From positions 2,027-66,026 of the forward strand of contig MZGJ01000006.1 of the NCBI GenBank assembly GCA_002084955.1: a DNA stretch of 64,000 nt, in the 5' to 3' direction. Position numbers and translations under genes: made by a program. Every line of letters starts with the position of its first letter. Positions within the stretch are counted from its first letter, which is position 1. Below the pieces are notes generated by a model. It ran no database searches and had not been told where the DNA came from. It saw only the letters and a program-made list of their open reading frames with translations. This DNA comes from a candidate division CPR3 bacterium 4484_211. GTDB lineage: Bacteria > Patescibacteriota > 4484-211. Shown here one piece after another: positions 1 through 64,000 of the stretch.

Positions 1-451
1 TTCGTACGGAGGAGAGGACGATAGTGTTTATTTTGTAATACCGCATTGGGAATCAAAGGTGCTATCTCGAACCTCTCAGAAAGTCTTACAGAAAGGAACG
101 TCTTTTATTAGATTTTCGCCCAACTCCAATTACCGCGCGCGGGTTCTGTCGCCTTCACTTTCTAACTCAAATGGGCAAGTTGCCTATGTGGAGGGAGAAG
201 TCAGTAATTGGCAAAAAGGTGATCTGTACCTTTACAATCTTTTAGAAGAATTTGATTTGGCAGATGGTACTAAGTTAACCTCCGATGAGTGCTTTGTCCC
301 AGAAAATATTAGGTGGAGCCCTGATGACAAGCTACTCATTATGACTACACAGAGGCCACATCTAGGCACTTGGATTTACAGTTTAGAAAAGAAAGCTAAG
401 GTAAAAATTAGTGATGAGGCTTACAGGTCTCCCCAATTCTTCCTTAAGTAG
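1..451 (+). CDS. C-terminal part of a protein whose N-terminus lies before the window; beta-propeller-like (WSPDDK motif, TolB/WD40-like)
   Basis: Frame is open from nt 2 to the annotated GTG at 59 with no stop, so the gene starts upstream of the window; IRWSPDDKLL motif; otherwise no recognisable family. Confidence 0.3.
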   Translation, partial: SYGGEDDSVYFVIPHWESKVLSRTSQKVLQKGTSFIRFSPNSNYRARVLSPSLSNSNGQVAYVEGEVSNWQKGDLYLYNLLEEFDLADGTKLTSDECFVPENIRWSPDDKLLIMTTQRPHLGTWIYSLEKKAKVKISDEAYRSPQFFLK

Positions 452-626
452 TATTGCTTTGTCATTCTCGGTTGTACAAGGTTGCTGGTTGACTTCTTCC
501 CTTTCACGTGTGATTATCTAACTGGATGGATAGCGGAGAAAGCCCCGTGTCGTTGGGAGAGACGGGGAGCTTCTTGATACAACAAAAGAACGTTTTTCTG
601 CTTATTGTCGTCTCATTGATCCTTGG

Positions 627-1196
627 GTGTCTGCTTGGCTTTTGGGTGGGTGCTCATCAGAGTGGGTCAGAATCCTCGAGCAAGTCGTTCTCATTTGTCC
701 CCACATTCGGTATTTACATGTAGCGAGTCCATTAAATTTCTTGTTTGAGTACCCCTATGGCTGGCATGTGATGTTTTCTATTGAGAAAACGGGAATTCCC
801 GGCAAGCTGACAGAGAGAAGAATTGAAAGTAGATTTGTTATGGATCCTAATCCTTTGACCACCCTTGACTACACGCCTGCAGTTATTGGGCGGGAGATAT
901 TTAGCTCAAAAGAGGAATTGAACGAGGAGACATATCCTGAGTATATTCTTCGGTGGTATGGAGGCAGCGGTGAGTTTCAGGTGCGGGATTTTAGGAAAGC
1001 GAGTTTCTCACTTCAAGAAAACATTGCGGGATTTTGCTACACGTACTACTATTCCGATCCCCTGCATTGGTCTCACGATGTAACCGGTTGCTGTCTTGAC
1101 TTCGAGAAGGCCAGTTCGAGAATGCATTTTTCTTTAAATAATCCTGAATACTTTGCCCAGTTTAAGCACTTCATAGAATCTATAAGGGAGGAGTAG
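627..1196 (+). CDS. hypothetical protein
   Basis: 189-aa ORF, no recognisable motif. Confidence 0.25.
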   Translation: MSAWLLGGCSSEWVRILEQVVLICPHIRYLHVASPLNFLFEYPYGWHVMFSIEKTGIPGKLTERRIESRFVMDPNPLTTLDYTPAVIGREIFSSKEELNEETYPEYILRWYGGSGEFQVRDFRKASFSLQENIAGFCYTYYYSDPLHWSHDVTGCCLDFEKASSRMHFSLNNPEYFAQFKHFIESIREE

Positions 1197-1443
1197 TGAA
1201 ATTTCAGTCTGGTCTGGAAGTCGTAAATTGGTCCTTGATGTTGACTGCTCAGCATTAATCTGAAGCCTGGTGATCCGTACCCTTGCCGAATTTGTGAACC
1301 GCACTTTGCGAGTGCAAAAAATCGCGCGTGTAAAAAATAACTACTTATGATTTAGCAATCATGGTAAAAACTGTCGGCTCGATCAGGTTTTAGACAATTG
1401 CGAGGCGCCATCTCTTTCGGCAAATTTTCAAAAACATCCTATT

Positions 1444-1517
1444 TGGCTGCGGGGCTAGGATTCGAACCTAGATTGGACGGTTCAGAGCCGTCATTCCTAC
1501 CATTAGAAGACCCCGCA
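1444..1517 (-). tRNA. tRNA-Gln (anticodon CUG), CCA encoded
   Basis: The reverse complement folds as a cloverleaf: acceptor UGCGGGG/CCCCGCA (U1:A72, typical of tRNA-Gln), D stem UUCU/GGAA, anticodon stem GACGG/CCGUC with loop CUCUGAA, T arm CUAGG-UUCGAAU-CCUAG, discriminator G, then CCA. Confidence 0.85.
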
Positions 1518-1625
1518 CTGTTTAGCTAATGTATTTCTCAAGATTAATCTTAGTCCTTTTCTTCCCTTGGTGGTCTTGAGGTATTTTTCCCTCCTGCGTG
1601 CGTCTTTTTCCGGGGTGGTTGGTTC

Positions 1626-1690
1626 AGCTCAGAACCAGAATAAATTCGGTTCTGAGCTGCCCAGTACCGATCTTCGATCTGGTACTGGGC
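1626..1690. other. two adjacent perfect stem-loops (12-bp stem cagctcagaacc/ggttctgagctg; 9-bp stem cccagtacc/ggtactggg)
   Basis: Read directly; located between tRNA-Gln and a partial copy of the tRNA 5' end at 1707-1723. Confidence 0.5.
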
Positions 1691-2128
1691 AGAGCCGTTC
1701 TTTTCCGAGAAGACCCCGCAGTGAATAGGTTAATTTTACCATGTCGGACGCAGTTTATTAAAAAACAGCACAAGTTCCAAGCCTTTCCCTCAAAGTGGCT
1801 GAAAGCTTTTCGTTAAGAATTTGTTGGCTTGAGATGATAACCTAGTCTATCATAAACATAGCCAAACCAGCTTCGAAAAGAGTCAGTCGTTTTGAGAGTC
1901 AATCTTATTAGCAGGATTCTTCGTGTTGGACCTCAAGCTCTCTCTCTTTCTCACCGTTTTTCTTGTTGTTCTCATCCCGCTGTTTCCGATATTTTCCGGT
2001 TGTTTTCTTTGAGTCTTTGGATAACTTCATGTCGGGCATAGTACATCCTAGTGCCTTTAGAAAGGGGACTTGGTAGTTGAGCTGGCTCTGGACGCCGATT
2101 TATTTCTTGCTGTATAATTGCGGCAATT

Positions 2129-2437
2129 ATGGCACCGGTGCAAGCTGTTTCTTTAATCATTTGGATAGGCCTGAGTTTATTAACTGCGTATTTCCTTCAC
2201 AAAAAGTTTGGCCTGTTCCAAAAACCGCGCGGGGCGCTGGTACTTTTAACTGCATTTTTGGTATTCACCGTCCTTCATAATTTGGTTTATGGCTTGTTTA
2301 AGCCCTATTTTGATGCCCGGGGCGCTGACGAGGCGGTCTTTTTTATTCTTTCGTTTATTGCTCTGGGGGCAACTCCCTTTTTGTTATTAATTCAGGTTTT
2401 TCAGCGTGTCCGTGGCCCGGGTGGTGATAAAAGCTAA
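2129..2437 (+). CDS. small hydrophobic membrane protein, hypothetical
   Basis: 102 aa, three hydrophobic segments. Confidence 0.3.
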   Translation: MAPVQAVSLIIWIGLSLLTAYFLHKKFGLFQKPRGALVLLTAFLVFTVLHNLVYGLFKPYFDARGADEAVFFILSFIALGATPFLLLIQVFQRVRGPGGDKS

Positions 2438-2453
2438 ACCTTAAAAAACTTTA

Positions 2454-3713
2454 ATGCTTGATCCCGACTTTATCCGCCAAAATCCAGAAAAGGTGAGACA
2501 GGGCGCAGCCAGCAAAGGGGCTGATCCTTCTTTGGTTGATAAGTGGCTTAAGACTGATGAGGAGCGGCGTAGTTTAATTGGCCAAGTGGATCAGTTGAGG
2601 GCAGAAAGGAATCGTTTTACTAAAGAACTGCAGGCGGGGGAAACAGCCCCGTCAGAGAAGAAATTGAGCAGGGGAAGGGAATTAAAAGAAAAAATCCGGA
2701 TATTGGAGAACCGATTGGCGTTGGTTTCTGGAGAGTGGGAAAGGCTTTTGCGGGATATTCCCGCTCTGCCGGAAGAAGATGTTCCGGCGGGAAAAGATGA
2801 AACTGAGAATGTGGTCGTTCGTAAGTGGGGAAGTCCGACTCGGTTTAATTTTAAACCTCGCGACCATCTTGAGCTTGGTGAAAGGCTGGGGCTGATTGAT
2901 GTTAAACGGGCGGGCAAGGTTTCCGGTTCGCGGTTTGGCTATCTCACCGGTGATTTGGTTCTTTTAGAGTTTGCCCTAATGCAGTTCGGACTGGAAGTAA
3001 CAACCGGGGAAGGTTTTATTCCCGTTCTTCCTCCGGTGATGATTAAGAAGGAAATGGAGGCGGGTCTGGGCTACGGCGAGCATGGCGGTTGGGAGGATAT
3101 GTATATTTTGGACAAGGATAATCTGGTCCTGGTTGCCACCGCCGAGCATTCATTGGTCGCTCGGTACGCCGAGGAGACTTTTGATGAAAAGCTGCTGCCT
3201 CGGCGTTATGTGGGTTTTTCTACCTGCTTCCGGCGGGAGGCGGGCAGTTATGGCAAGGATACTCGGGGAATTTTGCGGCTGCATCAGTTTAATAAGTTGG
3301 AGATGGTTTCTTTTACTAGACCTGAAGACTCGCGTCGGGAGCACAAGTATCTAATTGAAATTGAGGAGAAGTTAATGCGGGCACTGCAGATTCCTTATCG
3401 AGTGGTAAAAATGTGCACCGGCGACTTGGGTCATCCGGCCGCCAGCAAATTTGATATTGAAGCTTGGATGCCGGGTCAGAATAAATACCGAGAGACTCAT
3501 TCCTGCAGTAATTGCACTGATTATCAGTCCCGTCGCTTAAATATAAGATTCCGCCGGCAGGGGGGAAGTGAATATGTGCACATTCTAAATGGTACAGTTT
3601 TTTCTGAACGGCCGTTAATTGCCGTTTTAGAAAACTATCAGCAGGAAGACGGATCGGTGGTTATACCGGAGGTGCTAAGGAGATGGGTTGGCAAAGATAA
3701 AATAATGGGTTAA
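2454..3713 (+). CDS. serS: seryl-tRNA synthetase
   Basis: N-terminal coiled-coil MLDPDFIRQNPEKVRQ, class II aaRS core (FRREAGSYGKDTRGILRLHQF, motif 3 region), 419 aa. Confidence 0.9.
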   Translation: MLDPDFIRQNPEKVRQGAASKGADPSLVDKWLKTDEERRSLIGQVDQLRAERNRFTKELQAGETAPSEKKLSRGRELKEKIRILENRLALVSGEWERLLRDIPALPEEDVPAGKDETENVVVRKWGSPTRFNFKPRDHLELGERLGLIDVKRAGKVSGSRFGYLTGDLVLLEFALMQFGLEVTTGEGFIPVLPPVMIKKEMEAGLGYGEHGGWEDMYILDKDNLVLVATAEHSLVARYAEETFDEKLLPRRYVGFSTCFRREAGSYGKDTRGILRLHQFNKLEMVSFTRPEDSRREHKYLIEIEEKLMRALQIPYRVVKMCTGDLGHPAASKFDIEAWMPGQNKYRETHSCSNCTDYQSRRLNIRFRRQGGSEYVHILNGTVFSERPLIAVLENYQQEDGSVVIPEVLRRWVGKDKIMG

Positions 3714-3721
3714 AATTTGGC

Positions 3722-4300
3722 ATGATTTTACCAACTCCCAAGATAGAAAAAGCAGTAAGAAAAGCCGCCTTTTTGCATCGGGGTCAAACGCGCAAAGACG
3801 ACGAGCGCACTCCTTATGTAATGCACCCTTTTTGTGTGGCTCTAATTTTAATCAACTACACCGATAACGAGGATGTGATTGCCGCCGGGCTTCTTCACGA
3901 TACCGTGGAAGACAATCATTCCTATTCGTTAAAAGAATTGGACCGGGATTTTGGGGTAGGTGTTTATCGCATCGTAGAAGAGGTTACGCTTGTTTTTAAA
4001 AATAAAACTCGGGAAAATTGGCTGGAGAGGAAGAAATTGTATCTTAGGCATCTTGATCAAGCTTCTATAGAGGGTCTCATGGTCTGTGCCGCCGACAAGC
4101 TTCATGATATGAGAACAACGATTTTTGCCTACCGCCGGCAGGGCGATAAATTATGGAGGAAATTTCGGGGCACTCCTCAACAAAAGAGCTGGTTTTATCA
4201 GGAAATTTATGAAATTTTAAAAAAACGTCTTAATAACCCTATTGTTGATGAGTACAGGCGGACATTAGCCGCATGGAAAAAGATCTCCTCTCAATACTAG
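3722..4300 (+). CDS. HD-domain phosphohydrolase (RelA/SpoT-hydrolase-like, small alarmone hydrolase candidate)
   Basis: H...HD pattern: MHPFCVALIL...AAGLLHDTVED, resembling the (p)ppGpp hydrolase HD domain. Confidence 0.55.
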   Translation: MILPTPKIEKAVRKAAFLHRGQTRKDDERTPYVMHPFCVALILINYTDNEDVIAAGLLHDTVEDNHSYSLKELDRDFGVGVYRIVEEVTLVFKNKTRENWLERKKLYLRHLDQASIEGLMVCAADKLHDMRTTIFAYRRQGDKLWRKFRGTPQQKSWFYQEIYEILKKRLNNPIVDEYRRTLAAWKKISSQY

Positions 4301-4417
4301 CTCTACAGTGGAGCCGGTTTCTACTTGGCCGCTTCCCTTTGGCTTTGGGATAAAAATTGAATTTTTCAATCCCCTCTTAATATGGCTGAATCCTTTTTTT
4401 AATTAGGGCGCTCTTTT

Positions 4418-4945
4418 TTATTGATCGGGCAGGACGCCCAAAGAGTCATTAAAGCGGTTAATAAAATTGAACAAACCAACGACACTGCTTATTTCCACGA
4501 TCTGCTCGTCAGCGTAGTATTCTTTCATCTTCTCCATTATCTTTGGATCGATATTATAGGCATGTTTGGTGGAAGCAATCGCGTACTCAAGAGCGATTTT
4601 TTCCTTTTCAGAGAGGCTCTGCGACTCAATGTCTTCTATTTCTTCATTACTCAAGCCAAACATTTTTAATTGCTGTTTGGCTACCGAGACGCAAAACTCA
4701 CACTTGTTTAGGTCTGATATCTTCAAGGCAATTCTCCATTTTAATAATTTATCCACAGGAGCATCATCCATAATAGCCTTAAACATAGTAAAAAAACCGA
4801 TTAAGACATCCTCGCAGTTTGCCATCACCCGCATCCATTTGGGCACTTTGCCGGTGGCTTTTTTCATCTGCTCGAATAAGGCTCTAGCCTGGCCCTTAAC
4901 CTCATCATCAGTTACCAAATGGACAAGTGGAGGGATTGATGCCAT
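4418..4945 (-). CDS. AhpD-like / carboxymuconolactone decarboxylase family protein (probable)
   Basis: All-helical 175 aa with CEFC motif in a CMD-like context; weak. Confidence 0.35.
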   Translation of the reverse strand: MASIPPLVHLVTDDEVKGQARALFEQMKKATGKVPKWMRVMANCEDVLIGFFTMFKAIMDDAPVDKLLKWRIALKISDLNKCEFCVSVAKQQLKMFGLSNEEIEDIESQSLSEKEKIALEYAIASTKHAYNIDPKIMEKMKEYYADEQIVEISSVVGLFNFINRFNDSLGVLPDQ

Positions 4946-4962
4946 CTTGTTATAATGATAGC

Positions 4963-5676
4963 ATGTTGAGTATTAAAAATCTATCGGTAAAAGTAAATGG
5001 AAAAAAAATACTGCGGGGTATTGATCTGGAGATTAGAAAGGGAGAAACTCACGCTCTGTTGGGACCGAATGCTTCGGGGAAGACGACATTGGCTCAGGCT
5101 ATAATGGGATTTCCGGGTTATGCCGTTGCCTCCGGGGAAATATGCTTTGGGGGAAAAGACATTGCCAGCTTAGCTATAGAAGAAAGAGTAAAGCTAGGGA
5201 TAGCTTTGGCTTTTCAACATCCACCAGCTGTTAAGGGAGTAACTCTGTCTAACCTCTTGGGGAAGATCTCGAAAAGGACGGTTAAAACAGAAGAATTTAT
5301 TGCCAACCCTAAACTTTTGGGAAGGGAGATTAATGTTGGCTTTTCCGGCGGAGAGAGAAAGCTTTCAGAAATAATGCAAATAGTCGGCTTAAGCCCGAAG
5401 CTGGTTGTTTTTGATGAGTTGGACGCCGGATTGGACCTGAAGAATCTTGCCAAGTTGGCAAGGATTATAAAGGGCAAGCTGCTTGAAAACGGTGTTTCTC
5501 TTCTCCTGATTACTCACCGGGGTGAAATTCTTAGATTTTTAGAACCTGATATTGTTCATGTGATGCTGGATGGAAAAATTATCTGTTCTTCAGACGATTG
5601 GAGAAAAGTCTGGCGGACAATTGGGAAATTTGGTTATGAAAAATGCAAGGAATGTGAATTTTCTTCAGGTCGATAA
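4963..5676 (+). CDS. sufC: Fe-S cluster assembly ATPase SufC
   Basis: MLSIKNLSVKVNGKKILRGIDLEIRKGETHALLGPNASGKTTL matches the SufC N-terminus and Walker A; LSGG-like FSGGERK; Walker B VVFDELDAGLD. Confidence 0.8.
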   Translation: MLSIKNLSVKVNGKKILRGIDLEIRKGETHALLGPNASGKTTLAQAIMGFPGYAVASGEICFGGKDIASLAIEERVKLGIALAFQHPPAVKGVTLSNLLGKISKRTVKTEEFIANPKLLGREINVGFSGGERKLSEIMQIVGLSPKLVVFDELDAGLDLKNLAKLARIIKGKLLENGVSLLLITHRGEILRFLEPDIVHVMLDGKIICSSDDWRKVWRTIGKFGYEKCKECEFSSGR

Positions 5677-6592
5677 TAGAAGCCCTCAGCTGATTACAAA
5701 GCCGGAGGTAGTAATCCTGCCAAGCGCCGAAGCCTTCGCAGAGCTGGAATGGGTAAGGAGGCATTTTAGGCGAAGGCCTCAAGAGGGTTATTTTATTTGG
5801 GTAAAGGAACAAATAGATTGTCCGTTGACGACCTGCATTACTCTTTCTTCACCAAATGTTTTCCAGAAACCGATAAATCTAATCGTAGTTGAGAAAGATG
5901 TGGAGGCTGAAATACACGGAGTCTGTAATGCAATTAAAGAGAATTTATGCGGGGTACACAGTGGATATTCAAAGGTAATCTTGAAGGAAAATTCTAAGCT
6001 GAAGCTAAGACATTTTCATAACTGGGGGAGGAGGGATGAAATTAGTTCAAGTTTGGATTTTATCCTGGGGAAAGAAGCGAAATTATCTTATGCCTATAAG
6101 TGTTTGAAGACGCCGATGAAATTAAAAACGAAAAGCAATATCCACCTGGAAGAAAATTCCTCAGCCAGCTTAACGGTATCTGTTTTGGCCAAGAACAGTA
6201 AAATTGATATGCACGATTTTGCTTTTTTGGACGGAGAAAGATCTACCGGTATTTTAAGAATAAGAATGGTTGGCGGTACAAACTCTAAAATTGTCGCTCA
6301 CAGCAGAATGATTGCCAGCGCCGCCGGCACGGGACATGTGGATTGTATGGGCCTGTTGACGGCTGATGATTCAATCATTAACGCCGTACCAGAACTGATA
6401 AACAAAAATAAAAAAGCTTCTCTTACTCATGAGGCCTCGGTGGGCAGGATCTCAGAAGAGAACTTGAATTATTTGAGAAGCAGGGGCTTAACAGAAAACG
6501 AGGCGATTGATTTAATTGTGGCAGGTTTCCTGGGTGAGGAAGATCCGCTTATTGTCAAGGGACGTGTTATCTCGTCAGAGCCTTACATGTAG
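5636..6592 (+). CDS. SufB/SufD-family Fe-S assembly protein (start uncertain; frame is open from 5570 and overlaps sufC)
   Basis: Located downstream of sufC; SufBD-like C-terminus (…NLNYLRSRGLTENEAIDLIVAGFL). Confidence 0.55.
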   Translation: MKNARNVNFLQVDNRSPQLITKPEVVILPSAEAFAELEWVRRHFRRRPQEGYFIWVKEQIDCPLTTCITLSSPNVFQKPINLIVVEKDVEAEIHGVCNAIKENLCGVHSGYSKVILKENSKLKLRHFHNWGRRDEISSSLDFILGKEAKLSYAYKCLKTPMKLKTKSNIHLEENSSASLTVSVLAKNSKIDMHDFAFLDGERSTGILRIRMVGGTNSKIVAHSRMIASAAGTGHVDCMGLLTADDSIINAVPELINKNKKASLTHEASVGRISEENLNYLRSRGLTENEAIDLIVAGFLGEEDPLIVKGRVISSEPYM

Positions 6593-6599
6593 GCCTCAA

Positions 6600-6927
6600 G
6601 GGCTTGCCGCTTGAATACCGCGGGTTAGTTGCCGGGCGAAAAGGTGAGAAAGTATTAGTTCAAATAACCAAACCTTTCCCGTGTTTAAAATTTAGGAAAT
6701 TGTCGTTTGGGCATTGTTTGAAATTTGTTATGGTGGAACCTGCAAGAAAAATACATCCGCTTCCGGGGCGGGGGCGCTTCACGGTCAAATCTGGAAGTTA
6801 TATCCCGGCCGCATTCCGGTTGTGGTATTATTTATTCACCCGTGAATCTGAAAGCCGCCGCTTCCGGGGCGGCGGGGTTTCGCGGCTTAATTGGTTCGAC
6901 GGTGATTGCCGCCGACAGTTTTGTTAA
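6600..6927. repeat. composite intergenic repeat region (AT-rich ttgacatttggcattttt module plus leader module R at about 6739-6810 plus GC hairpins)
   Basis: Shares blocks with 16780-16860, 54440-54612, and (reverse complement) 21596-21668 and 33819-33878. Confidence 0.6.
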
Positions 6928-7842
6928 ATGGAAAAAGCGATTATTATTGGTGCAGGGCCGGCAGGTTTAACGGCGGCCATATATTTGTCCCGTGACGGAT
7001 TTAATCCTTTGGTTATTACCGGCGCTGAGCCGGGGGGGCAGTTGATGTTTACCACCAAGGTGGAAAATTATCCGGGTTTTGATCAGGGGATTAAAGGACC
7101 GGAGCTGATGCGGAGTGTGATTAGGCAGGCTCAGCGGTTTGGAGCGAGGTTGGTAAACGAAGAAGTTGAAGGCGTTGAGTTTTTAGATGGCCCGCCTTTT
7201 AAAATAAAGACTGGTCAGCGGGTTTATGAAGCGCAGGGAGTTATTGTGGCTACCGGATCTAAACCTCGACTGCTGGGTTTGGAGTCGGAGAAAAGGCTTT
7301 TGGGCCGAGGTGTGTCTGTTTGTGCTGTTTGTGACGGCGCTTTTTTTAAAAACAAGAAAGTGGCGGTGGTGGGCGGGGGGGATTCGGCTATGGAAGAGGC
7401 TTTGGTCCTAAGTAGATTTGCCGCCAAAATTTACCTTATTCACCGGCGTGATGAGTTTCGAGCTAGTAAAGTTATGGTTGATCGCGCTTTAAGCAGTGAG
7501 AAGATAGAGGTGGTTTACAACTCTGAAGTTAAAGAGGTTTTGGGTGATAATCAGGTTGCGGGGGTAAGAATTTTTAACAATAAGACCCGAGTTGAAAGTA
7601 CATTGGGAGTCAGTGGCGTGTTTCTGGCGCTTGGGCGTATCCCGGCCACTGATATTTTTAAAGGTCAGCTGGAAATGGATGAAAAGGGCTATCTATTGGT
7701 TAGGCAGGGAAGACAGTCTAGTGTTCCCGGCGTGTTTGTGGCCGGAGATGTGGGAGACTGTCGGTATCGTCAGGCTGTTGTCGCTGCCGGCCAGGGATGC
7801 ATGTCGGCCCTAGAGCTGGAGAGGTTTTTAAAGGAATCATGA
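6928..7842 (+). CDS. trxB: thioredoxin-disulfide reductase
   Basis: GAGPAGLTAAIY FAD site, CAVCDG redox-active CxxC, GGGDSAMEEA NADPH site. Confidence 0.85.
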   Translation: MEKAIIIGAGPAGLTAAIYLSRDGFNPLVITGAEPGGQLMFTTKVENYPGFDQGIKGPELMRSVIRQAQRFGARLVNEEVEGVEFLDGPPFKIKTGQRVYEAQGVIVATGSKPRLLGLESEKRLLGRGVSVCAVCDGAFFKNKKVAVVGGGDSAMEEALVLSRFAAKIYLIHRRDEFRASKVMVDRALSSEKIEVVYNSEVKEVLGDNQVAGVRIFNNKTRVESTLGVSGVFLALGRIPATDIFKGQLEMDEKGYLLVRQGRQSSVPGVFVAGDVGDCRYRQAVVAAGQGCMSALELERFLKES

Positions 7843-8354
7843 GCGGCATTTTAGATCAAGTCCTGCATTTGGATGTGGCGGTTTTTCAATTTCTTTATTC
7901 TTTCCCCCATTGGTTGTTTTTAAATTGGGTGATGTCCTTTTTTAGCGCCCTGGGTTCGGCAGGCCTAGTTTGGGTTCTTATTAGTGCCATTGCTGTTTGG
8001 CCTAAAAAGGATTTTCGTCTCTTCCTTAGATTAATGGCCGTCTTGGGGATAGTTTTTTTTTCGGTGCTTGTCTTAAAGCAGGCTTTTCACCGCCCCCGGC
8101 CGTTTAACGGCGGTTTCTCTTTTCCTTCCGGTCATGCGGCCGGCTCGTTTGCCATGTCGGCAGTTTTGTCGTCAATTAAGAAGAAATGGCGGCGGTCGCT
8201 TTTGATTTTGGCGGTGATCGTCAGCTACTCGCGCGTTTATCTGGGCCGTCATTACCCTCTAGATGTGATCGCCGGCAGCCTGATGGGTATTGGATTGGGA
8301 TTAGCATTCAGCCGTATATTGGTTCAAAACAAGGAAAATTGGTTACCGGATTAA
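7836..8354 (+). CDS. PAP2-family phosphatase (undecaprenyl-diphosphatase / PgpB-like)
   Basis: PSGHAAGSFA and SRVYLGRHYPLDVIAG (PAP2 motifs 2 and 3); membrane helices. Confidence 0.65.
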   Translation: MMSGILDQVLHLDVAVFQFLYSFPHWLFLNWVMSFFSALGSAGLVWVLISAIAVWPKKDFRLFLRLMAVLGIVFFSVLVLKQAFHRPRPFNGGFSFPSGHAAGSFAMSAVLSSIKKKWRRSLLILAVIVSYSRVYLGRHYPLDVIAGSLMGIGLGLAFSRILVQNKENWLPD

Positions 8355-8395
8355 CATATCTTGCCAGAAATTCTTTGGCGTGGTACGATAGCCGC

Positions 8396-8668
8396 ATGAT
8401 TACCTTAATTGATTTTTATGCCGATTGGTGCCCGCCCTGCCAGATGATGGGGCCGGTTTTGGAGGAAGTTGAAAGGGAGTTGAATGGAGAAATAGAGTTT
8501 AGAAAGGTAAATGTTGACGAAGAACGTGACTTGGCCCAGAAGTTTATGGTTATGGGAATTCCTACCTTTGTGATTATGAAGGATGGGCAGGAATTAGACC
8601 GGCGATCAGGTGCCATACCCAAAGAAGAGTTTAAAAAGTGGATTAAAGGATATCTTGAAAGAGAGTAA
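8396..8668 (+). CDS. trxA: thioredoxin (short, WCPPC active site)
   Basis: DFYADWCPPCQMMGPVLEEV…GIPTFVIMKDG; start at the internal ATG after the PAP2 stop. Confidence 0.7.
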   Translation: MITLIDFYADWCPPCQMMGPVLEEVERELNGEIEFRKVNVDEERDLAQKFMVMGIPTFVIMKDGQELDRRSGAIPKEEFKKWIKGYLERE

Positions 8669-8702
8669 GGGGCGAGGCGGGGCTATTTATCTCTAATTTT
8701 TT

Positions 8703-9770
8703 ATGCGTCTGGCAATTAATGGATTCGGCCGTATTGGCCGGACAGTCTTAAAGGTAATTCTTTCCCGGGGCGCTTGGGGAAGGGTGAGGGTCAGCTCCCG
8801 CATTAATCATGATCGGCTGGAGCTGGCGGCGATAAACAGCCGCAGTGGGCTAAATGAAACTGTCCCCTATCTTTTTAAATACGATACAGTTTATGGCTCA
8901 TATCCGGCCGAGGTGGGGATTTCTCCCGATGGCGGGTCTTTGCGTATTGACGGCCGGGATTATCTTTTTTTGGCCGAATCTGATCCCGGGAAGCTGCCCT
9001 GGAAAAATTTGGGAGTGGATGTGGTTTTGGAATGCACCGGGGCCTTTACGGAGTTTAACAAAGCTCAGGCTCACCTAAGGGCCGGTGCCAAGAAGGTAAT
9101 TATTTCAGCTAATGGCAAGGGGGAGGGTTTAACTTTGGTGCAGGGCACCAAGGCTTTTGAGAAATTTTTGTCCCAAAAAGATAACTATCGCGTGATCTCC
9201 AATGCTTCCTGTACCACTAACTGCGCTTCTCCGATAATACAGCTTTTGCATGACCATTTTCATGTGCTTAAAGCGCAGATGATCACCGTTCATGCGGTAA
9301 CTTCTACACAGAGTTTGGTTGATGACGCTAATAAAAATTTGCGCCGGTCGCGGGCGGCTTTTCAATCAATTATTCCTCAGCCAACGGGGGCGGCGGTGGC
9401 GGTAACTAGGGTTATTCCAGAGCTGGAGGGTCGAGTGAGCGGTTCGGCTTTTCGGGTGCCGGTAATTTGCGGCTCGGTCTTGGAAATTGTTGCCCAGATA
9501 GAAAAAGAAACCACGGCGGAAGAAGTTAATCAAGTTTTTAAAACAGCGGCCGCCGGCGAGCTTAAAGGAATTATCGCTGTCAGCGATGGCGGGCTGGTTT
9601 CGTCTGATGTTATCGGGTCGCCGGCATCGGCTACCGTAGACCTTCCCTTAACAGAAGTTTTGGATCTCCCCCATGTGGTTGACGAAAATCTTATTAAGGT
9701 GGTGGCCTGGTATGATAACGAGTACGGTTATGCTTGCCGGCTGGTGGAACTGGCTCAGGCGGTGTTATGA
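8703..9770 (+). CDS. gap: glyceraldehyde-3-phosphate dehydrogenase
   Basis: INGFGRIGR NAD site, SNASCTTNCASP catalytic Cys motif. Confidence 0.9.
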   Translation: MRLAINGFGRIGRTVLKVILSRGAWGRVRVSSRINHDRLELAAINSRSGLNETVPYLFKYDTVYGSYPAEVGISPDGGSLRIDGRDYLFLAESDPGKLPWKNLGVDVVLECTGAFTEFNKAQAHLRAGAKKVIISANGKGEGLTLVQGTKAFEKFLSQKDNYRVISNASCTTNCASPIIQLLHDHFHVLKAQMITVHAVTSTQSLVDDANKNLRRSRAAFQSIIPQPTGAAVAVTRVIPELEGRVSGSAFRVPVICGSVLEIVAQIEKETTAEEVNQVFKTAAAGELKGIIAVSDGGLVSSDVIGSPASATVDLPLTEVLDLPHVVDENLIKVVAWYDNEYGYACRLVELAQAVL

Positions 9771-11641
9771 ACCCCATTCTTTCTTCCCTTAATCCTCAAC
9801 AACGAAAAGCGGCTCGATGCATCAACGGACCAAGTCTTATCTTGGCGGGCGCCGGGAGCGGCAAAACTAGGGTTTTAACCCACCGGGCTGCCTATCTTAT
9901 TGATCAGGGAGTCTCCCCGCGCAATATCCTTTTGATTACCTTTACCAATAAAGCCGCCAATGAGATGAAAGAGCGCGTTTTTCGTCTGGTAGATGTTCAC
10001 GAGAAACCGCATATGGGGACTTTTCATGCCACCTGTGCCCGCATTTTACGTCAGCAGGCGGCGCAGGTTGGTCTGCCTCCCAACTATCTTATTTATGACC
10101 AAGCGGATCAACTGGCCGTTGTTCGCCAAGCGATGAAAAAGTTAAAGTTATCGCCTAAGGAGGTTAACCCGGCGGCAGTTAGAGGGATGATTGCCTCGGC
10201 TAAATGTGAGTTGTTGTCGCCGAGCGACTACAGCCGTTTGGCGTACGGGCCTTACCAGAAAAAAACGGCCGAAATTTATCCGCTTTATCAAGAAATTATG
10301 TCCGAAAATGAGGCCCTGGATTTTGGGGATCTTTTAATGAAAACGGTTAATTTACTTAAGGCGAATCCTCAAGTTCGCCGGGTCTATCAGGACCTTTTTT
10401 TGTTTGTGATGGTAGATGAATATCAGGATACCAATAAAGCGCAGTATGAATTCACCAAATTGGTGGCGGGAGGCAGGAAAAACTTATGTGTTGTTGGTGA
10501 CTGCAGTCAGAGTATTTATGCTTTTCGCGGGGCTAATTTGGGAAATATTTTGCGTTTTAAAACTGATTTTCCTCAAGCTCGGGTTTTTAATTTAGACCAG
10601 AATTATCGTTCCACTCAGATTATTTTGGATGCGGCCACCGAGATTATTAAGCCCAATAAGTCGGTTCATCCCGTTTTGCATTTGTGGACAAAGAATAAAA
10701 AAGGAAGCCCAATTGTTGTTTATCGGGCAATTGACGAAATAGATGAAGCCTTGTTTGTTATCTACCAGATTCAAAAATTGCGCTCGGTGGATTTGGATGA
10801 GTTTGCGGTCTTGTACCGCACCAATGCGCAGTCCAGGGTTTTAGAGGAGGCCTTTCTGCAGGCTAAGATACCCTATCGGTTAATCGGGGGAGTTCATTTT
10901 TATGAACGCAGGGAAGTTAAGGATATTGTGGCCTATCTTAGGTACATCCTTAATCCCAAGGACTTGGTTAGTTTTAAGCGTATTGTTAATACCCCTCCCC
11001 GCGGCATTGGTCCGGTGACTCTAAAAAAGGGAGGAGATAGACTGGATAAATTCATCAGTTTGATTAAACAACTGCGGGCCGAAGCTCATAAAAGGAGCGT
11101 CTCTGATCTGCTGGATTATTTGCTGGCCGAGATTAAGTTTAAGGAATATTTGGATGATGGAACACGGGAAGGTTTCGCTCGGTGGGAGAATGTTTTAGAA
11201 TTGAAATCCCTGGCTCAAAGTTTTTTGGAATTGCCGCCGTGGGACTCGTTGGTTTCTTTTTTGGAAAATGTAGCTCTTATGGAAAAAACGGAGGTGGCCA
11301 GCTTTCAGAATCGGAATGAGGTGCTCCCCCAAAAAGTGCCGGCGGTAAATTTGATGACTCTCCATGCGGCCAAGGGGCTGGAGTTTACCACTGTGTTTAT
11401 TGTAGGGATGGAAGAGGGTTTACTGCCTCATATTCAGTCGATGATGGAAAAAGAGAAACTGGAAGAAGAACGGCGGTTGGCCTATGTGGGAATTACCCGA
11501 GCTAAAGAAAGGGTGTTTTTGGTGCATACACAAAGCCGTCTTTATTTTGGCCAGCGGAGAATTTTTCCTCCCTCGCGCTTTTTGGAAGACATCCCCGAAA
11601 AGCTGGTGGAGGTGGAGGGAGCCGGGACAGCGAGTGGGTAG
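9767..11641 (+). CDS. uvrD: UvrD/PcrA-family ATP-dependent DNA helicase
   Basis: AGAGSGKTRVLTHRAAYLI (motif I), DEYQDTN (motif II), the remaining SF1 motifs present; ATGA overlap with the gap stop. Confidence 0.85.
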   Translation: MNPILSSLNPQQRKAARCINGPSLILAGAGSGKTRVLTHRAAYLIDQGVSPRNILLITFTNKAANEMKERVFRLVDVHEKPHMGTFHATCARILRQQAAQVGLPPNYLIYDQADQLAVVRQAMKKLKLSPKEVNPAAVRGMIASAKCELLSPSDYSRLAYGPYQKKTAEIYPLYQEIMSENEALDFGDLLMKTVNLLKANPQVRRVYQDLFLFVMVDEYQDTNKAQYEFTKLVAGGRKNLCVVGDCSQSIYAFRGANLGNILRFKTDFPQARVFNLDQNYRSTQIILDAATEIIKPNKSVHPVLHLWTKNKKGSPIVVYRAIDEIDEALFVIYQIQKLRSVDLDEFAVLYRTNAQSRVLEEAFLQAKIPYRLIGGVHFYERREVKDIVAYLRYILNPKDLVSFKRIVNTPPRGIGPVTLKKGGDRLDKFISLIKQLRAEAHKRSVSDLLDYLLAEIKFKEYLDDGTREGFARWENVLELKSLAQSFLELPPWDSLVSFLENVALMEKTEVASFQNRNEVLPQKVPAVNLMTLHAAKGLEFTTVFIVGMEEGLLPHIQSMMEKEKLEEERRLAYVGITRAKERVFLVHTQSRLYFGQRRIFPPSRFLEDIPEKLVEVEGAGTASG

Positions 11642-11656
11642 GATTTTTGTCTAACA

Positions 11657-12367
11657 ATGCAGAAACTTATTAAATTCATCAGTTTATTGTCTTTAGCCGG
11701 TGGGGCAGTGGTTAACGGCCAGCTGTCTAATTCGCTTGCTAAGATGGATAATTTCCCTCAATATGTTGAGCCTGGTTTTTTTGCTTATCACAATATACCG
11801 GTAACCCGGTCAGTTTTCTCGCAAGAAAAACAGCTTGAGGAGGAGGTTATTCCTTTCGGGATTTCTTATGAAGACAGTGACAGATTGGAATGGGGGAAGC
11901 GGCAGTTAAAACAAAAGGGAGTTAATGGGCTTATCCGCCGCACCTATTTGATTTCCTTGTGGAGGGGGGAAGTTTATGACAAGCAATTGATGGAAAAGGA
12001 AGTTACTCCGCCTGTTCCCGAGATAGTTCTTAGGGGGACGAAAAAGGTACTTAGAAAACTAACCGTGCCCGAAGGAAGTTTTAGTTATTTTGCTCAAAAG
12101 AAGCTTTTTGCTACCTCCTATGATGGCCGATGTTTGGGGTGCAGCGGGCTTACCTATCTGGGGACGCCAGTGAGGCACGGAGTATGCGCCGTGGACCCCA
12201 AGGTAATTCCTTTGGGCAGTCTGCTTTATGTGGAGGGATATGGCTTGTGCCGTGCTGAGGATATTGGCGGGGCTGTTAAGGGAAATAGAATTGATCTGGG
12301 GTTTGAGGATGTTAGGACGGGCTTTTGGTCGGCTGGATGGACCAAGGTCTATTTACTAGTGGATTAG
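11657..12367 (+). CDS. 3D-domain (MltA/YocH-like) cell-wall-binding protein
   Basis: C-terminal GSLLYVEGYGLCRAEDIGGAVKGNRIDLGFED (three conserved Asp); signal peptide. Confidence 0.55.
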   Translation: MQKLIKFISLLSLAGGAVVNGQLSNSLAKMDNFPQYVEPGFFAYHNIPVTRSVFSQEKQLEEEVIPFGISYEDSDRLEWGKRQLKQKGVNGLIRRTYLISLWRGEVYDKQLMEKEVTPPVPEIVLRGTKKVLRKLTVPEGSFSYFAQKKLFATSYDGRCLGCSGLTYLGTPVRHGVCAVDPKVIPLGSLLYVEGYGLCRAEDIGGAVKGNRIDLGFEDVRTGFWSAGWTKVYLLVD

Positions 12368-12386
12368 GTCATGGTTGTTGGATTTT

Positions 12387-14015
12387 CTATTCGCGAGTTG
12401 CTTTTTGGGAAGCCTGCTCCTTTATTAGCGTGAGGAACGTAGTTGGGCTTGGCCCCAATTCTCCCTTGGGGAAAATCTCGGCTCTTTCTTTAAGTTTTTC
12501 TAGAAGGGAGTAAAGCGCATTCATATCAATATTGGGGAAATAGGTGGCTATTTTCAGAAGGGTCGCTTCCATTTCTTCGCTGGTTTTTCCGAGCCAAGAA
12601 AGTTGTAGGGGCGGAAGTTCCCATGTAGTTGTGCTTCTTGACAAGCCATTTTTAGTTTTGTCTTCTTGGACTATTATCTTAGCTGTGGGATTTTCTTTGG
12701 GTTCGGGCTCTCTGTGAATGGTTTCTGGAGTTTCTAGAGAAACTATGATTTTTTTCTTAACTTCGGGGTGCCTACGGTTTGGGGTGAATTGATATTGCTG
12801 AGGGCGGACGCCGGAGGCGATTTTCAGGTAGTCGGGGTGGGGTTCTTGATCTACTGTCTCCGCCCGAGACTTGAGTTTCTGGTGTATCTTGTTAATTGCT
12901 GTAAGTATTTCGGGGTCTTCCTCTAGGTAGCGTCGGGCCAGATGAGCTAAAAGTGATTCTTCAGGAACAGGCTCTCCCTTTTCAAATCTGGGTTTTAGAC
13001 GCCAGGGATTTTCTCCTTGGTGGAACAGCAAAGAAAAGTTAAAGAGTCCTTCCACCCCTTTTTCTTTTAGGATTTCTGCTATTTTTTCCAAAGCCGGCTC
13101 GGTGTCTCCTACCATTCTCATTTCTAAGGAAGTGCCAGGAGCAAGTGGAAATTCACGGTTTGGGATGTTTTCCCTTCTCATTTGGCGATATTGCACTAGC
13201 ATAAAATCTTTCCTCTGTTCTGGAGATTTGAAGGCGTAAGTAAAGCGGCTGTTGGGTTTTGGGAGTGATTCTGGCTCTTGGTAGTTATTGCCTAGGTGTA
13301 ACAAAGCTAGATTGACTTTGCCGCCGCGAGTCCGGTAAAGTTCCAGCTGGACTAGGCAATTATCAACTTCAAACGGCTGCGACACGGCTAGAACATTCTC
13401 TAGGTAATATTGAACAGCTTTCTCAACAATCCCCAGCTCTAACAAACGATTATTTGTTTCCCTCGCTAATGCCGTTGCAAAGGCCGAAAAATTCTTATCG
13501 CCAGAGGAGTGAACGGTTCTGAGAGCTTTTTCAATAATTTTTATGGAGGAGGCAAGATCCAAATGCTCAGCGGCAGATCTGACTGCGTCCAAAAGGCACA
13601 GTAATTGCTGGTTTAGTCCTTTATCTTCAGTATCTTGTACCAGCCATGGGGGAAGGTTAATCTGAAAGTTGTCGCCCTCAAGATTAGTACTGCCGTCCTT
13701 CTTCCGTGGGAATGCAACCAGGCGAATGCCTTCTAAGGCGGTAGGTTCTGACGGTATCTTGCATTTGCCGACAAAAAGAATCCACGGCTTTCCTGTTCCG
13801 TCTCTAATTTTGTTGGAATAAACTATTCCATCTAATTCTGGGAAAAAACGTGATTCGATTACCTCAAGTTCATCTGGTTCGCTTGGTTCATCCGGGAGCC
13901 TTGTATCTGGCCCGTGAGGGGCGGGGAAGAAAGCTGGATGTTTTGACATTGCTCTTGAAAATAGATTAATGCTTAGACTTACCGCGTGTTGGCAGGCACC
14001 GCGGGAGAAAAGCAA
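12387..14015 (-). CDS. hypothetical protein (542 aa), directly downstream of yidC in the same orientation
   Basis: No recognisable motif. Confidence 0.3.
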   Translation of the reverse strand: MLFSRGACQHAVSLSINLFSRAMSKHPAFFPAPHGPDTRLPDEPSEPDELEVIESRFFPELDGIVYSNKIRDGTGKPWILFVGKCKIPSEPTALEGIRLVAFPRKKDGSTNLEGDNFQINLPPWLVQDTEDKGLNQQLLCLLDAVRSAAEHLDLASSIKIIEKALRTVHSSGDKNFSAFATALARETNNRLLELGIVEKAVQYYLENVLAVSQPFEVDNCLVQLELYRTRGGKVNLALLHLGNNYQEPESLPKPNSRFTYAFKSPEQRKDFMLVQYRQMRRENIPNREFPLAPGTSLEMRMVGDTEPALEKIAEILKEKGVEGLFNFSLLFHQGENPWRLKPRFEKGEPVPEESLLAHLARRYLEEDPEILTAINKIHQKLKSRAETVDQEPHPDYLKIASGVRPQQYQFTPNRRHPEVKKKIIVSLETPETIHREPEPKENPTAKIIVQEDKTKNGLSRSTTTWELPPLQLSWLGKTSEEMEATLLKIATYFPNIDMNALYSLLEKLKERAEIFPKGELGPSPTTFLTLIKEQASQKATRE

Positions 14016-14017
14016 GG

Positions 14018-14743
14018 CTACTTTTTATTTGTTGCCATTATAACTACTTTAAAGATCTGTCTGGTAATCATTACTACCATAGCAAAAAGAAGTGAAATTG
14101 TAAAGAAGAGTTCCTGGCCTGAGGGAATGCGGTAGGTAATAAAAAAGGCGGCCAGCGGGGCAAAGATAACCATAAGCCAATCTTCTTTGGTTGGCGGAAA
14201 GTCGGAAAAAATTATTCCCAGGAGCTCGGCCGGTATGGTTAAAAGAGCGGAGACCGCGTTAAACCAGGGGTTGGGCTCGGTGAGTTCTATTCCTCCCAGT
14301 AATTTTAGATTAAGAGGGGTGGCCGGTTTAGGTACAAAGGAGTAGAGAAGGTCTAGGTCATCGCCTTTTAGTCCGGTTTTAAAAACTCGGTAGAGGATTA
14401 AAAAGTAGCAGATATAGACGGCGTAGCTAAAATATCGGGACCAAATTACCTTTCGGTGCACCCGGATGAGTTTATCCTTTTCTTTTTTGATGCGGATAGG
14501 GTATCCGGCAAAGGTTTCTTCTATCCTCTTTAGCCCGTTGAGTAGTTCCTGCTTTTCTTCTTCACTACTTTCCCCTCTGGCTGATAGGGGCAAGAGACAA
14601 ATGTTTATAAAGATGGTGAAGATAATCAGAGCCAGTCCCATGTCCGGCCCCCAGGGAAGCCATTGGTAGAAAAGAACCAGCGCGTTTAAGAATGGCCGGT
14701 AGATGATATTGGTGATGATAAAATTAAATGCAGAAGTGAGCAT
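14018..14743 (-). CDS. yidC: YidC/Oxa1-family membrane protein insertase
   Basis: IIYRPFLNALVLFYQWLPWGPDMGLALIIFTIFINICLLPLS matches the YidC signature; following coiled region; C-terminal TM helices. Confidence 0.6.
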   Translation of the reverse strand: MLTSAFNFIITNIIYRPFLNALVLFYQWLPWGPDMGLALIIFTIFINICLLPLSARGESSEEEKQELLNGLKRIEETFAGYPIRIKKEKDKLIRVHRKVIWSRYFSYAVYICYFLILYRVFKTGLKGDDLDLLYSFVPKPATPLNLKLLGGIELTEPNPWFNAVSALLTIPAELLGIIFSDFPPTKEDWLMVIFAPLAAFFITYRIPSGQELFFTISLLFAMVVMITRQIFKVVIMATNKK

Positions 14744-15626
14744 GAAAAAAGTTCAAAATTACAATTCAAAATTCACAATTAGAAAAACACGGGAGGTGGC
14801 ACCCAAACATATTTTATCACTTAAGCAGGTTAAACCAAAGAAATCGTGGGGGCAGCATTTTTTGGTTAGCCAAGAGGTCCTGCGGGATCTGCTGGCGGCG
14901 GCCGAGCTTGAACCGCAGGATACGGTTTTAGAGATTGGTGCCGGCACCGGCGTTATCACCGTGGAATTGGCCAGACGAGTGAAAAGAGTGATCGCAGTGG
15001 AAAAAGATCCCAGACTAGCTGCTATTCTTAGAGAGGAACTGCATGCGCACAGCGTGGATAATGTACAGATTGTTAATCAAGACATTCTTAAATTGCAAAT
15101 GTCAGATAATAAATATCAAATTAATGCCGAATGTCAAACGACGGGTGTCCAAGTTAAATGTGATAAGATTCTTGGGGCTATTCCCTATCAGATTACCTCT
15201 CCGTTGATTCATAAGCTATTAAAAGAGCTGCCCCCCAACTTACTTATTGTTCTTGTCATCCAAAATGAGGTTGCGGAAAAAATTGCCGCCCAGCCGCCAG
15301 AAGCTACCTATTTAAGCAACTTCGTTTCCGCGCTGGCGAAGGTAAAGCTGGTGGGAGGACCGGTTGCCCCCTCATCCTTCCGTCCGCCGCCGAGGATAAA
15401 ATCAAGGATAATAAAACTGGTAACAAGAAATGAGGAACGAGTGAGGAGAGAGGAAATTCAGAGATTTGAGGACTTTTTGCATAAAGGATTTTCCCGTCCC
15501 AGGAAGATGTTGAAAAATGTCTTTGATGAGGGTCTGCTTAGGAAAGCGGGCATTGACCCCTCTTCTCGGCCCCAGGAACTGACATTGGAAGAATGGCTCC
15601 TGCTTAATAGGGGTGGTTCTTCTTAA
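14742..15626 (+). CDS. rsmA: 16S rRNA (adenine1518/1519-N6)-dimethyltransferase KsgA/RsmA
   Basis: KKSWGQHFLVSQEVL…VLEIGAGTGVITVEL…VIAVEKDPRL; contains an approximately 30-aa insertion. Confidence 0.8.
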   Translation: MKKVQNYNSKFTIRKTREVAPKHILSLKQVKPKKSWGQHFLVSQEVLRDLLAAAELEPQDTVLEIGAGTGVITVELARRVKRVIAVEKDPRLAAILREELHAHSVDNVQIVNQDILKLQMSDNKYQINAECQTTGVQVKCDKILGAIPYQITSPLIHKLLKELPPNLLIVLVIQNEVAEKIAAQPPEATYLSNFVSALAKVKLVGGPVAPSSFRPPPRIKSRIIKLVTRNEERVRREEIQRFEDFLHKGFSRPRKMLKNVFDEGLLRKAGIDPSSRPQELTLEEWLLLNRGGSS

Positions 15627-16332
15627 TTTTTTTCCTCTGCAGATGGTAGATAATAAATGAGAAGATAATGGTGGCCAGATAGCCGAGTAAGGTAATGAAA
15701 GTTAAATTGCGGGCGGCGATGGCTAATTTGCTGTTTAAGGCTTGATGGATAAAATAGAAATTGACCACGGCCCAGGGCAGAAAGGCGATGGTGTTAATAA
15801 GGAAATAGGTAGGGAATTTAAGACTGGTTAAACCCAGAGCGTAGGAAACATAATCGGTGGCCGCGCCTCCGATGAGCCGGATAATAAAGATGGTTTTTAT
15901 CCCGGCCAAATTGGTAAATTTGTCAATTTGCGCTAGTCCTTTTTGCCCCACGAATTTAGCTATCAGGGTGCGCCCCCAGTGTTTGGCAATTAAGAAATTT
16001 AGGGAATGACCAAGAAGATTAGCACTGTAGATACAGCCGAAGGCAACCGCCGAAGGAAAGATTAAGATCCCGGCGATCCAGAAGGGAAGGGCGGCAATTG
16101 GTGAAAAGACATTGGTGGAAGCGGTAAGCAGAATGTAAATGAGGGGGGCGGCAATTCCGAATTTTTGGACTAAATCTTTAATGCCTTCGACGGTAATATG
16201 CTGGCCAATGATTTTAAGGAGGAAAGTTAATCCAATGAGGAGGAATACGATTAGAAGAATCTTTAAGAAATTGGTGCTTTTTTGCGGAGAAAAGTGAATC
16301 ATACTCTTGTTTATTAAATATGGGCGGGTCAT
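15604..16332 (-). CDS. DedA/TVP38/TMEM64-family membrane protein
   Basis: Polytopic; IRLIGGAATDYVSYALGLTSLKFPTYFLINTIAFLPW resembles a SNARE-associated/DedA domain. Confidence 0.45.
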   Translation of the reverse strand: MTRPYLINKSMIHFSPQKSTNFLKILLIVFLLIGLTFLLKIIGQHITVEGIKDLVQKFGIAAPLIYILLTASTNVFSPIAALPFWIAGILIFPSAVAFGCIYSANLLGHSLNFLIAKHWGRTLIAKFVGQKGLAQIDKFTNLAGIKTIFIIRLIGGAATDYVSYALGLTSLKFPTYFLINTIAFLPWAVVNFYFIHQALNSKLAIAARNLTFITLLGYLATIIFSFIIYHLQRKKIKKNHPY

Positions 16333-16972
16333 AAATACTTCTAGTGGTTGCAGTAGCGCAATTTTGGATTCGCCGCCGAATTGCAGGTTTTGCTTATTGT
16401 GCGCACAGATTGCGGACTAACTGCAGTGCCATTCGGCACACGGTGAGAGTCCGCTATTGTAAGTAAGGTAAGCATTGCGTCCCAATCATATTAAATCATA
16501 AAAACATCAAATCATAAAATGTGAAATTCCACTGTCCCGGGAGCGGCGGTTTCTCCAAGCTGTTAGCCACGCCCTTGTTAATACAGCTTTCTGATTCCTG
16601 GGTAGAAAAACTTAAGACGCAAAGTTGCAACCGGAAGCTGAAGAAAATCTTTAGTTTTAATTCTGTAATTTTGGAAGTGAGGATAGGCCATAAGTGTCCA
16701 ACTCAGCCATAATGACAATAATCAAGCACCAAATTACAAACAAATTCAGAATTCAGAATCCAGAATTCAGAATTCAAATGACCAAAACCTTCCCATGTTT
16801 AGAATTTAGAAAATTGTCATTTGGATTTGGTTTGACATTGGGCATTTTTAATTTGATATTTTACGAATTCACTCCTTAGAGAGAGGCGGCTCCTAGCCCT
16901 GCTGCCTACCACATTACTACATTACTACATTACTACGCTGCTGCACTGCTACCATCCCCAAAAACTTTTAGT

Positions 16973-17068
16973 ATGATAGACTAGTCTATCATATATGTAC
17001 GTTTTGGCTTGTGTATAAGCAAGTCTTAAAAGCAAGGTTAGATTTAGTATGATAAACTAGTCTATCAT
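16973..17068. promoter_or_regulatory. pair of 20-bp palindromes ATGATAGACTAGTCTATCAT (16973-16992 perfect; 17049-17068 with 1 mismatch), 76 bp centre to centre
   Basis: Read directly; the spacer is shared (reverse complement) with the pair at 33974-34059. Confidence 0.6.
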
Positions 17069-17213
17069 CACTGAGATTGTTTTAATGGAGTTTGGTTTTA
17101 GCATTTTTAGCATGTTTTTCCTTTGGAGGATGGATTGCAAATATCCAACTTAATTGTAATAGCGCACTCTTGCCGTGTACCCTTGCGGCACTGCAGTTAG
17201 TGCGCGACTAGAA

Positions 17214-17244
17214 GGGGTGACACCCTCTTTGAGGGTGTCACCCC
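17214..17244. repeat. 31-nt perfect palindrome GGGGTGACACCCTCTTTGAGGGTGTCACCCC (module P)
   Basis: Other copies at 18424-18454, 34404-34433 and 50792-50822; degenerate half at 55714-55735. Confidence 0.7.
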
Positions 17245-17450
17245 ATTCAAATAATTATCACTGCGGCCGGTGTGTGCTCTGATCGCAGACTAACCGCAGT
17301 ACCATTCGGTGCATGGCAAGAGTTTGCTGTTACGGTTAAATTTTGAGATTATGTTCTGGCCGTTTTAAAAATAGGTGCCTGGTAATTGGAGTTTGCTGAG
17401 GTGAATGCTAAATCCTAAAAGTGTAAAACTTTTATGGTAGAATTCTTTAT

Positions 17451-18329
17451 ATGATTGACTTCATGCGTTACAAGTGGGTTTTTTTCTTGATTTCTGCGCT
17501 GGTGCTGGTCCCGGGGGTAATTTCTTTAGTTATCTGGAGATTAAATCCTTCGGTTGATTTTACCGGAGGGACGCTTTGGGAGGTAAAACTGGAAAAAGTT
17601 GCCTCCCTGCAGGAATTTAAGGGATATTTAGAACAAAAGCTGTCTGAAGAAGACATTACCTTGTCTTTGGTTCAGAAAACTGGGGAAAGAACCTTTTTGT
17701 TAAAGCTTTCCCCGTTGAGTGAAGATCAGAAGGAGACGGTTAAATTAGATATAAAGGAAGATTATGGAGATTTTAAGACTTTAAGGTTTGAAACCGTAGG
17801 GGCCTTAATGGGGAAAGAGCTTCTAATTAAAACTCTTATCGGGATTATTTTGGCCGCCGGGTTTATTCTTTTCTATGTGGCTTGGCGGTTTAAAAATAAA
17901 ATGTACGGAGTTTGCGCTATTTTGGCCATGTTCCACGATACACTTATTGTCTTGGGTATTTTTTCGCTGTTGGGGCATTTTTGGGGAGTGGAGGTGGATA
18001 TACTTTTTGTAACGGCGATTTTAACCGTACTTTCATTTTCTGTTCATGACACGGTGGTGGTTTATGACCGCATCCGTGAGTTGCGCAAGCTGTACCCAAA
18101 AGCGGACTTTACTTATCTGGTAAATCAGGCAATTTCTGAGACTTTGGTGCGGTCGTTGAATAATTCGTTAACTATTATCTTTATGCTTTTAGCTCTGCTT
18201 CTTTTAGGGGGAACGACCATCCGCTGGTTTGTGGTTGCCCTGCTTATTGGTACCATTGCCGGAACCTATTCTTCTACCTTTACCGCCGCCCCGCTTCTGG
18301 TTGTTTGGTATGAACGAACAAAAAAGTGA
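17451..18329 (+). CDS. secF: protein-export membrane protein SecF
   Basis: N-terminus …VDFTGGTLWEVKLEK matches the SecF IDFTGGT motif; six TM helices; 292 aa; no adjacent secD. Confidence 0.75.
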   Translation: MIDFMRYKWVFFLISALVLVPGVISLVIWRLNPSVDFTGGTLWEVKLEKVASLQEFKGYLEQKLSEEDITLSLVQKTGERTFLLKLSPLSEDQKETVKLDIKEDYGDFKTLRFETVGALMGKELLIKTLIGIILAAGFILFYVAWRFKNKMYGVCAILAMFHDTLIVLGIFSLLGHFWGVEVDILFVTAILTVLSFSVHDTVVVYDRIRELRKLYPKADFTYLVNQAISETLVRSLNNSLTIIFMLLALLLLGGTTIRWFVVALLIGTIAGTYSSTFTAAPLLVVWYERTKK

Positions 18330-18340
18330 AGCTTCACCAT

Positions 18341-18454
18341 TTAATTGTAATAGCAGATTCTTGCCGTGTACCGAATGGTACTGCGGTTAGTCTGCGGTCT
18401 GTGTGCGCAATAAGCATTTGAATGGGGTGACACCCTCAAAGAGGGTGTCACCCC
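18341..18454. repeat. module H (18341-18412) plus module P (18424-18454) immediately downstream of secF
   Basis: Sequence identity to the other copies; possible terminator role. Confidence 0.6.
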
Positions 18455-18518
18455 GTTTATTGCTACTGGGCTGGGCATTTATGACCCGTCTTTAATAACT
18501 GTGCGATTATAATTAGCT

Positions 18519-19589
18519 ATGTTGAAACCGACAAGTCCCAAGGGTCTGGAGCATAGAAGTAATAGCGAAGATGGTGAGCCTGTCGAGTTAATTAAGCTGA
18601 GTTCTGAAAAGATAAATCTGGCTCCGGCTGAGTTTCCAACCATTACGAAGATGGTTCTTGAGAATATTGAGGAGAACTATGAAACAGAAAAGGGCAGTGT
18701 GTTTAGGGATGTGTTTTTAAACAGAAATGTGGAAAAGCATCCAGAGGTTTATGTAGAGTTTTTGCGTCAGCGTTTAGCGGGCACTAGATACGAACGAATG
18801 ACGGAAGAAGAGAGAGAGGATGAAGTGTTTAATCTCTCGCCGGAATTTAAAAAAATAAAAGCAGAATTTTGTGATGCTTTTAGATGTGAATTGCCCGAAA
18901 CGCCAGAGAAGATTCAAAAGGCTGTGAACCAAGAAGCCAAAATAATTATCACCGGCGTGGTTAGGTTGCTTAACTTTTTTGTTGCAAACCATATTAACAC
19001 GGCTGTTTTTTTAGACAAGTCGGCTAGGTATGCGGCTCATCTCGTCAGGGTTTGCTGGAGAGAGCTCCATTTGTCCCGACAGATGCCAGTGATTACTTTT
19101 ATCAATGTGGGGGGCGAATCTCGTGACGAAAAACTTGAAGAAAACCAGGCGCTGGTATCACATCTTCGGAAAGGCCTATTAAGGCATATGCAGGGGGCTA
19201 GGGTGGCGGTTGTAGATGACTTCGAGTTTACGGGAGACTCTTTGAGGAGAGCGACAAACCTGCTTACTAATGCCTTTCCGGAAGCACAATCTATAAACCC
19301 AGTTTATGCTTTTGACGATGAGCCTTTTTGGTACGGCAAAACTTATGAAGTGGTGGATCCATATGGAGAGGATGCCATAGAAAGCGAGCGTGCTCACACT
19401 AAAATCTTTACCAGGTCCCCAGCGCTGTTGGTTAAGGATCAGCAATTTCTTGCAGAAGCAGATGATTTTATACTCCGGGTGTATAAAGAAGGACTGACAA
19501 AAATGCCTCGGGTGGCTGCTTTAAGAAAAGAGCTTACCAAACTCGCCCAAGTGATTGTAGAAAATACGCGTCTGCTTTCCCAACAGTAA
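18519..19589 (+). CDS. hypothetical protein with a PRTase-like segment
   Basis: VAVVDDFEFTGDSLRRA resembles the phosphoribosyltransferase PRPP motif; weak. Confidence 0.25.
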   Translation: MLKPTSPKGLEHRSNSEDGEPVELIKLSSEKINLAPAEFPTITKMVLENIEENYETEKGSVFRDVFLNRNVEKHPEVYVEFLRQRLAGTRYERMTEEEREDEVFNLSPEFKKIKAEFCDAFRCELPETPEKIQKAVNQEAKIIITGVVRLLNFFVANHINTAVFLDKSARYAAHLVRVCWRELHLSRQMPVITFINVGGESRDEKLEENQALVSHLRKGLLRHMQGARVAVVDDFEFTGDSLRRATNLLTNAFPEAQSINPVYAFDDEPFWYGKTYEVVDPYGEDAIESERAHTKIFTRSPALLVKDQQFLAEADDFILRVYKEGLTKMPRVAALRKELTKLAQVIVENTRLLSQQ

Positions 19590-19684
19590 GCAACTCTACA
19601 ACATTTCTTAGAATACCAAGCCTATCCCTTTTTCTCTAAGGACTATTCTTAGATGTGTTAGCAGGGCAGAAACGTTTATGTCGT

Positions 19685-20425
19685 CTAGGTAGCAAAAGGG
19701 ACCCTGATAGGAGAGGCAATTCGGGGAGTCCGCTGACGTCTGCCGCTGGGAGGTTTTTCCTGGTTTATTTCTTTTGCGAAAGCGCGGTAGCTAATCAAAC
19801 CTGATTTATGGGATGTAATATCGTCGCCAATCGCCTCCCTGATTAAAGTCAACACTTCGCGCACCCACTGGCTTAGTTTATCGCCGGAGATCCCTTGGAA
19901 CTGTATCTTATCATAGGTCATATCCACAAAAGGTTCTTTTGAACGTTTAAAGAGTAAATGGAAGGGAGATCGTTGGAAACTTTCTGGATCTAGTTTGCTT
20001 GGCCACTCTAGTCCCAGTGTTCCACTTTGATTAATTTCTGCAAAGTCAGCTTGTGTATCCGAAGCAGGGAATTTTTCTATTTTACCGAACTCGATAATCA
20101 TGCGGTGGCCGCCTTGCGGTTGATCGGGGTTTTCTCTAAAAAAGGTTAATTTTACTGGTCGGTTGCCTACTATGGCTACAAGTTCATATTTATTATAAAT
20201 AGAATCTTTGATTTGCCGTGCGGGGTCTTTATTTTCCAAATAGGCTGAACCGACATTGAAGATATGTTCTATTAGATAGCGTGCCTGGTTGCGCGCACTC
20301 GCACAGCGATTCCAGATATAATGTGCCTCTTTTTCTGTAAGCACACCTCTTTCGCTGGTGTGATCTGCAGTTAAGGGAGAAACCTCTGTTGATGTTTCGG
20401 CATTCGGCCGGCTTAACGCTGTCAT
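19685..20425 (-). CDS. hypothetical protein
   Basis: 246 aa, no motif. Confidence 0.25.
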   Translation of the reverse strand: MTALSRPNAETSTEVSPLTADHTSERGVLTEKEAHYIWNRCASARNQARYLIEHIFNVGSAYLENKDPARQIKDSIYNKYELVAIVGNRPVKLTFFRENPDQPQGGHRMIIEFGKIEKFPASDTQADFAEINQSGTLGLEWPSKLDPESFQRSPFHLLFKRSKEPFVDMTYDKIQFQGISGDKLSQWVREVLTLIREAIGDDITSHKSGLISYRAFAKEINQEKPPSGRRQRTPRIASPIRVPFAT

Positions 20426-20551
20426 TGGCTATTTTTTGCAAGCTGTTGAGAATAGTATAAAGAATAACAAATAGAATTGGAATAGCCAACAAGCAAGTTC
20501 CCTAATCCTCTGAGGGCTGTCCTTAGTCTTATCGGTTTTGGTGTCTTTTGG

Positions 20552-21481
20552 TCATCTAAATTTGGGACTTATGGTGCTGTGCATAAAGTCTATTGCTGTC
20601 TGGTCGGGGTTGCCCGGGGTGGTGCGTACATCCCATAAGTTTCCGCCTTGGCTTTTATCGCCGAAGACATATTTAAAAACTTCGGCAAAATCATCCAGCA
20701 GGGACTCTTTCATGTTGTTGGTGGGACGCAGTTTGGAATATTGTGCCTGTTCACTTTGGGACAAAAGAGGCCAAACGATTCTTCCGACGCAGTGGGTGGT
20801 CTCGGCGGTCAGATCGCCGCCGGCCAGATCTGTGTTAAGCTGGATTATTTGGTAGGAAGGATCAACGGCGAGATGCTTCTGGTACTCTAAAGTGCCTACC
20901 GGCCGCTTGAGTTGGTTCATTACCACCTTAACATTCATTCCTCCGTAATCTTTGTCTTGCATGATGACCAGAGCGTAGTTGTTCAGGATAGATTTTTTAA
21001 CTTGTAAATAGGAAAAGGCGGCCATAATTGTCTTCTTGGTGGTTGAATCCAGGGGCGCGTTTTTAATATTGTCCACGGGATCGTTGGTATTGTCTAAGTC
21101 AAAAAAACATATTTCGTAGGGGGTGGTGACGCAATCTGGTGCCGGAGTTGGTGAGGGAGATGTTGTTGGTGTGGGTGTGGGGAAGATGATATCGCCGGGT
21201 GGAGTAGTAATGGGAGTTAATTCCAGCCCTTTAGGTGTTGGGCTGGGGAAAGGAGTGGGAATAACAGTGGCGGGCGGTGTGGTCCTTGCAGGGTTTGGTG
21301 TGGTATTTACGGGGCGGGGTTGGTAGAGAGATTTCATGTTGTTGAGACTTTCTTCTTGGCGGGTTCCTTGATTAAGTAAAGGCTGAAACAAAGGAGAGGT
21401 GCGGTCGGTATGTACTTTGAGAAATAATGCTCCGACCAAAAGAACTATACAGGTGATGGTAATTAAAATGGGAATTCGCAT
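20552..21481 (-). CDS. secreted protein with Pro/Thr-rich linker, hypothetical
   Basis: N-terminal signal/TM, then a TTPNPARTTPPATVIPTPFPSPTPK… low-complexity linker and a C-terminal globular domain. Confidence 0.4.
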   Translation of the reverse strand: MRIPILITITCIVLLVGALFLKVHTDRTSPLFQPLLNQGTRQEESLNNMKSLYQPRPVNTTPNPARTTPPATVIPTPFPSPTPKGLELTPITTPPGDIIFPTPTPTTSPSPTPAPDCVTTPYEICFFDLDNTNDPVDNIKNAPLDSTTKKTIMAAFSYLQVKKSILNNYALVIMQDKDYGGMNVKVVMNQLKRPVGTLEYQKHLAVDPSYQIIQLNTDLAGGDLTAETTHCVGRIVWPLLSQSEQAQYSKLRPTNNMKESLLDDFAEVFKYVFGDKSQGGNLWDVRTTPGNPDQTAIDFMHSTISPKFR

Positions 21482-21890
21482 TTCGTTGTCAACTTAAAAC
21501 AAAATGGTCTGTTTGTCTTTTTGTTTTAACACCGGCTTGGGCTACTTCTAAAGTTTGGGCTTAATTAGGGACAAACCTAATTTCTAGTCATTATGGTCGG
21601 GACATGGTTTCAAAATTTAACCGTGAAGCTCCTCCTGCTTGGAAGCGGATGTGTTTTTCCTGCAGGATCCCACTCCTTAAAGAGCGAAAACCCCGAACCG
21701 AAAGCCACTTATCTACGCTCCTGTCGGTGTGGCTCTCCGCTTCGCGGGTAATAGCAGACTTTAATCTGCTTCCCTGAATCGCAGACTGACCGCATCACCA
21801 CAAGGGTACCCGGCAAGAGTTCGCTGTTACAACCAAGTTGACCATTTATGACCCCTAATTTCTAGTTATTATATAACACCCGCAGGTCTT
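21482..21890. repeat. composite repeat region: leader module R (21596-21668, co-oriented with the minus-strand gene), module H (21770-21830 rc), direct repeat cctaatttctagt(c/t)attat at 21577 and 21855
   Basis: Read directly. Confidence 0.6.
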
Positions 21891-21908
21891 GTGGTATCAT
21901 TAGAACTG

Positions 21909-22949
21909 ATGCGGTTTGTTACCAACCTTGGTCGGTCTCAACTTGAGGGGAAAAAAGTTTTGGTTAGAGCAGACTTGGATGTGAAAATTAACCAGGGGTT
22001 GGTAGGGGATAATTTTAGACTGCGGGCAATTACGGAGACTCTCCAGTATCTGGTTGGGAACCATGCTAAATTGATTTTGGCGGGGCATCTGGATCGTCCG
22101 GGCGGTCGGGTTGTTGATTCGCTGCGCATGAGTCCGGTAGTTGACGAACTCCGTTCTCTGCTGGCGTCTGTGAGGGTAAAAAGTGTAGATCGAGTTTTGG
22201 GGCCAAGCGTTCTGGAAGAGGTAAAAAAACTTGAGGACGGGGAAATTTTAGTTTTGGAAAATGTCCGTTTTTGCCCCGGTGAGGAGAAAAACGAAGATCT
22301 GTTTGCGCAAAGGCTGTCATCATTGGCCGATTTGTTTGTTAATGAGTGTTTCGCAACCTGCCACCGTTGTCATGCTTCTATTGTGGGCGTGCCTCAATAC
22401 CTGCCTTCTTTTGCGGGAATACGGCTGGGGCGTGAAATTGAGACCTTGTTGCGTGTACGGGAAGCTCCTAAGCGCCCACTGATCTTTATTATCGGCGGGG
22501 CGAAGAAGGATAAGATTGAATTCGTTAAGGCCGTTTCTCAGTTTGCTGATCAAATTCTTTTGGGAGGAACTTTGATGTTTGCCCGGGAGTTGGAAGGTGT
22601 TCCCAAGGTTCTGTTTCCGGTGGATGCGGTGCGGGTTGATGACATTGGCCCTCGGTCGGTTTCGCTCTTTTGCAAAACTATCAAAGAAGCCGGGACAATT
22701 GTCTGGGCTGGGCCAATGGGAAGATTTGAACAAGATGAGTATATGATGGGTACGCGCAAAATTGCCCAATGTGCAGCAGAAAGCTGCGCCTTCAGCGTGG
22801 CGGGGGGAGGAGACACTTTGGCGGCTTTGGGTCAGGTGGGATTGCGGGATAAGTTTGATTTTTGTTCTACCGGCGGGGGGGCGATGTTAAAATTTCTGTC
22901 AAAGGGAACCTTGCCGGGGATTGAAGCTTTAGAAGTAAATCGTGAGTAA
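21909..22949 (+). CDS. pgk: phosphoglycerate kinase (short form)
   Basis: GKKVLVRADLDV…LAGHLDRPGG N-terminal domain, GGGDTLAA C-terminal motif; likely start at MRFVTNL. Confidence 0.85.
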   Translation: MRFVTNLGRSQLEGKKVLVRADLDVKINQGLVGDNFRLRAITETLQYLVGNHAKLILAGHLDRPGGRVVDSLRMSPVVDELRSLLASVRVKSVDRVLGPSVLEEVKKLEDGEILVLENVRFCPGEEKNEDLFAQRLSSLADLFVNECFATCHRCHASIVGVPQYLPSFAGIRLGREIETLLRVREAPKRPLIFIIGGAKKDKIEFVKAVSQFADQILLGGTLMFARELEGVPKVLFPVDAVRVDDIGPRSVSLFCKTIKEAGTIVWAGPMGRFEQDEYMMGTRKIAQCAAESCAFSVAGGGDTLAALGQVGLRDKFDFCSTGGGAMLKFLSKGTLPGIEALEVNRE

Positions 22950-23072
22950 CGGCGGATTTTAGTCCGCACTCAAAATTTTGTAATAGGCAAATCTTGCCAT
23001 TTGGTGACAGTTCTCTATTGTCGCGATAAATCTAAAAGCGCGCTGCTGCAGTTATACTTAATTTGCTTGAAT

Positions 23073-23756
23073 ATGCTCGTTATTGCCAATTGGAAATTGC
23101 ATTTTGATTATCAAGAAGCGCGGAAGTGGGTGCAGAATTTTGCCGGCTCCGTTAAAGGAACAGGCTTGCCGGAGGTGGTGATTGCGCCGTCTTTTCTTTT
23201 GGTTCCTGCTCTCAAGAAAGAATTGGCGGCGAGGGATTTGAAGGTGAAGATTGGCGCTCAGACTGTTTCCTCGTTTGAACAGGGGTCATATACCGGCGAG
23301 GTTTCAGCCCGGCAATTAAGTGAGTGGGTTAACTATGTAATTATTGGTCATTCAGAAAGGAGAAAGTATTTCGGCGAAACCGATAAAGATGTGGTGGAGA
23401 AGGTACGCCGGGCACTTAGGCATCAGATAACGCCGGTGATTTGTGTGAGCGAGTTGTCTCAAGTTGATTGTTTGGTTAGGGAGGATTTTAAAAATAAGAA
23501 TCTGGTGGTGGCCTATGAGCCGCTTTTTGCTATTGGATCAGGCAGACCGGATACACCGCAAAATATTTCTTTGGTGGTGGATAAAATCTGTGATAGGCTT
23601 GAACGCCGGGTCAGGGTATTATATGGAGGCAGTGTGAGTGCAGATAATGCGGCGGGCATTTTGAAGCAGGGGAATGTTGACGGATTTCTGGTGGGGAGGG
23701 CCAGTTTAGACCCGGTGGGGTTTGCGGAGCTTGTTAAAACTTTAGTGCGCTGTTAA
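23073..23756 (+). CDS. tpiA: triosephosphate isomerase
   Basis: IANWK, IIGHSERR, AYEPLFAIGSG, YGGSV motifs. Confidence 0.85.
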   Translation: MLVIANWKLHFDYQEARKWVQNFAGSVKGTGLPEVVIAPSFLLVPALKKELAARDLKVKIGAQTVSSFEQGSYTGEVSARQLSEWVNYVIIGHSERRKYFGETDKDVVEKVRRALRHQITPVICVSELSQVDCLVREDFKNKNLVVAYEPLFAIGSGRPDTPQNISLVVDKICDRLERRVRVLYGGSVSADNAAGILKQGNVDGFLVGRASLDPVGFAELVKTLVRC

Positions 23757-23758
23757 TC

Positions 23759-24916
23759 ATGTCCTATGTAGATCTTGGTACCATTTCAACTAAATCAGAA
23801 AAAAGGGGGGGGAGTAAGATTGGTGTTAGGGTTCCCGGGAAATTATTGCTGCTTGGGGTGTTGCTTGTTTTTTTAATATTAGGCTTTCGTTTGCTTATTT
23901 CTTCATCTCCCACCGTTTTGGCTCAGTTCTGGTCAACTTCGGGCCAGGTTATTTCTTTTATGATTCCCGGGAGATCTCATCTGCTGGAAGATGAAGGTGT
24001 TACCAATGTGTTGCTGGTGGGAATAGATAAGCGATCAGAGGTTCCCTATTCCTACACCACAGCCAGCGGGCAGGTGGTAAAAAATGGCTTTTTGGCAGAT
24101 ACGATTATTATTGCCTCCCTAAATAGGAAGACAAGCTCTGTGAGTATGCTTTCTATTCCCCGTGACCTTTGGGTAAAAATGCCGGCCTTTGGCAATCTTT
24201 CGCCTCAGTATTCTAAGATCAACGCCGCCCATGCCTTGGGGGATCAGTTTGGAGGCCAGGAGAATGGCGGGATGTTGCTGCTTAAGGAGGTGGTGGAGCA
24301 GATTTTAGATATTCCCATTCACTATTGGGTGAGAATTGATTTTGCCGGTTTTGAGAAAGGAATAGATGCCATTGAAGGTATTGATGTGGTGGTAGAGCGC
24401 ACTTTTGATGATTATATGTTTCCTCGCCCTGGGTATGAAAATGCTCCCTGGAATCAACGGTGGGAGCATGTTCATTTTGATGCCGGTTTGCAGCATATGG
24501 ACGGGGCTACTGCCTTGGAATATGCTCGATCGCGGCATGCTTTAGGAGTAGAGGGGTCAGATTTTGCCAGGTCCAGGCGCCAGCAAAAGGTGATTATTGC
24601 CGCCAAGAATAAAATTTTGTCTTCTTCCACCCTCTTTAACACGGCAAAATTAAAGGAGCTTTATGAGGTGGTGTCTGATCATGTGAGAACCAATGTCAAA
24701 CTTTCCGAATTCCCGCTTTTCTTTTCCTTGGCGAAACAGTTCTCCGACAAGGAGGTGAAAACTTACAGTCTTACCGATGAAACAGAAAATCTCCTCGCTG
24801 CTCCGACGGATCTTTCTTTATATGGCGGAGCCTGGGTTTTGGTGCCGGCGGCCGGAGGTGAAGACTTTTCGGATGTACAGGGTTTTGTGAAGGGTATTTT
24901 TTATGAACGTGAATAG
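23759..24916 (+). CDS. LytR-CpsA-Psr (LCP) family cell-envelope phosphotransferase
   Basis: TM anchor, then VLLVGIDKRS…ADTIIIASLNRKTSSVSMLSIPRDLWVKMP. Confidence 0.7.
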   Translation: MSYVDLGTISTKSEKRGGSKIGVRVPGKLLLLGVLLVFLILGFRLLISSSPTVLAQFWSTSGQVISFMIPGRSHLLEDEGVTNVLLVGIDKRSEVPYSYTTASGQVVKNGFLADTIIIASLNRKTSSVSMLSIPRDLWVKMPAFGNLSPQYSKINAAHALGDQFGGQENGGMLLLKEVVEQILDIPIHYWVRIDFAGFEKGIDAIEGIDVVVERTFDDYMFPRPGYENAPWNQRWEHVHFDAGLQHMDGATALEYARSRHALGVEGSDFARSRRQQKVIIAAKNKILSSSTLFNTAKLKELYEVVSDHVRTNVKLSEFPLFFSLAKQFSDKEVKTYSLTDETENLLAAPTDLSLYGGAWVLVPAAGGEDFSDVQGFVKGIFYERE

Positions 24917-25017
24917 GAAGAAGGTTCTATTGGAAAGCCGCGCCGGCAAGGGTCTGGACGAGTGGCTTTCGGTTCAGGGTTCCGCTTCTAAGGCGGCGGA
25001 GCTTTGCTTAATAGCCT

Positions 25018-25896
25018 CTAATTTTTTAAAAAGTTTTCAAACTTATTTCGAAACTGGTCAAAGAGATCTTTTGATAAATTGCCTTTGGGGACATGGGTTT
25101 CCCAGGGGATAAAAATTACCTGGTGATTCGGGGCAATTTTTTTTAAGAAATTGAGGTTTTGGTCGCTGTCATAGTATTGATTTTTTTTGGTTTCTATAAT
25201 TAGGGTCGGCTGGGTAATTTGTATGTCTAGATTTTTAAGATGAGTCTTGGCTAGGTCATTTAGGGACTGCAGCCAGACGGTAAAATTCATCGCTCGCCAT
25301 TGTTTTATTTCGAACTCAATGACCTCCCTATTATTTGCGTACTCCGGCAAGGTCTTTTCCTGAATAAACCTCATTAAAAAGTCGTTGTTGATTATTTTTT
25401 GAATGAGCCAGGGGATTAACCTTGTTTTAAGAAGGAAGGGGGCGAGGAATTTTGCCAGGGCGGCTTTTTTTTTGGTGGCTGGGGTGAAAAAGGAACTGTC
25501 GGCCGGGGTGGCAATTAAGATATTTTTAGATACCCGATTCTTTATCAGAGGATACAAACGGAGGCAGATAATTCCTCCCATAGATCCGCCCATGAGGATA
25601 AGATTTTTTAACTCTAGTTTTTCTATAAATTCTTTTAGGGTTTGTGCATATTTTTGCATCGTGTGGGGAGCGTTTTGATAGGGGGGTGTTTGGCCGCAGC
25701 CGGGAAGATCGGGAGCGATGACGGAGACATAATCGGATAGAGATTGCAAAAGCCCCTGGTAGCGGAGAGCGTCAGACCGGTGCCCGTGGATAAAGAGCAG
25801 AGTGGGGCCGGAACCGAAGGTGTAATAATAAATTTTTTCGTGTTGGAGTTGTAGGTATTGTCCTTTAAAATTCAAATGAGCATTAAAGTTTTGCAA
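25018..25896 (-). CDS. alpha/beta-hydrolase fold protein
   Basis: LFIHGHRSD oxyanion region and GGSMGG nucleophile elbow. Confidence 0.55.
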   Translation of the reverse strand: MQNFNAHLNFKGQYLQLQHEKIYYYTFGSGPTLLFIHGHRSDALRYQGLLQSLSDYVSVIAPDLPGCGQTPPYQNAPHTMQKYAQTLKEFIEKLELKNLILMGGSMGGIICLRLYPLIKNRVSKNILIATPADSSFFTPATKKKAALAKFLAPFLLKTRLIPWLIQKIINNDFLMRFIQEKTLPEYANNREVIEFEIKQWRAMNFTVWLQSLNDLAKTHLKNLDIQITQPTLIIETKKNQYYDSDQNLNFLKKIAPNHQVIFIPWETHVPKGNLSKDLFDQFRNKFENFLKN

Positions 25897-26083
25897 ATTT
25901 TAGTGATGTGTTTTGCCGAGGTTAGGCTTGTCTCAGCGTGCCCCGCCGTGTTCTGTGAAAAACTGCAAAACTTTGGTAATTAAAGAGCAGGTAATTCCTA
26001 GGGATTCAAGACACTATTTTAATTTAAAATCGGGTTGGTTGCCAAACAACTGCGGTTTACAATGTTGGTAATTCTAGGTTATA

Positions 26084-27229
26084 TTGTACATCATGAAGGT
26101 CGCACTTGTTTGTCCATACCGTCTGTCGGCCCCCGGGGGGGTGCAGGAGCACATCCGCAGCTTGGCGGGGCAGTTGCGCGGCTGGGGGCATGAAGCAATA
26201 ATTATCGCTCCCGGACGCGGCCGAACCCGAAAGACCAAAGAGGAGTTATTTATTGGGCAGGCGGTAAAAGTTCCTACGCAAAATAAAAGCTGGGCTTTTG
26301 CTAGTTTTTACTTTAGTCCCAATTTTGGTTCTCTGCGAAACTTTATTGAAGATTACCGGTTTGATCTGATCCATTTCCACTCGCCAATGACGCCTTTTTT
26401 GTCGTGGCAGATACTTCAGGCTTCAAACACCGTTAATGTGGCCACTTTTCACAGTGAATGGGGGGTTGCCAATTCTTTGCTAATGAACTCGCTTGATTTT
26501 TTGGTGCATCCCTTAATCGGCAAGATCAAAGAGAAACTGTCCGGAGTGATTGCTGTTTCCGAGGTGGCCAAGCAAAGCTGGCGTGAAATTTTTGACGGTT
26601 CTTTACCTCAGGCGGTAATTCCCAATGGAGTTAATCTGCGGCGCTTCAATACTAAAGTTCCTATGGTGAGGGTCTTTGGCGGCAAACCGACCATTTTGTT
26701 TGTGGGGCGGATTGAAGCTCGGAAAGGCCTAAAGTATTTATTGGAAGCTTTTAAAAAAGTATGTCTAAGAATAGAGAAAGCGCGGCTGGTGATCGTTGGA
26801 TCGGGGCCGTTGGCGCTGATTTCTAAGTTATGGGTTAAAAAAGAAGGACTGGACGGCAAGATATTTTTTGCCGGTAGGCTGCCGGGGGAGATTCTGCCGT
26901 CCTATTTCCGCGGAGCTGATGTTTTTTGCTCACCGGCGACTGGTGGTGAGAGTTTTGGCATTGTTCTGCTGGAGGCTATGGCTTCCGGTGTGCCGGTGGT
27001 GGCTTTTGGAAACCCTGGATACCGCGAGGTTTTAAAGAATTGTCCTGTTCAGGGAGTGTTAGTTCCCAATAAGGATGTTGATGCCCTGGCTGAAAGTTTG
27101 GTGAAATTTCTGGGCAGTGACGAATTGAGGAGAAAGACTGTTAAATGGGGTTTGGGCGAGGTAAGGAAATACGATTGGCCGCTTATTGCCCGGAAAGTTT
27201 TTCAGTTTTATCAACGAGTTTTGGGGTAG
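26084..27229 (+). CDS. glycosyltransferase family 4 (GT-B, retaining)
   Basis: C-terminal EX7E-like region: ESFGIVLLEAMASGVPVVA. Confidence 0.7.
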   Translation: MYIMKVALVCPYRLSAPGGVQEHIRSLAGQLRGWGHEAIIIAPGRGRTRKTKEELFIGQAVKVPTQNKSWAFASFYFSPNFGSLRNFIEDYRFDLIHFHSPMTPFLSWQILQASNTVNVATFHSEWGVANSLLMNSLDFLVHPLIGKIKEKLSGVIAVSEVAKQSWREIFDGSLPQAVIPNGVNLRRFNTKVPMVRVFGGKPTILFVGRIEARKGLKYLLEAFKKVCLRIEKARLVIVGSGPLALISKLWVKKEGLDGKIFFAGRLPGEILPSYFRGADVFCSPATGGESFGIVLLEAMASGVPVVAFGNPGYREVLKNCPVQGVLVPNKDVDALAESLVKFLGSDELRRKTVKWGLGEVRKYDWPLIARKVFQFYQRVLG

Positions 27230-27287
27230 GGCGTTTATTTTTAGTTGAAAGCGTTGGTATAATAAAAGGGAAAGGAGGTGATGACCG

Positions 27288-27719
27288 ATGGCGTTAATAA
27301 AATGGGATCCGTTTCGGGAATTCCGGCCTTTGGTGCGCTGGTCTTCTTTTCCTTTTGACTGGCTGGAGGAGGATTGGAGTAGTTCTATGGCCATGGATGT
27401 TTATGAGGAGGGGAACAATGTGGTGGTTAAGGCGGATCTGCCGGGCTTTAAGCCGGAGGAAGTGGATATTTCTGTGACCGAGGATTCGGTAACTATCCAG
27501 GCAGAGAGAAAAGAGGAGAAAGAGGAAAAGAAGAAAAAGAACTATCTGCGTCAGGAAAGGTTTTATACTCGTTGTGCGCGGACAGTCTCTCTTCCAGTGC
27601 CGGTGAAGGCGGAAGATGCAGATGCTGAATTTACAAATGGAACCTTGACGCTTACTTTGCCCAAGGCAAAGATAGAGAAGCCGAAGAAGGTTAAGGTGCG
27701 GGTAGGTGGTAAGAAGTAG
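27288..27719 (+). CDS. Hsp20/alpha-crystallin small heat-shock protein
   Basis: WDPFREF N-terminus, alpha-crystallin domain DVYEEGNNVVVKADLPGFKPEEVDISV…FTNGTLTLTLPK. Confidence 0.85.
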   Translation: MALIKWDPFREFRPLVRWSSFPFDWLEEDWSSSMAMDVYEEGNNVVVKADLPGFKPEEVDISVTEDSVTIQAERKEEKEEKKKKNYLRQERFYTRCARTVSLPVPVKAEDADAEFTNGTLTLTLPKAKIEKPKKVKVRVGGKK

Positions 27720-27762
27720 TGTTGGGAGACAGGGGCAAAGAAGGCTTGTTTTCTTTTCCAAA

Positions 27763-27782
27763 CCCGGCAGCAGCCGGGTTTT
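27763..27782 (+). terminator. intrinsic terminator candidate downstream of hsp20
   Basis: CCCGGC-agca-GCCGGG hairpin followed by TTTTGGTTT. Confidence 0.4.
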
Positions 27783-27797
27783 GGTTTGAGGATTATG

Positions 27798-28892
27798 ATG
27801 CTCCAGACCCTGCGTTTAAAAAACTTTCGCAATTTCAAGAATTTTTCCCTGTCTTTGAGCGGTAAGGTAAATGTCATTACCGGTCCTAACGGGGTTGGAA
27901 AAACTAATCTTCTGGAGGCGATTTTTCTGTTGGCCAAAGGGAAGTCTTTTAGGACGACTTCTAATGGATACTTAATTGGGGTTCCAAGTGGAAATTCTCC
28001 AAGTACGGGTATTGCTTTTATTGAAGGGTTAGTTCGAGGCGATAACGAGTTAGAAACAACTCTGGGAATGAGCTTGAGTAATGGGAGCAAAAAATATTTA
28101 GTTAATGGTAAGGATAGCAGTTATCAGGATTTCCGTCCCCGATTTCATGCGGTGATTTTTTCTCCCCGTGACTTGGATATTATTATTGGCGATCCGTCTT
28201 TACGCCGTGCTTTTCTGGATGAGCTTAATGGGGATGGTTCCGGTGAGTACGTTAACATTAGTACCGATTATCGGCATGTTTTGCGCCAACGAAATCAATT
28301 ACTTTCCAGGGGGAAGTTTTCTGCTGCAGAATTAGACTATTGGGATGCTCAGCTGGTTGATTTAGGTTCGGCGATAATTGCGGAAAGAAAACGAGCGGTG
28401 GATAATTTAAACCAACGACTTGATGCGGGACATCTATTTCTGGAGTATTTTCCTAGTCCAAGGATTATAAAAGAAGAGTTAGAACAGGTTGATGATTGGA
28501 CAGGTGGAAAAGTTGGAGAATTATTTCGGCATAAGTTGAAAGAGATAGTGGAGAGAGAAAAGGAGATTGGCTTTACCTTGATTGGTCCACAACGAGACGA
28601 GTTAAAATTTTTTGGTCTGGTGGATTCGTCTGGCGTTAAAAGGGACTTGGCTGTTTTTGGGTCCAGAGGGCAGCAAAGAATGGCCGTGGTGCACTTAAAA
28701 AGAGCGCAGCTGGAGTTATTGAGGGCAAAGTTAGAAGAGTGTCCCGTTCTTCTTTTGGATGATGTTTTTTCAGAGTTGGATGAACACTGCCGGGAAATTT
28801 TGTTGCCCATTTTTGATTATCAACAAACTGTTGTCACCGCGGTAAGCTTGCCCAAGGGGATTGAAGCATCTATGTCGGTGGAGCTGAAGTAG
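27798..28892 (+). CDS. recF: DNA replication/repair protein RecF
   Basis: LQTLRLKNFRNF N-terminus, Walker A GPNGVGKTNLLEAI, and Rad50/SMC-type signature and D-loop in the C-terminal part. Confidence 0.75.
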   Translation: MLQTLRLKNFRNFKNFSLSLSGKVNVITGPNGVGKTNLLEAIFLLAKGKSFRTTSNGYLIGVPSGNSPSTGIAFIEGLVRGDNELETTLGMSLSNGSKKYLVNGKDSSYQDFRPRFHAVIFSPRDLDIIIGDPSLRRAFLDELNGDGSGEYVNISTDYRHVLRQRNQLLSRGKFSAAELDYWDAQLVDLGSAIIAERKRAVDNLNQRLDAGHLFLEYFPSPRIIKEELEQVDDWTGGKVGELFRHKLKEIVEREKEIGFTLIGPQRDELKFFGLVDSSGVKRDLAVFGSRGQQRMAVVHLKRAQLELLRAKLEECPVLLLDDVFSELDEHCREILLPIFDYQQTVVTAVSLPKGIEASMSVELK

Positions 28893-28977
28893 AAAAACTG
28901 GTGCGATTGTGAAGAAAATTCGCGCGTTTGTTAGGATTGGATTGTCTAATTGGCTATCGGTTGTTGATTGCTGACTG

Positions 28978-29874
28978 TTGAATTCCAAATTTATGATTCA
29001 CTTAATCTATGGACAAGATAGCTATCGGGCAAAGAAGGAAATTGATTCCTTAGCCGAGAAATTTTCAGGAAAGCGGATTATCTTTGGAGAAGATTTAGAG
29101 ACAATTAACTTGGATCAGCTTTTTAGGCAACAGTCTCTTTTTGGTAAACAGCCTCTAATTGTCTTTCGGGATATTTTGAGAATTGCTGATCAGAAGGGAT
29201 TCATGAAGATCCGGGATCTTCACGGGGGCGCGGGGGTAGTGTTTTGGGAAACGGGGGAAGTGGATCGGCGATTAAGGTTGGTAAAATGGCTGTTAAAAAA
29301 CGCCCGGGTGAAGAAGTTTACCCCCCTTAAAATTAATGAGGTTAGAAAGTGGATTTATGAGTATCTGAGTGAAAAAGAAATTGAGTCCGCGGCGGTGGAA
29401 ATGTTGATAGATCACCATGGAAATAATCTGATTTTGTTGGAGCAGGAGTTAAAGAAATTACAAAGTTATACCGATGGTCGCGCGATTACCCTGTCCGATA
29501 TAGACCAACTGTGTGTCCGGAGCGTAGAGGCAAATATATTTTCCTTTGTTGATGCCCTCAGTGTGGGGGATCAAAAGAAAGCGGGTCAGCTCTTATCTAA
29601 TCTTTTAGACGAAGGTCAAGATCCGTGGTATTTGTTTTCGATGATTGTTCGCCAGTTTCGCCTCTTGATCCTCTCGCATTTTAAAAAGGGACTAAAAGGG
29701 CAACACCCATTTGTGGTGCAGAAAATTAGACAACAGGCGGGCAGGTGGGAAATAAAGCGGTTAAAAAAAGTGTATGAATGTCTTTTGGGAATTGATGCCG
29801 GGGCGAAGACAGGCCAAAAAGACTTGGAAACAGAACTTTGGCTATTGCTGGCGGAGCTTCACCGATTAACCTAA
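28978..29874 (+). CDS. holA: DNA polymerase III delta subunit (HolA-like)
   Basis: IHLIYGQDSYRAKKEI N-terminus, helical C-terminal domains; position after recF. Confidence 0.5.
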   Translation: MNSKFMIHLIYGQDSYRAKKEIDSLAEKFSGKRIIFGEDLETINLDQLFRQQSLFGKQPLIVFRDILRIADQKGFMKIRDLHGGAGVVFWETGEVDRRLRLVKWLLKNARVKKFTPLKINEVRKWIYEYLSEKEIESAAVEMLIDHHGNNLILLEQELKKLQSYTDGRAITLSDIDQLCVRSVEANIFSFVDALSVGDQKKAGQLLSNLLDEGQDPWYLFSMIVRQFRLLILSHFKKGLKGQHPFVVQKIRQQAGRWEIKRLKKVYECLLGIDAGAKTGQKDLETELWLLLAELHRLT

Positions 29875-30171
29875 TTTATTGATGTGAGCGGCGAGTCTAG
29901 ATTTTATCCTTGAGGCTTTATTTTTATGGATGACCTTTTTTTTGGCTGCGTAGTCTAGTTGCCGGTAGGCCTCGGGCAGGGCTTCCAGGGCCAAATCTTT
30001 ATTTTTGCTAATTATAGCCTTGCGAATGCGTTTTATTACCTCCTTGTACTTGCGTTTGGTGCGCAGGTTGTAGGCTCTTTTCCTTTTTGAAGCTCTTAGG
30101 GCTTTAAGGGCAGACCTGCCTTTTGGTTTTAAGGGTTTGTCCTCCGGTTTGGAGGTGGTGTTTTGCGGCAT
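29866..30171 (-). CDS. rpsT: 30S ribosomal protein S20
   Basis: …KSALKALRASKRKRAYNLRTKRKYKEVIK…VIHKNKASRIKSRLAAHINKL matches S20. Confidence 0.85.
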   Translation of the reverse strand: MPQNTTSKPEDKPLKPKGRSALKALRASKRKRAYNLRTKRKYKEVIKRIRKAIISKNKDLALEALPEAYRQLDYAAKKKVIHKNKASRIKSRLAAHINKLG

Positions 30172-30246
30172 GATGTTCCCAAGTATAGCACGAGAATGTA
30201 TAATCATCAACAGGTGCGAAGAGTGGAAGGACATCAGGACCAAAAG

Positions 30247-31959
30247 ATGGACTCTTCATTTTTAGGAAAAATGTTGCATCGTGTAATCAAAAACGGTTTC
30301 AAGAATGGAGCCTCGGTTATCTTTCAGCAGCAGCGGACAATTTTTTCCAGCGCGGCGGTGATTTCGGTTATGGTTCTTATCTCGGCGCTGTTGGGATTGG
30401 TGCGTAAGCGGCTTTACGCTGGGATATTGGCCGCAGGCCCAGATTATGATACGTTGGTGGCCGCTTTTAGAATTCCTGACCTTGTCTTTCAGTTGTTGGT
30501 GGCAGGATCACTTAATGCCGCTTTTATCCCTCTCTTTTCTCGATACATTGTTACCGATAAACCAGAAGGGGCATGGAAATTTGCCTCCTTGGTTCTTAAT
30601 TTCACTCTAGTCTTCTTTGTTTTTCTTTCGGCCCTGGGAATGTTTTTTGCCTTTCCGCTGTCGCAGATATTAGCTCCTGGGTTTTCCTTTAACCAGCAGG
30701 TTCAGCTTGCTCATCTAATGCGGGTAGTTTTTTTGTCCCCTATCCTTCTGGGTGTCAGCAGTTTTGTTGGGGGAATGGTGCAATCGTTTAAAAGGTTTCT
30801 AATCCCCTTCTTTTCTCCTGTTGTTTATAACCTGGGGGCAATTTTTGGCATCTTGTTTCTTTATCCACTTTTTGGGCTTTCTGGTATGGCTTGGGGCATA
30901 GTTTTGGGTTCATTTTTACACCTGTTGGTTCAGTTGCCTCTTCTGAGACATTTGGGATTTAGATATCTTTTTTGCTTTTCCTGGAGAGAGCCTGCTCTTA
31001 GAGAGTTGTTGCGCTTGGCACTGCCTCGAACCATCTGGGCGGTCATTTCCGAAGCCAAAGAGATAATTGTGGTGCGTTTGGCTTCCATGCTAGCGGCGGG
31101 ATCAATTAGCGTTTTGGATTACGGACAGGCGGTGGTGCGTTTCCCGGTTTCTATTTTTGGCGCTTCTATTGCGCAGGCGGCGTTGCCGAGTCTTAGTGAA
31201 CAGGTAGCTAAGGGGAATTTAAAGAAGTTCCGTTCTATTTTTGTTAACTCGCTTTTGCAGATTATCTATATTTTGGCGCCGGTCAGTGTGGTCTTTATTA
31301 TTTTAAAAATTCCCCTGGTTCGGTTGGTTTTTGGTACCGGAAATTTTAGTTGGTCGGATACTCTGATGACCAGTTGGGTGGTGGCTCTGTTTTCATTAAG
31401 TCTTTTGGCCCAAGCCGGCAAAGAGCTTGTAGTTCGCGGATTTTATGCTCTGAGAGACTCTGATACACCGGTAATTGTGGGGGTTTTTTCTTTGTGTCTA
31501 GGTTTGGTTTTGGCGGTGATTTTAATACCCAGATGGGGAGTAAGGGGCATCGTTTTGGGGCTTTCTTTTGGTTTTCTTGTAGAGTTTGGTCTTCTGCTGG
31601 GGTTGTTTTTGAGAAAAGCTGCCATCTCTTTGGGCGCATTGTTGCCGGCGGTTATAAAAATATTTGTTTCATCTGTGGTTATGGCGGCGGCGGTCTATTT
31701 CCCGGTAAAGATTTTAGACCAGATTTTTATTGACACGAGGCTGGTGGTAAACTTGGTAGTTTTGGTTTGGGTAGTCTTGACCTTTGGAGGAAGCGTTTAT
31801 TTGCTGTTGACTTGGTTCCTGGGCTGTAAGCAGATAGAAATTTTCTTTTTGATTCTTTTGAAGTTAAAGAATTGGCGTGAAGTATTGACTAGTTTTAAGG
31901 ATCTATCTCCACAGACAATTCAGTCTATTGATGGCGAAGAAAGCGGGGGAATAGATTAA
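30247..31959 (+). CDS. murJ: lipid II flippase MurJ/MviN
   Basis: VAAFRIPDLVFQLLVAGSLNAAFIPLFS matches the MurJ N-terminal signature; 14 TM helices. Confidence 0.7.
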   Translation: MDSSFLGKMLHRVIKNGFKNGASVIFQQQRTIFSSAAVISVMVLISALLGLVRKRLYAGILAAGPDYDTLVAAFRIPDLVFQLLVAGSLNAAFIPLFSRYIVTDKPEGAWKFASLVLNFTLVFFVFLSALGMFFAFPLSQILAPGFSFNQQVQLAHLMRVVFLSPILLGVSSFVGGMVQSFKRFLIPFFSPVVYNLGAIFGILFLYPLFGLSGMAWGIVLGSFLHLLVQLPLLRHLGFRYLFCFSWREPALRELLRLALPRTIWAVISEAKEIIVVRLASMLAAGSISVLDYGQAVVRFPVSIFGASIAQAALPSLSEQVAKGNLKKFRSIFVNSLLQIIYILAPVSVVFIILKIPLVRLVFGTGNFSWSDTLMTSWVVALFSLSLLAQAGKELVVRGFYALRDSDTPVIVGVFSLCLGLVLAVILIPRWGVRGIVLGLSFGFLVEFGLLLGLFLRKAAISLGALLPAVIKIFVSSVVMAAAVYFPVKILDQIFIDTRLVVNLVVLVWVVLTFGGSVYLLLTWFLGCKQIEIFFLILLKLKNWREVLTSFKDLSPQTIQSIDGEESGGID

Positions 31960-33757
31960 GGGGCAGCTTTATTTTGCCAAACCTTTTGAGCCTCTTTTTA
32001 CCTTTTTTTTGTTTTTGCAGGAGTTTATCTTTTCTCGTGCGATCACCGCCGTAGAGTTTGGCGGTGACGTCTTTTTTTATAGCCTTGAGGTCGGTGCGGG
32101 CGATAATTCTCCCGTTAACGGCGGCTTGAATGGGTACAGCAAATTGCTGATGAGGAAGAAGCTTTTTAAGTTTATGGACTCCTTCCTGTGCTTTTTGGAC
32201 AGCCTTGGTTCTGGGCAGGAGTAAAGAAAGGGGTTCAATGACTTGTCTGTTTATTAAAAAGTCTAGTTTAACAATGTCTGATCTGCGGTAGTCTAATAGT
32301 TCGTAGTCAAATGAGGCAAATCCGGAAGTTGCCGATTTCAACCGTTGAAAGAAGTTCTCAAAAAGTTCGTTTAGGGGAAGAAGACAGGTAAGCTTTAACT
32401 GTTGGCTGTTTTCCTGCCCCAGAATATCTGTGGACTGTAGTTTCCCTCGACTGATTTGACAAACCCGCATGACCTTGCCCAGATATTGATGGGGGGAGAT
32501 GATGACCGCTTTTATCCAGGGCTCGTGGATGGACTCAATTTGGTCTGGCGGGGGAAGATTTGAGACTGAGGTAATGGTGATGACCTCTTTGTCTTTCTTG
32601 ATTACGCGGTAGGGGACTGTTGGTGCCGTACTGATTACCGAGAGACTAAATTCTCGTTCTAACCTTTCCCGAATTATCTCTAGGTGAAATTGTCCCAGGC
32701 ATCCGATGCGGAATCCGCTTCCTAGAATAGGGGAAGATTCGGGCGTAAAGGTTAAAGAGGCATCGTTTAATGACAGTTTGGATAGAGCTTCTTTAAGATT
32801 GTTGATGTTTTGGGCTTCTGCCGGGTAGAGTCCGGCAAAAACTCTTGGTTTAATCTTTTGATAGCCCGGCAGAGCGGTAATTTTTAATTTTTCTTTTTTG
32901 ACTTCCGACTTTGTTATCGTGTCCCCCACGGCGCCGAGTTTAATGTTTTTTAACCCGGTGGCCAGGTAGCCGACCTCTCCGGTGGTTAGGCGGGGCTGCG
33001 GTTGTAGATTTGCTTTTAGATAGCCGATTTCTAGAGGAACAAAGGAGGTATCATTGGCCATGAGTTTGAGCCGGGGAAAAGATTGTTTTTGGAATCTTAT
33101 GTCTCCGTCGACAATTTTAACCAGTAGGACAACGCCTTGGTGGTCGTCATAGTACGAGTCAAAAACTAGTCCGCGCAATGGTTTTTGAGGAGATCCGGAG
33201 GGTGGAGGGATTTTCTTGACAATAGACTCGAGTAGTTCTTCTATCCCCTGTCCTGTTTTCCCCGAGGTTTTTATAATTTCCTCCTTTTTAAACCCCAAAC
33301 TGATCAGCTGTTGCTCGGCGGAAGAATTTAGGTTAAGGTCAATTTTATTGATGACTGGAATTAAAGCTAATCCGAGTTTTTTGGCAGTTTGAAAGTGGGA
33401 AAGTGTTTGCGCCTGCACCCCCTGAGACAGATCAACGAGAAGAATAGCCCCCTCGCAGGCGGCTAGTGATCGTGAAACTTCGTAGGAAAAGTCCACATGA
33501 CCGGGGGTATCAATGAGGTTTAGAATGAAATTCTGATTTTGATCTGCAGTTGATCTTTTGTATTCAGTCCTAATTGGCTGCAGTTTGATGGTGATGCCTT
33601 TTTCCTGCTCCAGATCCATTTTATCTAAATAACGGTCTCGCATTTCCCGCTGTGGGATAGCCCGGGTAATTTCCAAAATTCGATCGGTTAGTGTGGTTTT
33701 GCCGTGGTCAATGTGGGCGATGATAGAAAAATTGCGGATGTGGTCTTGCTTGTTCAT
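31925..33757 (-). CDS. lepA: elongation factor 4 (LepA)
   Basis: IRNFSIIAHIDHGKTTL G1 motif, DTPGHVDF, LepA-specific C-terminal domain; start at MNKQDH, preceded by AAGGAGG. Confidence 0.9.
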   Translation of the reverse strand: MNKQDHIRNFSIIAHIDHGKTTLTDRILEITRAIPQREMRDRYLDKMDLEQEKGITIKLQPIRTEYKRSTADQNQNFILNLIDTPGHVDFSYEVSRSLAACEGAILLVDLSQGVQAQTLSHFQTAKKLGLALIPVINKIDLNLNSSAEQQLISLGFKKEEIIKTSGKTGQGIEELLESIVKKIPPPSGSPQKPLRGLVFDSYYDDHQGVVLLVKIVDGDIRFQKQSFPRLKLMANDTSFVPLEIGYLKANLQPQPRLTTGEVGYLATGLKNIKLGAVGDTITKSEVKKEKLKITALPGYQKIKPRVFAGLYPAEAQNINNLKEALSKLSLNDASLTFTPESSPILGSGFRIGCLGQFHLEIIRERLEREFSLSVISTAPTVPYRVIKKDKEVITITSVSNLPPPDQIESIHEPWIKAVIISPHQYLGKVMRVCQISRGKLQSTDILGQENSQQLKLTCLLPLNELFENFFQRLKSATSGFASFDYELLDYRRSDIVKLDFLINRQVIEPLSLLLPRTKAVQKAQEGVHKLKKLLPHQQFAVPIQAAVNGRIIARTDLKAIKKDVTAKLYGGDRTRKDKLLQKQKKGKKRLKRFGKIKLPLNLFPRFLRHQ

Positions 33758-33818
33758 GGTGTCTATTCTATCATTCCTCCTTTGTGTATCGGTAATGTCA
33801 GATACTTCCAAGAATCAT

Positions 33819-33878
33819 GGGCGGGACATAATTTTAAGATTTAACTGTGAAGCTCTACCGCCTTGGAAGCGGATGTCA
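33819..33878 (-). promoter_or_regulatory. leader/promoter-associated repeat module R, co-oriented and about 60-120 nt upstream of the lepA start
   Basis: Shares …catccgcttcc[aagg]cgg…gcttcac[ag]gttaaat…ttatgtccc with the copies upstream of trxB, rmuC and the 20552-21481 gene. Confidence 0.45.
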
Positions 33879-33899
33879 CACCGTTTATGATTACAACCG

Positions 33900-34556
33900 G
33901 GTTGGACATTTACAATCCATCCTCTGAGGGGGAAAACATGCTGAAACCGAACTCTATTAAAATAATCTCAGTGATGATAAACTAGTTTATCATACTAACC
34001 CTGACATTGTTTTTAAGACTTGCTTATATACAAGCCAAAACGCGCATGTATGATAGACTAGTCTATCATACTAAGAGTTTTTTTTGGGGATGTAGCAGTG
34101 TAGTGACGTGGTAGTAGTAATGTGGCAGTAGGGTTAGGAGCCGCCTCTCTCCAAGGAGTGAATTCGTAAAATGGCAGATTTCAAATAAGGTCCAAATTAC
34201 AACTTTCCAAATTTTAAACACTGAAAATTTTTGATTATTTGAATTTTGGATTTGTTTGTAATTTGGCGCTTGGTTATTATCATCATAACTGGAACATGAT
34301 GCCATACTTTACTTGTAATATCAGATTCTTGCCGTGTACCGAATGGTACTGCGGTTTGTCCGCGTTCGGAGCGCACACTGAAGGCAGCAATAGTTATTTG
34401 AATGGGGTGACACCCTCTTTGAGGGTGTCACCCTTCTAAGCGCGTGCTGATTATGGTACCGCCAGAGTACACGGCAAGGGTGCACTATTACGAGCTGGAC
34501 AGCTAATGGCGGTAGACTTTTGGTTTTATTGAAAAAATGGTATTATCCAAAAAGAG
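33900..34556. repeat. composite repeat region (palindrome pair, tactac and AT-rich modules in reverse complement, module H at 34300-34372, module P at 34404-34433, module H rc at 34440-34500)
   Basis: Mosaic rearranged copy of the 16694-17345 region. Confidence 0.7.
33974..34059. promoter_or_regulatory. pair of 20-bp palindromes (33974-33993 ATGATAAACTAGTTTATCAT, still palindromic; 34040-34059 perfect consensus)
   Basis: Read directly. Confidence 0.6.
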
Positions 34557-35870
34557 ATGATTCTAGAAAAGTTTAAAAAGAAGCAGATAGCCAAAAAAAG
34601 TGCTGATTTCTCCCGTTGGTATATTGATACTGTCCTCCAGGCCGGTTTGGCCGATTATACTCCGGTTAAGGGGTGTATTATCTTTAGGCCTTATGGTTAC
34701 GCGCTATGGGAAAGTATCCAAAAAGAATTAGATGGCAAGATTAAGAAAATGGGTGCCAAAAATGCTTATTTCCCCTCGTTTATTCCCGAGAAATTGCTAA
34801 AAAGAGAAAAGGAGCACGTAGAAGGTTTTTCTCCAGAGCTGGCGGTGGTGACTATTGGAGGCGGCAAAAAATTAGAAGAACCTTTGGTGGTGCGCCCAAC
34901 CTCAGAGACCATAATGTATGAGATGTTTGCTAAATGGATTCAGAGTTGGCGGGACCTGCCCTTAAAAATTAACCAGTGGTGCAATGTGGTGCGGTGGGAA
35001 AAGAGAACCCTGCCCTTCATCCGAACAACGGAGTTTTTATGGCAAGAAGGACATACTGCTCATGCTACCCACAAAGAGGCTTTAGACCAGGTCCGCAAGG
35101 CCATGGATGCTTATATCGAGCTGTATCGGCAACATCTGGCTTTACATGGGGTTGCGGGTTATAAAAGTGCCAGCGAAAAATTTGCCGGTGCAGAGCGCAG
35201 TGTGAGTTATGAGATGCTAATGCCCGACGGTAGGGCTTTGCAGGCTAGCACTTCGCATGATTTGGGGCAAAATTTTGCCAGAGCTTTTGAGGTTAAATTT
35301 CAGGACAAAGAAGGAAGAACCCAGTATGTTTGGCAGACATCTTGGGGTCTTTCTACTCGGGCGTTAGGCGGCATGATTATGGTGCATGGTGATGATAATG
35401 GCCTTATTTTGCCTCCTCAAGTTGCTCCAATTCAAATTGTGGTGATTCCAATATTCTCAGATAGCAAGGGAGAGTCCCAAGTGAAGGACTTTATTAACCA
35501 AATTAAGCTGCAGTTGTCTGGATTTCGAGTGGAGATTGATAACCGTGAGACCTACTCGCCCGGCTGGAAATTTAATGAGTGGGAATTAAAAGGAGTGCCC
35601 CTGCGGCGGCTTTATCAACGATCTAGATTATTTGTGCAGCAGAATACTCGTGAGGTAAATGACTATAATGAATTTAAGCGAATTATGGCCGGACCGCGCG
35701 GCTTTATTAGAGCTTTCTGGTGTGGAAATCCGGAGTGTGAAAACAAAATTAAAGAGGAGACTAAGGCGACCACACGCTGTCTGCCCCTGAGTGCTAAAGA
35801 GGAAAAAGGGAAATGCATCTACTGCGGTGAAGAGGCCCACCACCGCTGGCTCTTTGCCCAGGCATACTAA
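34557..35870 (+). CDS. proS: prolyl-tRNA synthetase, archaeal/eukaryotic type
   Basis: FSRWYIDTVLQAGL…IIFRPYGYALWE N-terminus, class II motifs, C-terminal Zn-binding domain ending …AQAY (C-terminal Tyr). Confidence 0.9.
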   Translation: MILEKFKKKQIAKKSADFSRWYIDTVLQAGLADYTPVKGCIIFRPYGYALWESIQKELDGKIKKMGAKNAYFPSFIPEKLLKREKEHVEGFSPELAVVTIGGGKKLEEPLVVRPTSETIMYEMFAKWIQSWRDLPLKINQWCNVVRWEKRTLPFIRTTEFLWQEGHTAHATHKEALDQVRKAMDAYIELYRQHLALHGVAGYKSASEKFAGAERSVSYEMLMPDGRALQASTSHDLGQNFARAFEVKFQDKEGRTQYVWQTSWGLSTRALGGMIMVHGDDNGLILPPQVAPIQIVVIPIFSDSKGESQVKDFINQIKLQLSGFRVEIDNRETYSPGWKFNEWELKGVPLRRLYQRSRLFVQQNTREVNDYNEFKRIMAGPRGFIRAFWCGNPECENKIKEETKATTRCLPLSAKEEKGKCIYCGEEAHHRWLFAQAY

Positions 35871-35891
35871 ATTGAGAAGGAAAAAGTTGCC

Positions 35892-37151
35892 TCAGGCAAA
35901 CATTAGCCATTCCGGCTTAAATAGAAGCAGAAGGCCGATAATTAGAATTACCGCCCCGCCGATTAGACGTGAATAGCGTGCATATTTAGTTTCAATTCCC
36001 ATAACATGTAGGGTGATCATGGCCGCAAAAAAGACAAAAAGATCGTCGATCATAAAAAAGAAAATATAGATAATCAGGTAGAGGTAGTATTCCCAGGCGG
36101 GAAGATGGTTTAGGCTTAATACTTGGGTATACACGGCTGGCAGTCCAACAGAGCAAATTAATTCCACTAAGTTAACCACAAAAGCCAGGAAACTAATCCC
36201 GATTAAGGAAAGAACAATAGACTGTTCTTTAACGATTTTTTTAAGCCTTTCCAGTGTTTGTTTCTTTTTCTCGGGGTTTCCCACTTTACAGACAGCCTTT
36301 TTATTCTTCCAGTAGTCAAAAAAGTTATATCCGGAAATGCCAAGAGCGGCAATTCCGATGGCTATCCTAATTAGTTTGATAAAGCCTACAAACAGAAAAA
36401 AGTTTAGCCAGGCGGTCATAAATAGGAAGTAAACCAATCCGGAGATGAAGATAAAAACGGAACCCAGTAGCCAGCGGCGGGAACGGCTGGGGATGTCCAA
36501 AAGGAGAATAATTAGAAAGACCAATGCCCACATGGCGCAGGGATTAAAACCGTCAAGTAGGCCTAGGGTAATAGTGAGGGCCGGTAGAGAAAGGTCTTTA
36601 ATTTTTATTTCACCAACAAGAGGCAGATTAATTTTATCTAGTCCGCTTGCCAGCGAGTGATTTTGCTCTTGGCAAGAGCCGTCGGGGTGAGCGGGGGTAA
36701 TCTGAGGAGAGATGATTGACCCGACAAGATCGTGGCATCCTTTTGTTAAAGCGATTTGGATTAATTGATCAATGCGGGCGCCGGTGGTTTGATCATCATA
36801 ATATCCCAAAGTATATTGGTCGCCGATGACGGTAAAAGGAACCGCTCCCTGTTTGTTGACTCCCATTTTTTGACTAACTTTAAAAAGAAGCTGTGCATTT
36901 TGGGGGTTGGAACCTACCTCAAATTTCCTTAAGTTTACTGTGGGATATTTTTGTAGTACAGAGCTTAGAAATGTTTCCTCTTTGGCGCAATGAGGACAGG
37001 TTTTGGAATAAAAGAAGTAGATTGTTATCTTATTAGAAGATGCAGGCTGTTCGGCCCGAACGGTAAGTGCGGCCTGTTTGTGGGTGGCCGCTAAAAGGTA
37101 AGATAGAGTGCCCAGTAGAGTAATTATTTTTTTGAATTGGGACATTTTCAA
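35892..37151 (-). CDS. thioredoxin-fold domain fused to a DsbD/CcdA-like disulfide-transfer membrane domain
   Basis: Signal peptide, YSKTCPHCAKEE CxxC, then a polytopic domain with LLDGFNPCAMWALVFL (CcdA motif). Confidence 0.45.
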   Translation of the reverse strand: MKMSQFKKIITLLGTLSYLLAATHKQAALTVRAEQPASSNKITIYFFYSKTCPHCAKEETFLSSVLQKYPTVNLRKFEVGSNPQNAQLLFKVSQKMGVNKQGAVPFTVIGDQYTLGYYDDQTTGARIDQLIQIALTKGCHDLVGSIISPQITPAHPDGSCQEQNHSLASGLDKINLPLVGEIKIKDLSLPALTITLGLLDGFNPCAMWALVFLIILLLDIPSRSRRWLLGSVFIFISGLVYFLFMTAWLNFFLFVGFIKLIRIAIGIAALGISGYNFFDYWKNKKAVCKVGNPEKKKQTLERLKKIVKEQSIVLSLIGISFLAFVVNLVELICSVGLPAVYTQVLSLNHLPAWEYYLYLIIYIFFFMIDDLFVFFAAMITLHVMGIETKYARYSRLIGGAVILIIGLLLLFKPEWLMFA

Positions 37152-37298
37152 CTAAAGAATGCTGTCTTGAGACAAAAATGCGGGTATTTTCCGGCTCTTT
37201 GTGATGTTGTCTTGGTCTTGACCATGTCGGCTAGATATGTTTTTAGTATATTTGACCACTCTGGTGGAAGAAAGGTTTTGTCTTTTGAAAATTAAACT

Positions 37299-37374
37299 TG
37301 GCGCCCCTGGAGGGACTCGAACCCCCAATCTTTGGTTCCGGAAACCAATGTTCTCTCCATTGAACTACAGGGGC
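37299..37374 (-). tRNA. tRNA-Arg (anticodon CCG), CCA encoded
   Basis: Reverse complement GCCCCUG…CAGGGGC acceptor, D arm GUUC-AAUGGAGA-GAAC, anticodon stem UUGGU/ACCAA with loop UUCCGGA, T loop UUCGAGU, 76 nt. Confidence 0.85.
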
Positions 37375-37492
37375 TTACCTTTCCGGGGTCTTTTGTAATT
37401 TTACCATAAGTTGCCGGGTGTTTTGGGGCAAGGCCTTGGATGTTGTTGTAGGCTTCATGAAGGGCTCGTGAAGAGCCGGGTATTGTTTTGCC

Positions 37493-38590
37493 TTACTCCC
37501 ATCTAAAGACAAGGGCTGCGAGAATGAAGCCGCCTATGGCCCACAGTGTTAGGGGAATAAGGTCGGATTTAATATCCACTAGACTGGCGTTCTCTATCAT
37601 TATCTGCCGAAGGGCGTGAGCCAGGTAGGTTAATGGCAGGTAGTCGGTTAGTCTCTGCAGCCAAGACGGGAACATATCTCTGGGAAAGAAAGTGCCGGAT
37701 AGGAACATCATGGGCATTTGAATGAGCTGGGCCATAGACATGGCTGTGTTGATGGTGGAAGCAATTCCGGAAACAGCAAATCCCAAGCTCAAGAAGACAA
37801 GACTTCCCAGCAGGGCAACGATAAAGGTGTAAAAAAGATTTCCGTAGATGTGGAGGTCAAATAAAAGGACCCCCATCAAGATGATAAGTCCTGCCTGGGC
37901 TAAAAGAAGAAGCAGACGAGTCGCCACCATGCTAAACAGAAAGACTGCTGGATTTAGGGGGGTAACGCGTAGTCTTCTCAGGATTCCTTTGTCTCTAAAT
38001 CTGACAATAATCACCGCCACGCCAATAATACCCAGTTGCATAATCATCATCCCTACAATTCCGGGAACTATAAAGTCCATGTAACTTAAATTTCGACTGT
38101 CAACGGATTTTTGATTAAGGGCAAAAACGGGGGGCACTTGCTTAATTTGCATGCCGAATTGAGTAAGTACTTGGTTAATTAAAAGAACGCCAGTGCCAAC
38201 CTGTTGGGAGTGTCCTTGATTATATAGAAGGTCTATGGGAATGGGATGGATGTTCTGCGTGATGGCGGCAAGGTTAATCTCAGGAGGAATGACCAAAAGC
38301 AAGTCTAGATCTCCTTTTTGAATTTTGGCGTTAAGGGTTTCGAAATCACTTTCTTCTATTTCCAGAGCTTCTACTTTTTTTAGACTTTCAACTAATTGAA
38401 TGCTGATTTCGTTGTTGGCGCGGTCGGCGATACCGAGCTTAACTGTTTCCATGCGGTCAAAATTCATGAGGCCGAAAATCCCCATGATGAATGTGGGAAT
38501 GAACAGTCCCCACATCCAGGCGTGACGGTCCCGCAGAAACATCTTAAATGAGCCGGCAAATATTGGTCTTAAAAACATGATTAAGCGCAA
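37493..38590 (-). CDS. ABC-2 family transporter permease
   Basis: N-terminal TM helix, large extracytoplasmic loop, five C-terminal TM helices; paired with the upstream ATPase. Confidence 0.55.
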   Translation of the reverse strand: MRLIMFLRPIFAGSFKMFLRDRHAWMWGLFIPTFIMGIFGLMNFDRMETVKLGIADRANNEISIQLVESLKKVEALEIEESDFETLNAKIQKGDLDLLLVIPPEINLAAITQNIHPIPIDLLYNQGHSQQVGTGVLLINQVLTQFGMQIKQVPPVFALNQKSVDSRNLSYMDFIVPGIVGMMIMQLGIIGVAVIIVRFRDKGILRRLRVTPLNPAVFLFSMVATRLLLLLAQAGLIILMGVLLFDLHIYGNLFYTFIVALLGSLVFLSLGFAVSGIASTINTAMSMAQLIQMPMMFLSGTFFPRDMFPSWLQRLTDYLPLTYLAHALRQIMIENASLVDIKSDLIPLTLWAIGGFILAALVFRWE

Positions 38591-38667
38591 AATTCAAAGT
38601 TCAAATCTCAAGACTACAAGTTAAAGCGAAAAGCTTTTTGGCTTTGCACCGTGGTTTTGAGTTTTTA

Positions 38668-39432
38668 TTACTCTCTCAGTTGGCGTCCTGTTAAGTGAAG
38701 AAATACATCTTCTAAATTTGCCTGTTGGACAATCTTTTCTTTTTTAAAGCCGTTCTGTAGCAAGTTTTTGATTAGGTTGTTCGGAGTATCAATGGCGATA
38801 ATTTTCCCTTGATCCATGATGGCTACCCGGTGGCAGAGTTCTTCGGCTTCCTCCATGTAGTGAGTGGTGAGGACAATGGTGATGCCTTCCTGATTCTGGC
38901 GGCGGATTACTTCCCATAAATGATGCCGCGCCTGGGGGTCTAATCCGGTGGTGGGCTCGTCCAGAAATAAAATTTTTGGTTTATTAACCAGGGCTGCAGC
39001 AATGGAAAAGCGTTGTTTTTGCCCGCCGGAGAGATGTTTTGCCCAGGAATCAGCCTTGTCGGTAAGTTCTACTTTGGCCAGAATTTCCAGCGGGTCAATC
39101 TTTTTTTTGTAAAAACTGGCGAACAGATTTAGCAGTTCGCGCAGACTTAGAAAATCAAAAAAATAGCTTGATTGCAGCTGAACACCGATTTTTTCTTTAA
39201 TTTCGTGGCTGTGATTTTGAACGTTTAGTCCGGCCACCATAATTTCTCCTTTATCCGGCCGGCGCAGGGTTTCGATTATTTCCAGCGTGGTTGTTTTCCC
39301 CGCACCGTTGGGCCCCAAGATGCCAAAAACTTCTCCTTGAAAAACTTTAAACGAGATCCCGTTAACGGCTTTGATATGATTATAAGATTTGTGTAAATTT
39401 TTGACTTCAATAACTGAGAGATGTTTATTCAT
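38668..39432 (-). CDS. ABC transporter ATP-binding protein
   Basis: GPNGAGKTTTL Walker A, LSGGQKQR signature, ILFLDEPTTGLD Walker B. Confidence 0.8.
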   Translation of the reverse strand: MNKHLSVIEVKNLHKSYNHIKAVNGISFKVFQGEVFGILGPNGAGKTTTLEIIETLRRPDKGEIMVAGLNVQNHSHEIKEKIGVQLQSSYFFDFLSLRELLNLFASFYKKKIDPLEILAKVELTDKADSWAKHLSGGQKQRFSIAAALVNKPKILFLDEPTTGLDPQARHHLWEVIRRQNQEGITIVLTTHYMEEAEELCHRVAIMDQGKIIAIDTPNNLIKNLLQNGFKKEKIVQQANLEDVFLHLTGRQLRE

Positions 39433-39589
39433 GGAAGTTGCACTTTTTTAGTGTACACCATACGTCAACTGAAAAAATTAGTTTCTGCTTGGTATTTTCT
39501 TGTTTTTTTGCCTCTGTCCTCGCATTTGCTGGACTGGCTTTGGAGTTTTATTTTTGTCTAGCTTGCTTCCTTCGTGGTATTATTCATGT

Positions 39590-40126
39590 ATGGCTGATCA
39601 ATCACCTAAGCCTCTACCGATTCAGTTTATTGCCCAGAATCCCAATGAGCAGGTTTACTATCTGTTTCGCAGGAACTTTGTGACCAATTTGCCGTGGATG
39701 GTGTTAATGTTTATGCTCTTAATTATCCCTTTTGTCTTTTTGCCATATAGTGAACAGTTTTCCTTTTGGACTTCTTTGTCGGAAGAGATGCAATTTATTC
39801 TCCTTCTTCTTTGGATTCTAGCTGTTTGCGGTTATGGACTAATGAATCTGGTCAGGTGGTATTTTGAGGTTTTTTTGGTTACTGATAAAAGAGTTTTGGA
39901 TATTGACATGGTGGGATTTTTGTACCGCAATGTGGCGGAGGCGCAGTTAAAGAGTATTCAGGATGTTTCCCACACTCAGGGGGGTGTTTTTCAGCTGCTG
40001 TTTAATTTTGGAAATGTGTATATTCAGACTGCCGGCACGGTGCAAAATATTGAAGTGAAGGAAGTTAGTAACCCCGGGTTGGTTCATGATATCGTAACCG
40101 ACCTGGCGAGTCAGATTGATGGATAA
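39590..40126 (+). CDS. membrane protein with bacterial PH (bPH_2/YdbT-like) domain
   Basis: Two TM helices, then a VLDIDMVGFLYRNVAEAQLKSIQDV…FGNVYIQTAG beta-rich domain. Confidence 0.4.
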   Translation: MADQSPKPLPIQFIAQNPNEQVYYLFRRNFVTNLPWMVLMFMLLIIPFVFLPYSEQFSFWTSLSEEMQFILLLLWILAVCGYGLMNLVRWYFEVFLVTDKRVLDIDMVGFLYRNVAEAQLKSIQDVSHTQGGVFQLLFNFGNVYIQTAGTVQNIEVKEVSNPGLVHDIVTDLASQIDG

Positions 40127-40370
40127 TTTTCATATTCTCAATTTGTCTTGGGAAAACTTTTCTTTGGCAGGGCTTTTACCGAATGCCGAGAAAATGGTGG
40201 TGATACTGGTTATCCTCCTTTTGGCAGTATTCTCTCTTTTGGTTGCAAAACAAATTATCTTGCTGGATCAGTTCTTAAAAACTAAAATGGGTAGCTATCT
40301 TAAAGCGGCGGGTGTGTTTTACGTTTTTGCGGTTACTTCTTTGTTAATTCTGAGTATAATATTGCTCTAG
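40116..40370 (+). CDS. small membrane protein, hypothetical
   Basis: 84 aa, two hydrophobic helices. Confidence 0.2.
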   Translation: MMDNFHILNLSWENFSLAGLLPNAEKMVVILVILLLAVFSLLVAKQIILLDQFLKTKMGSYLKAAGVFYVFAVTSLLILSIILL

Positions 40371-40449
40371 TGTGTAGAAAACTTGGATAGTAGGACCTAT
40401 GGCTCCGGCGTAATGGGCAAGTTCAGTCCAGCTCCGCCGTGGGACTTGG

Positions 40450-42219
40450 GTGTTAATCTTTAAGCTAATGGATTTTACTGTTTCTGTTACCCCAGTTTCC
40501 GTTATTAATCTTGAGAAGCCTTCGGAAGAAGGAGTTTGCCGCACTTTCAGCTATCGGCCGAGAGAGCAGGAGATGCATCAATCCAGAGGTCAGTTGCATG
40601 CGCTCATTACTCTTAATTCACCCGATAAGTCTGTGGATCTAAACCTTTTGGCCGACCAGGTTTTTACCGCTCTTAGAGAGGAATATTATCAGCAAATTGA
40701 AGGGGGAATCATCGGGGCTTTAGATAGGGCTCTGTCACAGGCAAAAGAAAAAGTTTTTTTGCTCACGAGAAAACCGGGAAAGAAAGCCTCTTTGGTGGAG
40801 TTAAGCTTGTGTTTTGTGGTTGTTTGGGGGGATATTTTTTATTTTGGGCGCAGCGGAAGTGTAGAGGTGGGGCTTCTTCGGGGCGGCGAGCTGGTTTCGT
40901 TTCCTTTTACTACCATCGCCTCGGAAAAACTTAAGGATGGCGATCTTTTTATTTTAGCCAGCACTTCTTTTTGGGAAAAGCTTACTCCAAAGGGGTTGTC
41001 TGAGATTTTGCTGAATACCCCTCAAGAGGAATGGAGAGGGCAGCTTCTAAAAAGGGTTAGAGAGCTGAATGGGCGGCAATTGATGGGGGCGTTGTTGCTG
41101 AGCTCTCATGTTGAGGAAATTCCTGATGAGGAAGATCTTATTGATATTGGTATGCTAAAGGATGCAGAGCCCAGATTCCCCTGGTTAAGCTGTTACGCAA
41201 AACTGGGTCAGCTAAGGGAGGTTTTGCGTCAAAGGCTGCCCGCGACTCCCAGGATTTTTGTAAAGAAGCCAAATTTAACTGCCCGCAACCGCCGGGTTTT
41301 GCAGACTGTCGGACTGAGTGTTCTCCTAATGGTAACTGCCCTGGGGACCTATGTTTATAAGAATTACCAAAGGCAGAGGCAGGAGCAGAGTAATCTGGTA
41401 AATCAGGTAGAAAATTATTTGCAGAAAGGGCAGAAGATAAGTGATACCGATCCCCGTCAGGCGGGGGAGTATTTTCAAGAAGCGGCCGACCTTCTTTTGG
41501 AATATCAGGAGGTGAAGGGCGTTTCTATCTCTAAGATTCCTAATGGGCAGGTTCTTTCTGCGAAAATTGACGCGGCACTGAATGAGGCGTATCAAGTTTC
41601 TGAACTTGGCGTTAATAAGGCGGAGTCTTGGCCAAAGCAGGCACTGGATCGCAACTTTGTTTTTGACAAATCTCAGGGAGTTTTGTCATTTGATGGCCTA
41701 GAAGTAGTTTTGCCGACGGAAGAACCTTGGCAAAATGTTGTTGGTATGGACAGCTTTCAAACGGGATATGGGTGGAATTTATACCTTTTAGATGTCCAGG
41801 CCAATCAGATTTATAAGTATGTAGCCTTGCCTGCGGGGTATTCTAAAAAATTTGACTATTTTGGTTCCCGGGTGGAATTGTCGGAAGCTGTAGATTTGGG
41901 TATTGACGGATCGATTTATGTTTTATACCGCAATGGCCAGGTTAAAAAATTCCTGGGCGGAGTGCCGCAGGATTTCCAGTTGAGTGGATTCCATCCTTCT
42001 TTGGAGGGGGCCAGCGAGATTTTTACAGCGCCTGATATCGAGCATTTGTATATAACCAAGAGGAACTACATTTACCGTTTTGATAAAAGCGGCGCTTACC
42101 AGAAAGGGTGGGTCCTGGAGACTGAGGATAAGGTGTGGAATGTGTTCGTGGATGATGACGAGAAGGAGGTTTGGTTTGGTTCTTACGAAAGTCCATGTGT
42201 CGCCGTATTTCCGAGATAA
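40450..42219 (+). CDS. hypothetical protein; N-terminal region weakly PP2C-phosphatase-like
   Basis: LCFVVVWGDIFYFGRSGSVEV resembles the PP2C LvvanvGDSRavl motif; C-terminal beta-rich domain. Confidence 0.25.
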   Translation: MLIFKLMDFTVSVTPVSVINLEKPSEEGVCRTFSYRPREQEMHQSRGQLHALITLNSPDKSVDLNLLADQVFTALREEYYQQIEGGIIGALDRALSQAKEKVFLLTRKPGKKASLVELSLCFVVVWGDIFYFGRSGSVEVGLLRGGELVSFPFTTIASEKLKDGDLFILASTSFWEKLTPKGLSEILLNTPQEEWRGQLLKRVRELNGRQLMGALLLSSHVEEIPDEEDLIDIGMLKDAEPRFPWLSCYAKLGQLREVLRQRLPATPRIFVKKPNLTARNRRVLQTVGLSVLLMVTALGTYVYKNYQRQRQEQSNLVNQVENYLQKGQKISDTDPRQAGEYFQEAADLLLEYQEVKGVSISKIPNGQVLSAKIDAALNEAYQVSELGVNKAESWPKQALDRNFVFDKSQGVLSFDGLEVVLPTEEPWQNVVGMDSFQTGYGWNLYLLDVQANQIYKYVALPAGYSKKFDYFGSRVELSEAVDLGIDGSIYVLYRNGQVKKFLGGVPQDFQLSGFHPSLEGASEIFTAPDIEHLYITKRNYIYRFDKSGAYQKGWVLETEDKVWNVFVDDDEKEVWFGSYESPCVAVFPR

Positions 42220-42308
42220 AACTTTGGTCATTAATCGTTTGAATATATGGGGTATTTGTTCCCCTTTACTTGTGAACTAGAAAGCCATGTTTGTAAAGGT
42301 GTGGGTGA

Positions 42309-42866
42309 ATGGCTTTTGGTTCGGGGTTCCGTTTCACGGGGGTGAAATTCTGTAAGAAGAACATATCCGCTGTGGGGCAGGGGAGCTTCACTTTTATCGT
42401 GTCTATTCTTGCTACAAACCGTAAGGCATATTATCTCTTTAAGATTCTTAAGGTTTATGAAGCAGGCATCCAGCTTGAGGGGTGGGAGGTGAAATCTATA
42501 CGGCAGGGCAGGATAAGTTTGCGGGACAGCTTTGTAAAAATTATCAATTTTGAGCCTTTTTTGATTAATGCCTACATTCCTCCCTATCAAAGGGCCCAAG
42601 GTAGCGGTGTAGATACCCGTCGACCCCGTAAGTTGCTCTTGAAGAAAAAAACTATTCTTTTTCTCAAAAATGAGCTCAGCAAAAGGCACTTGACAATGGT
42701 GCCCCTGAAAGTGTATACTAAGCGGCGGTTGTTGAAGGTGGAAATAGCTTTGGTAAAGGGAAAGAGGGGTTTTGAGAAGAGAAGGGAGGAGAAGGAGAGG
42801 AGTGTGCGCCTGCGGTTGGAGAATGATGTTGAAGAAGCGTTGGGGATGGCGTTGGGGAAAGAGTAG
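42309..42866 (+). CDS. smpB: SsrA-binding protein SmpB (start uncertain)
   Basis: ATNRKAYYLFKILKVYEAGIQLEGWEVKSIRQGRISLRDSF…RRPRKLLLKKKTI…KRHLTMVPLKVY matches SmpB. Confidence 0.8.
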   Translation: MAFGSGFRFTGVKFCKKNISAVGQGSFTFIVSILATNRKAYYLFKILKVYEAGIQLEGWEVKSIRQGRISLRDSFVKIINFEPFLINAYIPPYQRAQGSGVDTRRPRKLLLKKKTILFLKNELSKRHLTMVPLKVYTKRRLLKVEIALVKGKRGFEKRREEKERSVRLRLENDVEEALGMALGKE

Positions 42867-42944
42867 GCTTGTTTGCCCTGGCGTCGGTTGTGTTGTGGGG
42901 TGTGATTTCGCCAATGGCGGGTAGGTCTTGCCGGGTCTCTTTGT

Positions 42945-43303
42945 GGGGATGACAAGGATCGACGGAAAGGCAGCTTAAAAATTGCAAACCGAGAATGGTC
43001 TTACCTCGTAAAAATAGACCGTAAAATACACGGCAACGATTATCAGTTTGCCCCCGCTGTCGCTTTTGCGGCTTAAGCGGGCGCCGCTGTTTCTTTTTCT
43101 TAGCAAGGAAACAGGGGTGTTATATACGCTAAGAAGAGGGTAGATTGTTCAGTTATCATCTATTCCTTATCTAGTTTATAGCTGAAATTTTGGGAGAATA
43201 AGGAGTTGGCCGCTTACCCAAAATTATTTTTGGCCAACTAAGTTTGTAGAGAATTTTTAAGTTTCGTTTCCGGACGGGGGTGCAATTCCCCCCATCTCCA
43301 CCA
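42945..43303 (+). ncRNA. ssrA: tmRNA (ssrA)
   Basis: 5' GGGGATGACAAGGATCGACGG… and 3' …GGACGGGGGTGCAATTCCCCCCATCTCCACCA (tRNA-like domain, T loop, acceptor pairs with the 5' end, CCA). Candidate tag ORF …GGC AAC GAT TAT CAG TTT GCC CCC GCT GTC GCT TTT GCG GCT TAA gives (G)NDYQFAPAVAFAA. Adjacent to smpB. Confidence 0.8.
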
Positions 43304-43365
43304 CGTAATGACACTTGACTCCATTAGGCTTTAAAATGTAATGCGGAGGGAATTCTAGTTTATTT

Positions 43366-43617
43366 ATGCTGCGCTTATCCAAGCGGAATTCTGTGAGAGG
43401 GAATGCCCCTGCTTTCAAGGCGATGGGACCTTGTGTTCTCCATGACCTCAAAGATAATACCGAATTGCCTGAGCACCGGTCTTTGGCGGCTCAATACCAA
43501 GTTCAAAGCATCCCCAATATGAAGCTTTTTAAACAGGGCCAGTTAATAAAAGAGTTCATTGGTCTGCGGCCGAAAGATGTTCTTAAGGCTGATTTGGAAG
43601 CGGCACTATCCAATTAA
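43366..43617 (+). pseudogene. thioredoxin-like remnant (lacks the N-terminal beta-alpha unit and the first active-site Cys)
   Basis: …AMGPCVLHD…QYQVQSIPNMKLFKQGQLIKEFIGLRPKDVLKADL aligns to the GPC…IPTLLLFKNGE…L C-terminal two-thirds of thioredoxin, with a deletion. Confidence 0.3.
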
Positions 43618-43626
43618 TGGAAATTT

Positions 43627-44862
43627 ATGAAAAGTAAAATTTTCTCGAACATAATTAGAAGATTAACCGAAATTCAGAAAATAGCGGATTTAAGCGATAA
43701 AGAAGTTCATTTGCTTTTAACCCCTAAGAGGATTCTTAAAACTCAGCTTAAAGTCGGTAATGAAAAACTACCGGCCTGGCGGATTCTTTTTAATGATGCC
43801 CTGGGTCCCGGTAAGGGCGGTGTTAGATTTCACCCCGAGGTGTGTCAAGATGAGGTGATGTCTTTAGCTTTTTGGATGATGATTAAAGATTCTCTGGCCG
43901 GATTGCCTTATGGCGGCGCTAAAGGCGGGGTAAGGTTTGATCCCAAGAAGGCTTCCTCACAAACTCTGGAGATGGTGAGCAGGAAATTTGTGGATGCCTT
44001 TTATAAATTCCTGGGTCAGGATAAGGATATTCCAGCACCTGATGTTTACACAAATTCCCAGATTATGGCCTGGATGCTTGATGAGTACGAGAAGAAAATC
44101 GGCCGTCACCAACCGGCGATGATCACCGGCAAGCCGCTTGAGCTTCAGGGTTGCCTTTTAAGAGCTGATGCCACAGCCCGGGGCGGGTATGTTATCATCG
44201 GCGAAATGATAAAGGAATTTGGTTTAAAGAAAAAGGGTCTAAAGGTGGCGGTTCAGGGTTTTGGTAATGCGGGATCTAATCTGGCCCGAATGCTTGGCAA
44301 GAGCGGCGTTAGTCTGGTAGCGGTCAGCGACAGCCGCGGGGGTATTTTTAACAAGAATGGTTTGGATATTGATCAGGTTATACAAACCAAGACCGAGGCC
44401 GGTTCGGTTAGCGCCTATGCGGACGGAGAGAAAATTGATAATGCCTCATTGCTTAAGCTTTCTGTGGATGTGTTAGTTTTGGCGGCTTTGGAAAATCAAA
44501 TTACCCGGGAAAATGCCGATGAGGTTAAAGCTAAGTATGTGGTGGAAATTGCCAACGGACCAGTTACCTACGAGGCCGACAAAATTTTGTTTTCCAAAGG
44601 GGTCACGGTGGTTCCTGATGTTTTGGCAAACTCGGGCGGCGTTACCGTGAGTTATTTTGAATGGGCTCAAAATAGAACCGGCAATATTTTGGATAGAGAA
44701 TACTTGGAGAAGTTACTGGATAAAAAAATGTCTGCCTCTTGGGCTAAAACTCTGAGTGTTTATAAAGAGCATGGCCGGAAAATTGATCTGAGGACGGCGG
44801 CCTACCTTATCGCCATAAAAAGGATTCTTGCGGCAGAGAAATTGCGGGGAACCCTTAGGTAG
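43627..44862 (+). CDS. gdh: glutamate dehydrogenase (Glu/Leu/Phe/Val dehydrogenase family)
   Basis: GPGKGGVRFHP and PYGGAKGGVRFDP substrate motifs, GFGNAGS Rossmann motif. Confidence 0.85.
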   Translation: MKSKIFSNIIRRLTEIQKIADLSDKEVHLLLTPKRILKTQLKVGNEKLPAWRILFNDALGPGKGGVRFHPEVCQDEVMSLAFWMMIKDSLAGLPYGGAKGGVRFDPKKASSQTLEMVSRKFVDAFYKFLGQDKDIPAPDVYTNSQIMAWMLDEYEKKIGRHQPAMITGKPLELQGCLLRADATARGGYVIIGEMIKEFGLKKKGLKVAVQGFGNAGSNLARMLGKSGVSLVAVSDSRGGIFNKNGLDIDQVIQTKTEAGSVSAYADGEKIDNASLLKLSVDVLVLAALENQITRENADEVKAKYVVEIANGPVTYEADKILFSKGVTVVPDVLANSGGVTVSYFEWAQNRTGNILDREYLEKLLDKKMSASWAKTLSVYKEHGRKIDLRTAAYLIAIKRILAAEKLRGTLR

Positions 44863-44907
44863 TAAAATTTTCAACCAACCTTACTTGAATCCCCGACCGT
44901 AAGGTCG

Positions 44908-44935
44908 AGGGAGGGGGTCATCCCTGAATTTTTTT
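44908..44935 (+). terminator. intrinsic terminator candidate downstream of gdh
   Basis: AGGGA-gggggtca-TCCCT, then gaa and TTTTTTT; preceded by a CGACC-GTAA-GGTCG hairpin. Confidence 0.35.
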
Positions 44936-45088
44936 GAATAAACGGTCAGTTTTTTGCCTAACGCTTAGTAGCCCATAGCTATACCTCCAGATATATTCAC
45001 CCAGGAACAAATAATAGAATGTTTTTAGATTATTTTTGAGGGGCATGATGCTTGGTTTAATTCAGGTCTGGAGAATTATATTCAGTCT

Positions 45089-45108
45089 ATGATAGACTAG
45101 TTTATCAT
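45089..45108. promoter_or_regulatory. single 20-bp palindrome ATGATAGACTAGTTTATCAT, 33 nt upstream of the metal ABC ATPase start
   Basis: Read directly; the position suggests an operator. Confidence 0.55.
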
Positions 45109-45140
45109 ACCAGGCTTGATGAGTGAATCATTAAGGGAAA

Positions 45141-45830
45141 ATGCCCGAGATAATTTTGGAAGTTAAAGATTTAAATGTTGTACTGGATGGGGAAAAGATT
45201 ATTGAAGATTTGTCTTTTAGTGTGCGGCGGGGTGATGTTTTAACTGTTTTGGGACCCAATGGGGCCGGAAAAACGGTTTTGTTAAAGACTCTCTTGGGGC
45301 TTTTGCCGTACCAGGGCCGAATTTGGTGGAAAGCGGGGGTTAAGGCGGGCTATGTGCCGCAAAGATTACCTTTTATCAAAGATTTTCCCATGAGTGTGGC
45401 GGAATTTTTTGAGCTGAAAGGTGTCTCTTTACAGGAGACAAGAGACATTTTAAGTTCGGTGGGATTTGGGGGAGAAGTTTTGAACAGAAAAATAGGGCAG
45501 GTATCTTCGGGACAGTTTCAGCGGATACTCATCGCCTGGGCTCTGGCAAAAAAATCGGAAGTTTTGCTTTTTGATGAACCAACTGCTGGGGTGGACATTG
45601 GTGGTGAAGAGACTATTTATAGTTTACTAAACAAGCTGAAAATAGAGAATAAATTAACCATTCTCTTGGTAACCCACGATCTTAGTGTAGTCTCCAAGTT
45701 CTCTAATTTTGTCATCTGTTTAAATAGGAGTTCGGTTTGCCAGGGGGCTCCCAAACAGGTCTTGTCAACAGGCGCTTTGCAGAAGCTTTATGGCGACGAG
45801 GTGAAATTTTACGGACACCAGAAAGTTTAG
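45141..45830 (+). CDS. metal (Zn/Mn-type) ABC transporter ATP-binding protein
   Basis: GPNGAGKTVLLKTLLG Walker A, SSGQFQR signature, LLFDEPTAGVD; ZnuC/MntB-like length and layout. Confidence 0.7.
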   Translation: MPEIILEVKDLNVVLDGEKIIEDLSFSVRRGDVLTVLGPNGAGKTVLLKTLLGLLPYQGRIWWKAGVKAGYVPQRLPFIKDFPMSVAEFFELKGVSLQETRDILSSVGFGGEVLNRKIGQVSSGQFQRILIAWALAKKSEVLLFDEPTAGVDIGGEETIYSLLNKLKIENKLTILLVTHDLSVVSKFSNFVICLNRSSVCQGAPKQVLSTGALQKLYGDEVKFYGHQKV

Positions 45831-45834
45831 AATT

Positions 45835-46599
45835 ATGAATCAGTTTCTTTTAAGTTTAATTTCGGGAATTTTTATTGGCGGCGCGGCAGGTTATTTGGGT
45901 TCCTTGATGCTTTCAAAAAGAATGGCCTTGGCGGCTGGGCCTCTTGGTCATTTAACACTGCCGGGTATTGCTCTGGCTTTAATCTATGGTTTTGATGTTT
46001 CTTTGGGAGCTTTCCCCTGTGTTATTTTGGGGATTGTTCTAATTTGGTTTCTGCAGATTAAAACTCCGCTGCCGATGGAGGCGTTGACGGCGATTGTTTT
46101 TTCTGCGGGCGTTGCCGCGGCCTTTTTGTTTTTACCTATTGCCGAAGCTGAAGAGGCTTTGGTTGGTGATATCTCTAAGGTGAGCCTAGGGGATGCGTTT
46201 TTGGCAGTTTTTTTATGTTTGACAGTTTTTTTCCTGGTTAAGAGGATTTATCCCCAGTTGATTTTGGTTAATATTTCTGAGGATCTGGCAAGGTCTGAGG
46301 GTGTTGATGTTAAGAAATACAATTTGCTTTTTTTGTTTTGCGTGGCGGTTATTGTGGCTTTGGGAGTCAAAATTGTTGGGGGATTGTTGACGGCCGCTTT
46401 GGTGGCTATTCCCGCGGCCACCAGTAGGAACTTGAGTAGGAATCTTTTCCGATACAAGTATGGATCGGTTTTTTTTGGGGGGGTTGGCTGTAGTACTGGC
46501 ATTTTTCTTTCCCGCTTTCTGCATCTTCCTGCCGGGCCGTTGATAATTCTTAGCTTGACCCTGTTTTTTCTCCTTTCTTTGAAATTCGCAAAACCTTGA
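45835..46599 (+). CDS. ABC-3 family metal transporter permease (ZnuB-like)
   Basis: 254 aa, 7-8 TM, typical ABC-3 glycine-rich helices, follows the ATPase. Confidence 0.65.
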   Translation: MNQFLLSLISGIFIGGAAGYLGSLMLSKRMALAAGPLGHLTLPGIALALIYGFDVSLGAFPCVILGIVLIWFLQIKTPLPMEALTAIVFSAGVAAAFLFLPIAEAEEALVGDISKVSLGDAFLAVFLCLTVFFLVKRIYPQLILVNISEDLARSEGVDVKKYNLLFLFCVAVIVALGVKIVGGLLTAALVAIPAATSRNLSRNLFRYKYGSVFFGGVGCSTGIFLSRFLHLPAGPLIILSLTLFFLLSLKFAKP

Positions 46600-46707
46600 G
46601 AGCGAAAATGCGGCATCTTGCGGGGAGGGAAGCTCTTCTTGTTGCTTTGATGTTGGGATTAGAACGAGGGAAGTGGATAATTTTGTCCTGCCTGTTGTAA
46701 AATTACC

Positions 46708-47406
46708 TTGATGGATCTTACTAAGGTCTGGGTGGTAATTCCGGCGTATAACGAAGAATCAACTATCGGAGGGGTAATAGATAGTTTGCGGAGAGGTGGA
46801 TTTTCAAACCTGGTGGTTGTTGATGACGGAAGCACCGATCAAACTTTTAAAACGGCTCAGGGGAAAAATGTTATTGTTGTTTCTCATCCTCTTAACTGCG
46901 GTTTAGGGGCGGCGCTTTCTACCGGATTTGAATTTCTAAGAAGAAATAAGGTTGATCAGTTAGAGGCTGTGATTACCTTTGATGCTGATGGCCAGCATCA
47001 AGTGGCTGACGCTCTCAAAGTGGTAAAACCGATTCTAACGGGGAGGGCGGATTTTGTGGTGGGCAGCCGGCTGGTAAAACCCGCATCAGGAATGCCTGTT
47101 TTAAGACAACTGGGCAACTATTTGCTGAATTTTTTAATTTTGCTCTTTTTTGGGGTTAAAACCACCGATTCCCAGTCTGGTCTGCGGGCTTTATCTAAAA
47201 AAGCGCTTAAACTAATTCGGCTTAACTCTTTTGGCTATGAGGTCTCCAGTGAGTTTTTTAAAGAAGTGTCTCGGCACAAACTAGGGTATACTGAAGTGGA
47301 TATTGCATCTATATACACTAGTTATTCGCTAGGTAAAATTAAGAAACAGAGTTTTAGTGAAGCATTGTATACAATAAGAGCCTTTCTGCTTGGAAATTTG
47401 GATTAA
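46708..47406 (+). CDS. glycosyltransferase family 2 (DPM1/GtrB-like polyprenyl-phosphate sugar transferase)
   Basis: VVIPAYNEESTI, VVVDDGSTD, FDADGQH motifs. Confidence 0.7.
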   Translation: MMDLTKVWVVIPAYNEESTIGGVIDSLRRGGFSNLVVVDDGSTDQTFKTAQGKNVIVVSHPLNCGLGAALSTGFEFLRRNKVDQLEAVITFDADGQHQVADALKVVKPILTGRADFVVGSRLVKPASGMPVLRQLGNYLLNFLILLFFGVKTTDSQSGLRALSKKALKLIRLNSFGYEVSSEFFKEVSRHKLGYTEVDIASIYTSYSLGKIKKQSFSEALYTIRAFLLGNLD

Positions 47407-47409
47407 AAG

Positions 47410-47739
47410 ATGATTATCTTAAAGCTTTTAATTACTCCCCTGGTTGTTTTGCTTCTGGCCCAGGTCTGGTCCGAGTTTAAGAGTTCCCGTCTGGGTCTGT
47501 TTTGGTTTTTCTTTTGGTTTATTGCCTGGCTGACGGTGGAGGTCATTTTATTTTTCCCGCAGGTTACTACTTTTTTGGCCAAGATTCTAGGCGTGGAGAG
47601 AGGTATTGACTCAATTATCTATCTTAGCATTGTGGCTCTTTTTTATCTCACCTTTCGGATTTACCTTAAAATTGAAAATCTTAATAGAAAGATTTCCAAG
47701 CTGGCGCAAAAAGATGCCCTTAAAAAAGCCGACAGATAA
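47410..47739 (+). CDS. small membrane protein, DUF2304-like GT2 partner
   Basis: 109 aa, three TM plus a basic C-terminal tail, directly after the GT2 gene. Confidence 0.35.
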   Translation: MIILKLLITPLVVLLLAQVWSEFKSSRLGLFWFFFWFIAWLTVEVILFFPQVTTFLAKILGVERGIDSIIYLSIVALFYLTFRIYLKIENLNRKISKLAQKDALKKADR

Positions 47740-48718
47740 AACTAATCCTCTCATTTCTCTAATTACTCCTGCTTACAATGAGGAAAGCTATATCGCGGAG
47801 TGTTTAACAAGCATTTTTAATCAAAGCGTAGAATTTCCTTATGAAGTGATTGTGGTGGATGGAAAGTCCACGGACGGTACAATAAAAATTGTTAAAAGTT
47901 TTCAAAAAGTTCATTCCAACTTAGTTTTGCTGGAAAATCCTCGCCGCTTTACCCCATTCGCTTTAAATCTTGCCTTAAAATACGCTCGAGGTGAGTTTAT
48001 TGCCCGTGTTGATGCCCATAGCTATATTCCCAGACACTATCTGGAAACCTGTCTTAAGACTTTCCGGCAGGCCCAAAAAGAATACCCTCGACTTGCCGGT
48101 GTTGGAGGAAGGTGGAAGTGCGGCAATAAAAGCAGTCTGGGCCGGGCAATTTTTTATGCCACCAATTCTTGGTTTGGCGGGGGCATATCCAAGTATCGCT
48201 ATTCCAGCAAGCCGCAACTTGTAAAAACAGTTCTTTACGGTTTTTACAAAAGGGAGGTTTTGGAAAAAGAAGGCTTTGCGGATGAAAAGTTTATCAAAGC
48301 ACAAGATGCGGAATTAAACTGGCGCTTAGTTAGAGCGGGCTACAAGCTCTTTTACAATCCGGCCATTTACTCTTATTACCACGCTCCAAATTCTTTGAGA
48401 AAACTGGCCCGACAAATGTTTACCTACGGAAGGGCCCGTGGCCAGGTTTTACAGAAACATCCTTCATCCTTAAATCCGCTGTCTCTGCTGGCCCCGTTAT
48501 TGGTGGTTTATATCTTTTTTTTACCCGCTTTCTTGCGGCTGCAATTTCTAATTACCCCGCTGTTTTTCTATCTGTGCCTTGGCATATTGTTCTCTCTTAA
48601 GATATGTTTAAAAAAAAAGGCGCTTCCGCAGCTATTTCCTACATTAGCCGCTTTTTGGGTTACTCACTTTTTTTTTGGTTTGGGGATGATTGTTCAGTTT
48701 CTGTATCACCAGCCCTGA
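47714..48718 (+). CDS. glycosyltransferase family 2 with C-terminal TM segments
   Basis: SLITPAYNEESYI, VVDGKSTDGT, DAHS motif. Confidence 0.65.
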   Translation: MPLKKPTDKTNPLISLITPAYNEESYIAECLTSIFNQSVEFPYEVIVVDGKSTDGTIKIVKSFQKVHSNLVLLENPRRFTPFALNLALKYARGEFIARVDAHSYIPRHYLETCLKTFRQAQKEYPRLAGVGGRWKCGNKSSLGRAIFYATNSWFGGGISKYRYSSKPQLVKTVLYGFYKREVLEKEGFADEKFIKAQDAELNWRLVRAGYKLFYNPAIYSYYHAPNSLRKLARQMFTYGRARGQVLQKHPSSLNPLSLLAPLLVVYIFFLPAFLRLQFLITPLFFYLCLGILFSLKICLKKKALPQLFPTLAAFWVTHFFFGLGMIVQFLYHQP

Positions 48719-49598
48719 ATAATTTTAAAAGGATATAATTTTTTGTATAACTGTAAGAATAGATTGTTCCTATGATTGCGGCAACAATTAATACTGGGAT
48801 TATGTCTGTCGGATTATTCTCTTTCTCCAGCAAGAGACGCGTAAATGTGTAAGCGGGCAAGAGCAGAAAGTGGAAAAACCAACGCAGGCTAAACCCTTTT
48901 CGTTGAAGGTAGTGTTGTTGCGCTTTTCCTTTGCCCAGGCGCAGTGCTTTGTTCTTATGTTGTTGAAATGTTTTTCTAGGAGGGTGATATGTGATGGCGT
49001 CTTTACAGTAAACAAGTTTGTATCCTGCGGAAACAGCCCTTTTGCTGAATTCATAATCACCGCCCGATATTAATCTTGAGTTAAACAAGCCAATGTCAGC
49101 AAATACCTTTTTATGTACAAATAAGTTGCCCGCTCCAGACCAGCCGTCGCGGACATATTTTTTTTGGTTAAATGAAACTAATCTATCGTATTTTGCATAA
49201 ATTGCTTCGTTTTCCTCTTTGGGGATAACAACCCTGCCTCCTATAAGATCGGCGTTGCTTTGCGTCATGCACGCCATGCCTTTGCGCAGCCATTCTGCAC
49301 AGGCCTGCTCATCAGAGTCTATAAATGCCAGAACCTTGCCCCTTGCCGCTTTTATGCCCTTATTTCTTGCCGCATAAGAACTTTGGATTTTGTCCTCAAC
49401 TAATAGTTTTATCCGCTTGTGGTTTTTGGCGAACTCTTGGATAACGTTGTATGAGTTGTCTGTAGAATTATTGTCCACTATAACTATTTCGTACTTTTCC
49501 TTAGGATAGTCGAGTGCCAAAAGGGAGTCTAGGGCGCCTTGCACTTTTTCCTGGTCGTTATAAACAGGCATGATAACAGAAATAAATGGCAGTTTCAT
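48660..49598 (-). CDS. glycosyltransferase family 2
   Basis: ISVIMPVYNDQEKV, IVDNNSTDNS, FIDSDEQ (DxD). Confidence 0.7.
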   Translation of the reverse strand: MKLPFISVIMPVYNDQEKVQGALDSLLALDYPKEKYEIVIVDNNSTDNSYNVIQEFAKNHKRIKLLVEDKIQSSYAARNKGIKAARGKVLAFIDSDEQACAEWLRKGMACMTQSNADLIGGRVVIPKEENEAIYAKYDRLVSFNQKKYVRDGWSGAGNLFVHKKVFADIGLFNSRLISGGDYEFSKRAVSAGYKLVYCKDAITYHPPRKTFQQHKNKALRLGKGKAQQHYLQRKGFSLRWFFHFLLLPAYTFTRLLLEKENNPTDIIPVLIVAAIIGTIYSYSYTKNYILLKLFRAGDTETEQSSPNQKKSE

Positions 49599-49628
49599 TG
49601 TGTTATAGCGAGTAATCCCGTGGTGGAA

Positions 49629-50783
49629 TTATTCATATTCTTTAAAAATTTGTACGAGAGTTGTCTCAACGGCATGCCAGCTGTACTTTTCCACGCAAAC
49701 CTGTCGAGCCTTTTGGGCTCTCTTTTTAGCCTCCGCCGGGTGTCCTAAGACGTATTGAATTGTATCAGCCAGTTGTCGTGGATTCTCTGGCGGAATAAGC
49801 CACCCTGCATCTTTTATGATCTTAGGTATATTAGAGACTTTAGTAGAGACTATTGGTTTCTCCATTGCCATGGCGTCAAATAACTTTGCCGGTGTTTGGC
49901 CAGTGGTTGCTGTATTCTTTCGCTGAGGTACAACTACTATGTCAGCCATGGCTAAAATTTGGGGAAGTTTACAAAATTTTTGTATCCCTAATGCTATAAA
50001 TCTATTTCTCAATCTTTGTTTGGCTAATTTGAGAATTTTCTGTCCATAGCTGTTCTCGGAGCTTATACCTGCGATTACCAGGATCGTGTTTTTATTATCT
50101 ATAAGGCTCATTGCTTCTATTAAGTCTTCAATCCCTTTGTACGGTCTTGGATGCCCGCAGAACATAATGACTTGTTTTGTTTTGTCTATACCGTAGTGTC
50201 TTCTCGCCAGTACAGTGTCGATTTTTTGGGGAGAGAAGTAGTTGGTATCTCTGGCGTGCGGGATGATGATCCCCTTAAATTTGCGTTGCAGAAACGTATT
50301 AGATACCGTGATTTTGTCGGCAAGCTGTGTTAGTTGTTCAAAAAATAAAATGTTCCAGTAGGAAGTTGGTTTGTCAAATCTTAAAAGGGAGTATGCTAGA
50401 AAGGCAAGGCGTGTAGAGAGTGAAAAGCTTCTTGAATTTTCCTTGGCTAGGCCTAATTGCCAGTCATCAATATCAAGTATTAAGGGTTTTTTCTCTGTTA
50501 TCTTTTTAAGTAGGGCCAAACCGAAGCTTGTTAAAAGTGGCTTTGATGCATAAATAACTTTTCCGTCTATAGCCTTGAGAACTTTCCTAATTTTAAAGGT
50601 CTTGCCAAGAAACAAAGGTTTGTAATTGATACTGGTATCATTAGCAACGGGTTGCCAAATTCCCTTGCCAAACATTGGCCCCGCTACTTCCACTTCGTAC
50701 CGGCGCTTGAGTATTTTAGCAAGTAGATAGGCTCTGCCTAAACAGTTATGCGAAAGGTCGGGTGTGAGAATTGATATTTTCAT
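49629..50783 (-). CDS. glycosyltransferase family 4 (GT-B); start at MKISILT because the upstream ORF extension is encoded by repeat modules
   Basis: GT-B fold; C-terminal sugar-donor region …ATTGQTPAKLFDAMAMEKPIV. Confidence 0.65.
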   Translation of the reverse strand: MKISILTPDLSHNCLGRAYLLAKILKRRYEVEVAGPMFGKGIWQPVANDTSINYKPLFLGKTFKIRKVLKAIDGKVIYASKPLLTSFGLALLKKITEKKPLILDIDDWQLGLAKENSRSFSLSTRLAFLAYSLLRFDKPTSYWNILFFEQLTQLADKITVSNTFLQRKFKGIIIPHARDTNYFSPQKIDTVLARRHYGIDKTKQVIMFCGHPRPYKGIEDLIEAMSLIDNKNTILVIAGISSENSYGQKILKLAKQRLRNRFIALGIQKFCKLPQILAMADIVVVPQRKNTATTGQTPAKLFDAMAMEKPIVSTKVSNIPKIIKDAGWLIPPENPRQLADTIQYVLGHPAEAKKRAQKARQVCVEKYSWHAVETTLVQIFKEYE

Positions 50784-50791
50784 GAGTGAAA

Positions 50792-50895
50792 GGGGTGACA
50801 CCCTCTTTGAGGGTGTCACCCCATCTAAGCGTGCATCAACCGCGGTACCACAGGGGTACACGGCAAGAGTGCGCTATTACAATTAATTTGGACAT
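50792..50895. repeat. module P (50792-50822) plus module H rc (50826-50895) between divergent glycosylation genes
   Basis: Sequence identity to other copies; the palindrome lies 9 nt upstream of the GT4 start codon. Confidence 0.65.
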
Positions 50896-50934
50896 TTATA
50901 ACCCGCCTATAATTTTACTGTACTTTGCTACAAT

Positions 50935-52035
50935 ATGTCCATGCGTGCTACTTCCAAGAAGGTGTTTTTTATTTTAGCCCTTGCGTGGCTGCTGTTTTGT
51001 TGCTCTATCTATTTCATTGCCCGCCCTTTTTTTCTTGAGATAGTTCCTCTTTTGGTTCTCGTTTTAATTGTCTCTAGAGGAATTAAGCCAAAGTTTATCA
51101 TCAGTGTTCTACATTTAACTTTGGTTGGCTTATTTGGGGCGGTGTTTCTGTCTTTAATGTATGGAGTAATGGACAAGCAGTTGATGCACTTTGGTTTTAT
51201 CGCTTTTATTTCTGCAATATGTAAATCTTTGTCTGTTACGATTCTGGGAATAACTGTTATCACGGGCTTGGTTGCGGGACTTGGCAGTAAAGTCCTTTCT
51301 AAATTTTGTTTTAAATGCGAGTCTGGTTTAGGGCAGTTTTTGATCTCTATTGGGTTGGGGATCGGTATTGTGATTAATTTTGGCTTTTTTTTGGCTTACT
51401 TTAAAATTCTTAAACTTCCCGTGGTGATATTTCTTGTCGTTGGCCTATTTTACCTGTCTAGAAAAGAAATAGGGTCGTTTTTTAATAAAATAGCTAGGGC
51501 AAAAATTAGGGTAAAGGGAGATCTTCAGGTTGTTCTATTCTTCTCCGTTTTTATTCTCGTAATTTCACACCTTGTTACCAAGTTGAGAGGTTTCCCGTTG
51601 GAGTTTGATAGTCTGTCGCTGTATGCCAATACCGCCAAGAACCTGGCTTTAACCGGCAGGCTGCCCCAAGCCTGGTCTTTTCCTTTTGGGATTGAACTAT
51701 TTATGGGGTTTAATTGGCTTTTGTTTGGGGCGGGGACTGCCTTGACGATAAACAGTTTGCTTGGCTTGTTAAGTGTTTTGGCCATTTATCTAATTGCCAG
51801 GAAATTCGTTGGTTATAATTTTGCCTTGTTCCCGTCAATCTTTTTTTATACTACCTTTGCCGTGGCTCAGCTGACCTATTTTGACGACAAAGTTGACCTG
51901 GGAATTCTGTTCTTTGGGGTTCTGTCGGTTTATGCATTTCTGCAGTGGCATACTCTTCACCGCCGCAGGATATCCATCAAATTAGAACCGCGGTACTGTC
52001 TAACCGCGGGGAAAGGACGGATTTATGTGAAATAA
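50935..52035 (+). CDS. polytopic membrane protein, GT-C (ArnT/PMT)-like candidate
   Basis: About 11 TM helices; position in the glycosylation cluster. Confidence 0.35.
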   Translation: MSMRATSKKVFFILALAWLLFCCSIYFIARPFFLEIVPLLVLVLIVSRGIKPKFIISVLHLTLVGLFGAVFLSLMYGVMDKQLMHFGFIAFISAICKSLSVTILGITVITGLVAGLGSKVLSKFCFKCESGLGQFLISIGLGIGIVINFGFFLAYFKILKLPVVIFLVVGLFYLSRKEIGSFFNKIARAKIRVKGDLQVVLFFSVFILVISHLVTKLRGFPLEFDSLSLYANTAKNLALTGRLPQAWSFPFGIELFMGFNWLLFGAGTALTINSLLGLLSVLAIYLIARKFVGYNFALFPSIFFYTTFAVAQLTYFDDKVDLGILFFGVLSVYAFLQWHTLHRRRISIKLEPRYCLTAGKGRIYVK

Positions 52036-52937
52036 CTGAAGCGATGGCCCAATGTAAGAGAGAAATTAAATTGGGAGATTATGGGTATTACTTTTACCCC
52101 CAATCTTGGGCAGACCATTTTAAAAGGCCGCTGAGACTGCTCGCTTTAACTAACAAGTCAGCTTGCACGGGACGAGCGTCAATTGATCCCCTTTATGTTG
52201 GACTTTTCCCTCTGGTGATTGTCTTGGCGCTGGAAGAAAAGAGTAAAAGATTAAGACTTCTTTTGGTAATTATTGCAGGCTATTTTATTTTCTGGTATCT
52301 GGTCCGCTCACAGATTCTGTGGTACGCTCTTCCGGGATTTGCCTTATTATCGGTAGTTTTTTTTACGGCAATACGTAAAGTTGTTCCGGCCAAAATTAAA
52401 CGGGTGTTTCTAATAATTGCCAGCGTTAGTATTTTAATTCATAGTGCTTTCTATGTGGTTAATAATGGTACATACTTTTTTTTACCCGGCAATGCAGATT
52501 GGAAGCTCCAGGAAAAAAGATTTCTTCTTGGGGACTTAAAAAAGGCTTCAGCTTTTGTGAATAAAGTGCTGCAGGTTAATGAGGATAAAAAGGTTTTTTT
52601 GCTCGGGAATAAACCTGGTGCCCACTTTTTGCCTCCTTATTTTATAAACAATAGTCAGGAAGTGGCAATTTACTCTAATACCTGTCAGTTAATTTTCCTG
52701 CCGGAACAGCGGTCAGATATAGCCGGTTTAAGAGACAAGTTAAAAGCGCGGAATGTGGAATATGTTTTGGCCAGAATTTCTCCTGAGATAAAACTTGACC
52801 TGTTTAACATTCCACAGGAGGTCGGGGGGGTGACTCCCTGTATCTTAGAGACTAAAAAAAATATTGATTTTTTTCTGCGGAGTTACGGGCAGATAGTTTA
52901 CCAAAATTCTAATTATGCAGTGTATAGGATAAGGTGA
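51945..52937 (+). CDS. membrane/extracytoplasmic protein; possibly the frameshifted continuation of the preceding gene
   Basis: Overlaps 50935-52035 by 91 nt in another frame; TM helices then a soluble domain, as in GT-C enzymes. Confidence 0.25.
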   Translation: MAYSSPPQDIHQIRTAVLSNRGERTDLCEITEAMAQCKREIKLGDYGYYFYPQSWADHFKRPLRLLALTNKSACTGRASIDPLYVGLFPLVIVLALEEKSKRLRLLLVIIAGYFIFWYLVRSQILWYALPGFALLSVVFFTAIRKVVPAKIKRVFLIIASVSILIHSAFYVVNNGTYFFLPGNADWKLQEKRFLLGDLKKASAFVNKVLQVNEDKKVFLLGNKPGAHFLPPYFINNSQEVAIYSNTCQLIFLPEQRSDIAGLRDKLKARNVEYVLARISPEIKLDLFNIPQEVGGVTPCILETKKNIDFFLRSYGQIVYQNSNYAVYRIR

Positions 52938-53061
52938 AGCCCCGCCGCCTTGAGAGGAAATTGCGGATCCTGCCTTGGCAACGGTGGGCCTTGTCCAGTT
53001 CTGAGAAAGGCTGCAAAATTTGGCGCTAAAGTAATTCTCGGTTTTTTTGTTTTGGAGAATT

Positions 53062-53442
53062 CTAGTTCCTGAGGGTGTATTCTAAGGAGATAGTCACGGC
53101 CAGTGTTAGAAGAAGAGTGAAAAAGTTGGCTGTTCTGGTCAGGAGCAGTAAGCAGGCAATGATAATACCCAAGCCAACTAGGGCGCCCTGACGAAGGCTT
53201 TTTCTATAGGTAAATCGTGGGTCGGTGTAGTCCCCCAAAAGCCGGTAGAGATAAAAAAGAATAATAGAAGTTGCGCTGGTTGCAAATAAAAAGAGCGTTG
53301 TTAAGAAAATTATGACGCGAGAGTGGTTAAGGGTAATTGCCGGCGGAGTGCCGGTAAATGGTGCGCTGTAAAAAAGGAGGCGGCTTAGATAAAGACCACT
53401 AAACAGGCCGATGCCGACGGCGGGAATTAAGTATTTTTGCAT
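53062..53442 (-). CDS. small membrane protein, hypothetical
   Basis: 126 aa, four TM. Confidence 0.25.
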   Translation of the reverse strand: MQKYLIPAVGIGLFSGLYLSRLLFYSAPFTGTPPAITLNHSRVIIFLTTLFLFATSATSIILFYLYRLLGDYTDPRFTYRKSLRQGALVGLGIIIACLLLLTRTANFFTLLLTLAVTISLEYTLRN

Positions 53443-53633
53443 AAAAAAAGTATAGCATAGGTGAAACTTTGCAGATTACCGCAATGGGGAGTGGTTGATG
53501 AAATGAATAGCGACATAATGGCCAATAGATCAGTTATTAAAAGGTTCTCGGGATGATTGTTCTCGTCGGGATGATTGCTAAAAGATTTTCTCCCAATGGG
53601 CTCTCTGTGGGGATAGCCAATTTCCACTTATTG

Positions 53634-53727
53634 ATGATAGACTAGTTTATCATCACTGGGCTTACAGGCCGCCATAAAAGCTTTTCCCAAATTGTGTCTT
53701 AAATTGGTATGATAGACTAGTCTATCA
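53634..53727. promoter_or_regulatory. pair of 20-bp palindromes (53634-53653 with 1 mismatch; 53708-53727 perfect), 74 bp centre to centre
   Basis: Read directly. Confidence 0.6.
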
Positions 53728-54279
53728 TACTGGGTGGTTAGATAGTTTTTGAGAAGGCGGTGGGTTCTTTACATCTGTACACCTGGCCGCCTTTTAATAC
53801 CGGATCTTATTTAAAACGATTATCAAAACGATTATCAACGCAACGCTGGGTCTGGTTTTTTAAAAACTCTACCGCCTTAAGTTAAATTTAATTAAGCTTA
53901 TCTGTTTTGGGGATTTATTTTTTTTCGCTGGGGTTTTTGCTTTTTACCTGTTCTTAAAAATTTTGGGTTTTGGCAAAAGGGGGCTTTGTAGCTGTTTATT
54001 TTTCCTTTTGGCAGTACCTGTTTTGCTGGTCTATGTCCTGCGCCTCAATTGTGGTTAAACCTTTAGGGACTTTGGTTTGTGCTCTTTACCGGTCCTTTCT
54101 TGTCCGGATGCATTTTTTCTAACCTTAAATAAGGTAAAACAGAAATTTAGATTTGGAACCAAAGGGGGAGTCGTGGTAAGATGGGAGAGAAGTAGCGTAT
54201 TTCCAGATTTTATAGAGATTTGAGGCTTTTAAGAGGATGGGGTGTGAATGCCTAGCTTAGTTGCAGCAGGGGGTGTCGC

Positions 54280-54612
54280 TCCATTTAAGTGATTGTTGCT
54301 GTGATTATTGCGCGTGCAGATCGCAGACCAACCGCAGTACTATTCGGTGCATGGCAAGAGTCTGCTATTGCAAGTAAAGTGCAGTATTATGTCCCAGCTA
54401 TAATGGCAATAACCAAGCACCAAATTACAAACAAATTCAAAATTCAAATAACCAAAACTTTTGGACTGGGTTTGACATTTGGCATTTTTAACTTGCCGCT
54501 TTACGGCTATGCCCTTCTTCAAGAGCGCAGTCCTGCAAGAAAAATATATCCGCTTCCAAAGCGGTGGGTTTTTACAGTGGGTTTTTACAGTTAGATCTTG
54601 AAATTATGCCTC
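54280..54612. repeat. composite repeat: module H rc (54303-54375), AT-rich and ttgacatttggcattttta module, leader module R (54532-54612) with an internal tandem tgggtttttacag x2
   Basis: Matches 6600-6810 and 16700-16860. Confidence 0.65.
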
Positions 54613-54644
54613 AGCCATTTTTTAGAATCTATCAAAACTAAAAC

Positions 54645-55664
54645 ATGCCTTTTTCGACTTTTGTCATTCTTGTTACCATAATCTTGGGTTTTGCTGTTAT
54701 CCTCTATTTCCTTAATCGCCGTTTTCAAAAGCTGGAGGAGCGGGATGAGAAAGATGAGGCGTTTAAGCTGATTAAGGAATGGATGAAACAGGCGGTGGAG
54801 CAAACTGACCGAACCCGGCGGGAAATGCAGGATCGGCTGGATAAAACGGGTAAAAATATTAATGAGCGGCTGGATAATGCGGCCAAGGTGATTAATCGGG
54901 TTAATAAAGAATTGGGTGAGATTGGTGAAATCGGGCGGCAGATGAAAGATTTACAGGATTTCCTGCGTTCGCCAAAGCTAAGGGGCAATATCGGTGAGCA
55001 GGTGTTGGCCGATCTTTTAAAGCAACATCTTTCTCATGAGCAGTTTTCCCTTCAATATAGTTTTCCAAACGGGACCATTGTGGACGCGGCTATTAAAACA
55101 GACCGTGGAGTTATTCCCGTGGATGCCAAATTCCCGATGGAAAATTTTAAAAGAATGATGGCCGCAGGGGATGAAGCCGATGAACAACGTTTCCGGCGGG
55201 ATTTTATCAATGATGTCCGCAAGCATATTCGTGACATCTCCAAAAAATATATCCAGCCGGCCGAGGGTACCTTAGATTTTGCTCTTATGTACATTCCTTC
55301 TGAAGCTGTGGCCTATGAAGTTACCGTGCACACCCCGGAGTTGTCCGATTATGCAAATGAAAACCGCGTGGTGGTGGTTTCTCCTAATCAATTTAATTAT
55401 TATCTTCGGGTAATTTTGCTGGGGATGGAGGGGAAGAAGGTGGAGGAAAAAGCTCGGTTTATTATGAACAGTCTCAGGGCGATTCAAAAAGACACTCAGG
55501 AATTTGGTGAAAACTTCCGTGTTTTAATGAAACATATTACCAATGCTAAAACTAAAGCCGATGAGGTTAGTGTTGACTTTAATCGTCTTTCGGGGAAAAT
55601 TGATTCGGTACAACAAGTTAGCGGAGAAAGCGCTTCATCTTCTTTACCCTTGATGGATAGCTAG
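54645..55664 (+). CDS. rmuC: DNA recombination protein RmuC
   Basis: N-terminal TM, long coiled-coil, C-terminal DFALMYIPSEAVAYEV…VVVSPNQFNYYLRVI (RmuC nuclease-like domain). Confidence 0.7.
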   Translation: MPFSTFVILVTIILGFAVILYFLNRRFQKLEERDEKDEAFKLIKEWMKQAVEQTDRTRREMQDRLDKTGKNINERLDNAAKVINRVNKELGEIGEIGRQMKDLQDFLRSPKLRGNIGEQVLADLLKQHLSHEQFSLQYSFPNGTIVDAAIKTDRGVIPVDAKFPMENFKRMMAAGDEADEQRFRRDFINDVRKHIRDISKKYIQPAEGTLDFALMYIPSEAVAYEVTVHTPELSDYANENRVVVVSPNQFNYYLRVILLGMEGKKVEEKARFIMNSLRAIQKDTQEFGENFRVLMKHITNAKTKADEVSVDFNRLSGKIDSVQQVSGESASSSLPLMDS

Positions 55665-55917
55665 GGTTGTAATCTGGGCTGATTAAAAGTTAACCATTTG
55701 GAAAGAGTAACGCTCTCTTTGAGGGTGTGTCATTCCATTTAGATGATTACGAAATGTCTTTCCATCAATACCGCAATAGGGCATTGCCGTTGCCTCGCCC
55801 GTGCCCGCCCGCCGGCAAGCCGGGAATTTAAGAGAGCACTCCTTTTAAGGTTTTGTGAAGACGAATTAACAGAACTAACGCGAAGACGGATTAGCAGAGT
55901 TAACCATGATGACGATG

Positions 55918-56012
55918 ATGATAGACTAGTCTATCATCATAAAGCACTAACAAAGAATAAGTTCACTACTGTATCAAGCACTAACACCTGATATGATAGA
56001 CTAGTCTATCAT
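55918..56012. promoter_or_regulatory. pair of perfect 20-bp palindromes (55918-55937; 55993-56012), 75 bp apart, downstream of the TrpR-like gene
   Basis: Read directly. Confidence 0.6.
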
Positions 56013-56223
56013 ACCAGAGCGCCATTACAAAAACTAACCACCGTGAACTAAGGGAGAAATTAAACTCTCAAGGACTAACTTGCAAACTTAATCGGTTCCT
56101 TTATCGGTGAAATAGCTGATGAAACTTAAAAAGGCTTCATAATTAAAATTGAAGCAACAAGCTAAAGAAGGTAAACTTTTAAAGGAAGTTGATAACAATC
56201 AGTGAGGGCTCTCTAGGTGATTT

Positions 56224-56697
56224 CTAGTTTTTTTTCTCCAAATTTTTCTTAACTTCTCTTTTTCTTTTCAATTTAAGCAATTCACGTGCAGATTTTTCTA
56301 AAGCATATTTCGCGGCTAGAGAACCCAGCTTATGGGGGCCGGTAAATTGAGGTCCTTTTTGCATCTTCTTCTTTGCTTTCTGATCAATTTTAGAAATCTT
56401 CTCAACCACTTTCTCAAGACCACCTTCTCCATAATCCAAGATCTGTGCAACCCGGCCCACCGTCTGGTTGGTTACTTTTAACCGGTTGATAATTGTCCGG
56501 TAATCACAGCCCTCATAGAGCATTAAGGCTATCTGGAGCCGCTTGGCCAGCATGCGAATTTCCATCTTTGTAAAAAGGTCTTTTATAAAAGGCTCAAGTT
56601 CTTCACGATCTAGGCATAAATTAAAAGCATTGATTAAATTGTCAATGTAATATCGCATGAACTTATTTTCTACTTTGCGCGGTGAAAGCCTCGACAT
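56224..56697 (-). CDS. TrpR-like DNA-binding protein, YerC/YecD family
   Basis: LINAFNLCLDREELEPFIKDLFTKMEIRMLAKRLQIALMLYEGCDYRTIINRLKVTNQTVGRVAQILDYG matches the YerC/YecD TrpR-like pattern (helix-turn-helix near …TNQTVGRV…); basic C-terminal tail. Confidence 0.65.
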   Translation of the reverse strand: MSRLSPRKVENKFMRYYIDNLINAFNLCLDREELEPFIKDLFTKMEIRMLAKRLQIALMLYEGCDYRTIINRLKVTNQTVGRVAQILDYGEGGLEKVVEKISKIDQKAKKKMQKGPQFTGPHKLGSLAAKYALEKSARELLKLKRKREVKKNLEKKN

Positions 56698-56717
56698 GAT
56701 AAATTTTTAGCTTAAAG

Positions 56718-56812
56718 ATGATAGACTAGTCTATCATCTTTAGGATAACAGGAAAATATAAAACCTGTCAACAATCATGAAAACCCCCTAGTATGATAGA
56801 CTAGTCTATCAT
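56718..56812. promoter_or_regulatory. pair of perfect 20-bp palindromes (56718-56737; 56793-56812), 75 bp apart, in the promoter region of the TrpR-like gene
   Basis: Read directly. Confidence 0.65.
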
Positions 56813-57040
56813 ATTAGGGGACTGCAGACTATTTCCGGATATGAGACTTTAGAAGTTTATCTAGGGCGCTTAATCTTACCGCCGTGTCCCAGCTTTATGA
56901 GATGCACAAGTATGAAACTATCTATAACTCCATCCGTTTCCTCTAGGAAATATCTCTAGGTTCAGGCTGTCTACAATCAGCCTCCATTGTTGAAGCAATT
57001 ACAGAAAAAATTGCCGCTCTATGAAACAGTTACAAAAGAG

Positions 57041-57793
57041 CTATCTTGACACTTCATAAAGTTGTACCAGCGGTTCTTCCCAACCAAAACAGGTTTCTTT
57101 GCCCGCCAGCTTTTTAAATGTTTTGATGCATTTTGGTTCAAGCTGGGCAAACTTTTCCAAAATGTCCACTACTTCACTCATAAATCCGCCAACAGTTCCG
57201 TCAGAATCATCAATGCCGCCAGTTTGTAATTTTCTGTCCAAACGCAGGAGCAAATTAACCAATAATTTCGCTGTTTGTTGGCTTGCCGGAAGTTTTGAAA
57301 CAATTGAAGTTAAACGCCTGCATCCTTCGGAAAGCGAGTCTTGGTAGGCGAACCAAGTTCGGGATGGGCCCCGATACGGTTTTATGTACCTCATTGCTAA
57401 AGTAATGGATTTTTTGACGGCGGCTAGTTCTTCTGCGGTTAGTTCTCCCGTCTTGCCACTGCAAACCGGCCTGCCTATCAATTCTTTTTCCTCTTTTTTC
57501 AGTGGTTTGCCGTTTTTAACCGCGTAAATGGCCACGGCGACCATATGTTTGCAAAGAATATTTTTTTGGCCAAGATAGCACTCACAATGGCCATAATCGT
57601 AGCGCCGGGCCTCCACGAAAACTCGGTAAGGTTTGGTGCCGAGGACAACAGCCGAGTAGGATCTGATTCCTTCTTCAAATTGAGTTACTTTTCCGCTTTC
57701 ATACAGCCCAACAGCTCTTTTAAAAGTCGGCTCATCGGTGGCAAACTTGATTTTGTCAAGATCGTAATCCGGCGGTTGAATGTTCTTTGTCAT
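57041..57793 (-). CDS. SWIM zinc-finger protein
   Basis: GHCECYLGQKNILCKHMVAV is a canonical CxCx(n)CxH SWIM motif; ATGA overlap with the upstream nuclease gene. Confidence 0.55.
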   Translation of the reverse strand: MTKNIQPPDYDLDKIKFATDEPTFKRAVGLYESGKVTQFEEGIRSYSAVVLGTKPYRVFVEARRYDYGHCECYLGQKNILCKHMVAVAIYAVKNGKPLKKEEKELIGRPVCSGKTGELTAEELAAVKKSITLAMRYIKPYRGPSRTWFAYQDSLSEGCRRLTSIVSKLPASQQTAKLLVNLLLRLDRKLQTGGIDDSDGTVGGFMSEVVDILEKFAQLEPKCIKTFKKLAGKETCFGWEEPLVQLYEVSR

Positions 57794-58548
57794 TTTTCTT
57801 TCTGTTTAATTAGTTGCCTATATTTACAGAATTCACAATCAGGGCTTGGGGCGGGAATATCCTCGCTTTCAAGACATTTTTTAATTTTAATAATTGTTGG
57901 TTCCACCCAGGAATCGTCGCCTTCGTGGGATAAAATCATCAACTCAAACTCCAGGCGGCCGTCAAATTTTGGTCGGTTTCGACCGGCATTGGCAAAAACA
58001 AAGTAGCCGGTCTTGTTGACCTTAAAGCCTTTTTGCCTAAAGATCCACTGATAGATTTCCAATTGTTTTTTATATCCTTGTTTATATTCATCATCCAAAG
58101 AAATTTCTTGACTGGTACTGGTGGATTTATAATCAACAATCAGGAGTTCTCCTTTTTTATTTACCCAAACATCATCAATAATTCCGCAGATTTCTAAATT
58201 GGTTGGCCGGTGAAGCGTTGAAGCGCCTTTGAAACGATAATGGTCATCCCGCCACTCAGGCAGGTCCGGATGATTAAAAGGAATTGCGTCTATTCCGTAT
58301 TGGTTCATCAATTCGTGCTTTTCTCCATTTTGCCGTAGAAGATCAAACTCGTTTTTTAAAAGTTGATCCACGGCGGAGTTTAGGGCGAATCCCGGCATGC
58401 TCGGCCGCCCCAAACCCAGTCTTCGATCTAAATAAAAACACCGCGGACATTCCAAGAATAGATCAATCTTAGAGCGACTAAGCTTAAACGGCTGCTTGGA
58501 GTTGGGATTATATCGAGATTTTTCTTTTCTCTGCTGGTATTTGTTCAT
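57790..58548 (-). CDS. Cas4/RecB-like PD-(D/E)xK nuclease with a predicted [4Fe-4S] cysteine cluster
   Basis: N-terminal …LSRSKIDLFLECPRCFYL (Cas4-type S.S…CPR motif); IDDVWV…ELLIVDYKST (D, E, K catalytic triad); C-terminal C-x12-C-x2-C (KKCLES…PDCEFCKY). Confidence 0.55.
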   Translation of the reverse strand: MNKYQQRKEKSRYNPNSKQPFKLSRSKIDLFLECPRCFYLDRRLGLGRPSMPGFALNSAVDQLLKNEFDLLRQNGEKHELMNQYGIDAIPFNHPDLPEWRDDHYRFKGASTLHRPTNLEICGIIDDVWVNKKGELLIVDYKSTSTSQEISLDDEYKQGYKKQLEIYQWIFRQKGFKVNKTGYFVFANAGRNRPKFDGRLEFELMILSHEGDDSWVEPTIIKIKKCLESEDIPAPSPDCEFCKYRQLIKQKEK

Positions 58549-58699
58549 TTCTTTATTTTACCACCCGCCTTCCAAAAACACAGCGCTATCTATAATCCCG
58601 AGACGCAGTGGAGATTTTACCTTAAGTGAAAATTTTACCTTAAAGGTACGAAGATTGACAAAATTAACAATTACGATAATATAGTATTAAAGCGTGTCC

Positions 58700-59039
58700 C
58701 AGGTCTGGGCGCCCGCTCTTTTTTATTATCAAATCTTCCTCAATAAATTCTTGTCAATTATTTTTATCAACTCTTTATTAGCGTTAGTAGCATTAGGGAC
58801 GGGGACAAAAATGATTGATAAATCAATAAAAAAGATTGGTATTTTTTAAATAATCTTAAACAACAAAGTTTAAAAACCAATAAAATAATTAAAAATAATA
58901 AGTAATAAAGGTAATAAGTAAAAAATCATAAAGAAATAAAAAATAGGCCAAAAATAAACTGATATATCAGTATTTTCTAGCCCCGTCCCTGAGTCCATCT
59001 TGATTTTTGAAAAATGTGCTTGTCGATAGCGACAATAAA
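58700..59039. other. AT-rich low-complexity boundary segment at the edge of the AT-rich island, with 10-bp GC inverted repeats AGGGACGGGG (58795-58804) and CCCCGTCCCT (58981-58990)
   Basis: Compositional break read by eye; simple AATAAGTAATAAAGGTAATAAGTAAAAAA repeats. Confidence 0.4.
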
Positions 59040-61601
59040 TTAACCCCAACTGTCAATCATAGCAATGAGGACATTCTTGATATTTTGATTTTTTGTTCTA
59101 GACATAGCTTTTAATTCTCTCTTCTTGGGCATATTATCTAATTGATTCCAAATCCATTTATTTTTATTTAAAAAATTTATATATTGAATCTTTTCATCTT
59201 GACCTACCTTTTTTAATTTATTATATAAATCTTCAAATATTCTTTTTGCTGAAACGCTATCGGGAGATAACGATAATAAATCCTGACGATCAATAATTTG
59301 TCCAATATTTTCTATTAAGATATCTTTCTTCTGATCTAAAATAACTTTCCAAAACTCCCCATTTTGTTTCAAAATTTTATTGTTAGCGAAATTAATAATT
59401 TCTAATAAAAAATGAAAATCAGTTACACTTTTTAAAGCTTTAACAATCTGCCTTTGTAGATCCTCCATATCGAAAGGCAACTTATCTATATTGTTTTTAG
59501 CCCAATTCCATACATCTTGATTTCTTTCCTGTATGGATTGAAAAATGTTTTCTTTTAAATTTTCTAATGACGTAGGGCTGTATTTATTAAGTAATTGTAG
59601 TCTTTTTTCACTCAAGTCAGAATTATTAATATCTGCTGTAAAATCATTTATTAATTTTTTTGATATATCCTGGAAATTACTTGTAACTATTTTTAAATCC
59701 AATTTTGTGAATATATCGCTCATTTTGTGCAAAGCGTCAGATTTGTTCTCATCATAATATGCCACCAATCTATTAAATATTATTGTGGAAGCGAAAATTC
59801 CAAATTTATTGTCAAAATTTAAATTGTTGATATCTTCTAATGTTAAATTAAATTTATTTAAATATGACCGGGTTTGTTTAATCTTAAAATTGTCCAGCCA
59901 TTGCCAATAAGCGTAATAAAACTCAACCTTTTCATCAACTGGTTGACTCTTAATATAATTAAAGTCATATTTCTGTAACCCTTCTAGAAACTTACTTTGG
60001 GGCAAAGTATCTGCATCTATATCGATCAAAGCTTTGATTAATGTCAAAAAAATATTTTTCTTTTCACTCAAATCAGTTGCTTCATCATTAAGTTGATAAA
60101 ATGCATCCAATGCTTCATTTAATTTTTTTCCTCCACTCAATAATAAAGACTGCTTAACATCATCTGAATTACCCTTTTTAAGATACTGTTTAAAATCTTC
60201 TGGCAAAGGGCCTCTGGAATCTCCAAAACTAGCATCAGCGGCAAAATATAAAAATGTCTTTATTGACTTTACAGCGGGGCCGTATTGATTGTGAAATCTC
60301 GGTTTTTCAAATAAAAATTTCTTTATAAAAAGAAGCTGGGCAATGGATAATTTTTCCTTAAATTTTTCTAATATTTTATCAATGTTTTTATTGTCTTGCT
60401 TTTGAACAGCATATTCTAGATTTGATAAAATTTCACTATTTTTTAAAATTTCCTCAAATAAAGGATTACATAAATCCTGTATCATTAAACTACGAATAAC
60501 AAGTAGTGGATTATCCTTTAGTTCTTGTAAATATTCTTTTTCTTTTCCGTTATCATTATTACTAATTTGATTATCTACAACTTTAAAGCTAAATAAGACT
60601 GTATCCAGAAATCTAATTATATGCCTAAAATTCTTTTCAAAATATAAATTTAAATAGTTTTTAAAAATAATTAGATCACCTTCATTAAAAATTCTTCTAA
60701 ATTCTTTTCTCTTTCCTATTTCATTGTTAATAAAGATATCTATCTCAATTTTTAATGGCAGTGGCAGACGCCAATAGACATTAAATATTTTTTTAAGAAA
60801 TCTTCTTCCTTCATCAATTTGTTCCGCAACACTTGAATTCGGCAATAACTCTATACCGAGATACCTTTCTAATACAGAATGATCTCCAGTAACAACAAAG
60901 GATAATTTTTTATTATCAAAAAAAGTCCTTAAATTGTCTAACGTATCTTTAGCAATGCCGGGTGTTACGCGGTCTAAATCGTCGACAAAAATAACGACCC
61001 TTTTATCTTTTATATTTTGAAGAACTTCGTTTAATTTTTCTTCAAACCTATCTAGGGTGCTAATTGCTTTGCTATTTTTCTGGGTAGAAATAAGTTTTCC
61101 TACAATTGCTAAAATCACAGGTATAAGGATAAGAGTTAAAATCCATTTTATTTTAAGAAATTTATATAAAATTTCTTGTGGGAAGTAAAAATAAACTATT
61201 ATTATCCAAATTAATATAAGCAAGACAAACAATAACCATCCAGGATGAATTCTACTTTTCGATTCATCATAGTAAAACTCCTCAATGAAATTTTTGTTAT
61301 TTATCCAGTTTCTTATTCTTTTTAGTATATTCGGTTGATAATATACAGATAATGATTTTATAAAATATCTTAAAAAAGAGATTTTATCCGTTGCGAATTT
61401 CCACGGATTTATCCATATTGGATCCTCAAATTCCCTTTTTTTCAATTCTTTAGCCAGCTCTTTTAAGAATGTTGTTTTTCCCTCGCCCCACTTACCAGAA
61501 ATGCCAAAAATATAAGACTCACTCTCATCATCTTTATTATGATTATTGCTGATAATTTCAGCTACGTGTTTTATAAAATTTTGCCTATTTTTTAATTCCA
61601 T
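59040..61601 (-). CDS. KAP-family P-loop NTPase (853 aa)
   Basis: Walker A GISGKWGEGKTTFLKEL; two TM helices inserted after Walker A (…GWLLFVLLILIWIIIVYFYF… and …WILTLILIPVILAIVGKLI), which is the KAP hallmark; Walker B VVIFVDDLDR; long helical C-terminal region; very AT-rich codon usage. Confidence 0.75.
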   Translation of the reverse strand: MELKNRQNFIKHVAEIISNNHNKDDESESYIFGISGKWGEGKTTFLKELAKELKKREFEDPIWINPWKFATDKISFLRYFIKSLSVYYQPNILKRIRNWINNKNFIEEFYYDESKSRIHPGWLLFVLLILIWIIIVYFYFPQEILYKFLKIKWILTLILIPVILAIVGKLISTQKNSKAISTLDRFEEKLNEVLQNIKDKRVVIFVDDLDRVTPGIAKDTLDNLRTFFDNKKLSFVVTGDHSVLERYLGIELLPNSSVAEQIDEGRRFLKKIFNVYWRLPLPLKIEIDIFINNEIGKRKEFRRIFNEGDLIIFKNYLNLYFEKNFRHIIRFLDTVLFSFKVVDNQISNNDNGKEKEYLQELKDNPLLVIRSLMIQDLCNPLFEEILKNSEILSNLEYAVQKQDNKNIDKILEKFKEKLSIAQLLFIKKFLFEKPRFHNQYGPAVKSIKTFLYFAADASFGDSRGPLPEDFKQYLKKGNSDDVKQSLLLSGGKKLNEALDAFYQLNDEATDLSEKKNIFLTLIKALIDIDADTLPQSKFLEGLQKYDFNYIKSQPVDEKVEFYYAYWQWLDNFKIKQTRSYLNKFNLTLEDINNLNFDNKFGIFASTIIFNRLVAYYDENKSDALHKMSDIFTKLDLKIVTSNFQDISKKLINDFTADINNSDLSEKRLQLLNKYSPTSLENLKENIFQSIQERNQDVWNWAKNNIDKLPFDMEDLQRQIVKALKSVTDFHFLLEIINFANNKILKQNGEFWKVILDQKKDILIENIGQIIDRQDLLSLSPDSVSAKRIFEDLYNKLKKVGQDEKIQYINFLNKNKWIWNQLDNMPKKRELKAMSRTKNQNIKNVLIAMIDSWG

Positions 61602-61604
61602 AAT

Positions 61605-64000
61605 TTAATTATTATTCTCAACAATCTTAATTTCTTCCTTTGTCAAGCCATAAAGTTTATAAACCAACTGGTCAATTTGTTTTTCGTATTCGCGGACTTT
61701 GGCTTGTTTGGCAGGGTTTTCTAAATAATCATCGTCTTTGGTAATGGCGAGGATTTTATCAACGAGGTCAATAAATAGTTTTTGTTCGTCTTGTGAAATT
61801 TTAATGATTGGAAGCTGTTCTATATAGATTGAAAAGTGTCTAATACCCCTTACTCCAAGCTGAGATGAAATCATCTTATAATACAAATTTATAAGAGAAG
61901 AATTGAGGATTGCGCATAAATACTTAACAGCATTCCCGGTTAAAAAATATGCGGTATTTGCAAGATAGTAACCATCTATGTCTAGAGAAAAAGTAAGGCG
62001 TTGTGCTATGTCGGTATAAACAATTTTTTCTTTTTCAAATTCTTGATGGTATGCAATATTATCTTGAGTTTCAAACCATTTATTACCTGTTTTTTTTCTA
62101 GCACCTTTTTTGCCGCTTTGTTCTAATCTTTGTTTTCCAAACGATAATAAGTAATTTTTCACTGCCGGATATTGATCTATATCAATATGTAAACTTGGAA
62201 AAGTAGCAATCAACCACAACCCAGCCCAGCGGTAGTAGTAGCGGCCAATGTCTCTGCCGCGAAGTATCGGTTTTAGAATTTCTTTGGATTTTGGATCTTC
62301 TCGGCACAAGTGCTCTTTGGTTGGCGTATCAATAATGAATGCTTTGTTAAAGCCGGTTTTAATTCCATAATTTATTTTTACAGCCCAATCTTTTAACGGC
62401 GTACCTGCCCGTTCAATTTTCTGTTTAATCTTTAGGGTTTTCTCATCCACCAAAGACCAGCCGCTATCATTAAGATGCTTAGAATTAATGTATTGCTGGT
62501 GTTCTGCTAAATAAGTAGAAAGATTTTCGCCGGTAAAATCGGGTTCTATATCTACAAACGGAACTTGATAACTTCCCACTGGAATATCCTTTTGTAAAAT
62601 AATCACATTAGTATCAACGGTGGCTTCAAAAACTTTATGTCCGTTGAAGTCAATGAGCTGAAGGATTTTTGTCTTTTCTTTGAAAAAACGTCTTAATTTT
62701 TCCCCATATTTTGCCCGCAACCACTTGTTGCTGGAGATAAATGCGAGAGTTCCTTTGTTTTCCAACAAATTGTAGCTTTTTTCATAAAAATATGTATAAA
62801 GGTCAGAAGTGGAGTTGTACACTTCATATTTTTGCAAAGGCGGTTTTTGATCTTTGATTTTCTCCTGCCTCACATACGGCGGGTTGGCGATGACTACATC
62901 AAACCCGCCCTTTTCATCAAAAACCTCATTGAAATTTAAGTGCCATTCAAAGTGGTCTTCTGGAGAAGTGTCTTTAATTTTTTCCAACTCTTGGACTTTT
63001 TTCTTTAGTTTTTTGACCTCTTTTGTTTCAATCTCTCCAAGAGTCAGGTTTTCAGGGCCTAAAGAAAATAAGCTTTTTTGAGCCTTTAAGTTAGCAAGCA
63101 AGTTCTTGCTTTGTTTAAGTTCTTTAGCTTTATCGTAATTAGCAATAAAAACTATTAACTTATTAATTTGATCTCTTAAGTTTTGCTTTCTTTTTCTATT
63201 AGTCGCTTCAAAATACTGATTTTTTAAATCGTTCAGTTTATCTATCAATTTATTTTTCTCTTGATCTGTCCCTTTTCTAACTAAATCAGGAGATAATAGT
63301 TCAATTAAACTATTGCCCTGCATAATTTTGTAATCAAGATTGGGAAGAGGTTTAATTCTTTTAATATCTTGTTCATCAACAATAAGTGAAAGCCAAAGCC
63401 TTAGTTTGGCAATTTCTACTGCTCCCAAATCAATGTCAACACCATAAAGAGATTTTTGAATGCAGTCTCTTTTTAGATCATAGAGAGAAACGTTCTTATT
63501 GAGAACAAAAGCCAGTCTTTTTCTTGCATTAACTATTTCATTTAGCATTCCTACTAAAAAAGCTCCGGATCCACAAGCCGGATCACATACAAAAATACTT
63601 TCTAGGGTATCATCTAATTCCTTTGCCTCTTTTTTCCGTAGATTCAAAATCGAACCATCAACAATATGGTTCTTTCTTCCTCCTTTCTTTCTAAATTTTC
63701 GATAATCTCTTTTTGTGATTGGCTTGGGATTAATCAAGGCATTAATCTTCTTTTTATCTAAGCAAGTTTGACTAATTAAGTAGTTGATTAGGCTTTGCTG
63801 GCACATATAGTGGACAATTTCTCTTGGCGTGTAGTAGGTGCCCTTTGATTTTCTATCCTTTACTTCCAGCAGGTTTTCAAACACTTTCCCCAACATTTCC
63901 GGGTCAACAGCAACCTCTTTATCAAGAGGTTCATCTTCTTTGACGGTGAAGTTATAGCGGTCAAAAACATCCAGTATTCCGGTTCCAGTATCTCCTTCTT
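61605..64000 (-). CDS. gamma-class N6-adenine DNA methyltransferase with a large C-terminal (TRD-like) extension; N-terminus outside the window (type IIG/ISP/BREX-PglX-like)
   Basis: LGKVFENLL…GTYYTPREIV (motif X), VCDPACGSGAFLVGM (motif I), VIANPPYVRQE (motif IV), then more than 400 aa; the frame stays open (no stop) from the annotated Met at 63896 to the window end at 64000, so the protein is longer. Confidence 0.8.
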   Translation of the reverse strand, partial: EGDTGTGILDVFDRYNFTVKEDEPLDKEVAVDPEMLGKVFENLLEVKDRKSKGTYYTPREIVHYMCQQSLINYLISQTCLDKKKINALINPKPITKRDYRKFRKKGGRKNHIVDGSILNLRKKEAKELDDTLESIFVCDPACGSGAFLVGMLNEIVNARKRLAFVLNKNVSLYDLKRDCIQKSLYGVDIDLGAVEIAKLRLWLSLIVDEQDIKRIKPLPNLDYKIMQGNSLIELLSPDLVRKGTDQEKNKLIDKLNDLKNQYFEATNRKRKQNLRDQINKLIVFIANYDKAKELKQSKNLLANLKAQKSLFSLGPENLTLGEIETKEVKKLKKKVQELEKIKDTSPEDHFEWHLNFNEVFDEKGGFDVVIANPPYVRQEKIKDQKPPLQKYEVYNSTSDLYTYFYEKSYNLLENKGTLAFISSNKWLRAKYGEKLRRFFKEKTKILQLIDFNGHKVFEATVDTNVIILQKDIPVGSYQVPFVDIEPDFTGENLSTYLAEHQQYINSKHLNDSGWSLVDEKTLKIKQKIERAGTPLKDWAVKINYGIKTGFNKAFIIDTPTKEHLCREDPKSKEILKPILRGRDIGRYYYRWAGLWLIATFPSLHIDIDQYPAVKNYLLSFGKQRLEQSGKKGARKKTGNKWFETQDNIAYHQEFEKEKIVYTDIAQRLTFSLDIDGYYLANTAYFLTGNAVKYLCAILNSSLINLYYKMISSQLGVRGIRHFSIYIEQLPIIKISQDEQKLFIDLVDKILAITKDDDYLENPAKQAKVREYEKQIDQLVYKLYGLTKEEIKIVENNN

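Follow-up and report, generated by a model that had tools for sequence, protein, structure and literature searches.

In Escherichia coli, BIMEs are mosaics of the palindromic units Y and Z with extra motifs, and the ends of IS200/IS605 elements carry subterminal hairpins which are read by TnpA as single-stranded DNA. In the GTAG-tagged REPs, a conserved tetranucleotide tag, GTAG (or GYAG/GTRG), stays unpaired at one end only. The stem spans 6-13 bp, its residues vary in complementary fashion and include G-T pairs, and the loop is either TY/CMA or a longer sequence complementary to itself (Di Nocera et al. 2013, PMC3733652). In their dimers the tags face outward, the 20-100 bp between the two units form small stem-loops, and stop codons are supplied by the tags; the survey lists eight phyla, and CPR/Patescibacteria are not among them (PMC3733652). 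In addition, no description of REPs or MITEs in Patescibacteria was found in the full-text literature. The elements described here are of a type already known; from their lineage no report of them was found.

The window, that is, the whole stretch of 64,000 nucleotides analyzed, is chromosomal DNA of the candidate division CPR3 bacterium 4484_211 from the Guaymas Basin, other assemblies of which match it at 99.9-100%; its SecF is identical (100%) to that of the 4484_211 record. The genes of the window are housekeeping ones: secF, pgk, tpiA, lepA, proS, serS, rmuC and a tmRNA. Small size and streamlining are considered typical of CPR/Patescibacteria genomes. In the window, spacers of 100 nt or more total 8.1 kb, about one eighth of its length, and the long ones measure 1118, 1202, 745, 611, 559 and 409 nt, most of them lying between divergent genes; these measurements agree with the intergenic regions of 0.4-1.2 kb noted in the original prediction. 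It is fairly probable that the spacers hold a family resembling REPs, REPINs and BIMEs, and that regulator sites and duplicated blocks are interspersed with it. Contigs of other assemblies stop inside the repeats, which suggests that the genome contains many copies of the units.

The original prediction proposed a mosaic family centered on a hairpin module, H, of about 65 nt. All nine copies of H are present at the claimed positions and on the claimed strands: an nhmmer profile run on the window detected the nine at E 1e-14 to 3e-23, with no further match below E 0.4, and a covariance model with filters off detected the same nine at 53-81 bits, the next match scoring 16.7 bits. However, H is not the basic module, because the real unit consists of the leader and the outer stem, and the inner hairpin (CTTGCCGTGTACC-GAAT-GGTACTGCGGTT) is an optional insert in the loop. 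What stays constant is the leader, TTGTA(A/G)TAG, which is unpaired, and next to it a stem of 7 bp, GCNNAYT/ARTNNGC; the loop, ranging from 2 to 64 nt, is either 2-3 nt long ("mini" units) or holds the inner hairpin or longer inserts including the palindrome P. Mini units with the 7-bp stem are 22-25 nt long, in the 20-40 bp range of GTAG-tagged REPs. Full H units reach 55 nt because their loops are complex, which is also the case in the GTAG-3/14 families. The "tail" of the first H subtype belongs to an inverted partner unit, whose stem it forms. Besides the nine full units, the window has four further ones (16350, 18404, 21748 and 22946), giving about 13-14 units per 64 kb, and a tenth full unit lies 7 kb past the right end of the window, within the next 7.6 kb. 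The features are collected in Table 1.

Table 1. Repeat units, accompanying motifs and the candidate regulator gene in the window (positions counted from its first nucleotide)
Feature	Position	Strand	Remarks
REP-like unit	16350..16402	+	leader GCAGTAG, stem GCGCAAT/ATTGTGC, 33-nt loop
H unit	16408..16462	-	stem GCGGACT/AGTCCGC, inner hairpin GTGCC/GGCAC
H unit	17154..17209	+	stem GCGCACT/AGTGCGC; 5-nt-loop subtype
Palindrome P	17214..17244	.	spacer of the 17154/17281 dimer
H unit	17281..17335	-	stem GCAAACT/AGTCTGC, 6/7; sister strain GCAGACT, 7/7
H unit	18345..18399	+	directly 3' of the secF stop; GCAGATT/AGTCTGC, one G-U pair
Inverted partner unit	18404..18471	-	stem GCAATAAGC/GTTTATTGC; loop holds P (18424-18454)
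Mini unit	21748..21769	+	GCAGACT TT AATCTGC; leaders-outside dimer with 21777-21832
H unit, degraded	21777..21832	-	GCGAACT/AGTCTGC
Mini unit	22946..22967	+	GCGGATT TT AGTCCGC; overlaps the pgk stop codon
H unit	34313..34367	+	outer stem degraded
Palindrome P	34404..34434	.	spacer of the 34313/34438 dimer
H unit	34438..34493	-	5-nt-loop subtype; 3' stem non-complementary
Palindrome P	50792..50822	.	
H unit	50827..50882	-	5-nt-loop subtype; without a proper 3' stem
H unit	54319..54373	-	GCAGACT/GGTCTGC
End motif CATTTATGACCC	16322..16333	-	outside the leader
End motif, other copies	18471-18487(+), 21838-21854(+), 33902-33918(+), 50888-50904(+), 16685-16701(-)		
Q pair (ATGATAGACTAGTCTATCAT)	16973..17068	.	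20-bp palindromes, 76 nt apart
Other Q sites	1834, 33974/34050, 45089, 53634/53709, 55918/55993, 56718/56793		
YerC/YecD (HisR-like, TrpR-family) regulator gene	56224..56697	-	Q pairs on both sides; candidate Q binder
Accessory blocks	16704..16883	+	AT-rich block with 7-mer tandem repeat, then TTGACA-containing block
Accessory AT-rich/TTGACA blocks, other copies	54395-54525(+), 34124-34291(-)		
Accessory repeat, hairpin CCGCTTCC/GGAAGCGG	21590..21652	+	
Hairpin CCGCTTCC/GGAAGCGG repeat, other copies	33814-33876(+), 6735-6810(-), 54546-54616(-)		

In their one-sided unpaired tag, which ends in TAG beside the 7-bp stem, these units resemble the GTAG REPs in part; further likenesses are the sub-families with different but matching stem residues and G-T pairs, the loops, which are 2-3 nt (TT, TC, TCA) or long and self-complementary, and the extragenic location, with stop codons coming from the tag. 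On the other hand, the leader here is longer (about nine conserved nt) and in the window genome reads GTAATAG or GTAACAG instead of GTAG, so the stem-adjacent tag is ATAG or ACAG; GTAG is found only in the relatives, which have GTAGTAG directly before the stem. Moreover, classical REPs favor convergent and co-directional spacers, whereas the units described here lie mainly in divergent ones.

The unit family also occurs in the MAG JAHISN (L004, L014), in JAHJGY (L018), in L019 and in L003. In the Patescibacteria MAG JAHISN the hairpin is accompanied by 22-nt versions, in which the outer stem closes a loop of 2-3 nt, and by one loop of 64 nt, and the same leader and stem pattern is found in the sister strain L005, JAHJGY (L018) and L019. 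An exact-pattern scan of species genomes and metagenomes gave L003-L007 only, and one of viral sequences gave no match. Comparison of the translated repeat frames with wrongly called proteins gave two matches, the new one being P0122 on a 72-kb contig. The VTT-secF spacer, 1118 nt here, has a syntenic counterpart of 285 nt in L012 and of 59 nt in L019, neither of which contains units. The L012 spacer holds different repeats of its own.

The outer stems quoted in the original prediction are all correct (GCGCACT/AGTGCGC at 17162-17205, GCAGATT/AGTCTGC at 18353-18395 and GCGGACT/AGTCCGC at 16412-16460 on the minus strand), and their compensation is real and stronger than was apparent when the prediction was made. 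For the initial set of 12 full copies, the paired fraction of cells was 87.7% (84.8% in shuffles), and both partners had changed in only three of the 17 pairs, a count not above that in shuffled copies; a model-fitted alignment of 21 matches had the same outcome. When the outer stems of 26 units were aligned with the loops replaced by AAAA, 90.7% were paired versus 79.0 +/- 1.7 in shuffles, and the covariation score was 0.397 versus 0.188, a value of 0.397 being reached by none of 500 shuffles. Three of the seven pairs change on both sides, and pairs 3, 4 and 6 each occur as three or four pair types. Because some minis had been found by methods that reward pairing, the search was rerun blind to pairing, using the leader and the 5' stem only. 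This search of the window and related contigs gave 18 units, 13 of which pair at 7/7, three at 6/7 and one at 5/7, with one partnerless, and the fully paired stems are of seven kinds (GCGCACT, GCAGACT, GCGCAAT, GCGAACT, GCAGATT, GCAGAAT and GCGAAAT); an eighth paired stem, GCGGACT (16412), falls outside the pairing-blind pattern. Stem complementarity is thus kept over eight stem sequences in about four genomes, the counts being uncorrected for relatedness. The inner stem had also been supposed to covary. The 16408 copy does have GTGCC/GGCAC, but in the 17154 copy GTACC stands opposite GGCAC, a mismatch; mismatches occur in the 17281 and 54319 copies as well. One pair of the inner stem changes on both sides in 2-3 copies, and its covarying pairs are no more numerous than in shuffles. 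The inner stem hardly covaries, being nearly invariant or plainly mismatched.

The units mostly form inverted pairs, and the leaders are outside in all nine dimers observed, the spacers being 9-13 nt or about 78 nt with P inside. Such tags-outside dimers with structured spacers are a further likeness to the GTAG REPs. The 16350 unit, a weak covariance-model match (16348-16406, E 0.064), pairs with the 16408 unit in the same leaders-outside manner. As in the BIMEs of E. coli, two unit types that differ in loop length pair into heterodimers and alternate in orientation, and units and other short motifs are combined into mosaics that vary by site; unlike BIMEs, the mosaics here include regulator sites and tandem repeats, and there is no sequence similarity. 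A sequence-variable hairpin with an adjacent short single-stranded guide or tag is shared with IS200/IS605 ends as well, although the units are far shorter than an IS and tnpA/tnpB are not nearby.

Palindrome P, which had been described, occurs in four copies, with 14-nt arms and a 3-nt center, and lies in a dimer spacer (17214, 34404) or in the loop of a partner unit (18424). P begins with GGGGTGAC, which fits GGGGWSAS, a motif of the repeats flanking Y1 transposase genes (PMC3733652), and this is a lead rather than a test. The end motif CATTTATGACCC was likewise recovered at 16322 (minus), 18476 and 21843, and with one mismatch at 50893, as was the 8-mer tandem of three at 16912-16935, which adjoins the 7-mer tandem repeat. 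A promoter role for the end motif was rejected, its ATGACC having no constant spacing from a -10 box. GGGTCATAAATG-N9-10-TTGTAATAG and its inverse bracket several dimers, a full dimer folds back into one long hairpin (-51.8 kcal/mol, z -7.1), and the internal content varies, all of which would suit classical MITEs, that is, dimers whose TIRs (end motif plus leader) are moved by a DDE transposase with the hairpins as passengers. This origin is nevertheless highly unlikely, because passenger sequence is not expected to show compensated stems, no target-site duplication is visible at the dimer ends, where the flanks are AT-rich, many ends lack the end motif or have a degraded one, and isolated 22-nt minis exist without it. 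Furthermore, a gene search covering the window, the 7.6 kb beyond it and the related loci revealed no transposase, whether Y1/RAYT or other.

Larger blocks containing units and accessory repeats have been duplicated and inverted between spacers. The rearranged mosaic that had been proposed is borne out, since 16704-17160 is the reverse complement of 33890-34291 (74% over 460 nt); 17156-17356 is that of 34292-34491 (78%), and as each matches in reverse complement, the two blocks were inverted independently. Compared with strains of 97-98% identity, spacers differ at 2-5.5% of sites and flanking genes at about 0.4%, the spacer differences comprising clustered changes, a 4-nt inversion and tandem-copy changes, and no unit has been gained or lost. 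The clustered substitutions suggest gene conversion. It could be argued from this stability, from the conversion-like clusters and from the blocks of 200-460 nt common to 16.7-17.4, 33.9-34.5 and 54.3-54.5 kb (74-78%) that there is no element at all, and that one ancestral spacer has decayed after segmental duplication and been shuffled via inverted-copy recombination. Yet leader and stem units occur in other genomes in unrelated contexts and also as minis, there are eight compensated stem versions, and one geometry is common to all nine dimers, so this explanation is already disfavored and is most improbable.

The maintained structure had been attributed to an RNA or to a REP-like DNA hairpin. 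The latter alternative is the best fit, and RNA is not favored by strand: the folding energies of 12 copies, summed, are -213.6 and -204.2 kcal/mol on the two strands, so alike that neither transcribed strand is preferred, and five of the nine window copies fold poorly. At the gathering score of Rfam 15, only tmRNA and two tRNAs pass in the window, and with E up to 10 the region 16300-18520 gives miRNA-type hairpin noise only. Several known types were also rejected: a riboswitch or leader, since no relation exists among the genes downstream and the units occur in both orientations; group II intron domain 5, hammerhead and integron attC, the core motifs of which are absent by eye, Rfam agreeing for the two RNA cases; and coding sequence, as the lengths of indels between copies are not multiples of three and no genes are called in the spacers.

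The main rival explanation is that the units serve above all as RNA hairpins with a function in cis, at the ends or in the leaders of mRNAs, where a lineage-specific protein or RNase would recognize them; 3'-end protection, termination and processing are possible roles. Their repetition would then reflect selection at many genes and not mobility. In the window (22946-22967) as in L014 (3187-3208), the pgk stop is overlapped or closely followed by a mini unit, and a leaders-outside dimer lies about 50-60 nt before pgk in both, although the two PGK proteins are only 56% identical; retained function fits these shared positions better than selfish spread does, and they hint at an RNA-level role for some units. 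Moreover, G-U pairs are common in the stems (G19-U44 is G-U in 15 of 16 copies), the leader contains tandem stop codons (TAA TAG) with the pgk stop falling inside it, the inner hairpin is near-identical between the window genome and JAHISN, and many REPs are thought to act as RNA (PMC3733652). However, both orientations occur at each site with the same folding energy on both strands, the stems of about half of the window copies are broken, and spacers diverge between strains 5-10 times faster than flanking genes. In addition, Rfam has no match, no functional relation connects the genes downstream, and L012 and L019 have no units in their syntenic spacers. A primarily RNA role is regarded as possible rather than probable, and it is compatible with the REP-like reading.

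For the REP-like reading, the fact that complementarity is kept rather than sequence suggests that the active form would be a single-stranded hairpin with a specific 5' tag. This combination would correspond to the recognition logic of Y1 HUH enzymes (RAYT/TnpA of IS200/IS605), and a Y1 HUH enzyme encoded elsewhere in the genome would copy or maintain the units. Once in place, the units would be transcribed with their neighbors, and some may be retained as mRNA-end or leader hairpins. Points against the REP-like reading are that no Y1/RAYT gene, which in REP systems is flanked by units, turned up in the window, the extra 7.6 kb or the related loci, that the tag here is ATAG or ACAG, that units lie mostly in divergent spacers, that strains of 97-98% identity show neither gain nor loss of a unit, and that the positions at pgk are shared with L014. 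The 20-bp palindromes would constitute a separate layer, as putative operators of the window's YerC/HisR-like regulator. A more speculative and rather doubtful proposal is that the tagged hairpins are a Patescibacteria-specific RNA or single-stranded-DNA signal, not mobilized by any known RAYT, kept at the pgk ends since before the PGK divergence to 56%, and forming a modular scaffold with a dedicated binding protein.

The pairs of 20-bp palindromes in the original prediction exist: Q (ATGATAGACTAGTCTATCAT) occurs 12 times in the window, with five pairs at 75-76 nt. They had been assigned to the hairpin mosaic family, but they do not belong to it and would instead be operators of a TrpR-family regulator. 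The gene at 56224-56697 encodes a regulator of the YerC/YecD family (TIGR02531, 50.9 bits), which is TrpR-related, and has Q pairs on both sides, the upstream sites being 56718 and 56793. Its only close homologue (68% identity) is in MAG JAHISN, on L014, where the same 32-nt palindrome stands at 1349 (17 nt before the start codon), at 1102 (247 nt upstream) and at 1890 (right after the stop), so that Q is found 17-21 nt before the YerC/YecD-family gene in two genomes. The Bacillus YerC is HisR. Operators of HisR and TrpR are 20-bp palindromes, and about half of the hisR genes are autoregulated (PMC9413887); the Q sites before the YerC/YecD-family gene follow this architecture. Because Q flanks the regulator both here and in the relative, and because of this HisR/TrpR precedent, the Q sites are probably, judging from sequence and position, the operators of the YerC/HisR-like regulator. 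Q also contains an ACTAGT core, which belongs to the trp operator of E. coli. Its consensus, however, is unlike both published motifs, and the Q sites, paired at 75-76 nt, precede housekeeping genes instead of his or trp genes.

REP/BIME-like repeats make up much of the spacer DNA in the window, and they also break metagenomic assemblies. The leader plus 7-bp stem provides a simple search key for a census, for the hunt for an enzyme, and for masking or bridging repeats in MAG assembly. If the tagged hairpins were a Patescibacteria-specific signal, the loop would be a docking site for nested insertions such as the inner hairpin and P, and the scaffold would have been recruited by the host. Furthermore, the Q sites provide a testable predicted regulon for a YerC/HisR-like regulator, in an organism about whose regulation hardly anything is known.

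The window carries a YerC/HisR-like gene of the TrpR family, on the flanks of which lie copies of a 20-bp palindrome that is separate from the REP-like hairpin family and often occurs in pairs (Table). The homologous gene on contig L014 of a relative (MAG JAHISN) is also flanked by this palindrome, the two proteins being 68% identical. The palindrome is probably the operator of the YerC/HisR-like regulator, and its sites would form a regulon. In addition, a Zn/Mn-type ABC transporter gene (45141) has one such palindrome 33 nt upstream.

Table. Palindromes, accessory repeat and strain-variable sites
Feature	Position	Remark
YerC/HisR-like gene, TrpR family	56224-56697 (-)	20-bp palindromes on its flanks
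20-bp palindromes near this gene	55918, 55993, 56718, 56793	window
Remaining 20-bp palindromes	1834, 16973, 17049, 33974, 34050, 45089, 53634, 53709	window
20-bp palindromes of the relative	1102, 1349, 1890	L014
Repeat with hairpin CCGCTTCC/GGAAGCGG	6735-6810, 21590-21652, 33814-33876, 54546-54616	four spacers
Strain-variable sites	16761-16767, 16947-16954, 54564-54576, 17311-17314	window

The 31-nt palindrome P (17214-17244 and three other copies) begins with GGGGTGAC and matches GGGGWSAS, a motif reported for the inverted repeats flanking Y1 (TIRYT) transposase genes. The accessory repeat of the four spacers is similar in its 5' portion to the end motif (GGGCGGGACATAAT), a short repeat found outside the leaders of the hairpin units. 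Strains vary by one copy in the 7-mer, 8-mer and 13-mer tandem repeats, and inside one hairpin (H) unit four bases are inverted (GCAT to ATGC).

The longest-ORF starts of a glycosyltransferase gene (49629-50861, minus strand) and of the VTT-domain gene (15604-16332, minus strand) extend into repeat units. The former has an in-frame ATG at 50783, just outside P, and orthologues of the latter are 11-19 residues shorter. The real starts of both are probably downstream of the repeats. Another glycosyltransferase gene (PMT_2) is broken in the window into overlapping ORFs (50935-52035 and 51945-52937). Contig L023, which belongs to a different assembly of this organism, is otherwise 100% identical, with 220 nt more at 51950/51951 (L023 19652-19871) and thereby a single gene of 738 aa; the window has either undergone a deletion here or been misassembled.

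An apparent defence island of low GC (29-35%; window 57041-64000, L023 1-10000) encodes a SWIM-finger protein, a PD-(D/E)XK nuclease, a KAP NTPase and an Eco57I/MmeI-like restriction-modification enzyme of 1149 aa. NYN and SNF2/PLD helicase genes follow past the window end.

The sister strain (L005) diverges from the window just beyond the VTT-domain gene (beyond window 15630), where its differing segment (L005 2733-3718) contains a perfect promoter, TTGACA-N17-TATAAT, and a pair of small Cys-rich ORFs; mini hairpin units come after each ORF. Furthermore, the syntenic VTT-secF spacer (9068-9353) of a relative's contig, L012 (SecF 67% identical), holds its own 63-nt repeat in three tandem copies, including the palindromes GATAGCCGTTAGGCTATAC and TCTGACGCGGAGCGTCAGG. 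Repeats in spacers may be common across this group, their sequence differing by lineage.

Follow-up and report, generated by a model that had tools for sequence, protein, structure and literature searches.

A recurrent 20-bp palindrome around a TrpR-fold regulator gene of candidate division CPR3 as the probable operator of the adjacent protein

The 64-kb window analysed here, one continuous stretch of the genome of candidate division CPR3 bacterium 4484_211, carries 12 copies of a 20-bp palindrome, four of which bracket a gene for a long YerC/YecD-type protein of the TrpR fold. Comparison with related genomes suggests that the palindrome is probably the binding site, or operator, of this protein, which would repress its own gene and act as a multi-target repressor. 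Because the sites associate and co-vary with the protein, overlap a predicted promoter and are under constraint, the pair is read here, from its sequences, as a repressor–operator system of the TrpR/HisR kind. The core proposal of the initial annotation, that the TrpR-like protein binds the palindrome, is thereby backed by comparative data (co-occurrence and co-variation with the recognition helix). What we infer concerns actual binding, the sign of regulation, looping, the effector, the regulon and the mode of site spread.

The long C-terminal helix of the protein, the bracketing of its own gene, the exclusively near-perfect sites, the doublets of fixed spacing and the in-frame intragenic copies in relatives are unusual. 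This architecture raises mechanistic questions about looping or tetramerisation via the C-terminal helix, roadblocking and operator gain. Transcriptional control in CPR/Patescibacteria is almost uncharted because these organisms are uncultivated, and our literature search found nothing on this CPR regulator family or its palindrome. A protein–operator pair conserved across several CPR classes, with eight combinations of helix and palindrome as natural specificity variants, would be directly testable in vitro or in E. coli and offers a rare handle on CPR gene control. Should the ordinary reading hold, the system would add a new branch to the TrpR/HisR family that is useful but not surprising.

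Distribution of the palindrome in the window

The 20-mer ATGATAGACTAGTCTATCAT was searched across the window at up to three mismatches, with 100 dinucleotide-preserving shuffles as the control. The sites are real and non-random: each of the 12 matches (Table 1) has zero to two mismatches, and the shuffles yielded none (mean 0.00, maximum 0). Relaxing the search to six mismatches added no copies in the window beyond these 12, and site quality is thus ‘digital’, with zero sites between three and six mismatches. Both the copy number and the seven exact copies given in the initial annotation were recovered. Two of its coordinates needed correction (34040 to 34050 and 53708 to 53709), and the variants, which it had described as mostly symmetric, are so in only one of five cases (33974). 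Except at 1834, variation is confined to the symmetric position pair 7/14 (G/A, C/T).

All seven independent sites are intergenic, in a window whose non-coding share is only ~18% (P ~6e-6). The palindromes account for 11 of the 15 ACTAGT hexamers, the copy at 1834 reading CCTAGT instead, and at 56718 the palindromy extends to 30 bp (TAAAG...CTTTA). Zero further copies were met when the contig was followed 7.6 kb past the right end of the window, and the contig at the left end adds none. Restriction avoidance was considered and rejected: CTAG is generally about two-fold under-represented, and ACTAGT outside the palindromes is just mildly depleted.

Table 1. Palindrome copies, regulator gene and associated features in the 64-kb window
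Feature	Position	Strand	Match to 20-mer	Remarks
Degenerate single copy	1834..1853		2 mismatches, CCTAGT core	Between tRNA-Gln and 102-aa ORF
Composite intergenic repeat with 16973/17049 doublet	16700..17110	+		Inverted copy 33900-34290; further copies in metagenome contigs L042, L076
Doublet copy	16973..16992		exact	Divergent VTT-domain (-) / SecF (+) intergenic region
Doublet copy	17049..17068		1 mismatch	76 bp from 16973
Doublet copy	33974..33993		2 mismatches, symmetric variant ATGATAAACTAGTTTATCAT	Divergent LepA (-) / ProRS (+) intergenic region
Doublet copy	34050..34069		exact	76 bp from 33974
Single copy	45089..45108		1 mismatch	32 nt upstream of ATG of ABC ATPase/ABC-3 permease operon (45141-46599)
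Doublet left copy	53634..53653		1 mismatch	191 nt upstream of 126-aa ORF 53062-53442 (-)
Doublet right copy	53709..53728		exact	75 bp from 53634 partner
Palindrome downstream of regulator gene	55918..55937		exact	283 nt past stop; between convergent RmuC and regulator genes
Palindrome downstream of regulator gene	55993..56012		exact	210 nt past stop codon; part of downstream bracket
YerC/YecD-type TrpR-fold gene, 157 aa	56224..56697	-		NCBI hypothetical protein B5M47_01635, candidate division CPR3 bacterium 4484_211
Proximal upstream palindrome of regulator gene	56718..56737		exact	Ends 20 nt before ATG; overlaps predicted transcription start
Best sigma-70-like promoter match of regulator gene	56742..56771	-		TTGACA-18-TATCCT with TG (10/12); in spacer between two upstream palindromes
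Distal upstream palindrome of regulator gene	56793..56812		exact	75 bp from proximal copy; ~22 nt upstream of predicted -35

Doublets, spacers and composite repeats

Ten of the 12 copies form five doublets spaced by 75–76 bp. The initial annotation had described pairs at 74–76 bp and one at 66 bp; the fixed spacing stands, the 66-bp pair does not, its true spacing being 76 bp. Nor are there two pairs on each side of the regulator gene, as had been claimed: one pair lies upstream (56718/56793) and one beyond the stop codon (55918/55993). Across the lineage of the window and its nearest relative, doublet spacing is 75–77 bp, about seven helical turns, which places both sites on the same face of the DNA. 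Spacings of 133 and 247 bp likewise occur. A search for decayed partners of the two single sites found none (1834 was examined at +/-60–140 bp).

The spacers are mutually unrelated, with the sole exception of those at 16973/17049 and 33974/34050 (doublets p1 and p2); both doublets belong to an inverted repeat of 150–450 bp. Hidden homology among the other spacers was rejected: the p3-p5 and p3-1834L comparisons were marginal (p ~0.02) and not significant after 36 comparisons. The genome of the window is rich in other mosaic intergenic repeats. A tRNA or other known RNA within the 75-bp units was also rejected, since ARAGORN and Rfam find tRNA-Gln, tRNA-Arg and tmRNA elsewhere in the window only.

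Near-constant spacing of largely unrelated spacers gives a repeat–spacer–repeat geometry, as in one-spacer CRISPR-like mini-arrays with a 20-bp repeat and a 55-bp unique spacer. This reading carries practically no weight and is effectively refuted: repeats never exceed two, they are perfect full-length palindromes, the same ‘spacer’ is found in two doublets, the 133- and 247-bp spacings exist too, in every lineage single copies accompany a regulator gene, and the only cas-type gene is that of a Cas4-like nuclease within the defence island nearby. The argument of the initial annotation against a MITE holds as well. The spacers are unrelated, the flanks lack target-site duplications, there is no transposase, and an intragenic copy in a relative replaces sequence without a change of length.

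Sequence constraint and intragenic copies

Comparison of strain variants (95–98% identical) places the palindromes under purifying constraint. Substitutions were found at 0 of 180 palindrome positions and 0 of 54 flank positions, against 134 of 3011 (4.5%) in other intergenic DNA of the same variants (P = 2.8e-4 versus palindromes); the doublet spacers showed 8 differences in 221.

Relatives carry in-frame intragenic copies, in which a perfect 26-bp site lies within coding sequence of unchanged length. The copy in the AMP-binding gene of L058 differs from the orthologue in L090 at 15 of 26 nt, compared with 21% gene-wide, and there is no indel. Insertion of the palindrome into coding genes was rejected, as alignment with 23 orthologues reveals a gapless replacement. 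These copies allow speculation about a self-bracketing module whose sites spread by copying or conversion, without a transposase or length change and even into coding sequence, and act as protein-clamped boundaries or bridges instead of serving a metabolic regulon; we hold this to be unlikely.

The regulator protein

The protein encoded between the two upstream and two downstream palindromes is 100% identical to P0001. Its sole Pfam match is Trp_repressor (PF01371; 3.5e-13, 49.9 bits, cutoff 27), and it also scores above the cutoff of the NCBIfam family YerC/YecD (TIGR02531; 50.9 bits, cutoff 42.2), in agreement with the initial annotation of a YerC/YecD-type TrpR-like gene at 56224-56697. A TrpR core (approximately residues 12–113) is followed by a long C-terminal helix (125–156), and this helix and the tail are basic. 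The AF2 model (pLDDT 80.8) has an all-helical TrpR-type fold with an HTH. Foldseek matched it to 3KOR, 3FRW and 3G1C (HisR) at rmsd 1.2–1.8 A and TMt 0.78–0.88, and to E. coli TrpR at TMt 0.62–0.71, with 19–24% identity over the structural alignment. The regulator thus has, by its predicted structure, the TrpR fold.

With 157 aa and a conserved C-terminal extension of ~55 aa, the protein is larger than a small single-domain regulator of under ~110 aa. It is not alone in this, as roughly 100 of the best 150 matches are full-length representatives of 145–170 aa. Profile searches and the AF2 model revealed no nuclease, transposase or recombinase domain.

Conservation across CPR relatives

To gather homologues, genome and metagenome contigs were scanned with the 20-mer and then searched with an HMM. 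A palindrome lies 3–40 nt (109 nt in L004) before the regulator ATG in 16 of 16 independent CPR loci, and a second one at or shortly past the stop codon in 15 of 16, which bears out the co-occurrence of palindrome and YerC-like gene anticipated in the initial annotation. The genome and metagenome contigs examined held no clear counter-example of the palindrome in a relative without the regulator gene. The full form of the operator would be AGTATGATAGACTAGTCTATCATACT, 26 bp with a 20-bp core. In an orthologue with 68% identity (L001), two copies precede the ATG, by 263 and 15 nt, and one follows the stop codon by 1 nt; another orthologue, with 49% identity (L004), has one upstream copy. Six Daviesbacteria-type loci (L009, L010, L023, L049, L060 and L080) encode homologues 37–44% identical to the window regulator; in all six, the exact 20-mer precedes the ATG by 3–16 nt, and a conserved variant, ATGATACTCTAGTGTATCAT, overlaps the stop codon or directly follows it. 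The asymmetric centre TCTAGT is conserved in six lineages.

Other palindromes stand at the start and end of the gene in more divergent homologues: ATGATACT-TCCT-AGTATCAT in L082, ATGGTAGACCAGTCTACCAT and AAGGTAGACTAGTCTACCTT in L083, GTATACTGGACTACTCCAGTATAC in L013, TATAATACAGTCGTGTATTATA in L087, ATGATAGATGGGTCTATCAT in L088 and GATACTTCCATGTAT in L089. These changes track variants at the N-terminus of the recognition helix (NQ/VQ/GQ, PG, KV, KK, DR, TG). Association and co-variation of the sites with the protein across lineages are established at the level of sequence comparison.

Six other lineages, examined with 10–20 kb of flank, have one copy at each end of the gene and no others; that a regulator should have only itself as a visible target is odd under the operator model. 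The family is chromosomal and syntenic in Daviesbacteria (alr-ddl-def-gyrA-x-gene). A phage origin was rejected, as the viral contigs contained one unrelated pattern match and no homologue of the regulator.

Neighbours of the regulator gene in Daviesbacteria include gyrA, gyrB and holB, which would suit a chromosome-structuring, insulating or centromere-like system (cf. parS/ParB, matS/MatP, Noc) where the protein nucleates or bridges complexes. The parS sites, which cluster near oriC, are conserved across deep lineages, as are these digital, perfect palindromes. A site at the protein's own gene, the density of 12 sites per 64 kb, the copies at convergent gene ends and within genes, and the basic C-terminal helix and tail point in the same direction. 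We nevertheless find such a function very unlikely, given that the protein has the TrpR fold only, with no ParB, CTPase or other bridging domain, that most lineages hold only two sites in 10–20 kb and that the proximal sites overlap promoter cores. Moreover, the change of GC skew at 56 kb marks a 12-kb low-GC defence island, neither origin nor terminus: the skew is positive again after ~68 kb and recovers together with GC content. On this ground we rejected both a replication terminus and a matS-like cluster at that position. No dif-like site was found, and the window contains no origin or terminus signal besides the inserted island.

Promoters and placement at genes

Promoters were predicted as consensus matches only, and their number is not above shuffled expectation. 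The best match for the regulator gene has a counterpart in the orthologue L001 (TTGACT-17-TTATGT in the same position), and each of the two ends 4–5 nt before a palindrome. The proximal copy overlaps the predicted promoter or transcription start of the regulator gene, which favours the autoregulation put forward in the initial annotation. In Daviesbacteria, a conserved TTGTTT/TTGCTT box lies 3–4 nt upstream of the palindrome and a TATCAT, consistent with a -10 box, 7–8 nt before the ATG; the palindrome sits between these -35-like and -10-like elements. With so short a distance from the TATCAT to the ATG, leaderless mRNAs are predicted for Daviesbacteria. At single sites beside other genes, TATAAT, TATTAT or TATATT boxes end 6–13 nt upstream (TATATT, 6 nt, for the copy at 45089). 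Divergent back-to-back promoters in every spacer, with TATGAT at the palindrome edges, were rejected: some reach 9/12 matches, but they are not above shuffles and are absent from some doublets.

Taken as the operator of the TrpR-like protein, each palindrome would be read by a dimer via the N-terminus of the recognition helix (VTNQT in the window protein). The proximal upstream copy would cover the point where transcription of the regulator gene itself begins, and it is on this basis that we propose self-repression. The gene would be bracketed by the distal copy, 75 bp further upstream, and by the pair past the stop codon, and higher-order, probably tetrameric, binding could loop or clamp the promoter or the gene, or form a roadblock. 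Such binding is suggested by the bracketing sites and by the extra C-terminal helix, which has no counterpart in TrpR and HisR. A 75-bp loop is tight and would require DNA bending. In the CPR3 lineage and its nearest relative, the same near-perfect site may have been recruited beside other promoters (metal-type ABC transporter, LepA/ProRS, VTT/SecF), which leads us to propose a multi-target repressor.

The genes beside candidate sites (ABC/ABC-3, LepA, ProRS, SecF, PGK, ABC-F, an AMP-binding enzyme and others) are functionally heterogeneous, and the window genome shares none of these candidate targets with its nearest relative. Neither his genes nor histidine transporters occur close to any site, and the candidate targets include no trp or aro genes. 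Copies are also present where a promoter is unexpected, at convergent gene ends (55918/55993; L014) and, in relatives, inside coding sequences. Such placement, the incoherent targets and the all-or-none sites count against the operator model, as does the conservation of 20–26 bp, which exceeds by far the information required of an ordinary operator.

Several copies lie directly at the start or stop of the regulator ORF or in 5' leaders (for example, in L013, 14 nt before the ATG of PGK), and several have extended, copy-specific complementary flanks. They might be thought to act as RNA hairpins at the 5' and 3' ends of mRNAs, in stability, processing or termination, independently of the TrpR-like protein. 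This is highly improbable. The stem is AT-rich and lacks a U-tract, a terminator scan was blank at all copies, and Rfam gave no match. Conservation extends beyond mere pairing to the primary sequence; asymmetric variants produce A.C mismatches on one strand, and the asymmetric TCTAGT centre is retained in six lineages. Hairpins would also sit awkwardly with the Daviesbacteria site between -35-like and -10-like elements and leave the co-variation with the recognition helix unexplained.

Comparison with known systems

TrpR and HisR (= YerC) bind 20-bp palindromes and often autoregulate; HisR binding has been validated in vitro, its site precedes about half of hisR genes, and its operator consensus is lineage-specific and co-evolves with the protein (PMC9413887). 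The HisR of Firmicutes described there shares with the CPR protein the fold, TIGR02531, a 20-bp palindromic operator and a site upstream of its own gene (PMC9413887). However, HisR has fewer than 110 aa, whereas the CPR proteins have 150–165 aa, including a linker and a C-terminal helix that is long and basic, and the HisR consensus cacTTTAnnnnnnTAAAgtg (cacTTTA-N6-TAAAgtg) is unrelated to the CPR palindrome. HisR sites are found at his biosynthesis and transport genes but CPR sites beside other genes, so that the CPR protein does not qualify as a HisR orthologue. Bracketing of the gene at start and stop codons and doublets of 75–77 bp belong to the CPR system and are not known from HisR.

E. 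coli TrpR recognizes a palindromic operator that contains ACTAG elements, and it autorepresses via an operator overlapping its promoter. The CPR regulator has the same fold, but the effector pocket of TrpR is not conserved in it, and in trp operators two CTAGs, 8 bp apart, flank a TTAA centre whereas the CPR palindrome has one central CTAG. By analogy, the likeness to the CTAG-centred trp operator may serve as a lead.

Looping repressors with auxiliary operators include LacI (O1/O2/O3), GalR (OE/OI) and lambda CI (OR/OL). The predicted CPR promoter is enclosed by candidate operators (about -67 and +8), much as lac O3 and O1 lie at -82 and +11, and the site past the gene end resembles lac O2 or the bracketing of cI by lambda OL/OR. 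The extra C-terminal helix could, as in these systems, serve as an oligomerisation module. In contrast, the fold is unrelated, the 75-bp spacing is shorter than classical loops, and for the CPR system we infer looping.

In REPIN–RAYT systems, repeat doublets flank a gene and further doublets are dispersed in intergenic DNA. The window has the same layout, a doublet on both sides of the regulator gene and others between genes, and the palindrome could be a repeat that propagates itself, either in REP/REPIN fashion or through templated conversion, with the TrpR-like protein as a RAYT-like binding or maintenance factor and regulation secondary or absent. Such an origin would agree with the exclusively near-perfect copies, with the presence of one doublet in a 450-bp composite repeat of at least four copies in a genome full of mosaic repeats, with the L058 intragenic copy, which looks like a pasted patch, and with the common polarity of the p3-p5 doublets (a G..C-flanked copy, then a T..A-flanked one). 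Still, we rate it as quite unlikely. The CPR protein is an HTH regulator devoid of nuclease, transposase or recombinase domains, whereas RAYT is a HUH/Y1 transposase (PF01797); each CPR repeat is a self-contained perfect palindrome, target-site duplications are absent and the spacers are not conserved. REPIN doublets, by contrast, are homologous units with a common spacer and form a single long hairpin. The identity of the 20-mer between lineages whose proteins are 37–44% identical is unexpected for a young mobile repeat. Most related genomes hold only the two gene-flanking copies, the copies are promoter-proximal, and the Daviesbacteria gene is syntenic and vertically inherited. A Y1_Tnp gene lies 4.5 kb away in L087, outside the palindrome–regulator unit.

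Distribution and constraint of the palindrome

The 20-mer ATGATAGACTAGTCTATCAT is present in 12 copies in the window at up to two mismatches, seven of them exact, as counted in the initial annotation, and none is expected in dinucleotide-preserving shuffles. Loosening the search to six mismatches gained no further copy in the window. The positions in that annotation agree with ours except for 34040 and 53708, which should read 34050 and 53709; because of these corrections all five pairs are spaced by 75–76 bp, and the supposed 66-bp pair does not exist. Likewise, the regulator gene is flanked by one pair on each side rather than two. Eleven of the 15 ACTAGT hexamers in the window fall within palindrome copies, and all seven independent locations are intergenic in a sequence of which only ~18% is non-coding. 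The palindrome is mostly longer than 20 bp (22–30 bp with flanks, consensus agtATGAT...ATCATact). The within-pair spacers (55–56 nt) were described as mostly unrelated, and this holds with the sole exception of 16973/17049 versus 33974/34050, which are parts of a larger inverted repeat (89% over 149 nt, reaching ~450 bp). The repeat carrying 16973/17049 was also found in two metagenome contigs.

Constraint on these sites shows in four metagenome contigs, strain variants that match parts of the window at 95–98% identity. None of 180 palindrome nucleotides and none of 54 flanking nucleotides differ, versus 134 of 3011 in other intergenic DNA (P = 2.8e-4 for the palindromes) and 0.8% in coding sequence. 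The doublet spacers vary at approximately the intergenic rate (8 of 221 nt) and keep their length.

Two local features accompany the doublets. The hexamer ACTAAC occurs five times within and around the downstream doublet (window 55860-56080), and a stem AAGGCGG...CCGCCTT followed by TTTAATA lies just right of the 53709 copy (window 53729-53800). Speculatively, this stem could terminate a short transcript begun in the 53709 doublet.

Locations of palindrome copies, associated promoter boxes and repeats (L0xx, compared contigs or loci)
Feature	Location	Detail
Upstream pair of regulator gene	window 56718/56793	gene on minus strand, ORF 56224-56697
Downstream pair of regulator gene	window 55918/55993	210-283 nt past stop
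-10-like box TATATT	window	before ABC transporter site 45089
-10-like box TATAAT	L018	before single copy
-10-like box TATTAT	L013	before PGK
Intragenic copies	L005 1519 and 6537	holB-like gene, Mur ligase
Intragenic copies	L028/L062	GT4 glycosyltransferase
Intragenic copies	L058 3934-3953, L033, L070	AMP-binding/acyltransferase
Own palindrome, both gene ends	L082	ATGATACT-TCCT-AGTATCAT
Own palindromes, both gene ends	L083	ATGGTAGACCAGTCTACCAT and AAGGTAGACTAGTCTACCTT
Own palindrome, both gene ends	L013	GTATACTGGACTACTCCAGTATAC
Own palindrome, both gene ends	L087	TATAATACAGTCGTGTATTATA; L081 same but imperfect
Own palindrome, both gene ends	L088	ATGATAGATGGGTCTATCAT
Own palindrome, both gene ends	L089	GATACTTCCATGTAT
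Hairpin GGGGTGACACCCTCTTTGAGGGTGTCACCCC	window 17206-17238, 18416-18448, 34396-34428, 50784-50816, 55696-55728	
Mosaic intergenic regions	window 16340-17450, 18330-18520, 21590-21890, 33812-34556, 50775-50935, 54268-54600	

A family of long TrpR-like proteins

The regulator protein corresponds, at 100% identity, to a hypothetical protein from candidate division CPR3 bacterium 4484_211, matches Pfam Trp_repressor at 3.5e-13 and scores above the cutoff for NCBIfam TIGR02531 (YerC/YecD). The family profile matches the solved YerC/HisR-type structures 3KOR, 3G1C and 3FRW; in an AlphaFold2 model (pLDDT 80.8) the TrpR core comprises residues 12–113 and superposes on 3KOR at 1.2 Å. Unlike TrpR and HisR, which have no long C-terminal helix, the model carries a linker and a helix at 125–156. 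An exhaustive HMMER search gave 32 cluster representatives at E < 1e-30. Since the best 150 matches include ~100 full-length proteins of 145–170 aa, the long form makes up a genuine family; taxon names on its members are Daviesbacteria, Doudnabacteria and Patescibacteria.

Linkage of protein and palindrome across lineages

Comparison of sequences across lineages provides what we regard as the decisive evidence for a link between the protein and the site. At L001, a locus of the related MAG GCA_018818265.1 encoding a 68%-identical orthologue, palindromes lie 263 nt and 15 nt upstream of the ATG and 1 nt past the stop; at L004 (49% identity), one lies 109 nt upstream of the ATG. The pattern ATGATRRACTAGTYYATCAT was run against 185,579 species genomes and JGI metagenomes, and a protein HMM search of the returned loci found six more, of Daviesbacteria type (some without a taxon name, L023 labelled Gammaproteobacteria), with protein identity of only 37–44%. 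All six have the exact 20-mer 3–16 nt upstream of the ATG and a conserved variant, ATGATACTCTAGTGTATCAT, overlapping or directly after the stop codon. Many other ATGATRRACTAGTYYATCAT matches (Arsenophonus, Tissierella and others) are consistent with chance, for which we estimate ~10 matches to this degenerate pattern in 596 Gb.

More divergent family members have their own, differing palindrome at both gene ends (Table). Palindrome type co-varies with the start of the recognition helix (VT-NQ/VQ/GQ-T, VT-PG-T, V(A/S)-KV/KK-T, VT-DR-T, VT-TG-T), whose residues correspond in alignment to those with which TrpR and HisR contact DNA. A palindrome was found upstream of the homologue in 16 of 16 loci and downstream in 15, bearing out the co-occurrence among CPR relatives that the initial annotation had proposed as a check. 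Judging from these loci, bracketing of the regulator gene is a family-wide trait. No further copies of the lineage's own palindrome were found beyond the gene ends in six loci with 10–20 kb of flank. Daviesbacteria keep the gene in synteny with alr-ddl-def-gyrA, with holB-gyrB nearby (L010, L023, L088, L082, L005); in L005, ‘upstream-type’ and ‘downstream-type’ copies lie 5 kb apart around gyrB.

A probable operator and its alternatives

TrpR-family proteins bind 20-bp palindromes, and binding by HisR (= YerC) has been validated in vitro (PMC9413887). On this precedent, the best-supported reading is that the palindrome is the putative operator of the CPR-specific long YerC-like protein, which would autoregulate through the copy overlapping its own promoter. 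The doublets (77 bp apart in L006, another contig of the related MAG) have a fixed spacing of 75–77 bp and, with the added C-terminal helix, would fit cooperative binding, probably as a tetramer, that loops the DNA or forms a roadblock, for which lac O3/O1/O2 and lambda OL/OR offer a model.

The promoter-palindrome geometry is suggestive. For the regulator gene, the top-scoring sigma-70-like match (TTGACA-18-TATCCT with TG, 10/12) lies inside the spacer of the upstream pair; on this promoter the proximal copy covers roughly -2 to +18 and its distal partner roughly -58 to -77. In L001, TTGACT-17-TTATGT ends 5 nt before the proximal palindrome. Daviesbacteria loci have a conserved TTGTTT/TTGCTT 3–4 nt upstream of the palindrome; with this spacing, its TATCAT would serve as a -10 box 7–8 nt before the ATG, the putative operator would occupy both the promoter spacer and this box, leaving a leaderless mRNA. 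At other genes, single copies have a -10-like box 6–13 nt ahead (Table). In promoter scans, consensus matches were not enriched over shuffles.

Several features are at odds with a plain operator. The sites are all-or-none, with far more information than an operator needs; some sit between convergent genes (55918/55993; L014); and in relatives perfect palindromes with typical flanks occur inside real coding genes. The intragenic palindrome encodes YDRLVYH in its sole open frame on either strand. In the AMP-binding gene, QYDRLVYHT replaces the SFGKLVKES of 23 orthologues without an alignment gap, and the 79%-identical orthologue L090 has other bases at 15 of the 26 DNA positions; the site therefore arose with no change in length, via either strong selection or a templated patch. 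On account of these features we retain two less likely alternatives: a self-propagating repeat with the TrpR-like protein as its partner, a layout resembling REPIN-RAYT, and a structural or insulating system with a logic resembling parS. Against both, the regulator has no catalytic or bridging domain, most lineages have just two copies, the sites occupy predicted promoter-core positions, and in Daviesbacteria the gene is vertically inherited and syntenic beside gyrA. RNA-hairpin, terminator, MITE, CRISPR, phage and replication-terminus readings were each tested and rejected.

An autoregulating repressor of the TrpR/HisR family that acts on a 20-bp palindrome is of a kind already known. The protein is not a HisR orthologue because operator, size and neighbouring genes are all different. 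In the literature searched we found no account of this family in CPR bacteria, of its palindrome and doublets, or of the way the gene is bracketed by its own sites. The ordinary operator reading stands on firm ground and is of use to CPR biology; the unusual features do not yet amount to a new mechanism.

Candidate targets

As far as these sequences indicate, the palindrome has spread to other promoters only in the CPR3 lineage (12 copies per 64 kb in the window) and the relative (8–9 in its MAG). The candidate targets (metal-type ABC transporter, LepA/ProRS, VTT/SecF, YkuD/PGA_cap protein, ABC-F, AMP-binding enzyme, PGK) have no common theme, and those of the two genomes do not overlap. Two contexts only hint at a tie to central carbon genes. 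In L083 (Doudnabacteria, 5381-15445) the TrpR-like gene lies inside a tim-rpiB-rpe-tkt / pfkB-gap-pgk-pgm cluster; in L013 (4863-4897), a second Doudnabacteria locus, the 20-mer precedes the PGK start by 14 nt, and the locus's own TrpR-like gene has a different palindrome, which implies a second paralogue or cross-recognition. In L006 (1081-3500) a YkuD/PGA_cap gene is inserted with the 77-bp doublet ahead of it, where in the window (9530-9843) UvrD directly follows GAPDH.

Other features of the window

A defence island adjoins the regulator gene (window 56900-64000) and continues ~4 kb past the window end to ~68 kb, as read from L084, a contig reaching 7.6 kb past the end. It has low GC (0.29–0.36) and negative GC skew, and encodes a SWIM/PDC-S62-like protein, a Cas4-like PD-(D/E)XK nuclease, a KAP NTPase (PifA/QatA-like), a 1149-aa Type IIG restriction-methylase, an NYN domain protein and an HKD+Snf2 helicase. 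Elsewhere, a GC-rich perfect hairpin (repeat families D4/D5) occurs five times, mostly just past gene ends, and could be a terminator-like element that lacks a U-tract. Some intergenic regions are unusually long mosaics of several other repeat families, such as TTAATTGTAATAGC...CTTGCCGTGTACC and ...AACCGCAGTACCATTCGGTGCATGGCAAGAG..., with short tandem repeats of CAGAATT and CATTACTA units near 16750-16940.

Follow-up and report, generated by a model that had tools for sequence, protein, structure and literature searches.

RecB-family nucleases carry their catalytic motifs in the order D, D-x-K, and QxxxY, and the Cas4, AddB, and Dna2 proteins share the cysteine pattern C ... CxxCx5C. Among SWIM zinc-finger proteins, ZSWIM8 is a substrate receptor and Shu2/SWS1 has a role in recombination; a pairing of SWIM fingers with SNF2 helicases was reportedly described by Makarova and coworkers in 2002. 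[quoted passage not shown] 2017, PMC5704561). One solo-Cas4 from an archaeon carries a [4Fe-4S] cluster and depends on Mn/Mg for its DNA nuclease activity (PMC12501428). Defense-island hotspots flanked by core genes have been mapped in E. coli (PMC10121019).

The 64-kb stretch of CPR DNA analyzed here (the window) contains two neighboring minus-strand genes, NUC and SWIM, both with ATG starts in the ORF list of the window (Table 1). Thousands of homologs were recovered for each, with E values down to 1e-142, indicating that both genes are real. NUC matched Pfam PDDEXK_1 (PF12705) above the gathering cutoff and showed a RecB-like fold, and its residues 22 to 39 read SRS...ECPRCFY. Toward the C terminus, the spacing C225-x12-C238-x2-C241 was found, with Thr replacing C225 in one homolog. 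An earlier note on this DNA had proposed a Cas4/AddB-like PD-(D/E)xK nuclease with a cysteine cluster, and the invariant motifs and the PDDEXK_1 match bear this out. The best 120 homologs were 202 to 269 amino acids (aa) long, and no helicase gene adjoined NUC, the sole UvrD-type helicase of the window lying 46 kb away at positions 9734 to 11641. A split or fragmentary RecB/AddB gene was ruled out because the homologs are about 250 aa in length, which agrees with the stand-alone nuclease of the earlier note. Sequence searches returned no solved-structure relatives of NUC.

Table 1. Positions of the nuclease and SWIM genes, their motifs, and flanking features in the window
Feature	Position	Strand	Description
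NUC	57790..58548	-	Stand-alone RecB/Cas4-like PD-(D/E)xK nuclease, 252 aa
NUC N-terminal Cys pair C34-P-R-C37	58438..58449	-	Both invariant in 29-sequence alignment
NUC catalytic motifs D125 (GIIDD), D139-Y-K141 (VDYK), Q162xxxY166	58051..58176	-	Invariant in 29-sequence alignment
NUC C-terminal cysteines C225, C238, C241	57826..57876	-	C238/C241 invariant, C225 ~90%
NUC/SWIM stop/start overlap ATGA	57790..57793	-	4 nt; direct sequence reading
SWIM	57041..57793	-	250 aa; N-terminal helices/beta-sheet/SWIM finger module and C-terminal helical-repeat domain
SWIM finger C70-x-C72-x8-C81-x-H83	57545..57586	-	Invariant in 27 homologs
Promoter-like site TTGTCA-18-TAAAAT	58632..58661	-	84 nt 5' of NUC start codon; consensus scan, 10/12 matches, predicted
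Terminator-like hairpin	59020..59035	-	Just 3' of KAP NTPase gene; consensus scan, predicted
KAP-family NTPase	59040-61601	-	AT-rich island, context; Pfam and PADLOC
Eco57I/type IIG-like methyltransferase	61605-63896	-	AT-rich island, context; Pfam and PADLOC
TrpR-like (YerC/YecD) regulator	56224..56697	-	PF01371 3.5e-13, TIGR02531 1.6e-13; downstream context

NUC shares its catalytic motif order with Cas4 SSO0001, Pcal_0546, the AddB nuclease domain, Dna2, Exo5, MGME1, and RecE. It resembles solo-Cas4/PDDEXK_1 nucleases in its Cys-bearing N-terminal helix and C-terminal cysteines, and solo-Cas4 in being encoded outside CRISPR loci in bacteria with small genomes. The RecB-type catalytic motifs expected of Cas4 (COG1468) were invariant across 29 sequences. 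Assignment as a bona fide Cas4 did not hold, with scores below both curated cutoffs (39.3 versus 65 for TIGR00372 and 22.1 versus 22.7 bits for PF01930). The four-Cys Cas4 pattern was also absent: NUC reads C34xxC37 ... C225x12C238xxC241, and, in contrast to Cas4, AddB, and Dna2, its invariant cysteines form CxxC ... CxxC (C34, C37, C238, and C241), C225 being less conserved. That NUC is a genuine CRISPR-adaptation Cas4, left as a relic of a lost CRISPR-Cas locus, can be given almost no credence. Besides the subthreshold scores and the unlike cysteine spacing, no CRISPR-like array was detected in the 64-kb window, as the earlier note had stated, and members of the family are conserved as solo genes across many genomes, in unrelated contexts. 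No Cas families occurred among the top families 5' of NUC at 23 loci. By homology, NUC would cut DNA at ends or flaps with Mg or Mn as cofactor. Its most likely role in these organisms of reduced genome size would be general DNA-end processing, whether in recombination, in repair, or in dealing with incoming DNA. C34/C37 and the C-terminal cysteines could hold a metal or Fe-S cluster that ties the N- and C-terminal helices together.

The canonical SWIM finger described in the earlier note was confirmed by its invariant C70/C72/C81/H83; the Pfam SWIM (PF04434) match was marginal (20.5 bits versus a cutoff of 19.6), with the CxCxnCxH signature present. Three further SWIM cysteines, C111, C158, and C222, are conserved as well. 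Clustered at 50% identity with E <= 1e-30, the family fell into only 76 groups, a number that includes many fragments and that agrees with strong purifying selection. Over nearly its whole 250 aa, SWIM is homologous to the N-terminal half of long proteins of about 550 to 600 aa annotated as "SWIM zinc finger family protein," such as P0376, WP_142831990.1 (Rhizobium), and WP_094579706.1 (Halorubrum), and it shares with them the finger and the W-x-YQ, DDSDGT-G-F, and F-G-W/F motifs. Alignment of SWIM with P0376 by hhalign gave 98.4% probability over 226 columns, covering the first 276 of the 545 P0376 residues. Unlike the long family, the CPR protein lacks the C-terminal helical-repeat half of ~300 aa, and it belongs to a separate and very tight family. 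Likewise, the PADLOC candidate PDC-S62 (model of ~566 aa) matched the SWIM N terminus at 1.5e-15 over model positions 8 to 95 of 566 only, making SWIM an N-terminal-half homolog and not a full member.

No SNF2-family helicase adjoined SWIM in the window. Within 3 kb 5' of SWIM at 55 loci, there were only three SWI2_SNF2 matches, all of them type I HsdR subunits, and no helicase families were among the 25 commonest families 3' of SWIM. The two plasmid SWIM loci inspected also had no helicase neighbor. A search of solved structures with the SWIM sequence yielded noise and one weak ZSWIM8 match. With the eukaryotic SWIM proteins ZSWIM8, MEKK1, and Shu2/SWS1, the CPR protein has the finger module alone in common, and any analogy would be to an adaptor or to a Shu2/SWS1-like role in recombination. 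SWIM is most likely a binding or adaptor subunit of some partner.

The overlap of the two minus-strand genes by ATGA, also reported in the earlier note, was read directly at the junction (GAA AAA TGA / ATG ACA). A 4-nt overlap is possible at 3 of the 31 same-strand junctions of the window, and the NUC/SWIM overlap is thus nothing special; gaps of <=16 nt occur at about one-third of these junctions. At another locus (L123), a NUC homolog and an unrelated trypsin-like gene also overlap by 4 nt. The genes are probably cotranscribed in the window, as the operon of the earlier note implied, and their promoter would lie within the 491 nt that separate the KAP gene from NUC. An 18-nt tandem repeat (58607 to 58642) overlaps the predicted promoter-like site, and by-eye inspection of 28 loci revealed no evident shared motif 5' of NUC. 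Rfam detected a tmRNA and two tRNAs only in the whole window, and therefore no RNA gene lies near the pair.

Neighboring loci elsewhere were surveyed for both genes. NUC was directly 5' of SWIM at 0 of 51 other SWIM loci (those whose upstream sequence extended for 800 nt or more), SWIM was directly 3' of NUC at 0 of 24 other nuclease loci, and no SWIM gene lay within 8 kb of the nuclease at 27 nuclease-centered genome loci. Among the nearest NUC relatives, the one at L118 (82% identical) has a HEAT_2 protein downstream instead of SWIM, and those at L123 and L122 (80% each) have the trypsin-like gene and a short ORF there, respectively. Close SWIM relatives are preceded by HsdR (L029; 83%) or by unrelated small genes (L119; 79%). 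The pair was common only to two loci (L038 and L124) whose DNA is 98 to 99.9% identical to the window and which therefore belong to the same organism. Adjacency across independent lineages, as expected of a dedicated system, was not found. The functional pair implied by the earlier note, which had itself named a lack of conserved adjacency as grounds for rejection, did not survive this survey: because the genes are neighbors almost nowhere else, they do not form a dedicated two-gene system. The explanation that we consider probable is that NUC and SWIM are independent chromosomal genes of Patescibacteria and chance neighbors in one species. As part of that same probable account, the ATGA overlap would reflect tight gene packing and not a dedicated nuclease-SWIM machine.

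At two further loci (L033 and L095), a nuclease and a SWIM gene are 2 to 3.3 kb apart on the same strand, with the nuclease upstream. These loci and the window make three same-strand, nuclease-first proximities, which are among the observations favoring a functional partnership in which SWIM recruits or regulates the nuclease in a CPR-wide DNA repair or foreign-DNA pathway. Scrambling of gene order in the CPR would then account for the usual separation of the two genes, with the window having preserved or re-created an operon. The similar and unusual conservation of both proteins (64 to 83% identity) in the same organism group, their frequent location 3' of R-M/defense genes, and an overlap that could couple translation in the window are also consistent with partnership. 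Against it, adjacency was absent from all other loci in both surveys, the closest relatives included, and the nuclease copies at L033 and L095 are divergent (50 to 54% identity). The proximity count equals chance expectation, two partner genes in 793 kb of surveyed flanks being about what one copy per ~0.8-Mb genome would give. No NUC-SWIM fusions were found, and the extensions of longer SWIM relatives (387 to 545 aa) are helix-turn-helix (HTH), DUF3201, or unassigned regions rather than nucleases. Cooperating proteins need not be co-encoded, so the absent synteny leaves room for an interaction in trans; on balance, a partnership appears unlikely.

The AT-rich island upstream of NUC has a GC content of 0.26 to 0.37, and its far border lies beyond position 64000. 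With GC contents of 0.42 to 0.44, NUC and SWIM differ from the island and resemble the remainder of the window; a sharp step from 0.26-0.31 to 0.42-0.44 occurs at about 58,500 to 59,000. The gap between the KAP gene and NUC holds both the terminator-like and the promoter-like sites predicted by the consensus scan. The same organism has also been assembled independently, and that assembly breaks off 33 nt before NUC begins. On the other side of the pair, the TrpR-like regulator gene follows SWIM after a gap of 343 nt, has its own predicted promoter-like site (56771..56742), and is flanked by 20-nt palindromes. KAP or IIG-methylase homologs were found 5' of SWIM at L048, L052, and L096, without NUC between.

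A single multigene antiphage system consisting of NUC, SWIM, the KAP NTPase, and the type IIG-like methyltransferase would accommodate the shared strand of the four genes, the match of the SWIM N terminus to PDC-S62, and the recurrence of KAP and IIG-methylase homologs 5' of SWIM, as well as the IIG enzyme, HEPN protein, and Shedu-type protein that precede the L118 nuclease. Such a system is nevertheless highly improbable, given the GC step and the gap with its predicted terminator- and promoter-like sites. The upstream genes also vary by locus (type I R-M, Fic, BrnT, AbiE, RhuM, caspase, and others), whereas SWIM stays 64 to 83% identical; most loci have no nearby defense gene, and neither NUC nor SWIM was found on the viral contigs scanned.

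Across 55 loci, the 3 kb upstream of SWIM was rich in type I R-M, Fic, and toxin genes, including 13 HsdS, 8 Fic, 3 BrnT, 2 AbiEii, and 2 RhuM. HsdS thus occurred within 3 kb upstream at 13 of 55 SWIM loci and was not among the top families downstream. R-M-type genes were within 4 kb at roughly 5 of 23 NUC loci as a raw count, and both genes were downstream of R-M/defense genes more often than we had expected, which weighs against the explanation of independent genes. The defense-neighborhood hint of the earlier note therefore held insofar as R-M/defense genes accumulate upstream of SWIM homologs; it failed for the pair itself, which has core-genome composition and is separated from the island by the predicted terminator and promoter sites. 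These counts indicate that the upstream flank of SWIM repeatedly hosts defense genes, among them type I R-M, Fic, and toxin genes, and the KAP/methylase island of the window fits this pattern. As in the E. coli hotspots, a conserved gene has on one side variable R-M, toxin-antitoxin, and defense genes in many genomes. Unlike those hotspots, the pattern comes from metagenomic contigs of many species, not from one pangenome, and has no defined integrase or att sites. A broader proposal, which we regard as quite unlikely, is that the Cas4-like nuclease and the mini-SWIM are two subunits of a CPR-wide DNA-end or foreign-DNA pathway beside R-M islands, usually encoded apart; SWIM would serve in it as an adaptor for targeting or regulation, and its sole operon form would be that of the window. 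In a weaker variant, the SWIM gene would mark a hotspot, shared across the phylum, at which type I R-M and other defense genes integrate.

Both families are large and, where named, mostly from Patescibacteria; some source labels of homologous metagenome-assembled genomes, as given, were Gammaproteobacteria, Pseudomonadales, and Bathyarchaeia. NUC and SWIM were 64 to 83% identical across lineages, compared with 24 to 44% for other co-located shared proteins; in compared genome pairs, their identity was 64 to 70% versus the same 24 to 44%. Recent horizontal transfer as the source of this identity was rejected because gene GC content tracks that of the flanks across loci over a range of 31 to 55% (r = 0.85 for NUC and 0.67 for SWIM). 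No relatives of either protein were found by alignment scans of 2.9 million viral contigs, and tblastn with SWIM found none in phage records, making a phage-borne origin unlikely. The genes around them varied between loci and were mostly of the housekeeping type (pyruvate kinase, RecA, FKBP, SHOCT, and DsrE). Both genes appear to have resided in their genomes for a long time and to be under strong purifying selection, and conservation far above that of their neighbors suggests important roles in DNA metabolism.

Under the favored explanation of independent genes, each would be strongly conserved across the CPR, and the adjacency would have arisen in the species of the window alone. NUC would process DNA ends or flaps, and its N- and C-terminal helices would be joined by a metal or Fe-S cluster held by cysteines. 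SWIM would be a cut-down protein of the long family, a Zn-finger module with a short helical scaffold serving as an adaptor for a partner. The AT-rich KAP/methyltransferase island would be a separate insertion at the recurrent R-M/toxin landing site upstream of SWIM. With the pairing confined to one species, a "nuclease-SWIM system" is of little weight. The two proteins represent uncharacterized families whose conservation ranks with the highest in the surveyed Patescibacteria loci, and the upstream flank of SWIM could help to find defense islands in CPR genomes.

The genes for NUC, a stand-alone RecB/Cas4-like PD-(D/E)xK nuclease, and for the SWIM zinc-finger protein (here SWIM) lie downstream of an AT-rich island that encodes a KAP-family NTPase and a type IIG-like methyltransferase. 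ORF coordinates and the junction sequence (GAA AAA TGA, with ATG ACA in the +1 register) bore out the overlap of two minus-strand genes described in the earlier note, with ATGA providing stop and start at 57790-57793. The GC contents of NUC and SWIM were 0.42 to 0.44, as in the remaining window, versus 0.26 to 0.37 in the KAP/methylase stretch. A consensus scan predicted a terminator-like hairpin immediately 3' of the KAP gene and, 84 nt ahead of the NUC start, a promoter-like site. The gene for RmuC came next after the TrpR-like regulator, on the opposite strand. With genes for LepA, MurJ, a UvrD-type helicase, glycosyltransferases, tmRNA, and two tRNAs, the window is ordinary chromosome of a small genome, and the reported absence of a CRISPR-like array was confirmed for all 64 kb. 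Matches of the methyltransferase ORF to type IIG restriction-methylase models were confined to the C-terminal two-thirds of the models (e.g., positions 361 to 1060 of 1110); the nuclease part of the ORF may be absent or lie beyond the window end.

Coordinates of genes, repeats, and conserved elements at the NUC and SWIM loci (window positions unless a locus is named)
Feature	Position	Strand	Remarks
NUC	57790..58548	-	ATG start, 252 aa
SWIM	57041..57793	-	ATG start, 250 aa
KAP-family NTPase gene	59040..61601		491-nt gap between KAP gene and NUC
Eco57I/type IIG-like methyltransferase gene	61605..63896		
TrpR-like YerC/YecD regulator gene	56224..56697		343-nt gap downstream of SWIM
Perfect 20-nt palindrome ATGATAGACTAGTCTATCAT, four copies	55918-55937, 55993-56012, 56718-56737, 56793-56812		
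Tandem 18-nt direct repeat AGTGGAGATTTTACCTTA / AGTGAAAATTTTACCTTA	58607-58642		Between promoter-like site and NUC start codon
Imperfect 31-nt inverted repeat AGGGACGGGG ... CCCCGTCCCT	58795-58825 and 58960-58990		GC-rich ends
Element of ~300 nt downstream of SWIM	L041:4165-4500, L048:6495-6840, L049:1577-1965, L053:4577-4930, L064:1273-1599		Also in L042 and L050

Both domain assignments made from the sequence were correct. NUC scored well above the cut-off for Pfam PDDEXK_1 (58.6 bits; cut-off, 22), marginally below that for the Cas4 Pfam model (22.1; cut-off, 22.7), and far below that for the NCBIfam Cas4 model (39.3; cut-off, 65), and had at least 7985 homologues. In an alignment of 29 homologues, D125, D139-Y-K141, and Q162xxxY166 were invariant, as were C34, C37, C238, and C241; C225, the first cysteine of the proposed C-x12-C-x2-C cluster, was about 90% conserved. 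RecB/Cas4-type relatives are 5'-3' exonucleases or end- or flap-processing enzymes, and NUC would be a metal-dependent nuclease of this type. In their CxxC...CxxC arrangement, which differs in spacing from the Cas4/AddB pattern, the invariant cysteines of NUC probably bind a metal or an Fe-S cluster, which would staple the N- and C-terminal helices. Hudaiberdiev et al. (PMC5704561) reported that solo Cas4-like genes, of unknown function and with mostly vertical evolution, are overrepresented in CPR and DPANN. One archaeal solo-Cas4 is a nuclease that carries a [4Fe-4S] cluster and cleaves DNA in double- and single-stranded form (PMC12501428).

SWIM passed the Pfam SWIM cut-off narrowly (20.5; cut-off, 19.6), and its signature, C70-x-C72-x8-C81-x-H83, was invariant among 27 homologues. 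Further conserved motifs (Y-x-K-x-Y-x-GPS-x-WF-x-YQ and GG-x-DDS-x-G) and cysteines (C111, C158, and C222) were located downstream of the finger. Because the N terminus matched positions 8 to 95 of the 566-position PADLOC candidate PDC-S62 (1.5e-15) and nearly the whole protein aligned with the first 276 residues of a 545-aa SWIM protein (profile comparison, 98.4%), the CPR protein corresponds to the core half of long, uncharacterized "SWIM zinc finger family" proteins. SWIM had 1884 homologues, and its family was very compact: 76 clusters at 50% identity (E ≤ 1e-30), many of them fragments, among 1.84 billion representatives. The most plausible role of SWIM is that of an adaptor or binding protein that depends on zinc and has a small helical scaffold.

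The pairing of the two genes, put forward as a possible nuclease-SWIM system, was not conserved across genomes; the earlier note had named this outcome as a refutation, and such a system is therefore not supported. When one genome was scanned per species, 28 loci were recovered, 27 of them encoding most of a NUC homologue (50 to 80% identity), and none of these 27 had a SWIM homologue in flanks of up to 8 kb. Among 83 distinct SWIM-centered loci from a metagenome scan and contig look-ups, NUC was directly upstream of SWIM in 0 of 51 loci with at least 800 nt of upstream sequence; conversely, SWIM directly followed NUC in 0 of 24 loci with at least 800 nt downstream. The closest available relatives lacked the pairing: NUC was followed by a HEAT-repeat protein in L118 (82% identity), by a trypsin-like gene, also overlapping by 4 nt, in L123 (80%), and by a short ORF in L122 (80%), and SWIM was preceded by HsdR in L029 (83%) and by unrelated small genes in L119 (79%). 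Only L038 and L124 shared the arrangement, and their DNA, 98.4% and 99.9% identical to the window, marks them as the window's organism. In two lineages, a divergent NUC (50 to 54% identity) was found 2.0 to 3.3 kb upstream of SWIM, separated by unrelated genes: a PPDK_N/Rph-like and an FtsK-gamma gene (L033) or an unknown and a caspase-like gene (L095). The flanks surveyed totaled 793 kb, and two partner genes in that length equal the chance level for a single-copy gene in an assumed genome of ~0.8 Mb. A functional link between NUC and SWIM acting in trans is improbable.

ORFs in the 3 kb upstream of SWIM (55 loci, 137 ORFs) included 13 type I specificity subunits, 8 Fic, 4 ResIII, 3 HsdR-type SWI2/SNF2, 3 BrnT, 2 RhuM, 2 AbiEii, and 2 NYN proteins; these are raw counts, and the strength of enrichment at SWIM, as at NUC, is uncertain. 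The commonest families within 3 kb downstream were SHOCT (9) and DsrE (6), with 3 integrases and 3 AbiEii and without HsdS among the top families, and this asymmetry is the firmest part of the enrichment. In L048, L052, and L096, too, SWIM had KAP or type IIG methylase homologues on its upstream side, and no NUC lay in between. Given these counts and loci, the window's island fits a recurrent, variable restriction-modification (R-M), toxin, and defense region 5' of a conserved SWIM. The suggested defense neighborhood was borne out in part. R-M genes at NUC loci (HsdR, AlwI, DpnI, and a Schlafen-type helicase; a IIG/HEPN/Shedu set in L118) were mixed with housekeeping genes. DUF2130 proteins were encoded 2 to 4 kb upstream of NUC homologues in L012, L021, L022, and L023 (Nealsonbacteria and Collierbacteria), and RecA, LexA-like S24 peptidases, SMC_N proteins, and RadC were encoded near NUC in single loci, together a weak hint of a DNA-repair neighborhood.

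Several repeats surround the pair. The ATGATAGACTAGTCTATCAT palindromes form two pairs with 75-nt spacing, one on either side of the TrpR-like gene; the upstream pair overlaps its promoter-like site, and the palindromes are probably operator sites of this regulator. The 18-nt repeat may be a regulator binding site; no motif common to the sequences upstream of NUC homologues at 27 other loci was evident by eye. The 31-nt inverted repeat, in the AT-rich KAP-NUC gap at the island's composition boundary, may mark a border of the island or terminate transcription. Position 1 of L124, an independent assembly of the same organism, corresponds to window position 58581, 33 nt upstream of the NUC start and bordering the AT-rich region, which fits island DNA that varies between strains or assembles poorly.

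Other elements were observed in the window and at SWIM loci. L124 has 220 extra bases at junction 51950/51951 and encodes one 740-aa PMT_2 glycosyltransferase where the window has two overlapping ORFs (366 and 330 aa; 50935-52937), a deletion, strain variant, or assembly difference. Alignment with L124 also revealed a 111-nt intergenic element present twice in the window in opposite orientations (17139-17249 and about 50787-50897; ~85% identity). The stretch of ~1 kb at 53630-54640, upstream of rmuC, had no ORF longer than 101 aa, no Rfam match, and two short perfect tandem repeats (53813-53838 and 54564-54591). The ~300-nt element, absent from the window, starts 20 to 60 nt downstream of SWIM in seven loci. 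It is open in several reading frames; its long helices are conserved, its hairpin insertions vary, four pairs show compensatory changes, and an intrinsic terminator stands at its end. It also contains RNase-P-RNA-like strings (AAGTCCG, GGGTGCGGT, and GGCTTAC), although Rfam gave no match even at E 0.1. The element is possibly a structured RNA, either an RNase P RNA in reduced or divergent form or one of another kind.

Named sources of NUC and SWIM homologues were mostly Patescibacteria lineages (Portnoy-, Andersen-, Levy-, Roizman-, Moran-, Nealson-, Shapiro-, Collier-, and Chisholmbacteria and Kazan), with a few from MAGs labeled Gammaproteobacteria, Pseudomonadales, or Bathyarchaeia (labels as given). 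A SWIM-bearing contig carried a 16S rRNA gene split by a group I intron (L074:2846-5039), which is typical of CPR bacteria and supports this placement of the SWIM family. Neither family had relatives in 2.9 million viral contigs, and SWIM was not found in phage records; neighbors other than defense genes were varied and largely housekeeping. Homologues were 64 to 83% identical to the window proteins; other window proteins with orthologues on the same foreign contigs, eight in all, were only 24 to 44% identical. Gene GC tracked flanking-DNA GC over a 31 to 55% range (r = 0.85 for NUC and 0.67 for SWIM), which speaks for genes long resident and under strong purifying selection and against recent transfer.

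NUC and SWIM are probably cotranscribed in the window's species. Because the window has many tight junctions, and because NUC homologues at other loci overlap downstream genes that are unrelated, the ATGA overlap is not evidence of joint function. In the pair, two conserved hypothetical genes have come to lie side by side in one lineage, next to an inserted defense island.
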